From Piedraia hortae CBS 480.64 (Eukaryota): a stretch of DNA of 64,000 bases. Of this stretch, positions 1 to 64,000 are shown in pieces; within the stretch, counting starts at the first letter, position 1, and each line of letters begins with the position of its first letter. The position numbers and the translations under genes are program-made. The stretch is from contig MU005988.1 of assembly GCA_010093745.1 (NCBI GenBank), positions 62,001-126,000 on the forward strand, read 5' to 3'. The notes below the pieces were generated by a model. The model did not search any database and was not told the DNA's origin. It saw only the letters and a program-made list of their open reading frames with translations.

Positions 1-2219
1 CGCTTTCCCTGCCAGAGCCGAATCTTGGCGAGAAGTTTCCACAGCTTCGCGCTGGTGGTGATGACGGGAACGACTTTCTCTTCTATGAAGGCTGCAAAAA
101 CCCGGCCGAGACCTGGCTCGCCAGGTGAGAATGTAGAGACAGTGTAGCCAGCGATACGGGATAGGACGGCGGTATCTAGGGACGTTTCGGCGGGACGAAG
201 TTCGAGAATGTGACGCTGCGCGGTGAGGGCGGCGGTATAATCCCCTAGAGAGGTCGAGACAAGCATGACATTGGACCAGATGCGGTGGTCGGTATGTTGT
301 AGCGATGCAGCGCGTTGGAAGGCCAAGAGGGATTCTTTTTCGTGTGATACTTCGTCGTTGCGCTTGCCGTTCTTCCCTTCGCCTTGTCTGAGGAGCGCAG
401 CACCCAAATTGCTCCACGCTTCAGCGTTTTCGTCGTCGAGTTGTACTGTTCTCTTGTATGCTTCGACAGCTTCATCCCACTTCTCCAATTGCATGAGACA
501 CCCACCTAGCGCGAACCACGTGGGCGTATATAGTCGCGCTATCGTGAGTGATTTCTCGTAAGCCGCGGCGGCGTCTTCGTACATTCGCTTCGCTAGAAGG
601 GAGTTTCCGAGGGAGCGTTGTGCACGCGCGTAGTGATTTCCACTGACCTGCCATGCTTTCTCGTACAGACTGGGGTCCTGTTCTAGGTCACCTAGGATGC
701 AGAGTAACCGGGGAGCGTCTTGGGGGAGATTTTTGTCGTCCACCTGTATGGAAACTTCGTTACCATACAGCTGCTTCCTTATCACCTTGCTCGCGAGATC
801 TGACCGGTCAGTTCCCGCCCAGCAGAGTGCAACCTCGGCCCACATCTCCAGCCTCTCATAGATCTGCAGCGCAGACTTCAGCCCTCCAAGCGCGACCCAG
901 CGCGCCGCGAGTAAGGCTTCCAACTCCCACCGCACGGGAGTTCCTAGTTGGAAGATATATCGTAGCCTCTCTGAGGCTGGGGCGGAGGATTCTTGGGACC
1001 GAGGGAGGAAAGTCCCACTGCCACCATTGCGATCGCCCCCCATGGTCTCAGCTACAACCTCATCCACAAGCGCCTGCAATTGCAGGAGGCCTCTCTCGGT
1101 TGTCCTAGATTTGTACCCCTCGATTGTGGAACGTACCAACAGTGCCTGTGTGTAAATCTGCCAGTTAGAGCTTCCGCTTGCTATGACGCGTTCAGCGTAA
1201 GGAAAGGTTTCTTCTCTGGTCAATCCGTGGGAAGGGGATGTGTTCGTGATGGCGCTAGCTAGGGTGAGGAGAATTATGGAGTCAAGGGGATGAAGTCTGG
1301 GTTGATTAGAGGGATCGAGGCCTTGAAGGACTGGCGGTAGGGTGGAAGTGTCCGCTTGCTCAGCAGTGAAGGATATTCGCTCCAGGAGCGTATCATCGTT
1401 CAGATCGAGGGGGCGTGGATGAGACGCCCCTTCAGATAGCGGCGCTTCCACAGCGCTTTTTGCGAGGACAACAAGTTGGCTTGTATCTTTTTCCTGGAAT
1501 TTTGTCCGCTTCCCTAGGAGGCCGGTCAAGGCAAAGGTGAAACCTCGCAATTTGATGCACTTTTCTAGGTCTCGTCGTGCAGGCTTGTCACGGCCGAAAT
1601 GCAAATTAATATTCGCCCGTTCGAGCAACAACTCGACTGATTCCGGAAGTTGTACTTCGAGTTGGGCAAAGTCGGTGAATATAGAATTCTGGAGAGTGGG
1701 GGATGATTCGGTGAGAATTCGCTGATGCATGAAAGTAACCCGAAGCCTAACCCATAGGGCTGCCGGCTCTAACTGCAGCGGTACGGAGAAGATAATATTT
1801 GCCAGAGCAAAGAGTTCGATATTTGGGGTCAGGTTATATGCTGCCACCCCGTCCACGGACAATTGCTTGAGGAGTTTGGACTGCACAGCTTGCAATTCTT
1901 GTGCGTTTCCAGAGATTTCTCGTGGGAAGATAATTTTAGCAGGATCGAACGTAAGCGACGGTCCAGTGATGTTGGATTGCATAAACGCGAGAAGTGCGGC
2001 ATAGCCGATGCAGAAATATCGCTGTGCGTTATCCTTGTTTAGCAGTTCAACAAGACGACTGCGAATGCTTGACGTCCAATTTGAGCTGGAATCGACCGCG
2101 AATAAAGTTCCAGCTTCATCTGTTTGCAGCAGTCGCTGGTATTCGCCATTGTCGAGCATGCGAATGTAAGAGTCTTCGGTCACGCTGCCCTGTAGGCATT
2201 CCATCACAGCATCCGCCAT
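1..2219 (-). CDS. EMW1: TPR protein of the TTC27/Emw1 family (3' end outside window)
   Basis: Manual translation from ATG at 2219 (MADAVMECLQ...). Contains LTGLLGKRTKFQEKDTSQLVVLAKS, typical of TTC27/Emw1. The same frame reads ...KLWKLLAKIRLWQGK at the window edge; it is missing from the ORF track because it has no stop in the window. Confidence 0.8.
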   Translation of the reverse strand, partial: MADAVMECLQGSVTEDSYIRMLDNGEYQRLLQTDEAGTLFAVDSSSNWTSSIRSRLVELLNKDNAQRYFCIGYAALLAFMQSNITGPSLTFDPAKIIFPREISGNAQELQAVQSKLLKQLSVDGVAAYNLTPNIELFALANIIFSVPLQLEPAALWVRLRVTFMHQRILTESSPTLQNSIFTDFAQLEVQLPESVELLLERANINLHFGRDKPARRDLEKCIKLRGFTFALTGLLGKRTKFQEKDTSQLVVLAKSAVEAPLSEGASHPRPLDLNDDTLLERISFTAEQADTSTLPPVLQGLDPSNQPRLHPLDSIILLTLASAITNTSPSHGLTREETFPYAERVIASGSSNWQIYTQALLVRSTIEGYKSRTTERGLLQLQALVDEVVAETMGGDRNGGSGTFLPRSQESSAPASERLRYIFQLGTPVRWELEALLAARWVALGGLKSALQIYERLEMWAEVALCWAGTDRSDLASKVIRKQLYGNEVSIQVDDKNLPQDAPRLLCILGDLEQDPSLYEKAWQVSGNHYARAQRSLGNSLLAKRMYEDAAAAYEKSLTIARLYTPTWFALGGCLMQLEKWDEAVEAYKRTVQLDDENAEAWSNLGAALLRQGEGKNGKRNDEVSHEKESLLAFQRAASLQHTDHRIWSNVMLVSTSLGDYTAALTAQRHILELRPAETSLDTAVLSRIAGYTVSTFSPGEPGLGRVFAAFIEEKVVPVITTSAKLWKLLAKIRLWQGK

Positions 2220-2455
2220 ATTTTGGTATAAATCTATATTGATGATCAAATTCTAGGTGCGAGGCGCTAGTACTATCTGGGTATACCAGTCAGACGTCAG
2301 AATCAGAAATTTCGTGACTGACGTCATCACGGTCGCTAGCGTAACTTGCTACCGAAAACACATGGGGAAAGCGCAGGCGAAAGCCATAAATAGTGACAAA
2401 CTCCCCCCTTCCTGCCTCCCCCACGCGGGGGGCTGCGATTCACTATGCGCAAGAC

Positions 2456-3364
2456 ATGGCTAAGACAGAATTTCACGCAGAGGACGATGTCAAGGCGCCG
2501 CCGCAGTCGAGCGGTAACGCCCTTGCGCGGTTCGAGTTCCAGCCGGGGAAAGGCCGGCAAGGCACCAAAGTGCTGATGGTCGAGTGGGAAGAGGACGAGA
2601 AGACCAAGGCAATTGGTGGCGACTGGGAGGTCAGCTGGGAGGGGAAACGCATGGTTTTGAGCGCCAAGGACCAGGATCAGCACCACCAAAGGCCAGTGCA
2701 TCGTGTCTATTTCATGATTGGCCGCGGAGACAACGTGCCTACCCATGTAAAGCTGACGAAGGGGCCCGTCGAATGGAGAACAAATCCGCTGCCGGCCATC
2801 TTTCCGCCTGATCTGGGCGGCCCAGCCGGTGGACTGGCGGCAAAATGCGGAGTGCTGCACACCATCTGGGCAAAGAAGAGGATTCACACGCTGCGGGCTG
2901 AGATCGAGACCGAGTCCAAGTTGAATCCGGAAGGCGTTGGGCTCGTCATTGCGATGCGCGAACTGGAGGGCATTGAGAAAATGTTTGGGGCAGCGATAAA
3001 CAGGAAGTCTTCGGTGACAGAAAGCCCACGTTCGCCCCATCACAGCTCTCGCATGTTGGACAGGCTGGGTGGGCTAAAACTCGACACCAACAGCCAGCAA
3101 TGCAAAGAAGCCACTGACAGCCCGCTAAGCCCGGAGAGCTCAGACGTGGCCGTTGGCGCTTTTGTGCTGCCTGCAAAGCCGACGGCTGTGCAGCATCAAA
3201 TGGCTTCACTAGACGCCGTGGCGGCGGGGACATCGGCGTTGACTTCACAGGCTGACGACAGCAATGAGGGCCTCTTTGCGTTGCCCATCAGTCCAAGATC
3301 CCCAGACATGGCCAAGTCGCCATTCTCATTTTCGGTTCAAGACACTGCCAGTTATGTGAAGTAG
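2456..3364 (+). CDS. Uncharacterised fungal protein
   Basis: Long ORF (track 2393..3364; first ATG 2456) with protein-like composition (TKVLMVEWE, PLPAIFPP, GVLHTIWAKKR); divergent from EMW1. Confidence 0.7.
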   Translation: MAKTEFHAEDDVKAPPQSSGNALARFEFQPGKGRQGTKVLMVEWEEDEKTKAIGGDWEVSWEGKRMVLSAKDQDQHHQRPVHRVYFMIGRGDNVPTHVKLTKGPVEWRTNPLPAIFPPDLGGPAGGLAAKCGVLHTIWAKKRIHTLRAEIETESKLNPEGVGLVIAMRELEGIEKMFGAAINRKSSVTESPRSPHHSSRMLDRLGGLKLDTNSQQCKEATDSPLSPESSDVAVGAFVLPAKPTAVQHQMASLDAVAAGTSALTSQADDSNEGLFALPISPRSPDMAKSPFSFSVQDTASYVK

Positions 3365-3552
3365 AGCCAATTCAATAATCTCATAATAGGTGACAGACCC
3401 ACCAGGGGATACGTCATAGCTTCAGACGGACCCTGCATGTTTGCCCCGCGCTGCGGTGGGGCATGTGACATCAGGGGTCTTATCAAGCGCTTTCTAAGAA
3501 CCCTTCGTTTATACTTTACTTCTTGTTCCTCTCTCGCACATCTACATCAAAA

Positions 3553-4015
3553 ATGGGTAACGACGACGGATACGACAGCAACGTCGCCAATGCCGCTGGC
3601 TATGCTGCCGGCAACATTGGTACGTGTCACGTCATGCCTCCACACTTGACAGATGCTAAGTGTCAGCAGAGGGTTCCTATGACCGCGCCAGTAACGACGT
3701 GCAAGCCGGCTGGAATGCCGTCGAGAGCGTTCCTGGCGACATTGGCCGCCGCGCCGAGCAGGGCTATGACAATACGGTGCAGGGAATTGAGAACATCCCG
3801 CAGAATATTGGTGGTGCGCTTCAGAGCGCTGCCAACTGGATGTAAGTTGGAACCGTTACATTTTGTGCAGTGCTAACAGCCCTAGCGGAGAGAAGATCGG
3901 GGGCGTTCAGTCAGGCTACGACAATGCTCAGCAGGACGTGCAACGGTTTGGGGACAATATGAGCAATTCCTACGAGCAGGGCCAGCAGGAGGGCAGAAAC
4001 AACTGGGGAAACTAG
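3553..4015 (+). CDS. Small G/N/Q/D-rich hydrophilin-like protein, 3 exons
   Basis: ATG 3553; introns 3620-3669 (GTACGT..GCTAAG..CAGCAG) and 3842-3885 (GTAAGT..GCTAAC..TAG); repeated GYDN-like motifs; stop TAG 4013-4015. Confidence 0.75.
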
Positions 4016-4072
4016 ATCCGTAGATTCTGGCGTTCCTGAGAGCTTACATCTAACTGTACAAGTCTAAGTCTA

Positions 4073-5155
4073 TCAATCAGTGAGCGGATGTGCATCGAAC
4101 CACTTGAGGAGGTTCTGGTAGACGACGAGCATGGTCCCTGATTGGATACTGGTCCACACGGCACGTGGCCCAACGCCACGGAACCATCCCGCCGGCCCCT
4201 CGGTCCTGTAGATGATCCTCAAGGCTTTGATAACCGACTCCGTGTCCAGCGTCGCCTGACCGTGACGCTTCAGCGTAGTCGAGGGGCTGGACGTTGAGAT
4301 TGACATTTTCTGCGTGTGTGGAACGCTGTTGGCTTCTGCTGTTGGTCTCTGCATCGACTTATTTTGCTTCGCTCTTGCTACAACTTCTGGATCCAGTTCT
4401 GTCTGGATTCTTGTCTTCACAACGTCCATTGGACATGTGAGAACTCCAGCCATGCCTCCCGCACTTGCTCCTGTGAATACTTCCAGACAAAGGCCGATGT
4501 CGTTGCCCTGACCGACCCATTGTTTTGCAAGTTTCTGCTCCTTTTCGTAGAACGCGAACTGCAGGGCGGAAAACGGCAGGTCACGGAACAGTGTGGCCTT
4601 GTACCCGCTGAATAGCTCTGCAAACCCCTCAACGCGATATATTGTCCGCAGGGCATGCAGCGTTGAGCGATAATTATACCCAGAGTGGAAGTAGGGGTTG
4701 TTGTACCTTCCTTGCAGTTGTAACCTCGTCTTTAAAACTTCAGACGGAACGTAAAGCGGAGAAGCCGCCAGATCAGCCAAGAAGCCTGCTGCAAGATAGC
4801 TCAGCGAAGGGGCAACGCCATGGTCGATCAGAAAACGCTTCGATTTCTCGTAACAGCCGAAAAAGATAACGGTTCCGCCAAAACTTCCCCAGAACGCCGG
4901 AGTAACGCCCCCATACAAGCCTCTCCACAAGCCCTCTTGCCGAAACAGGGTGCTGTATGTGCTTCCCATGGACGTGTACTTTGACGGAATATGCGGATCG
5001 CCCTGCTGACGCGTCTTAACTGTATCCAAACTGTGCATCAACATATCGCCCATTGTGCCCCCGATGCCACCCGCCAACATCGCATGAGTGTACGCTGGGC
5101 GTTTCTCCTCGCCCAGATTGGTGCCCTCTGCCGCCTCGTCATGCCGCCCGCTCAT
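4073..5155 (-). CDS. MME1: Mitochondrial carrier protein, Mme1/YMR166C-like
   Basis: Three carrier signature repeats (HSLDTVKTRQQ, PSEVLKTRLQ, PMDVVKTRIQ); the first matches the Mme1 subfamily. Confidence 0.8.
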   Translation of the reverse strand: MSGRHDEAAEGTNLGEEKRPAYTHAMLAGGIGGTMGDMLMHSLDTVKTRQQGDPHIPSKYTSMGSTYSTLFRQEGLWRGLYGGVTPAFWGSFGGTVIFFGCYEKSKRFLIDHGVAPSLSYLAAGFLADLAASPLYVPSEVLKTRLQLQGRYNNPYFHSGYNYRSTLHALRTIYRVEGFAELFSGYKATLFRDLPFSALQFAFYEKEQKLAKQWVGQGNDIGLCLEVFTGASAGGMAGVLTCPMDVVKTRIQTELDPEVVARAKQNKSMQRPTAEANSVPHTQKMSISTSSPSTTLKRHGQATLDTESVIKALRIIYRTEGPAGWFRGVGPRAVWTSIQSGTMLVVYQNLLKWFDAHPLTD

Positions 5156-5403
5156 GAGACGAGATTAATCACAGTGAGTGGACTGAGGTGAAGATCCACA
5201 AACGGCCTAGCGCTCCACTATTCCCTGGGGAGTCTAGCTGCATGCGGGGGGATGATCGTTGCCGTGCCAAGACCCTGGAGCTCCGTCGCGTGCGCGTTGT
5301 TTACATTTTCACAGCGCGGAGTCAATTTAATCAGTGAGGCCGCGTCAACCCTTTTGCGCATCGTCGCATTACAAGATCATCGATCGCAAAGCATCACTAT
5401 ACT

Positions 5404-6704
5404 ATGCCGTCCACACCTGAAGTGTCTGAAAAGCGTATTCGTCGCCACACAAAAGCCGACCTGGTCAACCTGCTCCACGAGGCAGGCGCCCTGGAGTAGT
5501 GAGTCGCAAACCGTCTTTATCTCTTTCTGTTCGCTGACCGTTTGGTAGTGATGAATCCGACCTAAAGGAAACGCTTGTTACGGCTCTGGAATCCCAACTG
5601 CGCCGTCACGCGACCAAACTTTCACGTCTCACGAAATTTGAGGGTTTCTACGAAGCCACGTCCGCCTCCCCTACAGCTGTGGCAGCGCCTCTGACCAGCT
5701 CTGATGCTGCGCCCGTATCCAGCAGGATCAGGCGCCACGTGCTCGTGAAGCGCGAAGCGTTTGACTCCCCATCTTCTCCCCCGCTCTCAGAAAATGCCGC
5801 TGCAGAGGACCAAGCAGGGATCGAAAATGAGGATGACGAAGATCTTAAGAGCTCCGCACAGCGGCGACGGGCGCGCGTTCTTGCATCGCTCGAGTCTGAG
5901 ATGATGGCCAACGCCAATGGCCAACGCCAGAGCGTCCGCGACTTGCAAACCACGGCCACTACGCGGAGAGCTGGGAAGGCCTCGCCTGTAACAACGGCAC
6001 TGCGCTCGCGCGACCCCGTTAGTGCAATCGCGCGAAAATATAACACTTCGAACGCCGTTTCCGCGCAGGCTACCACGACGCAGCCTTATCGCCAAAAGCG
6101 TCTCAGCGACTTGACCACGCTGTACCAGTCCGGCCGCGACGTTGTGAAACGGGAAATTTCCTCCCGAGATGTCCTTGCCGGGGTCGATGGGAATCTCCTC
6201 TCCACACTGCGGGACCGTTGCTCCACGTTCTTGTTCGTGCAGAGTTTGATCATTCTCTGCGAAGCAACGCTCCTATCGATCTCCCTTCTCAGCCGTACTC
6301 TGGCCGTCAATACGGGTGACCCGCTGGGCCATTCGTTCGAGCTCCCCGCCCCCATTCATGGCCTTGATCTGCATTTGCTTTTTTCGCTCCACTTTTGGGT
6401 TCCCTTCCTCATCTGGGCCGCTACGTCCGTACTTCTACCTGCCGCTGCCGGATCAATCTTCAACTTTACCCGCAGGCGCACGCAGGTGGACCCTGTTGGG
6501 TTCAACCTCGTCAAAGCCATATTGGCTATCTTTATGCTGGGACAGGGTCTCGCTGGGCCCGGCCGCGTGGCGAGGCTGCAGATCGAAAAGGCGTTTCCCG
6601 GCGGCTGGAGGTTTATTCTTACCGACTGTCTCGTTGCGGGCATTGTGGCGTTCTGGGACGGTGTGCAACTACAGGGCCAGGTTATCAATCATGCGGCAAG
6701 GTAG
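5404..6704 (+). CDS. Fungal protein with C-terminal transmembrane segments, 2 exons
   Basis: ATG 5404; intron 5499-5548 (GTGAGT..GCTGAC..TAG) joins in frame to ORF 5679..6704; several hydrophobic helices at the C-terminus. Confidence 0.7.
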
Positions 6705-8114
6705 GGGTATAAAACTAGGGCAGTGTGGACTGGAGTGTTTGCGTTTGCTTTTGCTTTGTTCCCGGTTGATTGTTAGGCGGCAGCAAGTGAAGTGTATCAT
6801 GACTATTCTGCTGGGGATTCCTTGATCCAGCTGCTTTAACTTCGATTCAGAGTGTTTGAAGCGTTCTGTGCGATGCAATCGACATACGAAACACGGCGGT
6901 TTGGGTACGCAGTGTCTTCGGTTTGTCTGTCTGGCCGACTCTCAACAGTCAATTCCGGCTAACTTTTCATCGACCATGCTCCAAAGGGTGGTCCAGGCTT
7001 AATGTCCCTGGACCACAATTGGCGAAGAGTCACCCGTTGGCACATTCAATATAGCTGTTGCTAGCGCCAACCCGGCGTCATTAGACAAGGTCAACGCAAC
7101 GAAGTCTAAGCCAATGCCCCAGAACGGTTTCTGCTTCATGCAAACGATGCGCGGGTTTCTTTGCATCATAGCTTGGCTGGAAACAACGACAGTCTTGTAA
7201 CCCTCTCATCCTGTAGGTGTCAATAACAGGAAGCGATTTCGCCCTCTCCATTGCACATTCACGCTAGCACATGGCCTTGGCGCGGTCCGTTCCAGAGTGG
7301 GGCCCACACTGCTCTGCTTCAAGCACGCTCAAAAGCACGACGGTATCTCGGCAGCAGAGGGAGCCGCATTGACATCAATCCGACTACTCTACAGCAAGAT
7401 GGGCCGTGTATGAGAGCCGGTATACAATGTAGAGCGAAACGCTCAACAGTCGCAACTAGCAGGTGAGATCGTATTGTGTTCTCTTCAAATTGCTTTACAC
7501 GAACGTGTCGAAGTGCGGCACGGGCCGCTCCGACGGGGTGCCCCGCAGAAACACACTGCATTAGCGTTTCCCGAACGCGCTCACGCACACACAAACATTT
7601 GGGCCTTCAGATAACCTAAAGTTCACCCTGTCAATATCACTCTTCTTGCAAACCTGAAGATGGAGTCGAGAAATATGACCGAGGTTGTGGCAGTAAATGA
7701 GCCCACGTCCGGGATCGGCACATCAGCCTGACCGAAAGATGGTGGCCGACCAAGCCAAGAAAATCATCAGCATCAGTCCCAGCGAGCAGCAGCGTGATGT
7801 TGGATAACTTGAAGAAGCCACATGCCTATGCCATTCGCAAGATCAAAGACGAGGTGAGAATCCGAACATGCCGGTGCGCTCTTGGCACTGCATTTCGAAT
7901 CACTTTCCTTCCTCCCAATTTCATTGTACACTCGCTACGCAATGCGCACTAGTTAATATAGGAATGGGAGGTGAAGCGAAAGACAGTGTTGTTCTTGCTA
8001 CCTTGCTACCAAGACTCTAGAGAAGGTGAGGTTACCGGTCACCCTAGCGCTATTGGGACAGACTCCCGACTAACATCAACACGCACATCCTATATGTCAT
8101 CAAGAATGTTTGCC

Positions 8115-8287
8115 TGTTATAAAACCAGTGGCATCTCACAGGCGTAGCGTGTCTGTATACACACGTATGTAGAACTACAAGGAAAATTATCAAGCACCTG
8201 AACCCTGTTAGGCGTGTGGGTCATCACGTGCGTGTCATCACGTGCGGGTCATCACGTGCGGGTCGCTCCATGGCGACCTGCATAACA
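8115..8287 (+). mobile_element. Diverged copy 1 of the solo-LTR-like family, with an internal 14-bp triplication
   Basis: Colinear similarity to 27955-28191 and to the reverse complement of 57392-57535; TGTT..AACA ends; GTCATCACGTGCG(T/G) x3 at 8220-8261. Confidence 0.7.
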
Positions 8288-8498
8288 GTCTCGAATTACT
8301 GTAGAACATGCGGCAGCTAGTTTTTCTGCAAGATGCAGCGAACGTGTAAGTTGATGAAGTTTGTAGGGACGCAAAGGCAGTTGTGGCAGCCCTCATAGTA
8401 AGGGTGACGTCTAAGCGAAGTGAGGTTGGAAGGGAGTGACGTGGCTCCTGATTGGTACCCTAAAAGTCCTATAGCTCAAAAATTCTCTCTACTTGCGT

Positions 8499-10469
8499 CT
8501 ACACGGTCTTGCCACTATCCTCCCTCAAACTCACAATCCTATTTAGCACAACTTTCCCCTCCTTTGTTTCCTGATCAACCGCAAAGAAACCAGTCCTCAT
8601 ACCCTGGAACCTTATACCCGCAGGTCCCTCATCAGCCTTTCCCCCCTCCTCTTTCGGCCAGGGAGCATGGTCCCTAACATGGGTGAAACCCGTCTCGATC
8701 AACGCGTTGGGGAATGTCACAAGTGAGTCCTCCCTTACGTCCTTGTAGTAGCCACCGTTCTTCCAGTCTAGCTCATCACCGGGTCTGGAGGAGTGAAAGA
8801 GAGAGTTGTAGATTCTCGCCTCGGCTCGTACGGGGCCCTGGGCCGAGACCCAGTGGATGCGTGTCTTGCCCGCTGGGACATGGGATCCGAATTCTGCTTC
8901 GATGGATGTGACTTTACCAGAAATGGGGTCCATTTGGTAGCTGGTGCATCTGATGGGATGCTCAGCGTTCAGGAGGCCGACTGATGCGCCTGGTGCGAGG
9001 CGGAAAAAGCTTGCTGACGCTTCGGTGCGGAAATCGTCGCGATCGATGAAGATTTTCTTGGTAAAGGGGATTGCGTGCGTTCCTTTAGAAGGATCTTTGG
9101 GGTCGAATGGCGCCGTGCAGCTCTCGTGGTGGTTATCTTCGAGGTTTGTGAGGACGACAGGTATGGGATCCAGCACGAGCATCAGCCTCGGTACAGTACG
9201 TTCGAGAAAATTGCGGATGCAAGAGTCTAAATTGTGTGTCATGGTGTTGGCGTTGGATTTGGTGACTCCGAGATCGAGGACGAATTTCTTCAGGGCACCG
9301 GGTGGGACGCCGCGTCTGCGGAGGGCGACGAGGGTAAAGAGACGAGGGTCATCCCAACCAGAGACTACGGGTGGAATCTGAGGTTTTCCTTGCCCAGGCT
9401 TGGCATCCGTTTGGTCACCTTCTTCGGTGTCATCCTCCTCGCCAAAACCGTTGACCAAGGCCATGATTTTACGCTTTGATAAAATAGTTCCTTCTACATT
9501 GAGCCGCCCGTATTCTCTTTGCATGGGGCCTGTTTCATCTGATCCCGGAATTTTCATATCAAGCTGCTCTAAAACCCAGTTGTACACAGCGCGTGAGGCC
9601 TCAAATTCTGTAGTGCACAGGCTGTGTGAGATGCCTTCCAAGGCGTCACACAGAGGGTGAGCGAAGTCGTACATAGGGTAGATCCGCCACTCGTTTCCCG
9701 TACGGTGGTGGTAGTTGTTCTTGGTGACACGGTAACATGGTATATCCCACATGATTGGGTTATCTGCCAGTTTCTTGACAGTCGGGTCAGCGGCTTCTTC
9801 TTCCGTGATGACAAGATACTGCTTCAGCCGCAACGTAGCCTCTCCCGCCGCGTATTTTCCATCCCTCATGCCTCGAAACTCTGCCAAATTCTCCTCTACT
9901 GGTCTGTCCCGATGCACACAGGCCGACCTCGGGCCGTAGCCGCCATCTGACAGGATTCCTCTACCTTTTTTCATCTCGTCTGCCGAACAATGGCAAACAT
10001 ACGCCTTCCCACGATTGATCAAATCCTCGGCAAACTCATACAGTTTATCGAATTCATCCGAACTGTAGGTAATTTTGTACGGAGTAAAGCCAAGCCAACG
10101 CACCATTTCCTCTATACTGTCGAAATATCGAGCCTCTTCCTTGACTGGATTTGTATCGTCAAAACGCAGATTGCACACCCCATGGTAGCTTCGCGCAAAG
10201 CCAAAGTTTACCGTAATTGCCTTGGCATGGCCGATGTGGAGATAGCCGTTTGGCTCGGGAGGAAAACGCGTATGCACTTCCTTCACGGGCTTTTCATTGT
10301 ATACGCCCCTCAGCCAGCCGTGGCGGAACGGGTCTACAGCAACATCTACAGCTGGGGAGTTTGTAGCTACAGCAGCGTTGGCCTTGTACGCTTCTTTGCT
10401 CGCCTTGGCCGCAGCTTTTTTGGCAGCCTTTTCTAACGCGCGTTTCGACGGCCCTTTTCCCTCTGCCAT
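8499..10469 (-). CDS. GLN4: Glutaminyl-tRNA synthetase
   Basis: TRFPPEPNGYLHIGHAKA (HIGH motif), LRFDDTNP, ISHSLCTTEF, ILSKRK, WDDPRLFTL. Confidence 0.95.
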   Translation of the reverse strand: MAEGKGPSKRALEKAAKKAAAKASKEAYKANAAVATNSPAVDVAVDPFRHGWLRGVYNEKPVKEVHTRFPPEPNGYLHIGHAKAITVNFGFARSYHGVCNLRFDDTNPVKEEARYFDSIEEMVRWLGFTPYKITYSSDEFDKLYEFAEDLINRGKAYVCHCSADEMKKGRGILSDGGYGPRSACVHRDRPVEENLAEFRGMRDGKYAAGEATLRLKQYLVITEEEAADPTVKKLADNPIMWDIPCYRVTKNNYHHRTGNEWRIYPMYDFAHPLCDALEGISHSLCTTEFEASRAVYNWVLEQLDMKIPGSDETGPMQREYGRLNVEGTILSKRKIMALVNGFGEEDDTEEGDQTDAKPGQGKPQIPPVVSGWDDPRLFTLVALRRRGVPPGALKKFVLDLGVTKSNANTMTHNLDSCIRNFLERTVPRLMLVLDPIPVVLTNLEDNHHESCTAPFDPKDPSKGTHAIPFTKKIFIDRDDFRTEASASFFRLAPGASVGLLNAEHPIRCTSYQMDPISGKVTSIEAEFGSHVPAGKTRIHWVSAQGPVRAEARIYNSLFHSSRPGDELDWKNGGYYKDVREDSLVTFPNALIETGFTHVRDHAPWPKEEGGKADEGPAGIRFQGMRTGFFAVDQETKEGKVVLNRIVSLREDSGKTV

Positions 10470-10519
10470 GGTGTCCTATCAGCGGGTCATGTACAAAATT
10501 GGTAGTGGGCGGTCATAAC

Positions 10520-10529
10520 TAGGGTTAGG
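10520..10529 (-). promoter_or_regulatory. Telobox-like motif (CCTAACCCTA on the GLN4 sense strand)
   Basis: TAGGGTTAGG ~50 nt upstream of the GLN4 ATG; identical 10-mer at 40832-40841 upstream of HIR1. Confidence 0.4.
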
Positions 10530-10640
10530 CTCTGTAGCTACCCCACCGCTCCATCTCATGACGTAACTGGCATTGCTCGACAAACGCTGGGGAAGTCTAA
10601 CGGTCCGAAGCGAACTGCAGACACACCAACCCGAAACAAA

Positions 10641-11358
10641 ATGCCTTCGACGATTCCCCTTTCCTCCCTTCCGACCCTCACGCAGCTCTACAAGGCCAAA
10701 ACTTTGGCTCCCACTTCCAGCGGCAATCTTCTCCGCGGAGCGACGTCGGCCTTCAACGACAAGATCTCCCTCTACCGCGGAGATATCACCGCTCTTGAGA
10801 CGGATGCAATTGTGAACGCGGCCAACGAGAAGCTCCTCGGTGGTGGCGGCGTCGATGGTGCCATCCACGCGGCGGCGGGACCGGAACTGGTTGAAGAATG
10901 CAGAGCCCTCAACGGCTGCAACACGGGGGACGCGAAGATTACAGACGCATATAAGCTGCCGTGCAAGAAGGTCATCCACACGGTCGGTCCGGTATACCAC
11001 TACGAGTCAAATCCAGCAAAATTGCTGAGTAGCTGTTACACCAAGAGCCTCGACCTCGCGGACCAGAACGGGTGCAAGAGTATCGCGTTCTCGGCCATCA
11101 GTACTGGCGTTTACGGTTATCCCGGCACCGATGCCGCGGAAAAGGCCACGGAGGCGGTCAGAAATTGGTTAGAGCGTGATGAGGAGCGGGCCGCGCACAT
11201 GGAAAAGATTGTGTTCTGTCTCTTCAGAGAAAAGGATGAGAGGTGCTACCACCAAATTATTCCGTAAGCCTTGCAAAAACTCAAAGGGCGTGACAATGCT
11301 GACAGAATGTTCTAGCAAAATCTTCCCACCAAAGGAGGAGCATGGTGACGATTCATAG
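10641..11358 (+). CDS. MacroD-type macro domain protein (ADP-ribose glycohydrolase / O-acetyl-ADP-ribose deacetylase)
   Basis: GDIT..DAIVNAAN..LLGGGGVDGAIH..VIHTVGP..SIAFSAISTGVYGYP; terminal intron 11264-11315. Confidence 0.9.
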
Positions 11359-11461
11359 AGCATAGTCGACAAGATCCAAGCAGGAAAGATTAGAGTGTAT
11401 GAGTAGATGACGCAACGACTGTTCCGAAAGGTAATGTGCACAACAAAGTCCAGTCCCAATT

Positions 11462-12058
11462 TTAAACATCTCCCATCTGCAGCGACTTATGATCCAAACC
11501 CTCCCACTTCGTCCTCCCATCCTTGATATCAATCACCCTTTGCTTATAGAAGATGTGACACCTCGGCAAAAACCTTTCCTTATCCTCCTTACTCTCAAAC
11601 TTTACCAATGATGGGAAGATGAGAAACATGTTCCTCCCCTCATCGAGAATAAAACTATGACAAATGACACAGCGCACCTTGCACGGCAACTGTCGCTCTT
11701 CCTTATTCTGGGAGTGATCGTAGAATCCCAAATGCTGCGATCCGTTGGGAAAATTGAGATCTAACTTGTGGAAGATGGCTGCCCATTGGCAGGGCGAGCC
11801 TTTTACTATCAGAAGGCAAGGTTCTCTAGGCATAGGAAGATTCATCGGGATCGTTTCTTTGCCGAGTACGGCCCCGGTTTAGGGATGTGGCAACTCACCG
11901 TGAATGACCTGACATCCAGTACAGTGGCAGAATTTGCTGTCCAGCGGGTCTTGGCGGCTGATTTGATATGTCACGCCACCGCAGTGGCAGCTTGCTGTGT
12001 ACCGAGCTTTGAACCCAGGTTTGGGCTGGTAGGGGTTTGGATTGGAGTGGCTCTCCAT
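11462..12058 (-). CDS. GFA (Mss4-like, CENP-V) zinc-binding protein, 2 exons
   Basis: ASCHCGGV..FCHCTGCQVIHG, then an intron (~11800-11897), then CVICHS..PRCHIFY. Confidence 0.85.
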
Positions 12059-12217
12059 TTTGCGTTGTTTGGAGAGTCTTATTCGAGATGGAGAAATTTT
12101 GCGACAAACGATGCTCGGCTTGGAAGGTGGCTTGGCGATGAAGCTTGATACGATTGAGTCATCGCATCGTGCAGGTGCAGTATGCAACATCTTAAACATC
12201 GACAAACCTTGTAGAAA

Positions 12218-14042
12218 TCAGAGCTTCACCTTCACGCTCACGAACGACCACACCGCCCTCCCATCCCCGGTAACGCGAACTTTCCCAACTCTCCCAACCT
12301 GCTCCCCCACACACATCTCCCTCAGAGTTTTTTCATCCTCATGATTCGCCACAAATCTGTTGCCCGAACCCTTCATCCTGCCCACAACAAACCCCATCTT
12401 CGGGGAGCCATCGCGTCCGTACTCAACCGTATACGTCTACTCCATGTTAGCCTCTCCCAAAACAACGCAATAGAAACGTACCTCCACAACACCCTCTCCA
12501 TCAGGTTTAGTCTCCACAGCCGGACCTTTGGGGACCGAAGTCCCATCCAGCAGGTTCGCATGCGGGTAGGTTCCTTGTTGCCGCGGGTTCGTGGAAAGTA
12601 TAACAACGTTTTCGTACGAGAGAACACCGCCGTTGGCGAGGATGAGGGCATTCTTTCCGCTGCCGGCCCGGAGACGGCGGGTTACTTCTGCGATTGCCTA
12701 AGAGAACAAGTTAGGTCGGTTTGGTGGATGATCTAGAAAGACTCACGTGCATGGAATAATTGTTTCCAGCGCCACCGAAAGAGGTGAGTCCCCCGAGAAC
12801 AGTGATTGGTTTCGCAGGATGGAGGATGTCCAGGCCGAGGTGGTGGCACGCGAGTTTGGGGACGATAGGGAAGCATCTTCTTTTTGTCAGTTCAGATTGC
12901 TCGGCTAGGAATGGGGGAGCGGTTACGAGTAAAAGTCGTAAATATCGATGTCGATCTTGGTCAGTCCAGCGGCAATGAGGCCTGCGTCGAGGGACCGTGA
13001 GAGAGGGATGCTGTGCGAGAAGGAGGCTCTCTTCCAGACTGTCGTAGCGAACAGATGTTAGCTCCGCCAATGAGGTGAGATAAGGAATATCCCAAACTCA
13101 CAGTCTTCTTCATCCTTCATGCCGGCACCCCCGAGAGGATATATCCACTTGTTCGGATCAACGCCTAGCTGAGCGGCAACATCCGTGGAGGCAAGTATAC
13201 AGGCCGCGGCGAGATTGACGTTGTTCAAGGCGTTCATGAGCAGCGGATAAGGGGCGCAAATCATCCTGTTGTGCTTCCCTACAGTCGCAATCTCATCCGC
13301 ACTGGCTGTCTTGCCATACATCCACGCAAAGGGATTCTTCGATGCGATCTCAGAGAACGAAGCATATAGCTGCGCAGACTCTGCAGTATTCTCCTCAAGG
13401 CTCTGTCCACGAAGAGCACGGAACGCAGCTTCGTAGAGAGGGTATATGTGTATCGGGTTCGTGATGGACTGTAACTTGCCCAAGTCAGGATCGTCAGACG
13501 ACCGGGAGGATTCCCATGAGGCTGGAGACATTGATTTGCGGACCGAATCGACTGATGTGTTTCCCAGCGTGTTGGACGAGTTTGACCAGTGGGGAGGGGG
13601 TTTGGAGGTTTGAGATATGCTACTTGATACTAATCTGATATTGAGCTGTGTTCAAGTTCTGAGAGTAGTCAAGCTTACGGGATGCCAGAGCCTCGCCACC
13701 GGCGAGAATGGCGACGTTAGTTTCACCTTTTGTGATACGTCGAGCGGCAGCATCTAGGAGATAGGCGGGCTGATTTCCGCCATGCTCACTATTGTAGAGC
13801 CTGGATGGCCTGCAGCCCAGTTCGTCTGCAAGTGACTTGGCCAGGTCAACATAGGGCCAGGTCCAAGTGCGGACAATGTCGAAAGAATCGACTTGAGAGG
13901 TTATATACTTTGTCTCGATACCTGTGTCTGTTAAAGCATCCCTGATGGCGGAAAGGATCAGATATAACGGCTCGACGGCGTCTTTAACATTCCTGAAATG
14001 GTTCACGGCCTCTCCAACGCCGATGATAACGGGCATCTTCAT
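12218..14042 (-). CDS. Thiolase-like (acetyl-CoA acetyltransferase family) protein, multi-exon
   Basis: PVIIGVG, HGGNQP, GGEALAS, YPLLMNA, YDFYS/CFPIVPK, GGLTSFGGAGNNYSMH, IETYTVEY, spread over several exons with GT..AG introns. Confidence 0.8.
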
Positions 14043-14463
14043 TGTTGATCAAACAGTTTAACTACACGGCCGGGAAGAATCGATACATGAACAGAAAACC
14101 TCGTCTCTCGGCTTGCCTCGGTTTATCGTACATTTAGGGTTACAAGGGTTTAATTCCGCTTCATCTCCAATCCGTCCGTGTGTGTGCAGTCCGGCTTGGC
14201 GCTCTTGGCTGTGATTGACGAGAGTGTTGGTGTCGACGTGTAGCGGGCAATGAGGTTGACGGCGCCGTAGTTTCGCGTCAGTGGTTGTTTGTCCGATTGC
14301 CTATTGAGAGTGCGTTGTGATTTGTGGAGGGAATTTGTTTGCTTGGCCATTGTTTGCTTCTGCAGAGAGTCCATGGTTAGTGTGGCCCAGAGAAGCGGTT
14401 CTGCCAGCGCATATAGGGCACCAACTCGGCTGTTCCACCTCCCTGATGCGGATAGGTGTCTCA

Positions 14464-14880
14464 TTACGACCGGAGGCCCGTGATGACGTTGCCGAGAAGC
14501 TCGATCATGATCTCCTTGTCTCTTTCAGCCGCTATGCGCTCCTGTCTGACTACTCTGAGCTCCGTCTCCAGTTCGCGCATTCGCCGCTCCTGCGTCTCCT
14601 CGCTGCTGCCCAGCCCCGGCAGGCTGCTAATGAGATACTCAATCTGTTGCTCCTGCAACACCAAGCTGATCGCCAGCTCCCGCAACGACGCTTCAAACTC
14701 GTCGGGCGAATGGGGTGAGCCGCCGGGTGTGGCCGCAGCCTCTTCGCCATCCTTGCGCTGGCTCGGCTGCCCTGGAAACTGACCAGGCGGGTGCTTGCCC
14801 TGAATGTAGTTGACAGCCGCATACATCAGCGACAGCTGGTGGTCGATGGCATCTTGGAGCTGCGTCAGGCGGTCTGCCAT
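14464..14880 (-). CDS. MED21: Mediator subunit Med21/Srb7
   Basis: [27 protein letters not shown] signature. Confidence 0.93.
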
Positions 14881-15025
14881 TGTGGTTGTCGCGTTGATCT
14901 TCCTCAGCGTTCGCTGACCTGAGGTTGTGCTACAGGTCTAACCGCCACCGGCCCGCACGGGATCTAGCCGTTTTGGGATAAGTCACACCCACGTCTTCCC
15001 GTCCCCGTTCAGAAACATCTCAACA

Positions 15026-15904
15026 ATGGCAACCCGTTTCAGATCACTGTTCAGCCTAGCAAGACAAGTGCGGTTCGCAAGTACAAGGGCTAAATCTGCT
15101 AAAAAGACCGAAACCATTGTTAAACGCAAGAGCCTACCTGACCTTCAGTCCTGGCTAGAACTGACCAGTTATCGGGGTGAGCCAAAAAGGAAAACGAGAC
15201 AAAAAGCAGAGAGCCCCAAGACCAAAAGGTCCAAAACACCGGCAAAAAAGACAGTCAAGCGCACAGCTAGCAATACTAGCAGGAAAACACGGTCTTTGAC
15301 TACAATCGCCTCATTGCCAGCCCGATTAAGGCCTCAAACATCAGATAAACACCACAACCTAGACACCTTCGTTGCCTATGCCAAACAGAGCGAGCTCAAC
15401 GAAAGCAGCAGCGTCTATAAAGGCACCCACTATGAATACACAGTGGCCTATGCGCTTAGCCAATTCAACTTTGACCTGCATCGAGTTGGTCGGGCGAATG
15501 ACTTGGGCATCGATCTGGTAGGGTACTGGCGACTGCCGTTCCACAAGCCCAAACAGCGGGGCATGGCGGTGCTGGTACAGTGCAAAGTGTCAGCCCCGAC
15601 TCCAGCTCATGTGCGGGAGCTGGAAGGCGCACACTCTGGGGCACCATCCGGGTGGAGGGGCAAGGGAGCTTTGGCGATGCTGGTCTGCACTGAACCCTCG
15701 ACGGCGGGGGTTCGAGCGTCGCTGCAGCGCTCTGATCGGCCCATGGGCGTTATGCAAGTGGCCGACGACGGCAAGGTGAGACAGTTTCTCTGGAACAACA
15801 CAGCCACCGAGCTGGGGCTACAGGGACTAGGAGTGGGAGTGAATTACAATGCCCCACCAGAGCCCGAGACTATCGCACTAACCTGGTTGGGGAAGCCGAT
15901 CTAA
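15026..15904 (+). CDS. RRG7: Required for respiratory growth protein 7-like (restriction-endonuclease-like fold, mitochondrial)
   Basis: Basic presequence; GTHYEY..RVGRANDLGIDL.G.W..VLVQCK..P..VRELEG. Confidence 0.8.
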   Translation: MATRFRSLFSLARQVRFASTRAKSAKKTETIVKRKSLPDLQSWLELTSYRGEPKRKTRQKAESPKTKRSKTPAKKTVKRTASNTSRKTRSLTTIASLPARLRPQTSDKHHNLDTFVAYAKQSELNESSSVYKGTHYEYTVAYALSQFNFDLHRVGRANDLGIDLVGYWRLPFHKPKQRGMAVLVQCKVSAPTPAHVRELEGAHSGAPSGWRGKGALAMLVCTEPSTAGVRASLQRSDRPMGVMQVADDGKVRQFLWNNTATELGLQGLGVGVNYNAPPEPETIALTWLGKPI

Positions 15905-16173
15905 TCAGATTCGCTGAGTTAGTCGACGTCATCGATAAGCTGTAACATCCACTCACCGCAAAGGCACGAAAGTGACAGCTCAGTCACGCCATTGTAAGAT
16001 AAAAGCCTTCCATCGTTGTGCACGATTCTGCAAAAGCACGGGATCTGAAGGATTTCGTTGTGGCTGTCAAGTTAAAAGAGACTGATCCTTTGGATGCTGA
16101 AAAGTTTTCGCGCAGGGAGCTTTAAAGTGATTCTTCTCACTCTATCCTGATACCTATTCTGCTTCTCTACAAT

Positions 16174-17490
16174 ATGTCGAAAATCGGATGCGGACCGTCA
16201 GCTCTGAGCGAGTTTCCCTTGGCAAAGGGATACAGGAACCTAAACCACGGTATGAATGAACTTGCCTTCCCTCTTTAAAGATTAATTATCTCAGGTTCCT
16301 TTGGGACCTACCCGCTCAGCATCCAGCCTATTCTGGATAAGTATCGTCGCGACTGTGAAGCCCGTCCAGACCTGTGGATCAGATGGGAATATCCCAAGCT
16401 GCTGGACCGCAGCCGCGAAGCAATCGCAGCGTTCGTCCACGCGCCAGTAGAAACATGCGTTCTAGTCCCCAACGCAACAACCGGCCTCAACGTTGTCCTC
16501 CGCAACCTGACTTATACCAAAGGTGACACAGTCATCTACTTCCCCTCCATCTATGGGGCATGTGAGAAAACTATCATGCATCTGATGGAAACAACTCCCC
16601 TATCTGCCCACCGCCTCGACTCCTCCCTCTCCGTGCTAGACGGAGACGCCATCTGCGACTCATTCCGCTCGGCAATCACGACCCTCCGCTCGCGCGGGCA
16701 AACGCCCAAGGTAGCCGTCTTCGATACCATCTCCGCCATTCCAGGAACACGCATGCCCTTTGAGCGTCTCACCCAAATCTGCCGCGAAGCATCCGTACTT
16801 TCCTGTATTGACGCAGCCCATAGCATAGGCCAAATTCCCCTAAACCTCACCCAACTCGACCCCGACTTCTTCTTCACAAACTGCCACAAATGGCTCTACA
16901 CACCCCGCGGCTGTGCTCTACTCTACGTCCCCGTACGCAACCAGCACCTAATCCGCACCCCCTTCCCCACCAGCCATGGCTTCGTACCCCGCGTGGGCCA
17001 AGGTATCAACAACCCCCTCCCACCAACCACCAAGTCCGAATTCGTGAACAACTTCGAATTCGTAGCCACCCTAGACAACACCCCGTACTTATCCATCCCC
17101 GCCGCCTTGGAGTGGAGGCGTAGAGCCGTATACAAGAACCTTGAAGGCGACGAAGCGATCTACACCTATCTTCACACCCTAGCCGCCGATAGCGGCCGTG
17201 TTGTGGCTGAAATCCTTGGCACGGAGGCCATGGAACAGCACCCCCGCTCTGCGTTTGCGAATGTGAGGCTGCCCCTTACCTCGACTGCATCCAAGGCTGC
17301 GGATGTGGCGAGGGGGATTACGGATGTTGTACTCAGGGAATATGATTCTTTTGTGCTGGTTTACGTTTACAATGGAATGTTGTGGGTTAGGCTCTCCGCG
17401 CAGATGTATCTCGGAATTGGAGATTTTGAGTGGGTTGGGAAGGTGTTGAAGGGGGTTTGTGAGAGGGTACAGAGGGGGAGTAAGTTGTAG
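16174..17490 (+). CDS. EGT2: PLP-dependent class V enzyme, hercynylcysteine sulfoxide lyase-like
   Basis: RNLNHG/GSFGTYP across intron 16250-16294; VPNATTG; DAAHSIG; NCHKWLY (PLP lysine); WVRLSAQ. Confidence 0.75.
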
Positions 17491-17901
17491 GGAGGGAAGG
17501 GGTGTATAAGATATGCGTGGGGTTTTGATGGAGGTGATGAGATTGTGCAATGGATTGTGGTTGCAGAACTGGTAAGTGATAGGTCGCAGTTCCTGGGCAG
17601 CTGAATATGACCAAACACATAGTAGAATGACTTTTTGAGCATGCCTGATTTCGGTGCAGTGATGCTGATCACGGTAAACGATAGACTGTGCACCAAAGCT
17701 GCCCCACATTCCAGTACTGCATTTGCCATGACCACCTTCGTGGGGTTTGCAATTCAACATCGGATGGTTGTGGTTGCGGAGCGTTTTATAAGGTGTGAAC
17801 TCTGTTTTGGCGTGCAGCTCAATATGAAGATCGAGGCGTCGTAGCATCCTAGCATGTCAACGTGGCTGGTATGGATAACCCAGCTAAGCAGACAGCGGTG
17901 T

Positions 17902-18814
17902 CTAATCACGGTAAGCGAAGCTAGCGTTAGCATACAAAGGTGGCAAGCCGGGACGTTGCATATTCCATTTATTAGACGATCGATACAGCGGGTTCCTCAA
18001 GTTTGTTTTTTTCCGAACTTTGCGCAAAACTTGATACGCCAAGTCGGGTATCTCTTTCACAACAGCTTCGATGTCTGGTTCATCGAGGATACCATTCTCG
18101 TTGGCCAGTGTCTCAGCAACAATCTCGCGGAGTCCAGTCTCCTGATCCGATGTACGGTGATAGACAGATGAAATAGCTTCGGCAAAGGTATCATGGTTCC
18201 AGTTCCATATTATGGTATCGCGGAACTTCTCGATGGCGATCGTCTCCAAGGATGGAAACTGGTACTTGATCGCGACTGCAAAAACTTTGGCGTGCATGAC
18301 CATGTTGAGGATCACGTTGCCTAAAGAGCGCTTCTGGTTAGCCATGGACTCGGTCTGCTATGTTGGAGCTACTGGGCCTCGCTTTGGTCACTTACCGCAA
18401 TCTCCCTCATCATTGTTCTGAACATATTCAAAGCCCTGGCTAAGATACATGGGGTCTATTCTAAGCCTCATAGTGTACTGACATCTGGAACATATCCTAG
18501 ATAGCTCAAGCGGTGCAGGTTGGTGTTGAAGCAGACCTGGAGCGTAGTCCTGATGATATGCGAAATGAACCATCAACTGGATTGCTTCGGGGTCATCACC
18601 GTCACCCGCAGGGCCTTCAGCGGGATCAGAAGCCTTGAGGTTGATGACTCTGCTGTTGCCCTCCTGAGAAAGATATCAGAATTAGCAGACTTTGCCGAAC
18701 TTAACGTACGACAAGTTTTGCAAGGCGCAAAGTGACTGGCTGGGCGCCAAACACTCCCTGGTGCACTTCGTAGGAACGTCCCCTGCATTTGATCGTAAGA
18801 TGTGTAAGAAGACC
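17902..18814 (-). CDS. BTB/POZ domain protein, divergent; 5' structure uncertain, may be a pseudogene
   Basis: LTIKCRGRSYEVHQ, EGNSRVINL, DDPEAIQLMVHFAYHQDY, HAKVFAVAIKYQFPSLE..A..KF across introns; in-frame TAA at 18815-18817 is either nonsense or intronic. Confidence 0.6.
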
Positions 18815-19219
18815 TTATTCGTAGAGGTCAATAAAGCCAAATCTTAATGGATCGGTGATTTTGCACTTGAAACTTGAGCGTGGATAGAGCGAGCACCACG
18901 CTTTTACCTCATGTCATGATGCATGCGGGCTGATTGCGTGGTTAAAATATGATTTGCCAGTTCCTGCATGGGAAAGAATATCATCCCATCCTCGCAGCAG
19001 CCAGGGTGCGCAGACCGATACTTGGTAGACACACAGGTTTATCGTACTGAACATCGCACGTTGATAGGCAACAATCAGGTCGCTCCTTATACCTTGTACA
19101 AGTGTAACGGGTATCGCTTCAACGCTTAAGACAGCTTCATACAGACCACAAACGACTCAGGTGATTAGTTTTGCCGGACCCGGTGGCTTGGCCCGCTTTC
19201 ATTCAGGTGCATCGAGACC

Positions 19220-20580
19220 CTAGCTGAACACATGAGAAATTTGCTGCCGCATGTGGAATAGCATTGGGCTCCAAAACGTAGCAGGTAGTCGGGTGCTCCC
19301 ATAGGCCAAGATGACCGGAAACAGGACCAGGCCCGCATACGTCGCCGGCCAACGGTAACGCCGCGCCAATAGCCCAAGCTGACGATGACGCAACGCGCGA
19401 GCTTCTCGGCGTTTAATCTCAGCGTCTTGTTGCATGAACAGACATTCACCGTGTTCTGGCGTCTGTTGGGCGAGTTCCTCTGGCTTGCAGGTTGTTTTTA
19501 AGACGCTATAATTTGATACTTGGCGCCAAGCCCTGCCAGAAAGCTTGTGTGGAGGGTGGGTTTTGAACACATCTGACGTGCGCTGGATGAGGCCTTCAAG
19601 GTCAAGAGGTTTGGGTAGCTTTGATAATACGGCTTGGAGCAGCTCGGGTTCGTTTGCGTCGATTTTCATGAGCTCTTTCTTGCGAGAGACGACAATCTTT
19701 TGGCAGTATTAGTAGGGAAATGCATCGTCACGGAATTTACCCACCACTGCAAAAAGATAAAGCGGCACTGCGGCCTCGTTTGCTAGGACAAAGTCGAATA
19801 GGCGAGCGATTTCCCCGTATTCTTCAATCTCATGTGCGTAGAGGGTGAGTGTGGCAGCCAGAGCAAAAAATGGCTGGGTCTGCGAAAGGTGCCTGTACAG
19901 CTCGGCGTCTAGTGCATGAAGGATGGGGGGAAGGAGGCGCAAGTGAATCTCGGTGCCGGCTATGGAAGGCAGCATAAAGTCACGTATTCGTAGCAACGAC
20001 AGACGACGGACGGCCTCAAAAGCCGCGTCTTCTCCCAGTACCAGCAGGAGCACTTGCACAATATCGTGATAGCCTTGAAAGTAATGTAGCATGTTGTGAC
20101 GGCGGAGAACTTTCTTGATAATGCCTGCAAGATTTCTTTTCAGAGCCCGTTTCTCCGACTCGTCTTGTTCAAGTCAGCCCACCCACGTTGAAGCGACAGT
20201 ATTGCCTACCTTCCGGGTAATATACAAACGAACGGTCCACATCCAAGTCGACCTGAGCCTCATCTGGATGAGGTACCAACTCAGCGTCAGGATGGGTTTC
20301 GTCCGAATTACATGCCAACAACACCGGCCCTACTGCTATTTAGCTGCACATATACTCATCCAAGGACGGATTACATACATGCTGTGCGTCTGGTTAAATC
20401 ATCTACAAAGCCACCTTCCTCAGCCGCCAGCTCTCTCAACCTAGCGTAGTCGCGGATTCTGCTGGCCTGCAATATCTGCTCGACCTTCTCATTGGAGGTG
20501 TGGAGTTGCTTTTCCGGGGCGGAGCCGCCACCGTCCTCGCGCGGCGTAGTCGTAAATGACTCCGCCGTCCGTTGGGCCAT
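19220..20580 (-). CDS. GYP8: TBC-domain Rab GTPase-activating protein (TBC1D20/Gyp8-like), multi-exon
   Basis: QVDLDVDRSFVYYP, LHYFQGYHDIVQV, LRIRDFM, PFFAL..LTLYAH, RLFDF; C-terminal TM segment. Confidence 0.8.
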
Positions 20581-21013
20581 ATGAAGATGCGCTGCTCCAC
20601 GCCTACCGAAACCATCGGCCTTGTGTTTTAGAGATGAAAGATAGATTTCAGCAAGGTGAGCAACCCGTTAAACCCTCACTCTGGCGTTGCAGCGTCATGC
20701 CCCGCCGTTGCACAGGCGCGGGAACACCCGTCCGGAGGGTTTCATCTCGCCTTCCGCTGAGTTTGAATCAGCTACACAGCTGCCTAGAGAGATCTGAGTT
20801 AGTAGTGTGAATATCGTGCCGTTGCAGCGTTATTCACCCAAAGTCGGCAGCGACGATTTGTTTAGTGACCAAATGCCCGTTAAAGCCCTGCACAAGTTGT
20901 GTTTCGAATGAGACATGCATCGCATGGTATGTAATCCTCGCAAGAGCTAACGTGGGCTCGATTCACATTAACAACACCTTGAAATGGAAACGCGGAGCAG
21001 TCGTTACTGAAAC

Positions 21014-24000
21014 ATGGAAGTACCAACCATGGCTAACGGCGTGCCCGATTCATTGAAGGATCTGGGCGTCCTCAGCAAAACGATAGTCAAAAGTCCAGTT
21101 GCCAAAGCAGTTCACGGTGCTCGTCTACACAATGGGCGGCACAAAGATGTAGTCTTTGTGAATGAACGATGCATCCATGTAAAACAACTGACCCAAGACG
21201 CCCAATTGGAGCCCCTCGTCTACAAGGACGACTTTGACGACGACATCCGGTCATCAGGGATTTTTACGGTAAACAGCCAACCTACAATGCCTACTAGCAG
21301 CTCCTCAGACAATGGACAACCTCAAGACCTTCTGGTGCTGGTGTTGGGCAACTCCAACCTGGCTTTCTTATGTCTTCGCGAAGAAGTGGAAGGAACGTAC
21401 AGTTTTGCCCATGAAACACGTTCGATTCCAGTCTTAGACGAGCAGCTCTACCAACCCGGGACCCACATCGCAATTGATCATTCTTCACGGGCCATTGCCG
21501 TCGCAGCGAACGAACGCGAGGTCATCATGTACTCGTGCAAATCGCAAGAGGATATTGAACGGGCATTGCGGGCGGGTCATGATTGGTGTCCCATTTCGAG
21601 CGAGAAAATGGCCCCGGTGGAAGGCGTCATTCAGCACATAGACTTCCTCATACCCCCTGAAGACAACCAAGACCTTGTCGTCCTGGCACTGATAGTGGTG
21701 ATTAAGAGAAGAACCAAAGTGGTCTGGATCGAATGGCTTCACAGTCAGGGCCTCAACGATATATTCATCAACTCAGCCCAGCCTTTAGACTGTCCCAAAA
21801 CGGCTCCAAACCTCTTCGTTCCATTGCATGGTGCCAACTTCATGCTGGCGCACGGCACAGAGCTTTTGATATGCACAGGGCTGCTGTCCGGCAGCGTTAC
21901 AAGTTCAGTTGTAGACGCCCCGCTGGGCGAAGGGGACAATCACGACGGGAACTCGCCCAGGGCACCAATTTGGGTTAGCTGGCAGAGACCGTGGCGCAGC
22001 AATAGGCAGAAGGATACTGTCATCCTAATTGCGGAAGACGGCCTGGTGGCTTATTTTGAAATTGGCGGTAGCTCGGTGGAGATCAACTCCCCGGGGTATT
22101 TGGGCTGCTACGTTGACGGGCCTTTTGCCTCGTTGAGCGATGAGAACGCGGATATCCTAGCAGTCGCAGGGAGCATGAGTTATGGTATCCTGGCTGTGGT
22201 TGACCAAGAGGGTGAGAATGGTCGTCAGGCACCCGATTGGAGCTACGGCGGCCCGGTCGCGTTGGACTCGCTGGAAAGTATTCCCAACTGGGCGTCTGTG
22301 ACCGATATTGTTTCTGTGCCGTTCCGAATCGCTGCAGGCATAAGCTCACGGCTGCTTAAAACGCACCCGTGTGTTCTTGTCACGTCGGGCCGGCAGCCCT
22401 ATGGGTCGGTAACGGAGCTGAGGGTTGGTGTTGAGGCGTCAGAAACAACGTCGTTTGAGCTCGACGATTTGCGGACAACGCTGGGAATGTGGGCGGTTCC
22501 AAGCACCGAAGAAGATGCTGTGCTCGTTTTTGTGACGAACAAAGACTCCACTAGGATATTGGAGATTACTGTGCTGCCTGAGATTGAAGTTGCAGAGTTG
22601 GATGCCGAGGACGCTGCCTTTGACTTTGAATACCGGACTCTGGTCGCGGCGGCAGCTAATGGACGTATCTTTCAAGTCACCAGCAAGGCGGTCATCGCGA
22701 CGGACCCAATGAGCCAGACAAGGAAGGAGGTTGATGATGAGGTGGAGATCATGTGTGCTGATATCTTGCCCGCGGCCAGCATTATAATAACGGTTGAGCT
22801 TCGTGGAAGCCGGTCAGTCTTGTGTTGCACGCATTGTTCTGGCGGTCAGATGGCGGAGAGCATTCGCCAACTTCACGATGAGGCTACAGCCGTTGCAGTT
22901 GGATTGTGCGGCTCAACGATCCTTAGTGTGGCCACGTTTTATGACGGAACGGTTATATTGTTCCTTTTGGAAGGGGAAAATATAGAAGAAATGGACAGAC
23001 TGAACGCAAGTGACCATCAGGATCTCAATGGAGTGGGCGATGGAGTCTATCTGCTGCCGTCTGCAGTCGATGAAGGCTTCACAGCCGTTATCGGGCTTCG
23101 AGATGGAAGAATACACCATACCACCGTCGAATGCACGGGGGCAAGGCCTCGCTTCGGTAACAGCAAGTCATTGATGTACGGCACCAGTACGGTAAAGCTC
23201 ATCAAGATGCATGATGCGAGATCGCTTATCATTATAAGCGGCCTAGATATCGGACTCTTGACCGTGAAAAATGGAGCAGTAACCATCAGCAGCATATGGC
23301 AGACCAAGATTCCCAGACCAGAGCTGAGTCAGGACTGTATTGTAGCTGCAGCCCAGATGCCAGAGCTCAATGTCAAAACGTTTTCCAGGGCAGCGATGCT
23401 CGTTTGTGGTGATCGCTGTTCGATTGCCCAGCTATCGTCGAGCCCGGACACCGTCCCTCGCCGCATCCCTGTCAGCGGTACCCCCAACCGAGTTCTCTTT
23501 TCCAAGCAGCAACGCTGTCTTGTTGTGTCCTCGAAGAAGTTTGGCATCCGTGAGGGATCAAATCCACTCAAGCGCCAGGTTTGGCCAGTGATTGACTTCA
23601 TTCCGGCCAGGTACTGCGTCCCAACATTCACTTTTGAACTACAGCCACGGGACACCGTCTTCTCACTTCTGGAGTGGACATACCAACCACCCTCAGACTC
23701 GGTTGAAAAGAAATGGTCCTTTATCCTCGCAGGTGGCAGCCATCAGCCATCCAACGGCACCGCCGTTGGCAAAATTTGGTTCCTGCAGCCAGTGAACCAC
23801 GAATGGAAGATCGAATCCGTTAGCTGCACGAATACAGTGACCAAATTCCCTTCCGGGCCCGTCTACTCTCTTGCCAAGTACGACGACCTCAGCTACATCG
23901 CCTGTGCGGGAAGACAAGTGCATGTAATGCGTTTCGACAGCGAAGCGAAGAAGTGGTTTGCCTGCTGCGAGCCCTTCACCATATCCAGTCCCGGCGTGCA

Positions 24001-24736
24001 TGTTACCGTCGACGACGCGAAACGCATTTACGTGTCTACCGCGCGCGACTCCCTCCGTACTCTCATCTTGAAAGCTCTCCCGTCCGATCACCCTGGTGAG
24101 CATACTAAGAAACTGGTGGGCCAATTCTCCGGTCCAAGAGCGGAAGAACTGCTCTGTCATCTCTATCTTGAACCAACCACTAGGAACGACACTAGGGCAA
24201 GGTTACAGCCGCATCCCGAGCAAACGTACAGCAAACATCTGCTTTTGACTGCGGATCGAGACGATACACTTACAGGCCTTGATCCCATAGCTGTTCCATC
24301 CCGCGAGCGGGAAGCCTTGAGAGTCCTCTTCAGAGCGAAGCTACCCTCGCCCCTAACCCGTCTTTGTGATGCCGAGATTAGACCCGCCTGGAAAGCGGAG
24401 TATATCCCCGGCGTGGTCACAGACAGGGCTGTTGGATGTACCACCGATGGCGCCCTTGTTGGGGTCGTGGTGCTGACCAAAGCGCTTTTTGAGATTCTTG
24501 GGAGGGTTATGAAGGAGGGAAATCCTGCTCGGGGTATTGAGGAGGATTGGCAGCAGTTTGCAAGGCGTGATGACGAGGATGAGATTAGACATATAAATGG
24601 AGACGGGCTTGCGAGGGTGGTGGAGAGAGGGAAGTTAAGACGTATCTTGCTAGACATGGACGAGGACGCCATGACCGAGTTCGGTGGGAGAGAAGGAGTA
24701 GAGGATATTGTGAGGAGGATCCTGGACTGGATGTGA
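21014..24736 (+). CDS. Mms1/DDB1/CPSF-A-like multi-propeller protein (ThtA-like)
   Basis: 1240-aa ORF with DVVFV, GTHIAIDHSSRAIAVAA, TSGRQPYGSVTELRVG, GTPNRVLFS; an extra 5' exon is possible. Confidence 0.75.
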   Translation: MEVPTMANGVPDSLKDLGVLSKTIVKSPVAKAVHGARLHNGRHKDVVFVNERCIHVKQLTQDAQLEPLVYKDDFDDDIRSSGIFTVNSQPTMPTSSSSDNGQPQDLLVLVLGNSNLAFLCLREEVEGTYSFAHETRSIPVLDEQLYQPGTHIAIDHSSRAIAVAANEREVIMYSCKSQEDIERALRAGHDWCPISSEKMAPVEGVIQHIDFLIPPEDNQDLVVLALIVVIKRRTKVVWIEWLHSQGLNDIFINSAQPLDCPKTAPNLFVPLHGANFMLAHGTELLICTGLLSGSVTSSVVDAPLGEGDNHDGNSPRAPIWVSWQRPWRSNRQKDTVILIAEDGLVAYFEIGGSSVEINSPGYLGCYVDGPFASLSDENADILAVAGSMSYGILAVVDQEGENGRQAPDWSYGGPVALDSLESIPNWASVTDIVSVPFRIAAGISSRLLKTHPCVLVTSGRQPYGSVTELRVGVEASETTSFELDDLRTTLGMWAVPSTEEDAVLVFVTNKDSTRILEITVLPEIEVAELDAEDAAFDFEYRTLVAAAANGRIFQVTSKAVIATDPMSQTRKEVDDEVEIMCADILPAASIIITVELRGSRSVLCCTHCSGGQMAESIRQLHDEATAVAVGLCGSTILSVATFYDGTVILFLLEGENIEEMDRLNASDHQDLNGVGDGVYLLPSAVDEGFTAVIGLRDGRIHHTTVECTGARPRFGNSKSLMYGTSTVKLIKMHDARSLIIISGLDIGLLTVKNGAVTISSIWQTKIPRPELSQDCIVAAAQMPELNVKTFSRAAMLVCGDRCSIAQLSSSPDTVPRRIPVSGTPNRVLFSKQQRCLVVSSKKFGIREGSNPLKRQVWPVIDFIPARYCVPTFTFELQPRDTVFSLLEWTYQPPSDSVEKKWSFILAGGSHQPSNGTAVGKIWFLQPVNHEWKIESVSCTNTVTKFPSGPVYSLAKYDDLSYIACAGRQVHVMRFDSEAKKWFACCEPFTISSPGVHVTVDDAKRIYVSTARDSLRTLILKALPSDHPGEHTKKLVGQFSGPRAEELLCHLYLEPTTRNDTRARLQPHPEQTYSKHLLLTADRDDTLTGLDPIAVPSREREALRVLFRAKLPSPLTRLCDAEIRPAWKAEYIPGVVTDRAVGCTTDGALVGVVVLTKALFEILGRVMKEGNPARGIEEDWQQFARRDDEDEIRHINGDGLARVVERGKLRRILLDMDEDAMTEFGGREGVEDIVRRILDWM

Positions 24737-24781
24737 AAATTTCTCAACTAGGCAGGTACATGTGTATTCTACACGACTACA

Positions 24782-26212
24782 TTAGACACGGCGCAGATCA
24801 ACTGATACCCAGCCATTCGCTGCGGAACCGGACTTGATGGTCCACACGGGGTTCAAGTCGGCACCGCTGGGCCACGGGAAGTCTTTCGTTTTCCCGTTGG
24901 TCAAGGCCCCGGTGTCAACGAGTTTGGTCGACCCTGTGCTGACTTGCAGCTGGATAGACGCACCCGAGGATCCATAGGCAGTCATGCGCAGCTTCTCTCC
25001 CGTCTTGGGCGGGCCCCAGCTCACGCGGTCTGAGATTCCCCAACCCGTCATGACAGTATTGCCCTTGGGGAACACGACGCGCTGACCAAATGTGTCAAAA
25101 GTGCCGGCTGTTGAACCCGAGACCAGAGTCCAGGGCCCGCGCATCGACTGCAGATTCACATCGCGTCCGACTACAGGCTTGATGACCTTGTTGTCACCTG
25201 TTGTGTAGCCATCGCAGGATGTCATCGGTGCGAGGGCTCTGCGCACCTTGTTCAAGTCATCCGGCACGCCCGAAGCTACGTAGTTGTTCCAGTCCATCGC
25301 CTTGTCGGCGATTTCATAGTTGAGTCCAAGCTGGACGCCTATGGTGAAGGGCGTATTGTCGTTGCGGTCCACCACGTAAGCTCCGTACTTTTGCAGCGTC
25401 CGCGCGACCTTGCGGAGCTCCTTGGAGCGCAACTTGGTTACGTCAAAGGTCGACGGGAGCAAAAGGCGGTCGCCCTCGCGAATCTGCCCGCTCTGTGCGC
25501 CCCAGCTATCGGCAGACGTGGCTGGCCACGTGTAGACGCCGTGTCCGTCCTTGCCGGCCAGCGCATTGTCGGCAAGCGTCATGGTCAGCGCATGATAGTA
25601 CATGGGATCATCGCGTCTTGCGTACTCGGCTGCGCGGATGAGACCTGCGCCGTTCGGGCTGCCTGACGCACTGGCGCCCTGGAAGTAAAGGGCGGGATCG
25701 CCCCAGCCGGTCCCGTTTTGCCAGCCCCAGGATACTTGCTGGGCCTTCCAGTTGCTGCCGTCCTGGCGCAGCTGCCAGAACGAGTAGATGCGGCCCGAAG
25801 TCAGGTCGTGGATGGCCACTGAGCCATCAGTGCCGTTGGGAGACAGGGCATTGGAGGGAAAATGTGGCAGAGTCACCGATGGCAGCGACACTTCGGCGTC
25901 CGGATCGTTGATTCCGTTACTGTCAATTGGTAAAATCTTCTGCGAGGGATCTGATGCGCTGGTCTTGAAGACGCCGATCGAATAGTCTCCATCATCGATT
26001 GTTGGGTACCAGCCGGTCGACGTGTCTGGAATACGGTAGGAACCCAGCACCGGCTTGATGGGGACGCTGTTCCATAGAGACGAGGCAGAGAAAGGATTAT
26101 CAAAAGTGCCGTAGCTAATTGCCCTCTTCACCAGCTTATCCTCCACTGGAGCTGCCAGAGACTTGCTGGAAACGGCCAGCAACAGTAACGAACGGATCAT
26201 AACGCTGGTCAT
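24782..26212 (-). CDS. Intronless secreted protein of unknown function
   Basis: Signal peptide and LVKR Kex2-like site; 476-aa uninterrupted ORF; motifs PFSASSLWN, YSFWQ, GLIR..E, HAL, WPATSAD, LQKYGAYVVD. Confidence 0.8.
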   Translation of the reverse strand: MTSVMIRSLLLLAVSSKSLAAPVEDKLVKRAISYGTFDNPFSASSLWNSVPIKPVLGSYRIPDTSTGWYPTIDDGDYSIGVFKTSASDPSQKILPIDSNGINDPDAEVSLPSVTLPHFPSNALSPNGTDGSVAIHDLTSGRIYSFWQLRQDGSNWKAQQVSWGWQNGTGWGDPALYFQGASASGSPNGAGLIRAAEYARRDDPMYYHALTMTLADNALAGKDGHGVYTWPATSADSWGAQSGQIREGDRLLLPSTFDVTKLRSKELRKVARTLQKYGAYVVDRNDNTPFTIGVQLGLNYEIADKAMDWNNYVASGVPDDLNKVRRALAPMTSCDGYTTGDNKVIKPVVGRDVNLQSMRGPWTLVSGSTAGTFDTFGQRVVFPKGNTVMTGWGISDRVSWGPPKTGEKLRMTAYGSSGASIQLQVSTGSTKLVDTGALTNGKTKDFPWPSGADLNPVWTIKSGSAANGWVSVDLRRV

Positions 26213-27954
26213 TTCTGCTTCAGCCGTGTTGAACAGCTGCTGCTCTACAGTACTTAACGCTGCGCAAAACGCCTTCCATCACTTGGCTGACCATCACATT
26301 CTTGCTAACCACCAACCCGCAAATACGAGTTGGCGGATCATCCGGTGGACGCTGGACAAGGTTGTCCAGGCTCTTTCAAGCCACGGCTGATGGCGTTTTG
26401 CCGGCACATCTGAGGCATACCTTCGCTGGGACGTGGATGGACAAAAGAAAACGGGGCTACGCCCATGCTTACCGTCTAGTCTTCACGCCTTGCTATCTTC
26501 TTTGTTTCCCTACGAAAGGTGGTTCTCGTAAAAGCGGCGTCCAGTTCATGCGCTAACCAAAAGGGGATGACTTGCCGGAAACTCCACATCCCGCTACAAA
26601 GACAGTTGGCTGTCCAATTACCACAGAGGCGCATGGCTTTCCATACCTCGCGTGCCATAGTAATGTTGGCTGTCCAAGGTCATGGGACCTCGGATCCTTG
26701 TTTGTCAAAGAACATGCCCCTTGATGCTACCAGTGCGATGGAAGGCACTCGTTAACACAGAGACTAATAATCGAGGCTGATCCCTCTGGAAGAAATTCAC
26801 CGATACCTCGTCTGATCTGAGTAGCAAAGAAATCGCACCACGAGCCATTTTTCCGCAGCGTAAGGATCAAGCGCCCTCAACCGAAACTCTCCGCTTTCAG
26901 CCTTGGCAGTTACCGAGTTGTGAAAGCATTCTTCCTATAATAATAATAATCTTTTCATTTGATTGCGCGCAACTGATTTTTACAATGCATAATGTGCCAG
27001 AGACTACCTTGAACGAGAATATACATTTGTCCAGAACTGCTTGCTTGCCACAATAATAACTCATACCTTGTACTTGAGCCTTCTGCAAGGCTTGGAGTTC
27101 CGTCCTCCACCGACTGCGCCCTCTTGGACGGTCCTTGTTAGCACTAGGCAGTAGACTTCAGCCAAGCCACACAAAAAGCAACCTAACCAGGTTGTTTTCC
27201 GCAACGTGGGGCAGCTTCGACCGTCGGACTGGCTTACATGGTGCTACTGTTCTGGTGACAAGCTGAATTGCACCTCCCCTCATCTCCTTTGGCGGCTTGT
27301 CCTATTCCCGTCGTGTTGGCGTCTGTTAAGCCTGTTTGGGTCTGGGGCTTCGGTCGGCGCAGCATTCTCAACAGCTTGGAGTGTTGCAAGTTGCCCTCCC
27401 TTCGCCCTCCTTCAACGCCAGAGCGCTCCGATCTGCTCAGCATCTAGGTCGCGCATCCAGCTTTCTCTGAACATATGCTTGAGCATATGGCCCCGCTGGT
27501 GGAGCACCAGTTGGCGATCTATTAGCTATCGCGTCATAACACTCGTTTCGAACCTGGCGACGATACCCGCAGCCTCGTAGTTTTCTATCCCCTTGAAGCT
27601 CCACCCACAGCGGTGGAGCTAAATGGACCATAGCGCTTCCGAGAATGGAATTCACCACTTTGGCCTCAGAAGTTGCCATCATTGTGATACAAAGTCTTGA
27701 TACCGTCAGGATCTCAGTCCCACCTCCAGTCACGTGGCCTCGGCACGGCCCACTCGGCACGGCCCGTGAAAAACTACAAAACCGAGACAGTTGCCCTTTT
27801 TGGTCTTTACGCATCGTTCTAGTCTTTTAGGTAATATACAGTAGCGCACGCCGTTTAGCTCCGTCCCTTGTGTCCTCCGGCCTCTCGAGCCTGACAGATA
27901 CCGCTTAGGAACAGCGCCGCCCAAGAGTCTGGGAAGCATGTCTCGGGTAGCCTT

Positions 27955-28191
27955 TGTTCTAATAAGCAGCGGCACCAGTTAAAAGAAAACGAGCTAATAG
28001 TATATTGTATGTGCTGCATGCATAAGGACGTTGTACATGGTCATCACGTGACACATCCTTCAACTGCACCTCACAGGTGTGTCAGTATATACGCGTATCT
28101 AGAGCTACACAAGAAAATTTCCGAGTACTCGAACCCTGGTCAGGGATGTGGGTCGTCACCTGCGGATCGCTCCGTGGCGACCTGCACAACA
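27955..28191 (+). mobile_element. Solo-LTR-like element (copy 2) with 5-bp TSD GCCTT, carrying a nested insertion
   Basis: Begins TGTT, ends AACA; GCCTT at 27950-27954 and 28192-28196; matches the reverse complement of 57392-57535 once the nested insert is removed. Confidence 0.85.
27977..28065. mobile_element. 89-bp AGTT..AACT mini-element with 5-bp TSD GCACC
   Basis: GCACC at 27972-27976 and 28066-28070; the empty site has a single GCACC in copy 3; related copy at 42894-43012. Confidence 0.85.
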
Positions 28192-29145
28192 GCCTTCGCC
28201 TTTTCGATTGTCCTGGGTACCAAACTATCAGAGGCTTGTAGGTCCTCACATGCTATAGATTCCAGGGCAAGTTAAGCATCTTACGGTAGTGCCACACGAA
28301 CGGCATCCGCTTGCCCCCTCTCAGAGGCGTTCCTCCAGCTGCGTCACGTTGCAAAGGGGCAGCAGCTCAGCGGTCACACAGATTTTCAGGGTTTGACCGT
28401 CGCTGACAGAGTCTCGGTCTCGCTCTGCGTGTATGCGTTCGTTCAAAATCACAAACTTGTCTGGCCATGGACTGTTTGTTATCCACTTTGGGTCGGGCCA
28501 TCGTTCACTGTATCATGCGGCCTGTTCGTTCGTGGCATGAGACTCACACAACAGTGCCAAATTCACATTGCATCCAATGATATGTTGCATGACATGGCTC
28601 ACCTTTTCCGCGTCCTCGCTTTCTTTGGTGTTCAAGGAGAGGGTCTTCATCGCGTCGTCGCAAGATGTTCGTCTAATGTCATGTCAGGGCTTCGAAGCAC
28701 TATTCAACTGTGAGCTTTCGTCGCTGAGGTCGGGGGTGTGTCAGTCGTGGCGGGAAGAGGCGTATTGCCCACGGTATGGAGAGCTTAGGTTTTCTTGGCC
28801 CAATCGCCTTGTCAGGATACTGAACACTCGGGTACCGCTCAGTTGTGGATTTTAGCATCCTGGTCTAGGATGGCGCCCCCCACCGCGCGAAGGTACCCCA
28901 TAGGGTGGCGGGATAAGGTTTGACTAGACTTGACCATGAAGTACGTTGTCCGTGTGGCTTTATTGAGGAGAGATTCTGGGGAAGCGGGGAAACACAAGAG
29001 TGTGTGCCAAGATTTCTGGAGGCTTCTACACATAGCCAACCCCGCATCATATCCCCAGCATACCCTCAACATATGACGAAGATATGATCACCCAAAACCA
29101 TTATCATATATTGACTAAGATTCAGGCGATATGACGAACATACAC

Positions 29146-29330
29146 TGCCAATCACGCGTAAGTGATGATCACTGATGTGAGGGTTTTTATCATCGATCAC
29201 TGACTATCAGAATGCCAATCAGGAACTATTACCGTGACGATCACAATTGCGGTAAGAATCCCTTTCCTGATAGTCACTGATGATCATAGTAAACATCAGT
29301 GCTGATTGCTATGCTTATACGTGATAGACA
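29146..29330. repeat. Long imperfect palindrome (foldback/MITE-like)
   Basis: Nested inverted pairs TGCCAATCACG/CGTGATAGACA, CACTGATGT/ACATCAGTG, TGACTATCAG/CTGATAGTCA, TTACCG/CGGTAA. Confidence 0.7.
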
Positions 29331-29429
29331 CCAGTTCTACCCACCGTGAAATTTAGCGTCCAAATCCGCTTCATTGCTCTGTTGGCGCTGTTCGCGGATC
29401 CCCCGAGGTCGTATTGGAGGCCGTCACAG

Positions 29430-29990
29430 TCGCGACCGGCGTGATTACCTCCTGGCAGATCAGGTTTACAAGTCCGTCAGTGTACTCCGGGATGCGAAGG
29501 AGGTCGAAATCCATATACCATTGGCCTTCCCTGGTTTCTGGTTTCCCGAGAAGACGTGAAGTCAGGATCAAAAGGTGTGTGTAACTGTGTACGTCTCTAC
29601 GTGCTGAGAGCTAACGCAACGTCCTCCACAGACCCACAGTTGGCCAGACCACATTTGCCGAGACCACGCGATGACGTGACCTCGTCACAGGGAAAAACTC
29701 CTCTATGAGGCAGAAAACCCTGCGAAGGCTTGGGCGTTCTAACTACCACCGATCTAACCCATCTGACACATGGCTCACCGTGCTACCCGACGGGCCGATA
29801 TTCCATCGCCACGGCGGCGTGGTCGGTCCAGGATAGTATCTGTAGGATGCACCATCGAGCGCAGTTCCTGAAGACCTTCTGGGTAACGTATATCCGGTCT
29901 ATCCTGCTCGCCGACCTTATCTCGTCGTCTGCCCAGTAATTGTACTGGCTGTCAGTCGGATATACTTGTCTCCAGCCGTCGATGAGTCAT
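29430..29990 (-). pseudogene. Relic of a non-LTR retrotransposon AP-endonuclease domain (L1/Tx1-like)
   Basis: LIDGWRQVYPTDSQYNYW..SRIDRIYV..TDHAAVAME, continuing in frame to GQWYMDFDLL..PEY after removing the 29550-29785 insert and one TSD copy. Confidence 0.75.
29550..29785. mobile_element. 236-bp insertion with 5-bp TSD CCCGA
   Basis: CCCGA at 29545-29549 and 29786-29790; excision restores the endonuclease reading frame (YRPVG-KPETREG). Confidence 0.65.
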
Positions 29991-30485
29991 CTGCTCAACC
30001 TGGATCGTGCATGCAGAGTCGGGCTTGTCTGGATGTATGATTCTGGCAGATCAGTTATTAAGAATGACGCTTCCCGCCTGGATCGCGACCTTCAAAGTCT
30101 GTGAGCGGCCGATCCTTTCATCGCTTAGGAAAGCGGGCCAGAGCCGCTTTGAACAGGCGCTCAAAAGAACCGCAATATGGGAGCTCTACCTCAAGTGATA
30201 TTAGTTCGTGTAACAGTGAAATTCTGCAAGATGTGTGGTCTTGTGTGACAAGAAGATAACCCCGCCCCACCGCGGAACGTGTGCCGCATTTTTCACCATC
30301 CGATAGTAACGCACCATCTTCTCGAGGACCAAATCCCTCTATGGTGGAGCGTTCTCGGAAAGCCGGTTGGTACGTCTAAAGCCATGGCTTCTAAAGATGC
30401 TTCATATTAAACACAGTATAGCAAAATTTGTGTCAAGTCTTGGCGCCAAACCTCCTGTATATGTCCAACGCAAAACTCGGATCTC

Positions 30486-30517
30486 GCGCTACGTTTGTTT
30501 TGATACAAACGTAGCGC
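30486..30517. repeat. Perfect 13-bp stem hairpin
   Basis: GCGCTACGTTTGT-tttgat-ACAAACGTAGCGC. Confidence 0.8.
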
Positions 30518-31085
30518 AATAAATACTCACTTGGCAACTGCGACTTCTCTCGCACCATATCTGAACTGCACCGTGGCGTCAAGCTTCACGAATCTCAACA
30601 CCCGGTGTACCCTGACATACTTTTGGGCTAATATAAATTTCAAGCCCTCTCTGCACGTCTTCTCAGACAATATACCAACAACACCTTCTAGGTCCAGATA
30701 CGTGGCATGTCCAACACTATTGCTGCCATTGCTCTATGTGTAATGAACGGTCCCAAATACGCTCAGAGCGAGACAAGTACAAGTCCCGGAACAAACTAGG
30801 CCGGTGGTCAGATCAACCCCGCGGATCTTCGTGCTGTGCTGAGAGTTGTCGCCGAGAGATGCAACGTTTTACGGTGGTAGGAAGACCACAAGTCTTGTAT
30901 GCCCGTCTTGTTCGAGTTAGCGAGAGATGTTCTGACTGCCCAAGCGGCGTCAGCACCATGCGACAAGGGAGCGGTTTTGGAAGCTGGGCCTCAATCAAAC
31001 GCATAGAGTTGTCGGGAGGGTCTGGAATTTTTAACACGACAAATTTTGTCCAATTATCATGTGTATTGAACAAAGTACGGAAAGC

Positions 31086-31255
31086 TTTCACGCTCTTGCA
31101 GAAAATTCCAGGTAATGTACCAAAAAAATTTCACAGCGTTACATAGAATTTGTGTCAAAGTACATAAAACTTTCACAGCGTTACATAGAGTTCCTGTCAA
31201 ATTGCTTTAGGCTTTTCATAGCATACACGAAAGCCTCGCCAGGGTACATATAATC
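31086..31255. repeat. Degenerate ~42-bp tandem repeat, about 4 units
   Basis: TTTCACAGCGTTACATAGA at 31129 and 31171; weaker units at ~31086 and ~31214. Confidence 0.7.
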
Positions 31256-32199
31256 TAATTGAAGTACACTAAACCGTCCATTCAGTCACCTACCCCTCAT
31301 CCATCCTTCAGATTACAAGCCCACAGCACGTGTCACCCTACTGAAACATCCTCATACCTTCATGTCAGACAGGCTTGGGTCCCACCAGTCTACACAGAAG
31401 ATTTTGATCCAAACTTGATTCAAGACGATGTGCAAATTTGTTGCACGGCTTTCGATAGGATCCACCTACAACCAATCATGCAATTGTATCCTCATGCTCA
31501 GCAGAGTTGGTCTTCATCGTAAAGTTATCGCACCAGGTAGGGCAGCTTGATGAGTTTGTCCTACACTGGAGCATGTCACTTTTTGCAACAAGGTTGTTTT
31601 GCTCGCCATCTTCTAGAGCTTTTGTTCAATCATCGAACACGATTCAGGCTGCCAAGATAAAGGGACTGGCAGAGACCGTGGCTGTTAAGCTCAATCTTGA
31701 GAGGGACTAAAGGAAGTAGGAGAGGACGAGGAGAGGACCTGGACAGAGTAGTGAGGCGTTGATCCAAGATGACGTAAGATTCCCTGCGGATAAAGCTGGT
31801 GCAAGCTACATGTGCCAAGGACAGCTAGTCTGCTCAGCGCCGCAGTTTGACTGGAAACCTTCCATGGCCGGCAGAATGGATTGACCCGATGGGGTCATGG
31901 GATACGAAGTCTTGATAGGGCCTCGGCCATTGTAGAGCTCACGAGGCTCAGGCTCGACATAATCACTCAAGAAGCGCCGGCGAGATGGAGGTTAGACGAT
32001 CTCAAAACGAATGATGTAAGAGTATCTCAACTGTAAAGACCTCTCCACGATAAAAAGTGCACAATGAAGAGAGTGTTATTGGCTCAGAGAAGACATCAAC
32101 CATCATTAGCCCCATCCGTCCATCATTCTGTCAGCAGCTCCACATCCCTGCCAATAATTGGCATATCTTCGCACGAGACTGTCAGTTTTGGCCAATGAA

Positions 32200-32897
32200 C
32201 GTTAACTGAGGTCGTTCTTCCTCGCCATCATGTGGCTGAGGTAACTATGGAGCAGCGAGCTTCCCTCAGGCAGCCCTCAAATCGTCCTCTCCGTTTCGCA
32301 AGACAGATCCCGCAAGCCGAGGACGACTTCATCATCTAGGTTATTGATATCCGCGTTCATGCACACATGCAAGATGTACAAGGTCAGTAGCCTTGCCATG
32401 AAAAGCTTCTCCATAAACTTTGGCGTCCCCAAGTGTGCAGCGCCCAGTCATTTGTGCTGGCATTGGCATTCGTCGCGCAGAAATTGCCGGAAGATGTTTC
32501 TGCCAGAGATAACGCGGCCACGAGAGGTTACCTCCTCTTCGTCTCCCTCGCCGCGGAACTCGGGATTAATGATTCTAACCGTGCGGTGGCAGAATTGCAC
32601 GCAGGCTTTGGCTAGCGAGGGGTTCCATATTGCTACGTTGCACGCAAATTGCACGCTCGCTTGCAAGACTTCAGCTGCGATTGCTCCGGGTGGTTCTTGC
32701 GATAGTACCCAAACCACCGTCTGGCACATCTTTACTCCATTGTCGATCGTGAGGTTCTCAAAGGCATACACCAGTGAGTTCATTAAGTTTTCGTGCTGTT
32801 GAGTTGGCGACGCTGGGCCGGTCGCGCCGCTTTGGCCTTCAAGGCTCGAGGGGGTGGTGTCGGCATGGCCTTGGGGTGAGGAGTTGTGCTGGCTCAT
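32200..32897 (-). pseudogene. Stand-alone, divergent eIF4G-like MIF4G domain with in-frame stops
   Basis: VISGRNIFRQFLRDECQ and (after TGA) HLGTPKFMEKLFMARLLTLYILHVCM parallel the fungal eIF4G segments GGNLFRKYLLNRCQ and GLGLVQFIGELYKLGMLTERIMHECV; at least three in-frame stops. Confidence 0.6.
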
Positions 32898-35254
32898 GAT
32901 GAGTTATTTTGCTCAGGGTTGTTGGTGGAGAAGCTGGGTTGAAAATGCGCGGGGCAATGTGTGTGCTGTTGCTTACTTCCGCAGCCATCGGCAGTGTGTA
33001 TGAATGGGCTGTTTTCAAATGGTAAACAGAGTATCGTGTCGGGTCGGGTCGAGAGTTTGTACTCCAGATTTGGAAGGTGCGGTTTTTTGCAAGTGATAAA
33101 TCTTGGCCATTTTATAACAGCATCGATAGCGAAACAAACAATCTCTTGCCGGCGCTTATATCAGGTGCTACATCGACCTTTGCAGCCATGCCCAGAGCAC
33201 AGCTCAAACTTAGCTTGACATCCACGATATCTGTCCTGTCCCCCCTTTGGAATTTGAACACATTGTTACTGTGATGTAACAAGATGTTTACCCGTCGTCC
33301 TTGATTAGGCCAAAATCAGTTTGTGTGCCCTCAGGGCTTTGACAACCAACGGAGCCCGACTCATCCAACCAGGTTTCAGAGATTTCTCGAGAGCCTGGGC
33401 TCATTGGTAAACGCTTGTCTCATCAAAAACCTAAAAGGCTTGGCATCCGACAAGCTCTTGGGCAGTTCAACTGAAATGTCAAGCCTCTAATAAGTGTTGG
33501 GGCATGCGTCGACCGAAAGCACATGAGGTTTCAGAGTACGTTCAGCGGACCACTCCCGAAGAAAAAGAGCTCAGACTCTTATTCATCTCGGAGAAAGCGA
33601 ATGCTGATTGATTGATTTCCACAAGATGAATCAATTTCAAAAACAAGAGGCCAATGGACCGCGCCCTTGGCGTTCTACTGATTATGACTCCATCACACTG
33701 GACATGTCTAGGCGATAGAACATGGTAGTGGGCTTGGCCAGCGAGCTTAACGGCGTGATACGACCTGGGCGCTTATTACTTCGCTCATCATGGTTGGCGC
33801 ACCTAGCCTCTTGAGGTTCGAACAAGCGGCACTCTTCGTCACGATCCAATGTAGCGTCTGGATGCTATGCGATATGGTTCGGCGTTTCATTGATTCGTCA
33901 AATTTATACCTCCGTCTCTAGCCTTGTTGACACAGCTTAAGAAAAGCTTATGCGGCGCACGCTGAATAAGAAAGCTGTACAGTGGCGCTATACACCCGAC
34001 TGGCTTCAACAAAGGTAGCAAATGCTCGTACTTAAATCATAAAGGATTCTGCATCGGAGACGCCATCTCTCGGCTGAAGAACGAGTTTTTTCGTGAACTG
34101 CCTATTAAGGTTGGCGTCGTGTGGCTTGACATGATCGCTGGGTTGAAGTCCTTTGTAATTGCGTTGACCTTGCAGTCCCATGTCATGCATATCATTCCCA
34201 ACTCCAAGGAGATCGGCGTCTGTGGCACCATTATACCGGCCAACTGTGCTGGTGGTTTCACCGTTACTGAATAATCTCATGACTTACCAGGCCTATCTGG
34301 ACCCATTTCAGCGAGCATGTTGTCTTCTTCGTTCTGTGTGTGGTATAGTCTCCTTTCTTCTGCAGTCAGACTTATACAAGACATCCGCTTCGCCGTACGC
34401 TTGGCTCGCGAGCGCCATGTATACGTATATAGAAATCCATTGCAGTGGTTCTCATCGGACGCAGAGGTTACATTTAACCGGAGGGGAGGAATTATCGCGA
34501 AGGGTCACGTAGACACCAAAGCAACTTGAAAGATTTCAACGGGCAGATCTTTTCGACAGCTTGCAGAGTATAAACCGCACATGTTCCATGCATGGCCTCT
34601 GTGCACGTCCTAGACAACATGGCTAGCCTACGGGCATCGATTTAGCAGAATGTGCATGTATCTTCCGATACGGATGCTTGTGAAAAAGCAATCGTGCTAT
34701 TTAGATCTAGCCAATCTAGACACAACAACCGTGTTTAACGAGCGGAAGAGTCTCAGGCTAAGGTCTCGCAGCACTCTTGGAGGAAGTAGGGCTAACGTGG
34801 CCAAAGGTGATAGGAGAGGAGAATGCAGAACGAACAGAAACTTTGCAGTGTGACAGGAGCGAATGGCCTGGCGGGCTTTCGGAGCAAACGATTGGCTGTT
34901 TGTCCAATAACTACTAAGAACCAGCGCCAATCACCGACTTCTTCTAGAACAACATGGCGAATCACAGCAGAAGAATCCTGCGGCCTCAACAGATTTTCAA
35001 AGTAATCGTCGCGTGAAAGACGTGGAGAGCGACGTACAAGAAAAATTTCCCACGAAGTACGTATCTGTTTCTGCATGGCTCTGTAGGAGGAAAAGAGGGG
35101 AAAATTAGCAGGTATCTTCATTCTTGCTCCATCAGAAGCACGGCATGACTACCTTAGCGCCCACCTGGCTCTTCACCACAAGAACAAGGTTCTTCAAGTC
35201 GAAGCCATTTATCCACCGTTCCAGTACTTCTCAATATAGTGGAAGAGACGCTCA

Positions 35255-35536
35255 AGTAGTGAGCGTGGGAGATAAGTAGGTAGTGAATGGTAGAATGAGA
35301 GAACAAGTGTATGTACAAGGAAACAAACGTTGGAGATACAAAGGTGCTAGGTACAAGAGAGTAGGGAGAGATTCAGGTGCAGAAAGAGGGCGAGGTCCAG
35401 TCTCTTATGTACGGGGCCAGCCCTGTTCGGATCAGCCGAGTGATCAGTACCGTGCCTTGGTATCAGTAGATGGGGCTGAAAGCCACAGGGATAGTTTCCT
35501 GTAGTTGTCGACATGGGAGTCCCAGTGCTCACAACA
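35255..35536 (-). mobile_element. Possible solo LTR of a different family
   Basis: Minus strand starts TGTTGTGAGC; the other end GTAGTGAGC is an imperfect inverted match; TATA-like TACATAAG followed by a pyrimidine tract; no clean TSD. Confidence 0.35.
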
Positions 35537-35791
35537 GTACTGCATACCCATATATGTACCGTTCCACTTCTGGCACTACTGTTTCGTGGACTATTGATTA
35601 GATGATGTATAGATGATGGTCAAAACCCGCTTACCCAAGTTATTGACTCTTCCGGGCGAAACGTTTGTATCGCTTGAAACAAAGGCTTCTGGAGCAATGG
35701 CACACATGAAAGCGGGAAGCAAGATCTTGCGCAAGGCCTTTGAAGCGCACAATGGCTTTTATGTCCAAGTTTGTCCATTACCGGTTGTTTC

Positions 35792-37297
35792 TTAGTAGAC
35801 GTCATTGACGTCAGCAGAAGGCGTGAGTGTAACCAGCAGGGCGAACCAATTATCTGCTATTTCAAGATGCATCGCTGCTGATAGCCCGTCGTCAATTCTT
35901 CTATTCGTCTCATGCGGCAAACGTTTCTTCAACTCTATCTTGAGATACTGTGTGATATTGCAATCAGGGTGGGAGCCGAACGAAGAAAGGCGTTCCAGTT
36001 TGGGCGCAAACCGAAGCAGGACGTCGATAGCTTGGGGAAAGTGGCAATTAGTAAGGTAACAGGTGGTTTTTCCATCAGACTTAAAGTGACAGGTCAAGTG
36101 TCTTAACTCCGGGAAGAAGAGCAACGAGCCAGACTGCCACTCGTACGGGCCGATCTCGGCCGGAATTTTGCAGTTCTGAAGTCTAGGGCACGCTTTTCCC
36201 ATCGCTTGGAAGGTCTTGTCGGCGAGAGTGCTCGCGAAATTCAATCGAAGATCTTGCAACTCTGGCAGGCTGTTGAACACTTCAGACCATTCCTCGTCTG
36301 CCGGACCGGAAAAGGAAATGCCAAGGAGGTACTCGCGACATCTTCCGACGTGGAGAGAATGCACCTTATTCAAGCTTTTCAAGCGGCGAACTTCCCGCGG
36401 GTTAAGTTTTGTATTTTGGTAGAAGGCAAGGTCAAGAAGCTCAAGGTTAATCAATTGTCCGATTGAATTTAGTTCAATACGTGATTGGGACTAACTGTGG
36501 ATTGTTAACCTGAGAGATGTCAAGCGATGAAACAAACCCGGCAAGTGCACTAATGCAGGATCCTCTAGCCTTATCTCCAGATCAACAACGTTTGAAAATA
36601 TGGATCCTGCTTGGCGGGCTAGCGCAAGCACGGAGCACGAATCTAGCGCTGCGTCACTTGTCCTGAAGCGGTACAAAGAAGGGCCAAAACGAGAATATTG
36701 TGATGCCTCTCCGAGATCGACTTTGAATTCCGAAACGATCAATGACTCCAATATAGGGAGTTGCTGCACCATGTCCAGCAATGCGGAGATAATTGGCGTC
36801 CCTGAGCCAGGTATCTTAACCCCAATCTGTAGCTCTTTCAAGCTCTTACATAGGCTTGGGACATAAGTGAGTAGCTGGTTGTTCATTCTTTCCACAGTAA
36901 GGCTTTTCAGATCCGGTCCAAAGAATTGCCTTGTGCTCTCTTGGCTCAGGCGCGAACTCCATCCGAGCGTCAGCCGTTTCAACTGTGGAAAGCGCAGCTC
37001 CGACCCATCACTGTCAGATCGTAGCGAGTCGACGATGTAAGGCCAGGAAAAGAATCCACCAAGGGTGAGTTCTCGGGTTTTCGAGGCAAAGCGCTGCCGC
37101 TCTTTGGGCGAGATAAACTCGAGGCAGGCGTGTGACGTCGTGCGTGAAAGGATCTCTGTTGCTGCAATGTTCCATGTTCTGCAGACTAGCCTAGCGCGTC
37201 GAAGGTATTTCCTATGGCCTTCTAGTTCACCCAAAATTTCCAGATGGAGCTCCATGGGCAACCGAGATGTTGGATCAGTAGCTACTAATGCAGACAT
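35792..37297 (-). pseudogene. F-box/LRR protein gene with one in-frame TAG
   Basis: F-box-like RLPMELHLEILGEL..ARLVCRTWN, then LxxLxL repeats; ORFs 36491..37357 and 35792..36454 are in the same frame, separated only by the TAG at 36491-36493. Confidence 0.7.
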
Positions 37298-37745
37298 GGA
37301 CGTGCCTAGGTTGCGGTGGACTCGTTGTTTCGAGTGTTCTAAAGCCAGGCAACGCAACGCAGGGAACCTATGTATCTGGCTGTGTGTGCTATCAAGTCAG
37401 CCTGATTGTGAGGATGGCGTCCACGTCAATTCACCTTGCACGAAGAATAAATATTACCTTTCGGACTTCACGCTTTCCGACCCTCTCCGGGACAGCTTGG
37501 CAACTCCCTTCCTTCTCAAAATTGTACACCGCATCCGGATGTGTATAGACCGATGCGCCTCGCCGTTGCGAGCTGGGCATCCAATTCCCTCTAGAGAGCA
37601 ACTCGTCGATCTGCATATCTGTTCAATCAGAACGACGGCATGGCTACGCATGCGCTCCGAACGATTTATCATGTACAGCCTATAAGAACACGGGGGCAAA
37701 GCAAGCTAAATTACAGTCTGCAACCATGCAGCAGGTAGTCTATCA

Positions 37746-40700
37746 TCACACACCGTCAACACCCAGCGCCACGGCTTTTGCGTAAGGCACCAGACAGCGT
37801 TGCAGGTCTCTCTGCTTGCCCAGGATGGTGACAACCTCCTTCATGAGGTCTGTCTTTTCCCAGCCCATGATGGCGTCGTTCTCTCCTCCGCTGTCGCGCT
37901 CTGAGCCCCACAGGCCCACCTCTTGGGGCATGAGGTTGTTCAGGAGCTCTTCAGCCTTCCCTCGCAGGCTCTCTGCCGCCAAGCGCTTGGCATACATTAT
38001 CAAGTAGACCCTGAATTCCTGGCGCGCGCCAAGCATGCGGGCGGCGGCGAGGCGATTCTCAAGGTGGGCGATGCTGACCGAAGACTCGAAGTTTTCGTAG
38101 CCCTCGGCCGACAGGAGCTGCTTCACGGTGCGCTGCAAAAAGTACGCCCGTCCCCTTAGCAGGCTTTGTGAGGTGGTGCTTCGCTCGAGCAAGGGCAAGA
38201 TCCCGGCAGAAAGATTCTCCGGAGACAACTCGTCAAGGTACGAGGTCTCGGTGCCGGATGCGGCGCCCGATCCATTGCACTTGCGCAGCACAGAGGTGTC
38301 GGTGGTGTTCCAATACTGAGACCCGACGCTCCACCACGGCTCGCTCAGCTTCTGCCATGCGAGCATCGATGCGTTATAGGCGAAGCCGTCTCCGTTGCTC
38401 ATGGCTACGACAACCCTGCCGAGGGAATTCAACCGGGCGAAAAGGAGCGACGGGCCCGAGGTAAGGTGGTCTTGCTGGAGGGTCGCTGCCACGTTGAGGA
38501 CGGGCGCAAGAGATGCGGGCGGGTGCAGCGCCGCTTGCCTTTGCAGGTCCCACACATGGCAGGTTCCCACGGCGGTGACGGCCAAAAGGTACCACCCCCG
38601 ACAGTCCAGAATCACCGCTTGGGACTCTAGGACAAGACCGTTGAGCATGCGACGGCCCGCAGGGGTCCACGTGTGAAGGCTGCCATCATCGCAAGCTGCG
38701 GCCCAGAAGTTGCGATTGCCCGTCACAAGGAGGACGGGACGAGGGAGGAAGTCTGACCAGACGACTTGGGTCCGGCGCGTGACCGTCATGCGCGTGGGAG
38801 CGCGGTCGGAAGGACGACCGGTACGGCTGGGACCGGTGTCGTTACGGGCTTCTAGGACGATGGCGTCGGGATTGTCGCCTTCGCCATCGTTCTCCGGCAA
38901 GGGCTTGGTAGGGTCGAGCGGGCGAAGGATGACGTTGCGCACGCTGGGCACGGCAAGGCGCAGCTGGCTGAGGGGAAGAGCGGCATGGATCGAGGGCTTT
39001 GCCGAAGTCTCGGCCGTGCCAGGGAATGCGAGGCCTTCAGACGTGTTGGCCAGGATGGGAGCGGCGCCAGACTGTTGCATGTTTTGGGCTCTGCGTTCCG
39101 CCTGCTTGCGTTCCTCTGCCGTGTCGCCCTCGACTTCGGCGTATTTGCGTTTGTTGCCGAACAAGAGGGAGGTTACGCCGCCCTTGGGCAGACCTTCATA
39201 TGGCCTGCTGAGGTCCAGCACTTTGCCCATGGGTTCGTCCGACGACATTGCTGAAGACACAGAGGCCTGCAGTCTGGGCCGCGGCATGTTGGATTCGCCC
39301 TGGTCCGAGACGAGTACCGGCGCTATCCTCTTCTTGCCGTCCTTGGTGAACGTGACGCGGTTCTTCAGCTTCTCCACCCTTTCCTGCTGAGCGTCCTTGG
39401 GGGGTTCTTTGGGAGCGGCTTTGGGCGGCGTCTGGTCGTGTCCGTTGGTGATGGGTACGCTGTTAACGGTGTCGCTGATGGTCAAGGCCGCCCCGTCGCC
39501 CATGAGCTCGCCCATTTTGGTTTCTGCCACCTTCAGTTCGCCCTCCTTGCTGACGTCCTCCAGCCTCTGAGCGTCCGGTCCATCGACAATGCCCGCCCTC
39601 CTACCGGCTCCGAATTTCGTCAGCGCCTTTTCGTTTTCCGACTTTTCCGTGGGATAGCCCATCTCGCCCGCGTCAAACTGAATGGCGGCAATGGTCCCGT
39701 CGAGACTGGTAAGGTAGAGCACATCTCCTTCGGGACACCAGGCAAGGTCGCTGATGGACTTGGCTGCCAGCTCGCCCACGGTGACAAAAGGCCGAGGGAA
39801 GCTCGTGTTCCACACGCTCACCGTCTTATCCTGACCGGCACACGCGACGATGCTAACGGGCATGGGGTTGCCGCCGTTGGGGTCGGGCGGCTCCTTTAGG
39901 AAGAGACGAGGAGAAAAGGCACAAACCTCGACGGGGCCCTCGTGGCCGATCAGATTGATGTCACTGGCCCAGGTGCCCCGCGCAATGATCGCCACGGAGC
40001 TGACGGGGCCGTTGGTGGCGTTTGCAGCCGCAATGTGCGCGCCCTCCGGACTCCACGAACAGCGTCTAAAGTACGTCGTCAGCGGGCTGGCGTCGAACGG
40101 GTCCGTGATGGTTTTCTCCAGCGTGAAGTTGGACGTCTGGTCGTAGGCCGTGGCGTTTGGGGGCGGAGACGTGAACCTGTAGAGCCGGATGCTGCGGTCG
40201 TCGCTGGCCGTGGCAAAATACTTGTTGGCGGGATCAAACGTGACGCCCTTGACGTGACTCTGGTGCTGCGAGAGCGTCTTGAGTTTCTCGAAAGTGCTAC
40301 CCGACCACACAACCACCTTGCTGTCCAGCCCGACCGACACCAGGATGCTGCAGTCGCTGCTCCATCCGAGGTCCTGGACGTCGTTGTCGTGGCCAATTAG
40401 CCGCCGGAAGATGCGCCAGTTCTCGACCGCCGGCGTTTCGTTACTGCCAAAGGTCGAGTGGCCGGGCGCGCCCGGCTCCAGCGTGTAGACACATACTATC
40501 TTGTCGTCGGCACCAGATGCCAAGTATTTCCCATTGGCGCTGAACCGCACCGAGTGCACCGTGCCCGAGTGGTACGACAGCGATGCAAGCTGTCTCGGTT
40601 TGTCTCCGTCGTCAGAGTCAGATAGGATGGCTTCGGTCGACCATATGCGGACGTGACCATCGCCCGCGGCCGTCGCCAACCGTTTACCGTCAGGGGAAAC

Positions 40701-40772
40701 GTGGCAGCTGTAGGCTTCGTGGTCTTTCTTCTCTCCTCCATGAACCAGCCAGTGCGGCTTGACGAAACGCAT
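37746..40772 (-). CDS. HIR1: Histone chaperone HIRA/Hir1
   Basis: N-terminal WD40s (GHDNDVQDL, HQSHVKG, FRRCSWSP), B-motif TKDGKKRIAP, C-terminal SIAHLENRLAAA. Confidence 0.95.
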   Translation of the reverse strand: MRFVKPHWLVHGGEKKDHEAYSCHVSPDGKRLATAAGDGHVRIWSTEAILSDSDDGDKPRQLASLSYHSGTVHSVRFSANGKYLASGADDKIVCVYTLEPGAPGHSTFGSNETPAVENWRIFRRLIGHDNDVQDLGWSSDCSILVSVGLDSKVVVWSGSTFEKLKTLSQHQSHVKGVTFDPANKYFATASDDRSIRLYRFTSPPPNATAYDQTSNFTLEKTITDPFDASPLTTYFRRCSWSPEGAHIAAANATNGPVSSVAIIARGTWASDINLIGHEGPVEVCAFSPRLFLKEPPDPNGGNPMPVSIVACAGQDKTVSVWNTSFPRPFVTVGELAAKSISDLAWCPEGDVLYLTSLDGTIAAIQFDAGEMGYPTEKSENEKALTKFGAGRRAGIVDGPDAQRLEDVSKEGELKVAETKMGELMGDGAALTISDTVNSVPITNGHDQTPPKAAPKEPPKDAQQERVEKLKNRVTFTKDGKKRIAPVLVSDQGESNMPRPRLQASVSSAMSSDEPMGKVLDLSRPYEGLPKGGVTSLLFGNKRKYAEVEGDTAEERKQAERRAQNMQQSGAAPILANTSEGLAFPGTAETSAKPSIHAALPLSQLRLAVPSVRNVILRPLDPTKPLPENDGEGDNPDAIVLEARNDTGPSRTGRPSDRAPTRMTVTRRTQVVWSDFLPRPVLLVTGNRNFWAAACDDGSLHTWTPAGRRMLNGLVLESQAVILDCRGWYLLAVTAVGTCHVWDLQRQAALHPPASLAPVLNVAATLQQDHLTSGPSLLFARLNSLGRVVVAMSNGDGFAYNASMLAWQKLSEPWWSVGSQYWNTTDTSVLRKCNGSGAASGTETSYLDELSPENLSAGILPLLERSTTSQSLLRGRAYFLQRTVKQLLSAEGYENFESSVSIAHLENRLAAARMLGARQEFRVYLIMYAKRLAAESLRGKAEELLNNLMPQEVGLWGSERDSGGENDAIMGWEKTDLMKEVVTILGKQRDLQRCLVPYAKAVALGVDGV

Positions 40773-40890
40773 GGTGTGGGGACAGTCGCATTCCGCTCAG
40801 ACGACGGGCGATCGGTGAGGTGCACGTCAGATAGGGTTAGGATTGGCGCGAACGATCTAACGGGTGCGGGGGCGGGCCGCTCAATGACCG

Positions 40891-40891
<1 letters not shown>

Positions 40892-40921
<30 letters not shown>

Positions 40922-41003
40922 GCGTGAGGGGGGGGGGAGGGGGGCGGAAAGCCGGCGGGGGGGGGGGGGGGGGCCCGCGAAGGGGGGGGGGGGGGGGGGG
41001 GGG
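40892..41003 (+). repeat. G-homopolymer-rich tract
   Basis: Several long G runs between the P450 3' end and the HIR1 start. Confidence 0.85.
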
Positions 41004-41105
41004 AAGGGTGTAGTGGGTCTCTAATCGAGCTCTGTCCGTGCACGCGCGGCGCATTCCGCGTCGAGCAGGTGAAATAGGTACGGTGATGTGCAGTTTCTCT
41101 ACAGT

Positions 41106-42890
41106 TCATCCAACGGCTTCAAAATCATGCATAACAGCATCCTTCCTTCTGCGTACGTTGATCTTAGCCTTGGTTGGCGGTACCAATGCCGTTCCGAGCC
41201 ATTGGTTCGGTGGTCTCTCCGGCAGAGGTTGGATTTCATAGTTCATCAGAACATAGGCCAAGAGCATCTTGAGCTCATGCTGCACCAGAAATCGTCCAGG
41301 ACTGCTCGTGTCAGCCGTGTGCGGGTCGTCGGTCTGCTCAGTCTACCACTCACCATGCATGTCGGCCGTGGCCAAAAGGTAAAAAGTTTTCACCCGTGCT
41401 GATCATGCTGAGATTCCTCATTCTGAGGTACTCGTCATTGTTGCGTTGCTCGCTGCTCAAGGCTTCAAACTCCTCCCTCGGGCGTGAGAAGCGAAACGCA
41501 TCGTATGTTTCCGGATCTTTGTAGACAGCAGGATCGTGGTGACGGCTGTGCACGTTGATGGACATGTACGAGCCACATGGAGCATGCCACCCTTCCTCGA
41601 CGTTGCGGAGACCGTCTTTGGCGACGACTTTGCGCTGAACGCCGCGACTGGCAAAGTTGGAGACTCGCATGCTCTCCTTGATCGCAGAGTCTGTCCGAAG
41701 GAGTTTGTTCAAGGCAGGCTTGCTCCAGCACCCGTTGTGCTCTTTGTAAACACGCTCGGCCTCTTCGCGAATTCCCTCGACGAACCTCTTCTTAGGATCG
41801 CTGCTGAAGAGGTCGAACAGCACCATGGTAATGGTGAGCGTCGTGGTGTGTATTGCAGCAAACTCAACGGGCATGATGAAGCGCGAGATCATATCGGGGT
41901 CGAGCTCTTTGGTCCGCCCCTCTGCAGCAGCGGTTCTAATGTGCCAGGCAAGGTAGTTCTCCGGGAGAACAATCTTGGAATCGGGGCTATCTTGTTGCTC
42001 CTTGAAATCGGCCAGGAGCTTTTTGATGTACGGCAGCGTGTGCTTGCGGGTCCTCCAGTAATGGATATGGTTGGGGATGCACATCAAATGCCCAACCAAA
42101 GGGTGCAGAAACCTTGGCACGAATGGCATCAGGGCAGCTGGCATTGTCAGTCAAGCATTGTAAGCTCGACCACGTACTCACTGGCCGTTATAACGTCAAT
42201 AGCAAAGGCGGAGTTGTTCTTCAGAAAATCCTCGTTTCGACACAGAGGAAGCCCGACAAACAGCCTGTTCGACACCCGTGATATAACGTCCATCATATTA
42301 TCATAGACGCAGATCTCCTTCCAGGACTCGGTATCAAAGCCCCAAGTGTGGAGGGAAACGCACAATTCATCCCATATATCTGGAATGACGGTGTCGACCT
42401 TTCTTGCGAGGTTCTTATGAATGACATGCTCATGATATACGGTCTGCAGGAGATATGGCGTGGTAAAGGCGTAGTCCCCCTGGAGCGTGTCGGAATGGGC
42501 TTCACGAACGCTGGCAACATGGTCCGGCTGTTCCGTCAGCCAGCGCAACTTGTTATTGGGAATTACAATCTCATGGCGCCCAGCAAAGTCGGGGATGATG
42601 TGACTCTTTCCCTTGCTGGAATACTGCGCAGGTCAGGCACTGTACTCTGAGGGGGCTAAAAGCATAGTGACCTTTTGGTACCCTTGGTCCAACCAGACTT
42701 GGTTCTTGAAGAAGCTATTGAAGGTTGCTCGTGTCACTGTAAACAGACCTTTCTCGCTCTTTCCCACCCAAGGCACTCCGGAGGGATATTTGGGTGGCAA
42801 AGTTGCCTTGACTACAGCGGCAAAAACCAGTACGACGGCAATGGCAGCAGCTGAGACTGGATGGTCGAGTGCGAATTGAACTACCTTCAT
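41106..42890 (-). CDS. Cytochrome P450 (ent-kaurene oxidase-like fungal group), multi-exon
   Basis: N-terminal TM, FAAIHTT (I helix), KESMR (ExxR), FDAFRF-like PERF region, FGHGRHA-C-PGR heme motif split by an intron; stop TGA 41106-41108. Confidence 0.9.
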
Positions 42891-42893
42891 TCT

Positions 42894-43012
42894 AGTTAAA
42901 GGGGACGAACTGATGGTGTGAGTACACTGAGACGTAAAAACATATTTATAGTTAAAGGGGACGAAAGGAGGGGACGTTGTTCATGGTCATCACGTGACAA
43001 AATCCTTCAACT
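42894..43012. mobile_element. Second AGTT..AACT mini-element copy, directly upstream of the P450 ATG
   Basis: 3' ~40 nt nearly identical to 28026-28065; flanks ATTCT/ATTTT (4 of 5 match); internal repeat of AGTTAAAGGGGACGAA at 42894 and 42950. Confidence 0.75.
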
Positions 43013-43329
43013 ATTTTCGAGCCCAGAGAGTAGCTGGCCTTGACCAGAAGTATGGAGCTCGGGACCCTGACCGTACTACGATGCTGGGCCCTTTTGCCGA
43101 GGCTTTCCGCAAAATCTGCCAGACTCTTCACTGAGAGGCATCGCGATGCTGCGTATACGACATGTCTTCATACGTGCACAGCGTTATCAATACCTTACCA
43201 CTGGCGGTAGTCCGCTCAGGCATCCTACCCAGCAGAGGATGCGGCAAAGCCAGACATCGCCGACAGCTGCGGTCGCTTGAAATTCATAAATGTTTTGGGA
43301 CCCTCGTCTAACTGTGATTTTGTCAACTC

Positions 43330-44229
43330 TCACCTCCGCTGCTTCCTTTTCTTAAACAGAATAGGCGGAGCCGGCGGAGAGGTCTCTACTTTGACATTTT
43401 GTCTGTCTGCGACCGGAAACCCCTGCTCAGTATCATCATCTTCTCTTTTTATCACAACGCCACCCTCTTCCGTTTTCACTGGAAGCTCTGGATCCTCCTC
43501 CTTGACTTCCCCATCTTCAGTTTTTATCTTCTTCGTCGTAACCCCACTCAGCAATTCCTCCAAGTCTTCGTCCTCCTGCGAAGTCCACGTCCTACTACCT
43601 CTTATATCATTGTCCTCTTCTTCCAAGGCGTTTTCGTCCTCATCCCTCCTTCTCTTGCCCGAACTTGGCGTAAAGTCATCCCTTTCGCTCTCGTTCTTCA
43701 TCCGTTTCAAGAACGCAGCGACACCGCCCTGTGTTTCATCCTGTTCTCGATCTTGTACATTGCTCTCCGCCAAAGGCACTGATGGCTTCTGCTCAACAAA
43801 AGTTTGCGACACGACGCGCCATTGCCCCACGCCGGTAACATCGCCCAACAGTTCCTTTGGGACCTCCAACCCCATTGCCATCAACTGCTCGGCCTGCGCT
43901 TTTCTATGTTCCGCCATGGAAATCCTTGGCACCGGGGCCGCTCGCGGCGGCATTCGCGGCGGCGGCTGCGCAACCGCGCTGGAAGACGAAACCCTCACGG
44001 CGCCCGTCCCCCCAACCAGCCCATTAAGCCGATCGATCTCCCGCTTCGCAGCTTCCTTTTCCCGATCTTCCCTGACTTTGTCCTTGTGCAGCTTCCGCAG
44101 GTTCTTTTGGATGCTGTTCTGGTGCCGCGCCGAGGCTTCGTGATTTTTGCGCTCAATTCCAGTGTCGCGAACATAAATGGAGCAGAATTTGCACCAGTAT
44201 GATGGGGTGGATTTCCAGTGAGAGGCCAT
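43330..44229 (-). CDS. U1/matrin-type zinc finger protein (WBP4/FBP21-like N-terminus)
   Basis: MASHWKSTPSYWCKFC..HE...H zinc finger; basic C-terminal FKKRK. Confidence 0.8.
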   Translation of the reverse strand: MASHWKSTPSYWCKFCSIYVRDTGIERKNHEASARHQNSIQKNLRKLHKDKVREDREKEAAKREIDRLNGLVGGTGAVRVSSSSAVAQPPPRMPPRAAPVPRISMAEHRKAQAEQLMAMGLEVPKELLGDVTGVGQWRVVSQTFVEQKPSVPLAESNVQDREQDETQGGVAAFLKRMKNESERDDFTPSSGKRRRDEDENALEEEDNDIRGSRTWTSQEDEDLEELLSGVTTKKIKTEDGEVKEEDPELPVKTEEGGVVIKREDDDTEQGFPVADRQNVKVETSPPAPPILFKKRKQRR

Positions 44230-45892
44230 GACCTTGCTGTTTCGCTGGCGGAAGGGAGGGTTGGTCTCGCCCTTGTTTGCGCTAGGGAACGCTAGTGGTG
44301 CAAGAGGTTAGTGCGGGGTCGCAGGGTGGACCTGTCAGGAAGATGCGGGGAAGCTTCTCTGCATACATGACATCTCCGAAGTGAGATAAGGGATCCTTCT
44401 CAGGTTCCATCCAGTCATGTACTGACTCGCATCGAAATAGCGGGCGATTGGATCATCACGAGCTTCTTCCTCACGGCATCTGATTGAAGGATGTGTACCA
44501 CACTGGTCGAAAGGTTAACCTAATCGGCCAATCGAGTCGTGTGTCAATGCGTTTTCTCTTCAGCCCAATCCTGACAATGGCATGCAAGTCGCAGGTTCTG
44601 CCGACATGGTCCCATCGCCCGGCTGAAGAATTTAGCAGCAGGGTAGAATCGTACGCTGGGTGTGAAAAGGAAAGGGTGCTCAGTTTTGGCAGATCCCGAT
44701 GCGTGGCCGGAGCAGTTTCCTTAACGGGACGCCAACCACGCCATGTGAAACGTCCAGGGTCTTGCCACTACAGGGATGTTGCTTGTTTCATGCTATCCTA
44801 GATGGTTGCAAATGATACAAGGCTACTGGTCTTATCAGGTATCTACAAGGCTGAGATTGTTCCGCCCCCTCGTCTGGGTTCAAGAGAATGCTTCTCGAAG
44901 GTCCTAAAAACTGCATGAGGCAAGAGTTTGAGCCACGGCTGCAGTGTTCCAGAATATTCGAGGAACGAGACTCAGCCTGTCTTAATGCAACGCAGTATGC
45001 ATGGAGACGAATTCATCAACCGTCCGCCACGATTAAGCCCACGTCAGGCTGTACTGGGTGTGACGCCGTGAAGAACGGCGCCCGCAGCTTGGCACGATTA
45101 CTCCATTAGTGTTTCCGAAGAACGGGTGAATGATTCTGTAGCTTAGGGAATTAGTGATTAAACCCGTTTGTCCTGTTTGAAACCACCGCAGCTGACTTTA
45201 TCAGAGCAGATCGTGTTGCTATGCATTTGTGGAAGCTCAACCAGGCCATGTCAGCCTCATAGGTGAGTTCATGCACCTCTCGACCGGGGGGAAGGGAGGG
45301 GGGGCGGCGTTCGCGCCTCAGACTATAACTGAACATTTCACCTATGTGATGGTTCAGACAACGGGTGCACGCGTTAAAGTGCAAGGATTTATGCGGGGCC
45401 TGTGATCATCTTCCGAAGGTCCAAGAATCTGTCTATCGAGCAGACGGCGCCATTGCTCTTCGGACGAATGAATCTTCTAGTAAGGGCACCAAACAGAAGT
45501 GTCCTTGAGGGCATTTCCCGTAGCTCCGCCATAGCTGCTAAGCAGCGTACACAGCCACCGCTACTGGGCAGATATCAGTCAGAGCTTCATTAAATTGTTT
45601 CCAGGGGTTTGCATGAAGAGCCGGCGCTGTGCTGGCACAAGGCTGTAGACCTTCATCTGTTTCTGTCGACATTAAACGAAAAGGCATGACTGCTAAGGAC
45701 TTATATATTCCTGCTTCGTACTGCCACGTTCTCTTCTTTTTCCACATGTCTGGCTCCCGCTCCTCGGTTTTTATGCGGCATCCAACCGAACAATATATTC
45801 ACTCTAGACGTTTCTCAACAGTTATCCATCCTGACAATTTCCAACGAACTCTACAATCTCCAGGTGGGCTAGGCACGGATTACAACACAAGT

Positions 45893-46378
45893 ATGACAAC
45901 CAGCAGGATCATCAACGAGGCCAAGAATTGCGAGAGGCAAGAGAAGAAGCGACGACGCAACCGCTTGGCCCAGAGGAAGAGCCGCCAGCTGTGCAAGGCC
46001 AAGATCGCCGAAGGCGAACGCAACAAGGATCATGTCCAGAAGCTGCAGCCTGCACTCAAGGCCTGTGTGAAGAAACTGATCCAACACCACGTCAACCTCG
46101 ATCAGCAAACACTGTGGACCACTCCAACCCATGGACACGCGGAAATGCTTCTCCAACTCCCAGCCCAACCCTCGTCTGTTTTTCAGATGGAGGAAGTCCT
46201 CGCAGGGATCACAGCTCTGTGGGCAACGGAAGCGGACGTTACGGATCTTGAATTTCTTCTCGCCGCTGGAGGGTTCAACGTCGACCACAACTCCCCACCA
46301 CACTTGCCCTCTGCTGACTACACAGCAGAAGACTTTACCAACGGCCACATGACGCACTCTGACACAAGTTTCGAATGA
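45893..46378 (+). CDS. Short divergent bZIP-type protein
   Basis: EKKRRRNRLAQRKSRQ basic region followed by a weak coiled coil. Confidence 0.55.
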   Translation: MTTSRIINEAKNCERQEKKRRRNRLAQRKSRQLCKAKIAEGERNKDHVQKLQPALKACVKKLIQHHVNLDQQTLWTTPTHGHAEMLLQLPAQPSSVFQMEEVLAGITALWATEADVTDLEFLLAAGGFNVDHNSPPHLPSADYTAEDFTNGHMTHSDTSFE

Positions 46379-47140
46379 CGCGATGCTTCAAAAGAGGAGA
46401 GGTCTCCTCTCATGTGGCTGACCAGCCCCGATTTCAGGAGAAGTGTGCATGATAGGTAGCGTTGATTGTACTGTGATATGATTGTCTTTTCGACGTCTCC
46501 TCGTGACATTTTCCAGCAGGCTGGTCTAAGTTTAATTTCTGAACGGTAAGAGACGATCGCGCGAGAAAATACCTGCATGCAGTCTTGTAAGCCCTACTGC
46601 CGGGAGCAATCCTTCCGTTAGCCCGAACCCAAGAACTGGGCTTGCAGCGTTGCACATGGCATGCAAAGCTGCATGATTGCCAGTCAGACACGTGCAGTTA
46701 TGTACCTTACATGTGTGTCATCGTGTATGTAATGACAGATGACGATTGGTGAGTGAAGTGAAAACGTGCAGGTTGATACATGGCCATGAACAAAGTATGT
46801 ATTGCAGCGAAATTCATGAAAGCCTTTCAAATGCCCATTAATTACCGGCACAGTTGGTAAAAGCACGTGATACATCCCCGAAACGAGACACGTTTTACCG
46901 GCCCGGTCCATCCCGCTCTTGGCTTCCTCACGGAGATGAACTTGGTTCACAAGACAGCTCGCTGCCTACCAGTCAAAGTTTCAATTAGCCCTAGACCATT
47001 TGGACATGAAGTTCTGAATCTCGGTGGTTCTACGAAGGCACAGCCCATGTTCGCTAGGTGAGACCGTTGCAGGAATGTTTAGCTATCTGTGCGGTCTCGG
47101 AAAACCGTCGTACAAGACTATGGTGCACACTTGAGCTAGT

Positions 47141-48427
47141 CTACCAATCATCTAGCATATCAGGCGTGATGGCCCTCCAACGCTCAGGGATCCACAAGTC
47201 ATCCGTTTTGCAGAGATTCTCCATGGCACGGTCAATGTCCTTTTCCACCTCCGGCCCGTTGCCATGCCACATTGTTTCCAATGGTTCCAGGACCTTGCAC
47301 TCATCAATGAGATGGTTTCTCAGTTTATCGCTCATCAGTACAGTCATGCGCGAGATAGCATGAGCCGCGGCGCAGCGAACCTCCCAGGTCGAGTGCGACA
47401 GCAGCTCTACCAAATAACGGGGAAATTCGGAGCGGAACTTGATGCCGCCGCGCATGGCGCTGTGCATAGCATAGCAGATGTGCACAAGGACCTCTGGGTC
47501 TGGCGATATAATGAGGCGCGGGAAGTAGGCGAAAGCAGGACGAATTTTTTCCCAGTCAGGTTCGATGCCAAAGTATTCATAGTAACAGACGTTGCGGAAG
47601 AGGAGAGCCACCGCGCGCTGTGTCTCAATCGACGGAAGGAGGAGCAAATCTGAAAGGTTCGTTTTCGTGAGCACATTGGCCTCGATGACGGCATCACAAC
47701 AAGCCTTTCCGCCGCCAGATAGAACGGCTAGGATACAAATTGCACGTTGGCTGAGAACCGGCGCGGCGAGAATGAGATTCTCAAGCGCCGGAGCTGCACC
47801 GGCAGCAATCAGGTCCTCCTTTAACTCGGGGGCCATGAGGCTGATGATGGCAAGGGCCTTGAACTGGAGGACCTTGTTCGAAATCTTGATGAATTCAACC
47901 AGGCGTGGAATGGCACTTTTGGTCAGCGGGCGGCCCTCGCGCATGATTGGAAAAAGCTCGACAAGGGCCTGCAACTGGTCGTCCAGGTCGTTGGAGTAGA
48001 ATTCTGGTGGTGGCTTCAACTCCTTGACATTCCGGCCTACAGTAGTGCCCTGGTGCCCAGTGCCCTTGCCTTCTTCGGTGAACAGGCGTCCTGCAATGGA
48101 GTATGTTTTGGTGGGCTGGCCCCCTGTATTGGTGCATGCTTCGGTATACTGGGCTCCTAAACTGGTGCCTGCTTTGATAGACTGGCCCACTGCCCTGGTG
48201 CCTGCTTCAGTGACTTGGGCTGGCACTGTATCTTGGCCGCCTCCAGTGACATTACCTACGCCATGAACCTGGCATCCTTTAGTGCCCTTATCTACCTTGG
48301 GTCCGCCGCCATCTTCTGACATTTCCTAGAGCGGTCAGCATAACCCGGGGACACGAAGTCGTTGGCGCACTGATTGTCCTGCCTTGATGATATCCCCAAT
48401 GTAGTCGCTTGTATCAGTGGAGCTCAT
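47141..48427 (-). CDS. Highly divergent, truncated importin-alpha-like ARM-repeat protein, 2 exons
   Basis: IPRLVEFI..LQFKA, AGAAPAL, EPDWEKIRPAF..RLI.S.D.EVL..ICYA follow importin-alpha ARM2-5; exon 1 48371-48427 and a 45-nt intron (GTGCGC..GCTGAC..TAG) are in frame. Confidence 0.7.
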
Positions 48428-48963
48428 CTTGCTTTAAGGAGAGCAGAGAATGGGGCTCGCTGCCTGCAGCGTCGCTGCGTTATGGTAGGTACTTGTCCTT
48501 CTGCTAATGATGGACAGTGGCATTTGGCACAGGCAAGTGACGCTTGCAAACGTGTTCACATGTGTGTCGTTTATACTGTCGCAAAACAGAGCAACCACGC
48601 AGTGATCCTTGAATGGTGCATGTTGCGATTCGAAGAACATGTTGGTTCGTTGGTCTGAATCTTACCTTCTTGTCCTTGGGTGGAGAACACCGCACGGACA
48701 TAGGCCTGAAGGAAAATTCATATTCGCTCAGTTTGACTCGCGGGTAGTTGATCGCAGCATAGTCATTTGTCTGTGGTCTACAAGTGTTCCAACGAAGAAG
48801 AGGTTTTCTATGCTTCCAGAATCGAGACCGAGATTGGCTCGTCGAGGCTCACGCGCCAGTGGCGCCTTGGTATAGCCTTCTGTTGAAGCGCCGCAATGTT
48901 GATGGCAGTACTACACGCTAGTGACCAACGTCTGTACATCTGTCTGGGTATAATATGGTCGAC

Positions 48964-50724
48964 CTAACCAACGAAAGATCGTATCTTTCCCATAAGACCA
49001 GACTTCTTCTCTTTACCAAAATTTGCACCCTCTTCTTCATTCAAATCTATCCGACCAGTGTCTATGTCAGCAATTTCCGGCTTCACGAGCTTCGTTCGGT
49101 AAATCAATTTGTGGCCAATATACATGACCACAAAAAGCATCAGACTGATATAAGCGACGAAAAAATTGGACGTGTTCCAAGGTATGAAAGCGGTGAAGCC
49201 TTGGGTAAGTATGATTATGATGTTGAAGCCGATGCCATAGTATGTGAACCATGGCTGGTAGGGGGCAGTGTAGGGTAGTGTGTCGCGATCAATTCCGCGG
49301 GATTTGAGGATACGATGGAAGGCGAGATAGGATATCCCAACACACCCCCTGAGTAAGATTAGCATAGGCCCCGGTGCAGCGTCACAACCTACCAAGCAAT
49401 GAACCCCGAGACACCACTGATGCTGACTAGCCAGGTGAAAACTTTGCCCGCGTTATTGGACTCGTTCATGAACCCCAACAGGCCAACAGCTGCCGTAACG
49501 ATGACAGCCACGTACGGTACACCACCGCCCGTGGACTTTGTTAGGAACTGCGGTGCACAGTTTTCACCTGCGAGCCCAACGAGTATCCGCGATCCGCTGT
49601 AGACGTTGGAATTTGCCGATGAAAGCACAACGCTGAGCAGGACAGCGTTGATCAGGCCCGGCAGAGTGGAAACACCAGCCAGCTTGGCAGCAATGACAAA
49701 AGGCGAGGCCGAAGCATCTGACTTGCCGCTTAAAAGGTCGGGATTGTCATAGGGAATCAAGATTCCGATGAAGAAGATGCTCCCGACAAAGAAAAAGAGT
49801 ATTCGGTAAAATGTCTTCTTGATGGCAGACGGCACCGTTTTACGCGGATTGCACGTTTCACCCGCCGCAATGGCCACCAGTTCAGTACCTTGGTAAGAGA
49901 AACCAGCCTGGATAAGAACAGCCCAGAAGCCAACGAATTTGGCCAGGGAAACATCGTTTTTGACGAGATAGGGAGCAAAGGCGCCCGGGTGCCCCCAGTA
50001 ATGGAAGCCCAGATAACCCTGACGGCCAACGCCGGCATTGACGCAAATGGCGAAGATAAAGAATCCAGCAACAGCGATGACCTTTATCATCGCGAACCAG
50101 AACTCGATTTCCCCGTAAAAAGAGACGGGAAAGAGGTTGAGAATGAAGATGGCAACCCAAAAGCTGCCGATGAAGATACCAGAGTCCAACTCGGGTGCCC
50201 AATACTTGATTATCAGGCCCGAAGCCGTCAGTTCAACAGCAAAAGTAGTGGCCCACGAGAACCAATATATCCAGCCCATTGCGAAGCCCAATGAGGGATC
50301 GACAAAGCGCGCTGCATAAGCCGTGAAGGCTCCCGATATGGGAATGTACGTCGCCATCTCGCCTAGGACCACGTCAGCAAAGGACTTGAGACGGCTCAAG
50401 TCTACTGGATTTACCTAAAGAAACCATGACGCTATATACTAGCGTTCCGACAAAGGCGTACGCTATTAAGGCGCCGGCGGGCCCAGAGGAAGCCAGCGCG
50501 ACGGCGGACCCGATGAAGAGACCTGTACCAATCGTGCCACCAATGGCAATCATCTGCAAGTGTCGTGATTGCAGACGACGCTTGAGAGGCTTGCTTGTGT
50601 CCACGCCGACGGACGGCTGGCGCTCAATATCACCATACTCGTCGTTCATGGCATCTCCGTACATTCTCCGCGGTTTGGAGCCTGCGACAAGGACACCTTG
50701 CTCACCCTTCGTCGTAGTCTCCAT
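48964..50724 (-). CDS. Amino acid permease (YAT/APC family, Can1/Lyp1-like), 3 exons
   Basis: RHLQMIAIGGTIGTGLF, GEMATYIP, FSYQGTEL, SPFVIA, LPYTAPYQP. Confidence 0.93.
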
Positions 50725-51143
50725 TGGGATGAGTGGAGAAAAGATGTCGGGCGAGCCAAAACTGCATGGCGCAAACTGGCGACCAGATAGTCACCCAACC
50801 TCCACGGCAGATGACGCGGCTTTTCTGTCCCATCGTGCGATTCCGACACTGACAGTTGCTATCACGTACGATGATTACCAAAGTCCATGCTGTTCTGGCC
50901 GCACGCCATGACTCAACGGCAGCCGTTCAAAAGGCGTCGGGTTGCGGACAACTCTAACCCTAGAGAACTTGGTCAAATTTGCATTGTGTGGCGTTCCTTT
51001 GCATCATTTGGTGAAGAAGCATGGTGATAAGAATACAAACAACGGCAAGTTTAGCAAACGAAAGTCATTTTACCCGGGACACAGCCAACCCCGCGTCAGC
51101 AAAATACCGTAAGTTTCCTGAAGCTGCATAACCCCGACTTTCG

Positions 51144-51255
51144 GCCTGTACAGGCTGATACCCCACAAAATCACAGGCCTGTACAGGCAGCCACTTCTCC
51201 AATCCACATGGCTGTACTGGCCCGGAACTCAGTCTGTCCACAGGCCTGAACACGC
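51144..51255. repeat. Palindromic 12-mer array with 33-34-bp period
   Basis: GCCTGTACAGGC at 51144 and 51177, GGCTGTACTGGC at 51210, GCCTGAACACGC at 51244. Confidence 0.65.
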
Positions 51256-53879
51256 TGAAAATACGACCTGCTACAGGCTAGTTTCAAGATCCTTTATAGG
51301 GTCTTGCAGACCAGGGAATAACTTGTTGACCATTGCCTATACTCTGTATACTATGGCTATGCTAGGTTATTCAAGGCTAGCCAACCTGGCTGCCCCAGAA
51401 GAAGTTGTATTGCGGTCAAGGAGTCCAGCTCCCTGATGACCCTTACGCTTCCAGCCATATATGGAAATGTCGTCCTGAAGAATCAGGCCGCTGGGGAACA
51501 TCTAAAGTGTTCACTATACCAATGGTTGGGTCAGACTCACCGCGAGGACGGGGGCAACGCCTTATAGCAGGCGTCCCATTGCTCCAGAAGATCGGCATCG
51601 TCGATGCTGAAAATTTTTCATTTTCCAACGCTAGATATATATAGTCAGAAGAGAAGTAACACTAGTGAGAGTTCGCGATCCTACCCAGGTGGCCGCCGCA
51701 ATCGCCCTTTCAACGAAGACGTCCGCGGCGGCGACGGCGTTGCGGTAGTGGAGCGTCTTAGCCACCTTGAATAAGAGCCACATCCTTCGAAACGTTCTTG
51801 AGGCATTTCCTTAAGTCAAGTCTGATTTCAGGTTTGACCTGAGATAGTGCGCTCATTCCCGCCTACGAGGGGAGCTCCTCCAATACATGACAGGCAACCA
51901 GCTCTGCCTTCCAAAACTAGTAAGGTTCGAGTTCTTCGGGTCAGGAAAAGAGCTTATCACGAGAGCATGATTATCGCCCCATAGCTCCGCGCGAAACGGC
52001 TCCCAGAAAAGGATACGCCGCATGGCATTGCGACCGACCTATAGTGCAATTTCAGTCATGCCCTCGCCCTGCAGTCATGACAGGGCAGCCCTCACATCAT
52101 GGAAGATGGCGATTATGCGTTGCCCTTGGGCTTGCTTCTCCAAGGAGGTAAGCCGTCCACACATTTCACACGTTTCTTGCAGCAACGTCAATAAGACGTG
52201 GGTGCTAAAGATGTCGCGAACGACTACTGGCTGCTAATAGGATGTCAGCTGTGTCGCCCTTCCTCTGTCACCGGCAGTAAGGGCGTGTTTCCGCAAGGTG
52301 CTCAAACAGAGCTGGACTTTCGAAATTGGTCGCTCAGGCAAGGCCAACGGCCTGTCCTATCGTCAAGGGCTCCTCGCCAAGCCGAGCTGGCAAAGCTGGG
52401 TTACTAATTGTTGATCGGCTATGTGGCAATGGTGCAAATAGTGGATTCTCAGGAAGAATCGCCGGTGGCTGTGAATGCTGCGAAAGCTCTTCTGCAAGAG
52501 TTCTGGGAAGCAATGACCTACCAGTGATCGAGGGAAGTGCCCTGCAAACGTGGCGGTGTTGGTATCGCCAGAATTTACAGAGGTAGCTCTGGAAAACATG
52601 TCGGAGTATGGATCACGTTCGCCTGCTGTGGAAACAGCGGCTGAGGCTACGGCGTTTGGGACAGTAGATGGCAGACTGGAGGGTCTGGGAGAAGCTGTGA
52701 CAGTGACAGCTGTGGGGGCCGTCGAAGGAACGTTGAAGGGTCGACAGTGTGATTTGCAGAAGAGGTGCAGGTGAGTGAATGACCGACGGAGCAGTTGGGA
52801 CGGGGGGTGGGCGCATCCCCAGGTCTGCATCTGTTCGGCCGGGTTGTGGCTCGCGATTGTGTACACCTAGAAAAGAGAGCAGCTCAGCTCCCACATTGGT
52901 CGCGTTGTCATTGTCCCTACTTGCGAAAACGCACTCAGTAACACAACTAGCATGCGGAGGACGGGTGAATTGCGCACCCAGGATTATGGCGCGTGCGCTT
53001 CAGACTTGGTGTCAGCCTCGCTGGTGTTTGCGATCGGAAGCGGGAATGTTGCGATATATGCCAAAATGCGGTCTCGCACACATGACGCCCGTACGCCACC
53101 ATCTCTGGGTGCCTTGCGCTTGCCTCTCTTGCCATCTCGTTCAGGAACTTTAGTGCGTCGCGTCGCGCGAGGTCCCGTCTTGACCGAGGTTTACCCGCCA
53201 CACAAAAGCTTCCAGAAGCTTTCCCGTGCCTTCCTAACCTGGACGAACTATCACAAAGAGTATATAATTGGTCCTGGACCCAAAAACCTATCGAAAGCTT
53301 TTTATCTAGTGTTTGGCTTTGCCGCTTGAGATTCGTTGGCCCATCGTGAACAGGCAACTTCGACCTGTAAAGCCCTTGACAGTAACTTAGTTGTAAGATG
53401 GACAACTTACGATGCCTCTTGTGTCATTCCTATGGAAACTCTACCAGAGTTATGGCGATCACATCATCAAAAGGTGCCCATTTTCTCACCCCAAGACACC
53501 AATCGATAAGAAGAACCCTAGAAAGAACAGATCCAGTCAGGTATCGGCATGTCGATGAGTGAGAAGGATCGATGAACGCCGAAGAGTGCATGGAGACCGT
53601 CAGGTAGGCTAGAGCCACGGACCGAATAAACCTGTTGTTGCAGGCAACAACCCAGGCCGCCAACTCGGTTAATCAGGCACCTTCGTGGGGCATCAACCCG
53701 GCAATAGATGACGATGATGCCATGGAGTTTGGTGCACAATATGTGGCGGACAACCCGCCATCAGATCAGTCCATGGGCTGTGAGACCAACAGTAACTTCG
53801 AGGATATTCAGGACGAGTATGACTGGGGATCCGAAACAGAGTCGCATGCAAGTCAAAATGATGGCCATGTTAATGGTAG

Positions 53880-56040
53880 ATGAATGTGAGTTTGCACAGT
53901 CTTGGCCCAACAGACAACCCGCTTAATGGTCCATCAGACATGGAAATGATGGATGAAACACACGCGGAAGCCGAAAATTCTTCAATATTTGCACCGCCAG
54001 ATCCACTGGTAATCCAGGACCGCCGAACCCAAGGCATCCTTTCAACTCGGATAAGGATGGCCTTTTGTTCACATATTACCACTCGTCCACTCAGCCAATA
54101 AGTGACTCACAGGCCAAGGCATTGCTCACCCTTATTAAAAAGTTTGCCACCATTTCCCATCCGAGTGTATTTTCCTTAAAACGGCTCAAGAAGTATCGCA
54201 ACAAAATCCCCAAGTCGAGAGCGATACGCCGTGAGAACGAGCACAAAGGGTCATTTTACCAAGTGAGCATCTTGGACGCCATCCCGTATGCAAGTCAACA
54301 AGAAGCTGGAGAAGATGAATCAGTGCCCAGAAGTCATCTTACGGAGTAGGCTGACCTGCTGCATGTTGAAAAGAGACCAAATAGTTGTTCAGAACTTTGG
54401 CATGGCCGTAAATGGCGTTGGGAGCTTCGGATGCAGCGACCAATGGAGCCACTGAGGATTAATGAGTCACACGTCAACATTTGGGTTGGTGATGTTTTGA
54501 AACTTGTGCCAAATAGCCAGACCGAGCGTGCCCTGTTCTACGGGGTTGAGACTCGTACCTGCAGTACTCGCACCATTCACATGATACGTGCTCTTCCGTT
54601 GATATTGCTTCCCGACTCTTCATCCTCCACGAGACCCACTTTTCTCATTCAAACCTCAAATGACATGGCAGAAGCGAATGAGGAGACAGCTATCTTCTTG
54701 CAGGACGAACAGATCCTGGCTTCGATGGCGATGGAGGATGTTCAATTCGCCGCCGAGGACGGGGAGCCGTTGTCAGACGACTTCAGAGCATTTCTTAGAA
54801 CTCCTCATCCTGCCAGGCACATAATACAAAGCCTGGCTCTTCAGATATATCAGGCTAACATCAATATCTGGAATGATGGCGTGAGCGCGGTGCGAAGTAA
54901 GAAATGAAGTCCTCTCGAGGTTTAGACTACTAGCCTGGCATGCGTGCCACGTAAGGTACGCATGAGATTCTCCAGTCACGGTCTTTATGCCTGCGGCAAA
55001 CCATGCTAACAACTGGGCCCTTTCAGGCAAACTTCCACCCTTCAGCAAATCTCTTTGTGGCCGTAGGTCCAAAAATGAAAGCTATGAGTATGCTTTGTGG
55101 CTTAATTTCAGAGCTGGCACGCCTACAACGGGGCGTCAAAGCCTTCGACCCGGTGAATAAGGGGATGGTCATCATATCTGGATGTGTTTGTATCATTCTC
55201 GGGGACAACCTGGCCGTTGCTGACCTGTGCTCACACATTTGGACCGGTACACACCCCTGACGGCAATGTTTTTGGTGCTCCTTGACAGCCACAAGAGGAG
55301 AGGACATGGCTGATGTTTCGCGGCCCCGAGTGCTGCGGCACACGAAGGGACTTACGGCGCAGGAAGCCAGACTTGTTAGTATTAGGCATACTCTAACGGA
55401 GCTCTATGGCCTTGAAGGTTTTGATGTCCATCAGGACTTCTCGTATGAGATACTTCATTCACTCCTTCTGGGGGTGGTAAAGTATCTCAGGCAGGACACG
55501 CTAAACCTCGCTGTGGTTGGTGATCACCTTTGGGAGCTCGCTTTGTGCTTTGACGCGGGCAATAAGGATGGTTTCTCCAGCTATCTCTTTCCGAGGCAAA
55601 TGTAAAACTGGAACAAGTCATTTACGGGAGGTGACTTCTGTAGCCTGATACAGACCCTGCCATCAACCATGATCGCATACTTTTCGCCTCTGGAGAGGTC
55701 CGAGGATGTTAAGAGTCTGCTGCACGCGTGGTGCGCTGCAGCGAATGCCATGACCCTCCTTTACGTGAGCCACGTAGGAGACCTTGACCAATGATGCGAA
55801 GAGCTTCAGGAGGTTCCTACCGAGCTGATCAAGACATGGTCTTACATCTGGTCATTTGAGACCATCCGGGAAAGGACCAAACTGCATCAACTCTTCCATG
55901 TCCCGGAAATGCCTCGTAGGCATGTCCCAGCAATCGGTGGCATAACTCATATGCAGGAAGCAGGCAACGTGTTCGAGCACAATACGCACACACCAATAAG
56001 TAAGCGGTGTCGCTCGATATCAGCAGTAAGAACGCCGTAA
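53880..56040 (+). pseudogene. Decayed DNA transposase, CMC/EnSpm-Plavaka-related
   Basis: Ordered motifs ELWHGRKWR, IWNDGVSAVRSKK*, GDNLAVADLCSH, GFDVHQDFSYEILHSLLLGVVKYL, KLHQLFHV, HTNK*AVSLDI, with stops and frameshifts. Confidence 0.7.
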
Positions 56041-57391
56041 CTTCCGCCATGCACTACATCGCAGAAGATGGATATTGGTGTCTCCAGCAACGGTACATGA
56101 CGCATCCTGACTCTAGAATAGTACAACTCTACTAAGAGCCGTTCATGCGCAGATTGCTTGATTTGCCAGACAATCCTGAGCAGTATTAGGCAACAGAAGG
56201 CATGAATAGCCAATTTTCGGGCCCAACCCAAGCAGTGCATGACGACTACGTAGTAAAATATGGCCTGGAATAGGCACGCGGAGATTATCGTCAATTTTCT
56301 AAAAGCGCTGGGCCCATTCCCTACGCTGTTCGCTCTTTTGTGCAATGCACACATAGCAATACTGTGTGCCGGGTAGAGGCGCTGCTGCGAACAGGCAGGG
56401 CTCCGAGACGTGCAATGGCATGGGTCGACGAGTATTGCTTGGCCAGTCCTCGCAACGAGTCCGGAAAATTCTGTGCGTGGTGGAAATCCCTTTGCTGGCG
56501 CCAAGAGGCACACACACACCGTCATCCAAATACAGGAGATTGCCCGTGTCATTAGTGCGCGACACCTTTGCCATGCAGGATGTGGCATGGTAACAAGTCC
56601 ATTCGCATTCCGGCGTGACAGGGAGGATGTTGGGGACAAGTCTGGCAGCATGCACCTGAAGATGACTCAAGCCGATACATGGTGAACACACATATGCTCA
56701 GGTTTCGTGTGTAGTTTTGATGAGTGCTTGCATAAATTCCACGATGCAGTCCATAATCGAGCGATGTAGTAACAACGTTATCAGGTGCGGAGTTGAAGCC
56801 GTTCAAGTAAATTTCCTTAGGCGAAGTGCTATTCAAATCCTAATGCGTCTTCAGGCTGCCGCAGTTTGAAACCCTAATGACCCCGCAGTCTGCACGGTTA
56901 GGTAACGAGACTCCCGGACCAGTTCATTACTTCATAGCGGACTCAACCCGACATCGAGCTCCGAGTGCTGAACACAACCATATACCATTGCAACACCGAT
57001 TAGTTATGTGAAGCGAATGCCAAAATCGTCAATAGACGAACAGCTCTCATTGTCATACATGCCTGTCCCAACAATGTCGGGCAGGGCAGTCGCTGAGGTT
57101 ATGAGCGTGCAAAGCCAAACTGTTATTATTGTGAGTAGAGGTGTACCAGTATGCATGCAAGTCTCTACGGAAAACTAGTTGACGCGTCAAGTCGAGAGCC
57201 GAGCACCGATTACTAATTATGCGCGTAATATACCGCATATTCGCAACACAAACTCCTCAGTAATGTGATCCAACGCAAAGGACATAAGATGCTTTGGAGC
57301 ATAGGGAGAGGAGCGGGGAGAGGTAATGGATGATTACAGCAATGTCAATTCAGCTCGGAACGGGTCCGACGGTCGTCCAAATGCTACAGAC

Positions 57392-57535
57392 TGTTGTGCA
57401 GGTCGCCGCGGAGCGATCCGCAGGTGCTGACCCACACCCCTAACCAGGGTTCGTGCACTTTTAGAATTTTCTTAGGTAGCTCTAGATACGCGTGTATACG
57501 GACATGCCTGCGAGGTGCCGCTGCTTATTAGAACA
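57392..57535 (-). mobile_element. Solo-LTR-like family copy 3 (144 bp, uninterrupted)
   Basis: Reverse complement TGTTCTAATAAGCAGCGGCACC...GCGACCTGCACAACA aligns with copy 2; no TSD. Confidence 0.8.
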
Positions 57536-57788
57536 GAATGCCACTTTCCCTACACCGACCCAGACCACAATTCTTGCCAACCACCATAGCACAACGTTGC
57601 AAGCTCCAAATACATTATGATTCCCTTTTGTCTGTGGGTACACGGGGATCTGAGAATCTGTTAGAGCGACTCGCCATATACAGTCTATTGTTCGTCTGAG
57701 TTTGCCGGTACACCAGGACCTTAGGACCTTGCAGAGTGAAATTAACCCCGCAAAGTATCACATCACGTCATCACATGGCCACCAACCC

Positions 57789-58434
57789 TCAGCTAAAGTC
57801 CATCTTCCACAGTCCATCCCCGAGATAATGACCATTGTCAATGGCGACACCCTTTTTCTTTTCCTTCATTTCACTTGTCCCCATCCTCAGCACTCCCACT
57901 AGGCAAGCGTTTTCTTTGCCCTCGGCATCCACAACCACAATCTGCCCCGCATCTAGATCCTTGCCGTCGTTGCCGTAAACATCATCATTTTGGTTGGAAT
58001 TGGGCAGCCTCCCCCCGGGGCTGGTGAGCCCGGGAACCATCAGCGTTGCGCCGGAGAGGACGAATCGGATGGCACCGCGATCGATACGCACTTTTTGAAA
58101 GGCCCAGGGAAATTTGTGCACCGTCTTGAGGTGGGGCAGGAGAAGCTCCGTCTTGGTGCCGGGCTCTGCGTAGCTGTAGAAGAGGCCCTCGCCGTCGAGG
58201 GTGTAGACGGTCACTCGCTCCGCTGGGATCTTGACCACGTCGACTTGGGACCTTTTGGGCAGCAAATCGTCGAGATGTGGCTCGAGGAGGGGGTAAGTCT
58301 CTGCTAGGCGGGCTCGCAAAGAGCGCTGTGCAGAAGACTTGAGCTTTGTTTTTGGGCCGGGTGTGGGACTACGTCTGGTCAGTTTCCCGGACGGTTATAG
58401 GGGCTTAGGGGAGGACGAACTCCTTTTTGAACAT
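57789..58434 (-). CDS. TMA20: Translation machinery-associated protein 20 (MCT-1, PUA domain), 2 exons
   Basis: MFKK + intron + KLKSSAQRSLR; IDRGAIRFVLSGATLMVPGLTSPGG; HYLGDGLW. Confidence 0.92.
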
Positions 58435-58867
58435 TGCTTGCCGCCTTGACCCTCTTGCTGTGATTGCGTAGAGGGTAGAGGGCGGACTTAGGGTTGATTG
58501 CGACTAGGGTTCCACATGGTGGCACAAAGAGCTTCGAAATAAGTGGGGCAAGCAATGGCTTTTGGAAAGACAAACAAGAAACTGTCTACATATAGCTCGC
58601 ACTCCCCCTGATCAGTCCACTACTTCCTGATCATCAAGCAGTTTCCGCAGACAAGTAGACTGAAAGCCTTCCCTCCACCCCTCGATCTCTTTTCCGAAAC
58701 GAAACTGGTAAATAAATTTGGACCCACGGCGGTCCGGTCATTGTAGGCTGGCGCCCAATCCCCATTCCGCAATACCACTTCCTGAAAACGTACAAAGGTG
58801 TAGTGTAAACCCATACTTTTTCACCGACGCCGTCGACTCCATGCAATCCGCATCTTGTGATTCCACT

Positions 58868-61800
58868 TCACAAACGATCAAGACGCTCCCTCAACGATTC
58901 GTCCGCAGCGTTCCTGATTTTCATGCGATTCTTGATAGGCAGCGCGCCGTTGCGCCAGGCAGAGCACAAATGCTTCATCGCGAGTCCCTCTGCATCAACA
59001 TCTTCATCCCTGACCAACGCCACATAGTCATTAGCAAGCCTATCACGCACGTCGTGCGACGAGAGAAGCAGGTGATCGTAATATTGGATTAGATTCTTGA
59101 TCCCCGTGTTGTTCCGTCGCTGACGCCCGTCTTCCCAAGCCATCTGCCTGAACTCATGGTACATATGTGAGTTGAAGTTGCGGAGAAGAAAATGAGCCCA
59201 AAATTGGTAGAGAACGGCCATGTCGTAGGGGCAAGTATTGGCCGTCGCGCGGCTACGCTGTTCAAGCGCTTTGAGTCGAAGCGTCAGATAAGGCTCTGCA
59301 GTGTAAGACTCCAAGGACTCCGCGGGCGGTGCGGCGGTAGTTTCATCTTTCCTCCACTGTATGATGACATTCGGAGCACCATCGGCCCTGCCCACTGAAT
59401 TAGAGCCATCGGACTCTTGTTGATGGGCTGTCTTGGACTCGGCCCCATTCGACATGCCGGATTCCTGGCCAACAATATGGCCAATATCGCCAACGCCGTT
59501 GCGCGAATCGATCGAGCCGTTGGAGAAGGTACGCGCGCCTAGGCTTGGGGGCTGTTGCGCGTCATCACGGACGACCTTCACCACGACTGTCAAGTGATTT
59601 ACGTGTTCGTCGGGAAACGCATCCGGTTCGGAATCGGCCACCGATTGTGCCGCAGTGTTAAAGCCTTCCTGGGCTTCATGCGGTGACTTGGCGGCCTGGC
59701 TGCCCGCTTCTGTCCCGTTAACATGCGCACCGAGCGTCCCATCGAACATGTGTATAGGCATGGCGGCATACGATGCAAAGGCCTTGCCCGGCATGCCAGC
59801 AGACCAGCTCGCAGCTGGGCCACGAAGCTGTGGCGATTGGCCATAAGCCGATAAGCTAGGACGCTCCGGACGACGGTGTTCTTGCGGGCCCTCGTTTTGG
59901 GCACTGGGATCGCGTTGGTCAGCGGCCAGCACGAACTGCTTCCATCCATCTCGTCTCCGTAACCGTTCCTCCCCGTCCCCGCAAACCACAATCTCGATGG
60001 ATTCCGAGTTGAGGCAGCAGGCACGCAGAAGCTCCTTGTCCTGCGTCAGCTGCTTGATGCGGTTGAAGTTTGCAATCACATCCATGCTGACAAAGCCCTG
60101 GGAATCCATCTGCTTGCGTAGGAACATGTCTTTGAGTAAGTTGTCGATGGAGAAGTAATACTCAAGCTGAGTGCTGACCATTTCCATGAGGTACATGGGC
60201 TCGCCAAACGGGTTCATGGGAAATGCAGTCATGGCGAACCCATTGTAGTCGTACATTCCGGGCACGAACGCTTGCATTGGCGACATTTGCTGTCCGAAAT
60301 GATTGGAGAACATGGACATGGACTGTGGACGCGATTGCGTCCGAGACCATCCACGGCCTCCAAAAGCATGAGTATGGGTGCGCTGGAACGCCGTCGGAGA
60401 TGACGGCCCGTTGGGATACGCAGAAAAGTCGCCATTGGCATACGTCTGAGGATGGCCGTTGGCGAATTCGCGTGAGCCACCTCGGCCACGACCGCCGCGT
60501 TTTCCGCCCCTATGCGAGACTCCGGATTGGCCTTCCTTGTAGCCGTTTTCCATCCCTCGTGAGAGTCCCGCCCGGCCGGAATTCTCAGTGCCGTCGCCGC
60601 CGTCGCCGATAAACCCATGTCTTTCATCCGACCCCATACCATCGCCTCTGCGATCATCGGCATTTCGACTGTCAATCTTCTTGGTGAAGGGTCTGACCTC
60701 GGTGACAGATTTACCACGCGGGTTGCGATCAGAGCGCGTGTCCGCACCCTGTCTGGTGTAAGAATTCGCACTCGACGCACGCGCCGCGCCCGCTGCAGAA
60801 TCGCGATCGAATGTGTTCGAACGGCCGCGGGTAGAAACCCCCTCTTCTTCATGACCGGAACGAGCATTTGGTCCGCGATACATGCCACCGCGGCCTCTCA
60901 TGCCTCCACGTCCGCGGTCGCCCGAGCCGCGGGAGGAGATGCCGCGGATATTCTGTGTTTCGAAGACAACTGTGGGCACAACGACCATTGGCTGCCATTC
61001 CGTCTTCTTTGACTTCGTGGTCGACGTGGGAGTCGGTTCCTCCGTGTCCTTGGAGGACTCCTTTACCGCAGCTTCCTTGCGGTCTTTCTCTTGGGCTACG
61101 ACGGGGGTCGGCCACGACACATCGTCACGTACAGGAGGAGGCCCTGAAGCGTTGATGGAGCGGGTTTGGAGCGAGCCTTTCAAAGCCACGGCTGGAGATG
61201 GTTTGCTTGCAGCGGGCATCTGGTTCCGCTTGCGAGAATCTAGCGTCTGAACATCGCCAAACTCGCTGCTGGCCGAAGAAGCTTGTGTGCTCTGGCCTTC
61301 TGAGCGTGGTTTTACGTTCTCCTTGGCAGCCGATCCTTGCTTCGATCCTGGCTGCTGCGCGGCAAGTTTCGCCTTTTGCTCATTCATGCGCTTGTGCCAC
61401 GGATTTATTGCTGGAGGGGCCGCTGGTTTGGGCTCGTATCTACGCATGGTGGACGGCGGTGCAGGGGAGGTGGGCGGCTCGCTCTTGTCGCCCTTCGCCG
61501 TGGACGCTGCGTCGTCCGACACCGATTGACGCTCTTTGCGCGCGGCGATCCAAACAGGATCCGACGTCTGGGACTTGGTTTCCCACGTGCTTTCGGATAA
61601 TGACCCATTTGCAGCTGTTGAGGATTCATCGTCTTTGCATGTCGAGCTCACTGAGCCGGCGTTGTCGGGCGATAACGGACCAGAGGGGTTATGTTGGTCT
61701 TTTTCCCCCGGCTTGCCTCGGTCTGTGGCAGCATCGCCCTGCGCGCTTGCTTTATGCTCTGCCGACGGCTTCCTGGCAACGGCTGGCTTCGCCGGCGACG

Positions 61801-61975
61801 CTGCATCCGAGTCGTCGGCCCAGTTGTCTCCCTGGGGAGCTTCCAAAGCTGTCGGGGTCCCCGAGCTCGCGGCGTTCGTGGACGATTTGGGCGCAGAGGC
61901 CCGTGATGCTGTAGGATGACCTTTAGCCGCCTGTGCGTACGAGAAGCCACCAGTGGTAGCCCCTACTCCCGCCAT
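58868..61975 (-). CDS. La-related RNA-binding protein (LARP1/Sro9-like)
   Basis: La motif QLEYYFSIDNLLKDMFLRKQMDSQGFV..IANFNRIK; RGG tracts; DM15-like LYQFWAHFL..FN..MY.EF; likely start MAGVG at 61975. Confidence 0.88.
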   Translation of the reverse strand: MAGVGATTGGFSYAQAAKGHPTASRASAPKSSTNAASSGTPTALEAPQGDNWADDSDAASPAKPAVARKPSAEHKASAQGDAATDRGKPGEKDQHNPSGPLSPDNAGSVSSTCKDDESSTAANGSLSESTWETKSQTSDPVWIAARKERQSVSDDAASTAKGDKSEPPTSPAPPSTMRRYEPKPAAPPAINPWHKRMNEQKAKLAAQQPGSKQGSAAKENVKPRSEGQSTQASSASSEFGDVQTLDSRKRNQMPAASKPSPAVALKGSLQTRSINASGPPPVRDDVSWPTPVVAQEKDRKEAAVKESSKDTEEPTPTSTTKSKKTEWQPMVVVPTVVFETQNIRGISSRGSGDRGRGGMRGRGGMYRGPNARSGHEEEGVSTRGRSNTFDRDSAAGAARASSANSYTRQGADTRSDRNPRGKSVTEVRPFTKKIDSRNADDRRGDGMGSDERHGFIGDGGDGTENSGRAGLSRGMENGYKEGQSGVSHRGGKRGGRGRGGSREFANGHPQTYANGDFSAYPNGPSSPTAFQRTHTHAFGGRGWSRTQSRPQSMSMFSNHFGQQMSPMQAFVPGMYDYNGFAMTAFPMNPFGEPMYLMEMVSTQLEYYFSIDNLLKDMFLRKQMDSQGFVSMDVIANFNRIKQLTQDKELLRACCLNSESIEIVVCGDGEERLRRRDGWKQFVLAADQRDPSAQNEGPQEHRRPERPSLSAYGQSPQLRGPAASWSAGMPGKAFASYAAMPIHMFDGTLGAHVNGTEAGSQAAKSPHEAQEGFNTAAQSVADSEPDAFPDEHVNHLTVVVKVVRDDAQQPPSLGARTFSNGSIDSRNGVGDIGHIVGQESGMSNGAESKTAHQQESDGSNSVGRADGAPNVIIQWRKDETTAAPPAESLESYTAEPYLTLRLKALEQRSRATANTCPYDMAVLYQFWAHFLLRNFNSHMYHEFRQMAWEDGRQRRNNTGIKNLIQYYDHLLLSSHDVRDRLANDYVALVRDEDVDAEGLAMKHLCSAWRNGALPIKNRMKIRNAADESLRERLDRL

Positions 61976-62810
61976 TTGGATCCGAAAAACCGCAGTGGAA
62001 GCTGCCGCTTGTCGAACGCCCGATCGGGCCTCGGTCTGAGGTGCGCGCAACCGCTGGTAGGGGGACAGTGTACAGTTACTGCCGCGCCTCCTGGCGGAAT
62101 GCGCAGGTTAGTCGCTGAATAAGATGCGCGGAGACAGTGCTAGCAACCGCCGTGTTGCGCACGACGACGAGCGAGAGACGTGCTGGTCACCGGTCGCGAT
62201 CGCGTGGCGGTGAGAGGTGATGCTGTTGGAAAATACTGGATGCGTTAGCACAGTCAAGCCAAGTGATTTAGCGACAAAAGCCAGAGGAGCGGAGCGGGCA
62301 ATATACCTAAAGCCGAGCGTGCAGTGAGCGAGGCAGCGTGTACTTCCACGTCGAGAGCTGTGTGCAGCGGCGGAAGCCTGTGGCAGAAAAGGATGAGTGC
62401 CAAGAAAAAAGCGTGGTTTGCTTCGGATCCCGAACCCGTGGGATTTCCCGGTAGCGCACGGAGCTCCCGCCAAAATTCTGCAAGAATGAGTGCGGCGGGG
62501 TTCGATGTGAGTGAGCAGGCCTTGTCCGTCGGCGCAACAGGCGCGGTGGTCACCACTGGGCTGGCGGACGAGAGAGCGGTAGCAAGGAGAATGCAGCGAG
62601 TTTGAGAGGGGTCGAGGGAGGGGGTTTGTGGTTGGAGGTTTTGTGTGGAGGTGGAGGAGAGAAAGTGCGGCGTCGGGGAAAGATTTGCGTCACTCGGCTT
62701 TCTCCTTGAGGCCGCGCTAAAATTTTTAACGTCCGCACCCACCGCACACCCAACTATATATGATGCTACATTACATTAACTCGTAACCCAACTAGTCTCG
62801 TTAATCAAGA

Positions 62811-64000
62811 CTATTTAGCGTAGTCCCCTGCCGTGGTTGTTGTGTATTTGTCGTCGCGGCCCTCGGACGACACCCGAGTCGATCCCGCTGCCTCACCGCT
62901 CCCATTCGGCTCGAAAATGTTCGAGTCAGCAGGTGCGAAGAGGGGGCCAGGGAAAGTTCTGTAGTCCATGGGTGCGTAAAAGGGCCCAATGAAATCTCTG
63001 TAGCGAATTGGGGCATACAGTGGACCGGTGGAAGCCCCGTAGTCAGCCGGTGCATGAACAAGCCTTCCATCCCACCGCCATTGAGCGAGTTTCGCCTGGA
63101 TTCTGGCCATCAACTTGACCGTCTTCGTGAGAGAGCGACCGTACTGAAAGGCAAGTAAGCAGAAGCAGCGCACCAGCACAGCTGCAATGAACTGCTGTGC
63201 CTCTAGGTCCTCGCCCTCTCCTGGTCCTGCTGCAGCGCCAGCTACTAGGCATATCCAGAGCAGCACGCCGGTGAGCTTTCCCCAGCAATCAGTCATATCG
63301 GTCCGTTTCAGTGCGTCTCGAATCTTAACATGTGCAGTAGTGTGTGCGTCTCCCTCGTCCTGCAACCGTATAAGTGCAGCCGCTCTCGAGAAGGGTACTT
63401 TGTTGGCCAGGGCATACGCATAGACGTTTGCTGCCAGACGAACAGCTTCGTAGGTGTAGCGCTCCCTAGGGTCTGAAAAGTCAAGGTCGTCGCATGGGGG
63501 AGCTGTGAAGATGTCATGAGAAATGGAGTCGATCTCTCCTTGCAAAGAAGAGCTCTCTGACGACGGGCTCAACTGCTGACAGAATGAGTTTGTGAGCCTC
63601 CGGCAATGCTCAAGTAGCTGGTAGAGCCGTCCACGCGGTTGCAGAGTCTTTGCAACAAGATCATACCCCGTAATTGGGTAGCAAAGGGGTGACTCGGGCA
63701 GCTGAGGCTCCAGTCTGAGAGTTTGGCAAACGCGTTGGGCATGTTGCATAACCTGACCGTCCGGGAAGTCTTCGAGCAAAGTTGCAATCATGAACACCAT
63801 GCTGGCGCCAGGTTAGTGTACGCGGGCTCAGAAACCGTTCCAGCCCACTTACCAAGTGGCGACCACGGCTATGGATCCATTGGCACCCAGACGCTGCAGT
63901 CCTCCCCTTTGCTGGATCAATTTGAGCAACCCGTTCCGATGCACCAGGATCGCACGTTCATCGCAGCTCATGATTTCCGATGCGAGAAGATGAATCACCG
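62811..64000 (-). CDS. Fungal transcription-factor-like protein, C-terminal part (5' end outside window)
   Basis: HRNGLLKLIQQRGGL, an intron near 63810-63850, YEAVRLAA, GVLLWICLVAGAAA. Confidence 0.6.

Follow-up and report, generated by a model that had tools for sequence, protein, structure and literature searches.

We describe a two-exon gene of Piedraia hortae CBS 480.64 whose product we regard, giving this reading about even weight, as an expressed importin-alpha derivative restricted to this species, devoid of the import-adaptor machinery and kept as a folded armadillo (ARM) scaffold with a remodelled groove. The gene, delineated from its reading frames and their translation, occupies positions 47141-48427 on the minus strand of the window, i.e. 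the whole 64,000-nt stretch of DNA that was analysed (GCA_010093745.1, contig MU005988.1, positions 62,001-126,000 of the forward strand); all coordinates below are those of the window.

An intact, spliced gene among intact neighbors

Exon 1 (48371-48427, minus strand) comprises 19 codons, MSSTDTSDYIGDIIKAGQS, which are the N-terminus of the NCBI model; its start ATG (48427-48425) has an A at position -3 and is preceded, at a distance of three codons, by an in-frame TAA. The intron (48326-48370, minus strand) is 45 nt long, reads GT..AG on the gene strand and harbors a branch-like site, GCTGAC, 13 nt before the 3′ splice site. Exon 2 (47141-48325, minus strand) is open over 394 codons and ends with a TAG stop (47141-47143). 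Joining the two exons yields a 413-amino acid product identical to NCBI KAF2859824.1 / UniRef A0A6A7BX87, the former bearing the database name 'ARM repeat-containing protein [Piedraia hortae CBS 480.64]'. All 45 bases of the intron are skipped exactly in one public contig (4014 letters, 0 mismatches). This contig belongs to a single run, X1, whose RNA nature is only a guess, and it may stem from the same data as those behind the public gene model. It partly covers the likely 3′ UTR (46900-47140, minus strand), reaching about 59 letters past the gene, and continues into the upstream amino-acid permease gene, so that it demonstrates neither a promoter of the gene's own nor a separate mRNA. With its frame open and its intron removed in a public contig, the gene is thus intact and spliced, as the initial annotation had it.

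The same annotation placed the gene in an island of decayed neighbors, a description that was not supported. The amino-acid permease gene (48964-50790), located 537 nt upstream, and the other immediate neighbors (zf-U1, P450, HIR1 and F-box) all have intact-looking Pfam matches, and it is only further along, at ~50.9-57.5 kb, that no recognizable gene was found.

The ARM region is related to importin-alpha

Residues ~120-395 (47198-48025, minus strand) form an ARM domain of seven armadillo repeats, the H3 helices of which (ARM1 to ARM7) correspond to residues 133-148, 170-183, 208-221, 252-266, 296-311, 333-349 and 377-391. Sequence comparison shows that the ARM region (~121-395) and importin-alpha ARM1-7 are homologous and run collinearly. 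The top solved match in a phmmer search of the PDB was Neurospora crassa importin-alpha (4rxh_B; E 4.5e-17, 65 bits, residues 128-390), and the best 60 of 78 matches were all importin-alphas or designed ARM proteins. In an exhaustive database search, 12 of the 20 top matches carried an IBB domain, an Arm_3 domain or both, and eight carried neither; seven of the matches that were looked up were named importin or karyopherin alpha, their sources being fungi and animals as well as a plant, an oomycete and Plasmodium. Fungal importin-alphas reached bit scores of 60-76, and tblastn searches with four importin-alphas hit the gene at E values of 1e-17 to 6e-21, identity to any importin-alpha being about 25%. 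The inter-repeat spacing matches that of importin-alpha across the seven repeats, and importin-specific stretches are recognizable outside the repeat consensus (EPDWEKIRPAF vs QPDWNTIAPAL, DPEVLVHICYA vs DDEVLIDACWA and FPRYLVELLSH vs IPRRLVELLMH in importin-alpha). The PDB match, the database matches, the bit scores and the tree described below all place the ARM core nearer importin-alpha than other ARM families, and the descent from importin-alpha proposed at the outset is thereby upheld.

An AlphaFold2 (AF2) model contains about seven repeats and reaches a pLDDT of at least 90 at 200 residues, and Foldseek matched it with a probability of 1.00 to ARM structures, designed ARM proteins scoring as well as importins; since an importin-alpha alignment went into building the model, neither its fold nor these matches are independent of the homology claim. 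A single-sequence model from the Atlas (pTM 0.66) likewise adopts an ARM solenoid fold, and the clusters that it matched first were importin-alphas (TM 0.63). In the predicted models, tandem three-helix ARM repeats are arranged as the right-handed superhelix of the armadillo-repeat superfamily. Pfam scores were under the curated cut-offs for both Arm (16.3 vs 20.6 bits) and HEAT (21.8 vs 23.5 bits).

Distribution and phylogenetic placement

No orthologue was found among 1.84 billion representative proteins, of which only the protein itself matched at E < 1e-11; the next match in this exhaustive search had an E value of 1e-11 and 29% identity, and a word-indexed search returned the protein itself as sole match. 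In the tree, the protein was placed in the ascomycete importin-alpha clade, at the base of Ascomycota, with support of 90/99 and a long-branch caveat, its branch being saturated at the ceiling of the program (10 vs a median of 0.13). Terminal branches of ascomycete importin-alpha orthologues measure ~0.02-0.4 substitutions per site. A forced grouping with seven Dothideomycete importin-alphas cost 0.39 log-likelihood units and was not rejected (p-AU 0.22). With both placements tenable, the origin cannot be called either recent or old. The saturated branch also fits drift under little constraint. A P. hortae entry was absent from the best 120 of 6291 importin-alpha matches obtained with Geotrichum SRP1 as the query (E ≤ 1e-100), a result that is uninformative as to the presence of a canonical copy. 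The term paralogue used in the initial annotation presupposes such a copy. No fungal IBB-less or divergent importin-alpha-like protein or paralogue was found among the literature titles listed, and published cases may exist.

Loss of the import-adaptor parts

The contacts of importin-alpha with importin-beta, NLSs, Cse1/CAS and Nup2/Nup50 reside in its IBB domain, its NLS-binding sites and its ARM8-10/Arm_3 region. The IBB domain (PF01749) was not found by Pfam, whether in the whole protein at E ≤ 1 or in its N-terminal 110 residues at E ≤ 10, and tblastn detected no IBB remnant upstream in any frame. At the other end, Arm_3 (PF16186) was not found in the protein by Pfam, and no remnant of ARM8-10 or Arm_3 was detected by tblastn downstream of the stop; all tblastn matches outside the gene's own reading frame had E values of at least 0.19. 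The alignment to 31 importin-alphas stops after the H3 helix of ARM7, leaving the query gapped at 64 conserved columns. The protein thus has neither an IBB domain nor the ten ARM repeats ending in Arm_3 of an import adaptor, and the absence of the former and the shortening of the repeat array were both correctly read in the initial annotation.

As described in the portion of PMC4474859 drawn upon here, the major NLS-binding site of N. crassa importin-alpha consists of W146, W188, W231, N150, N192 and N235, together with D196, which makes the P2 salt bridge, and the minor site (ARM6-8) of N319, N361, W357, W399 and E396. Equivalent positions in the P. hortae protein were assigned by motif order and spacing and are to be taken as putative. 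In the major site, no Trp stands in for W146 anywhere in residues 170-183, W188 and W231 would correspond to C216 and L260, N150 and N192 appear lost, N235 appears kept as N264, and the P2 residue D196 would be replaced by G224; none of the three Trp and one of the three Asn would thus remain. In the minor site, only N361 seems to be kept (as N389): N319 would be lost (R346 or T347 by alignment), W357 would correspond to R385, and W399 and E396 belong to ARM8, past the end of the protein. The motif replacements noted initially (QFKALAIISL for QFEAAWALTN, QRAICILAV for EQAVWALGN, RAVALLFRN for RNATWTLSN and ICYAMH for ACWAIS) are all translated and align to importin-alpha H3 helices. The accompanying claim that the NLS-binding W/N residues are gone is right for the Trp ladder, none of which is kept, and has to be amended for the named Asn, two out of five of which (N264 in ARM4 and N389 in ARM7) are retained under the above assignments. 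The net charge of ARM1-7 is -7, compared to -4 to -10 in canonical importin-alpha.

Constraint on the coding sequence

The reading frame of exon 2 would be expected to contain 15.5 stops by chance (probability of being open, 1.3e-7; 0 of 2000 shuffles open), and each of the other five frames of the interval carries 7-26 stops. GC3 is coding-like in the ARM part, at 0.65 vs 0.48-0.51 in flanking intergenic DNA, and all length differences relative to importin-alpha are in frame. Conservation was scored at the 142 columns that are at least 90% conserved in the 31 importin-alphas and align to residues 120-395. Hydrophobic residues occupy 61 of the 66 conserved hydrophobic columns (30 identical, 31 similar); retention elsewhere amounted to 10/48 polar, 6/18 Gly/Pro, 2/7 Asn and 0/3 Trp columns. 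The hydrophobic repeat core of the ARM region is kept. That 38 of the 48 conserved polar positions are changed could mean that a binding surface has been lost, not gained.

A novel N-terminal region and C-terminal tail

Together with exon 1, the exon-2 part of the N-terminal region (residues 20-119; 48026-48325, minus strand), which is Gly/Thr/Gln-rich and predicted to be disordered, brings the composition of the first 119 residues to 24 Gly and 17 Thr. The pLDDT of the AF2 model is below 50 for residues 1-94 and 105-114. No homologue of the region was found, all matches from the exhaustive search beginning at residue 106 or beyond, and neither the N-terminal 110 residues nor the C-terminal tail matched a Pfam family at E ≤ 10. 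Within the region lies a 33-nt tandem repeat (48116-48208; 2.8 copies, 73% matches), which encodes the 11-residue units GTRAVGQSIKA, GTSLGAQYTEA and CTNTGGQPTKT. An orphan, disordered, Gly/Thr-rich stretch of ~115 residues is thus found in place of the IBB domain, and owes part of its growth to an 11-residue unit duplicated in tandem. The C-terminal tail (residues 396-413, ending in LWIPERWRAITPDMLDDW; 47144-47197, minus strand) is Trp- and acid-rich, is predicted to form two short helices and is without counterpart in importin-alpha.

Possible roles of the protein

The loss of all known functional motifs, the lack of an orthologue in the databases searched, the saturated tree branch, the continuity of the spliced contig with the permease gene and the sub-threshold Arm and HEAT scores are in keeping with a functionless relic, that is, a partial importin-alpha duplicate which has lost its ends and binding residues and whose transcription persists, possibly as read-through of the permease gene, with a stop codon yet to come. 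We nevertheless judge this explanation unlikely. About 15 stops would be expected of a neutral sequence at ~25% identity, whereas the frame is open; the substitutions are non-random, hydrophobic positions having been kept and polar ones mostly not; GC3 is coding-like, length differences are in frame, and the single-sequence model still forms an ARM solenoid. That the protein might instead belong to another ARM family, owing its likeness to importin-alpha to the shared repeat consensus only, strikes us as scarcely credible. The eight top matches devoid of both IBB and Arm_3 and the equal Foldseek standing of designed ARM proteins would allow it, as would language-model features, which, with importins excluded, were nearest to ARMC8, Rap1GDS1 and SPAG6 clusters at chance-reachable scores of 0.92-0.93. 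Against it stand the collinearity of seven repeats with matching spacing, the importin-specific stretches outside the repeat consensus, the best solved match to a fungal importin-alpha with no other natural ARM family in the best 60 of 78, and the position of the protein in the ascomycete importin-alpha clade, long-branch caveat included.

The initial annotation further proposed a decoy. Such a protein would carry no cargo and would act on nuclear transport in a dominant-negative manner, by titrating a partner away from canonical importin-alpha; its case draws on the importin-alpha origin of the protein, on the canonical-like net charge of ARM1-7 and on the IBB-less importin-alpha duplicates of Drosophila, for which specialized roles are proposed by the authors in the excerpt of PMC8645118 cited here. 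A decoy, however, must keep the surface that it mimics, whereas the ladder Trp, three of the five named Asn, the P2 Asp, the IBB domain and ARM8-10/Arm_3 are all missing; the Drosophila copies, according to the same excerpt (PMC8645118), retain canonical ARM repeats. With all known importin-alpha partner surfaces lost or absent, the decoy proposal was not supported and we consider it improbable. We find it harder still to credit an importin-beta-independent carrier of non-classical cargo that would enter the nucleus alone. IBB-less importin-alphas active in nuclear transport have been reported in yeast and Drosophila (PMC8645118, citing earlier work, in the part relied upon), but the present protein has only seven repeats and is without the C-terminal region for Cse1/CAS export, so that no transport cycle is evident, and its cargo groove is remodelled.

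On our preferred reading of a retained ARM scaffold, importin-beta binding, canonical binding of classical basic NLSs and recycling by Cse1/CAS would be impossible for the protein, which would therefore act neither as an import adaptor nor as an NLS decoy. Its anatomy would point to a free-standing ARM scaffold as the most likely role. The concave H3 surface would be more hydrophobic in ARM2-4, where Ala/Leu, Cys and Leu take the place of Trp, and the remaining backbone-clamping Asn, N264 and N389, would allow an extended, non-basic peptide of some partner to be bound. Tether or regulatory functions may fall to the two ends of the protein, the N-terminus being disordered and the tail acidic and Trp-rich. 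More tentatively, the peptide groove may have been re-tooled in one fungal lineage: having shed its IBB domain, the three final repeats and the Trp ladder that binds cations, and having gained a disordered arm of 11-residue repeats, the protein would be a species-specific, non-transport scaffold for a new non-basic ligand. Few eukaryotic proteins are as conserved as importin-alpha, and a saturated yet folded copy would illustrate the reach of scaffold repurposing and provide a natural experiment separating the residues needed by the ARM fold from those needed by NLS binding. As long as neither a partner nor a phenotype has emerged, its practical value is small; the gene may be useful for marking the Piedraia lineage and as an example in studies of how orphan genes arise from old ones.

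Comparison with known systems

The protein shares ARM1-7, the hydrophobic core, the PDW loop and the VELL motif with canonical fungal importin-alpha (Srp1/Kap60, N. crassa 4RXH), and has a similar net charge. It differs from it in lacking the IBB domain, ARM8-10, Arm_3 and the ladder Trp, in the change of the P2 Asp to Gly, and in its new disordered N-terminus and tail. Designed ARM repeat proteins (dArmRP; PDB 5MFC, 6S9L), which gave the best Foldseek scores, likewise consist of a short ARM solenoid that stands alone, is similar in size and has no transport domain. Their entry titles indicate that the Trp/Asn ladder is retained and that (KR)n peptides are bound, whereas the ladder is not kept here; they are useful as a parallel to a peptide-binding groove that has been re-tooled. 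The Drosophila IBB-less duplicates alphaKap4, alphaKap5, alphaKap6 and alphaKap2A-H are, as presented in the excerpt of PMC8645118, lineage-restricted and in some cases fast-evolving. The P. hortae protein resembles them, as they are presented there, in being IBB-less, lineage-restricted and importin-alpha-derived, and would, if its groove was indeed re-tooled, be their fungal counterpart, carried further. Unlike these duplicates, which keep canonical armadillo repeats according to that excerpt, it has lost NLS-binding residues and three repeats, and its host is a fungus. Set beside the Drosophila duplicates, the ARM-coding part of the gene is, by our own observation, intronless, as in retrogenes.

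A spliced gene encodes the ARM protein

The gene for the importin-alpha-like ARM protein occupies 47141-48427 on the minus strand and comprises two exons. Exon 1 (48371-48427, minus) supplies 19 codons from an ATG that has A at -3 and is preceded by an in-frame TAA at a distance of three codons, and exon 2 (47141-48325, minus) stays open for 394 codons and ends in a stop; between them lies a 45-nt intron (48326-48370, minus) with GT..AG on the gene strand and a GCTGAC branch-like site. The joined 413-aa product is identical to KAF2859824.1 / UniRef A0A6A7BX87, generically annotated as 'ARM repeat-containing protein [Piedraia hortae CBS 480.64]', and the gene model of the initial annotation is therefore the public one. 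As to splicing, 96% of sampled words of 46900-48700 were present in one public sequencing run (X1), whose type on record is only 'RNA?', a guess. A single 4014-letter X1 contig covers 46900-48324 and 48370-48700 with 0 mismatches while skipping 45 bases; moving the cut by one position places the gap at exactly 48326-48370 (CT..AC on the plus strand). Because the genome carries and the contig misses precisely one GT..AG unit, we infer that the contig is cDNA-derived and that the intron is really removed. The claim of an intact, spliced gene was thus upheld by both the open exons and this contig. The X1 data may be the source of the public gene model. The contig continues for ~2200 letters into the same-strand, upstream amino-acid permease gene, and so documents neither a dedicated promoter nor a distinct mRNA for the ARM gene; since its depth figure is a whole-contig value, ARM-gene expression cannot be ranked from X1. 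Within 46900-50900 (minus strand), the contig is unbroken from the 3′ flank of the ARM gene over a 537-nt spacer into the permease gene (48964-50790), and read-through or overlapping transcripts of both genes are therefore possible.

Support for descent of the ARM core from a fungal importin-alpha

Pfam returned only sub-threshold repeats for the ARM protein (HEAT, 21.8 bits versus a cut-off of 23.5; Arm, 16.3 versus 20.6), with no match to IBB or to the C-terminal region Arm_3. In a search of all solved structures, the closest was Neurospora crassa importin-alpha (4rxh_B, E 4.5e-17; residues 128-390 of 413 aa against chain positions 37-309, or query 109-371 in exon-2 numbering), followed by importin-alphas of yeast, Candida glabrata, human and rice, the best 60 of 78 matches all being importin-alphas or designed armadillo proteins. 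The 4rxh_B alignment includes importin-alpha-specific stretches outside the repeat consensus (EPDWEKIRPAF versus QPDWNTIAPAL, DPEVLVHICYA versus DDEVLIDACWA and FPRYLVELLSH versus IPRRLVELLMH). When 1.84 billion representative proteins were searched exhaustively with HMMER, the protein itself came first and the next-best match stood at E 1e-11 (29% identity), with 68 matches at E<=0.001. IBB and/or Arm_3 were found in 12 of the top 20, the other 8 carrying only ARM/HEAT families; seven looked-up matches were source-named importin/karyopherin-alpha (Tieghemiomyces, Allomyces, Phytophthora, Spirodela, Plasmodium, fish, two turtles), while a Geotrichum match is a named SRP1 homologue and an Absidia match is unnamed. 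All matches start at query residue 106 or later, and the N-terminal region therefore matches nothing. A word-indexed search of 5.8 billion clusters returned the ARM protein alone, as a cluster of one member; thus, neither collection holds an orthologue or close paralogue. When four importin-alphas were compared to the whole window by tblastn, only the ARM gene was significant (E 1e-17 to 6e-21). The ARM core being closer to importin-alpha than to other ARM families in the searches run, the importin-alpha descent proposed initially found support in the 4rxh_B match and in the domains of the top 20.

A maximum-likelihood tree built from 33 rows, for which the tool warned of long branches, placed the ARM protein inside the ascomycete importin-alpha clade (support 90/99), its placement within being unresolved and no starred set including it; its end branch was at the program ceiling (10 changes per column versus a median of 0.13). 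A constraint grouping it with seven Dothideomycete importin-alphas (P. hortae is itself a dothideomycete fungus) cost 0.39 log-likelihood units and was not rejected (p-AU 0.22). Bit scores against fungal importin-alphas were flat (60-76), a mucoromycete ranking top and a dothideomycete second. These scores and the tree support descent from a fungal importin-alpha. The ARM-coding part is intronless, which would fit a retrocopy, as in fly genes. No P. hortae entry was among the best 120 of 6291 importin-alpha matches. The yeast Nadsonia fulvescens had two full-length matches to different proteins (P0142 and P0165, 538 and 541 aa); therefore, some ascomycetes at least hold two canonical copies.

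Loss of the IBB domain, NLS contacts and C-terminal repeats

The IBB domain binds importin-beta and auto-inhibits importin-alpha, whose C-terminal repeats are needed for Cse1/CAS export. Besides the missing Pfam match to IBB, tblastn with four importin-alphas over the whole window revealed no IBB, ARM8-10 or Arm_3 remnant in the flanks or other frames, bearing out the missing IBB and the shortened array described initially; seven repeats are present. According to a structural study of N. crassa importin-alpha (PMC4474859), W146, W188 and W231 make the lysine pockets of the major site, where the peptide backbone is held by N150, N192 and N235 and D196 provides the P2 salt bridge; at the minor site, backbone guidance falls to N319 and N361, and P2' is held by W357, W399 and E396. 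We assigned these residues to motifs by order and spacing in three alignments, and the correspondences below are thus an inferred mapping. In ARM2 (QFEAAWALTN to QFKALAIISL), Trp and Asn are both absent from 170-183, their exact pairing being alignment-dependent. ARM3 (EQAVWALGNIAGD to SQRAICILAVLSGG) has C216 for the Trp, V220 for the Asn and G224 for the Asp. Trp is replaced by L260 in ARM4 (RNATWTLSN to RAVALLFRN), by Y304 in ARM5 (ACWAIS to ICYAMH) and by R385 in ARM7 (EACWTISN to DIDRAMEN), and the Asn of ARM6 is gone (LRSVGN to AHAISR). ARM8-10, including W399 and E396, are absent. The reported loss of NLS-binding W/N residues therefore holds for all ladder Trp and for the Asn of ARM2, ARM3 and ARM6, but not for those of ARM4 (N264) and ARM7 (N389), which are retained. 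Every step of the classical import cycle would appear to be closed to the ARM protein.

The repeat core is preserved

Against 31 importin-alphas (fungi, animals, a plant, Plasmodium), we counted the columns that align to residues 120-395 and reach 90% conservation or more (n=142). Hydrophobic columns stay hydrophobic in 61 of 66 cases (30 identical, 31 similar), whereas 10/48 other polar, 6/18 Gly/Pro, 2/7 Asn and 0/3 Trp columns are kept. Substitutions thus fall mainly at polar positions, most of them on the surface or in contact with ligand, and the repeat core is preserved. Charge, reading frame and codon composition also point to constraint. The net charge of ARM1-7 is -7 (canonical importin-alpha range, -4 to -10). 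From base composition, 15.5 stops would be expected in the reading frame (P(open) 1.3e-7; 0/2000 shuffles open), and the five other frames hold 7-26. In the ARM part, GC is 0.60, 0.39 and 0.65 at the first, second and third codon positions; GC3 spans 0.53-0.76 in neighbouring genes, against a GC of 0.48-0.51 in the intergenic DNA on the flanks. The signature is weaker in the N-terminal part (GC3 0.52).

AlphaFold2, run on a 55-sequence alignment, predicted a confident solenoid at ~121-400 (200 residues at pLDDT >=90; pTM 0.73), with residues 1-94 and 105-114 at pLDDT <50. Helix order and alignments delineate seven repeats, followed by an 18-residue tail, ...LWIPERWRAITPDMLDDW. The top Foldseek matches were designed ARM proteins and fungal importin-alphas (probability 1.00), a result tied to the AlphaFold2 input alignment and hence not independent; an independent single-sequence ESM Atlas model (pTM 0.66) likewise came closest to importin-alpha clusters (TM 0.63). 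The N-terminal 119 residues contain 24 Gly and 17 Thr, and a 33-nt tandem repeat in this region (48116-48208; 2.8 copies, 73% matches) codes 11-residue units of the form GTxxxGQxxxA. Neither the N-terminal region nor the tail matched a Pfam family at E<=10.

Possible roles of the ARM protein

The ARM protein lacks four of the features that define functional importin-alphas and lies outside that family; we class it as a degenerate or neofunctionalised importin-alpha duplicate. The gene is a real, tidy case of extreme divergence in a highly conserved gene. According to one report (PMC8645118), Drosophila alphaKap4, 5, 6 and 2A-H are IBB-less, lineage-restricted importin-alpha duplicates that keep armadillo repeats of the canonical importin-alpha type, and importin-beta-independent, testis-specialised transport has been proposed for them. 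IBB loss and restricted range are common to both; unlike those duplicates, the P. hortae protein comes from a fungus and has also lost the NLS contacts and three of the repeats. No fungal IBB-less or divergent importin-alpha appeared among the titles listed by a literature search.

The protein is probably not an import adaptor. A decoy role was suggested by the initial annotation; as a decoy for NLSs or importin-beta, the protein would require the surfaces that are gone (IBB, ARM8-10 and basic-NLS contacts), and this role is in all likelihood to be rejected. An importin-alpha-derived ARM fold has been kept and carries a repeat-grown, disordered orphan N-terminus, in an open, spliced gene of one sequenced species only. 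There is about an even chance that the product is a free-standing ARM scaffold, with its fold under selection and its groove serving an extended non-basic peptide of a partner. The groove would be more hydrophobic in ARM2-4 and would retain two Asn clamps (N264, N389), so that such a peptide would be bound in it. The main alternative, which seems rather unlikely, is a relic that is transcribed, perhaps via read-through, and just not yet broken; against it stand a frame that is open despite saturating divergence and substitutions that differ between core and surface.

Genomic neighbourhood

On both sides of the ARM gene, neighbours look intact by Pfam: an F-box/LRR-like gene (35792-37396), HIR1/HIRA (37746-40796), a cytochrome P450 (41350-42980), a U1-type zinc-finger protein (43330-44307), the three-exon permease (profile positions 1-465 of 470) and a PUA/MCT-1-type gene (57789-58394). 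The proposed 'island of decay' therefore does not fit the immediate setting. Between 50.9 and 57.5 kb (~6.6 kb), 0/34 stop-to-stop frames of at least 75 codons had a believable Pfam match, and no gene was recognisable. In this stretch (50900-57500), plus-strand frames 53957-54349 and 54350-54907 form one reading frame with a single stop between; this may be the decayed neighbour meant initially, or chance. An open frame at 45617-46378 (plus; 253 codons) had no significant family; its basic stretch, ...RQEKKRRRNRLAQRKSRQ..., resembles a bZIP basic region by eye, with no bZIP hit in Pfam at E<=0.01. A GC-rich, low-complexity tract (40496-41024; GC 0.65 over 40001-41000) lies just upstream of HIR1 and codes long proline runs on one strand and glycine runs on the other.
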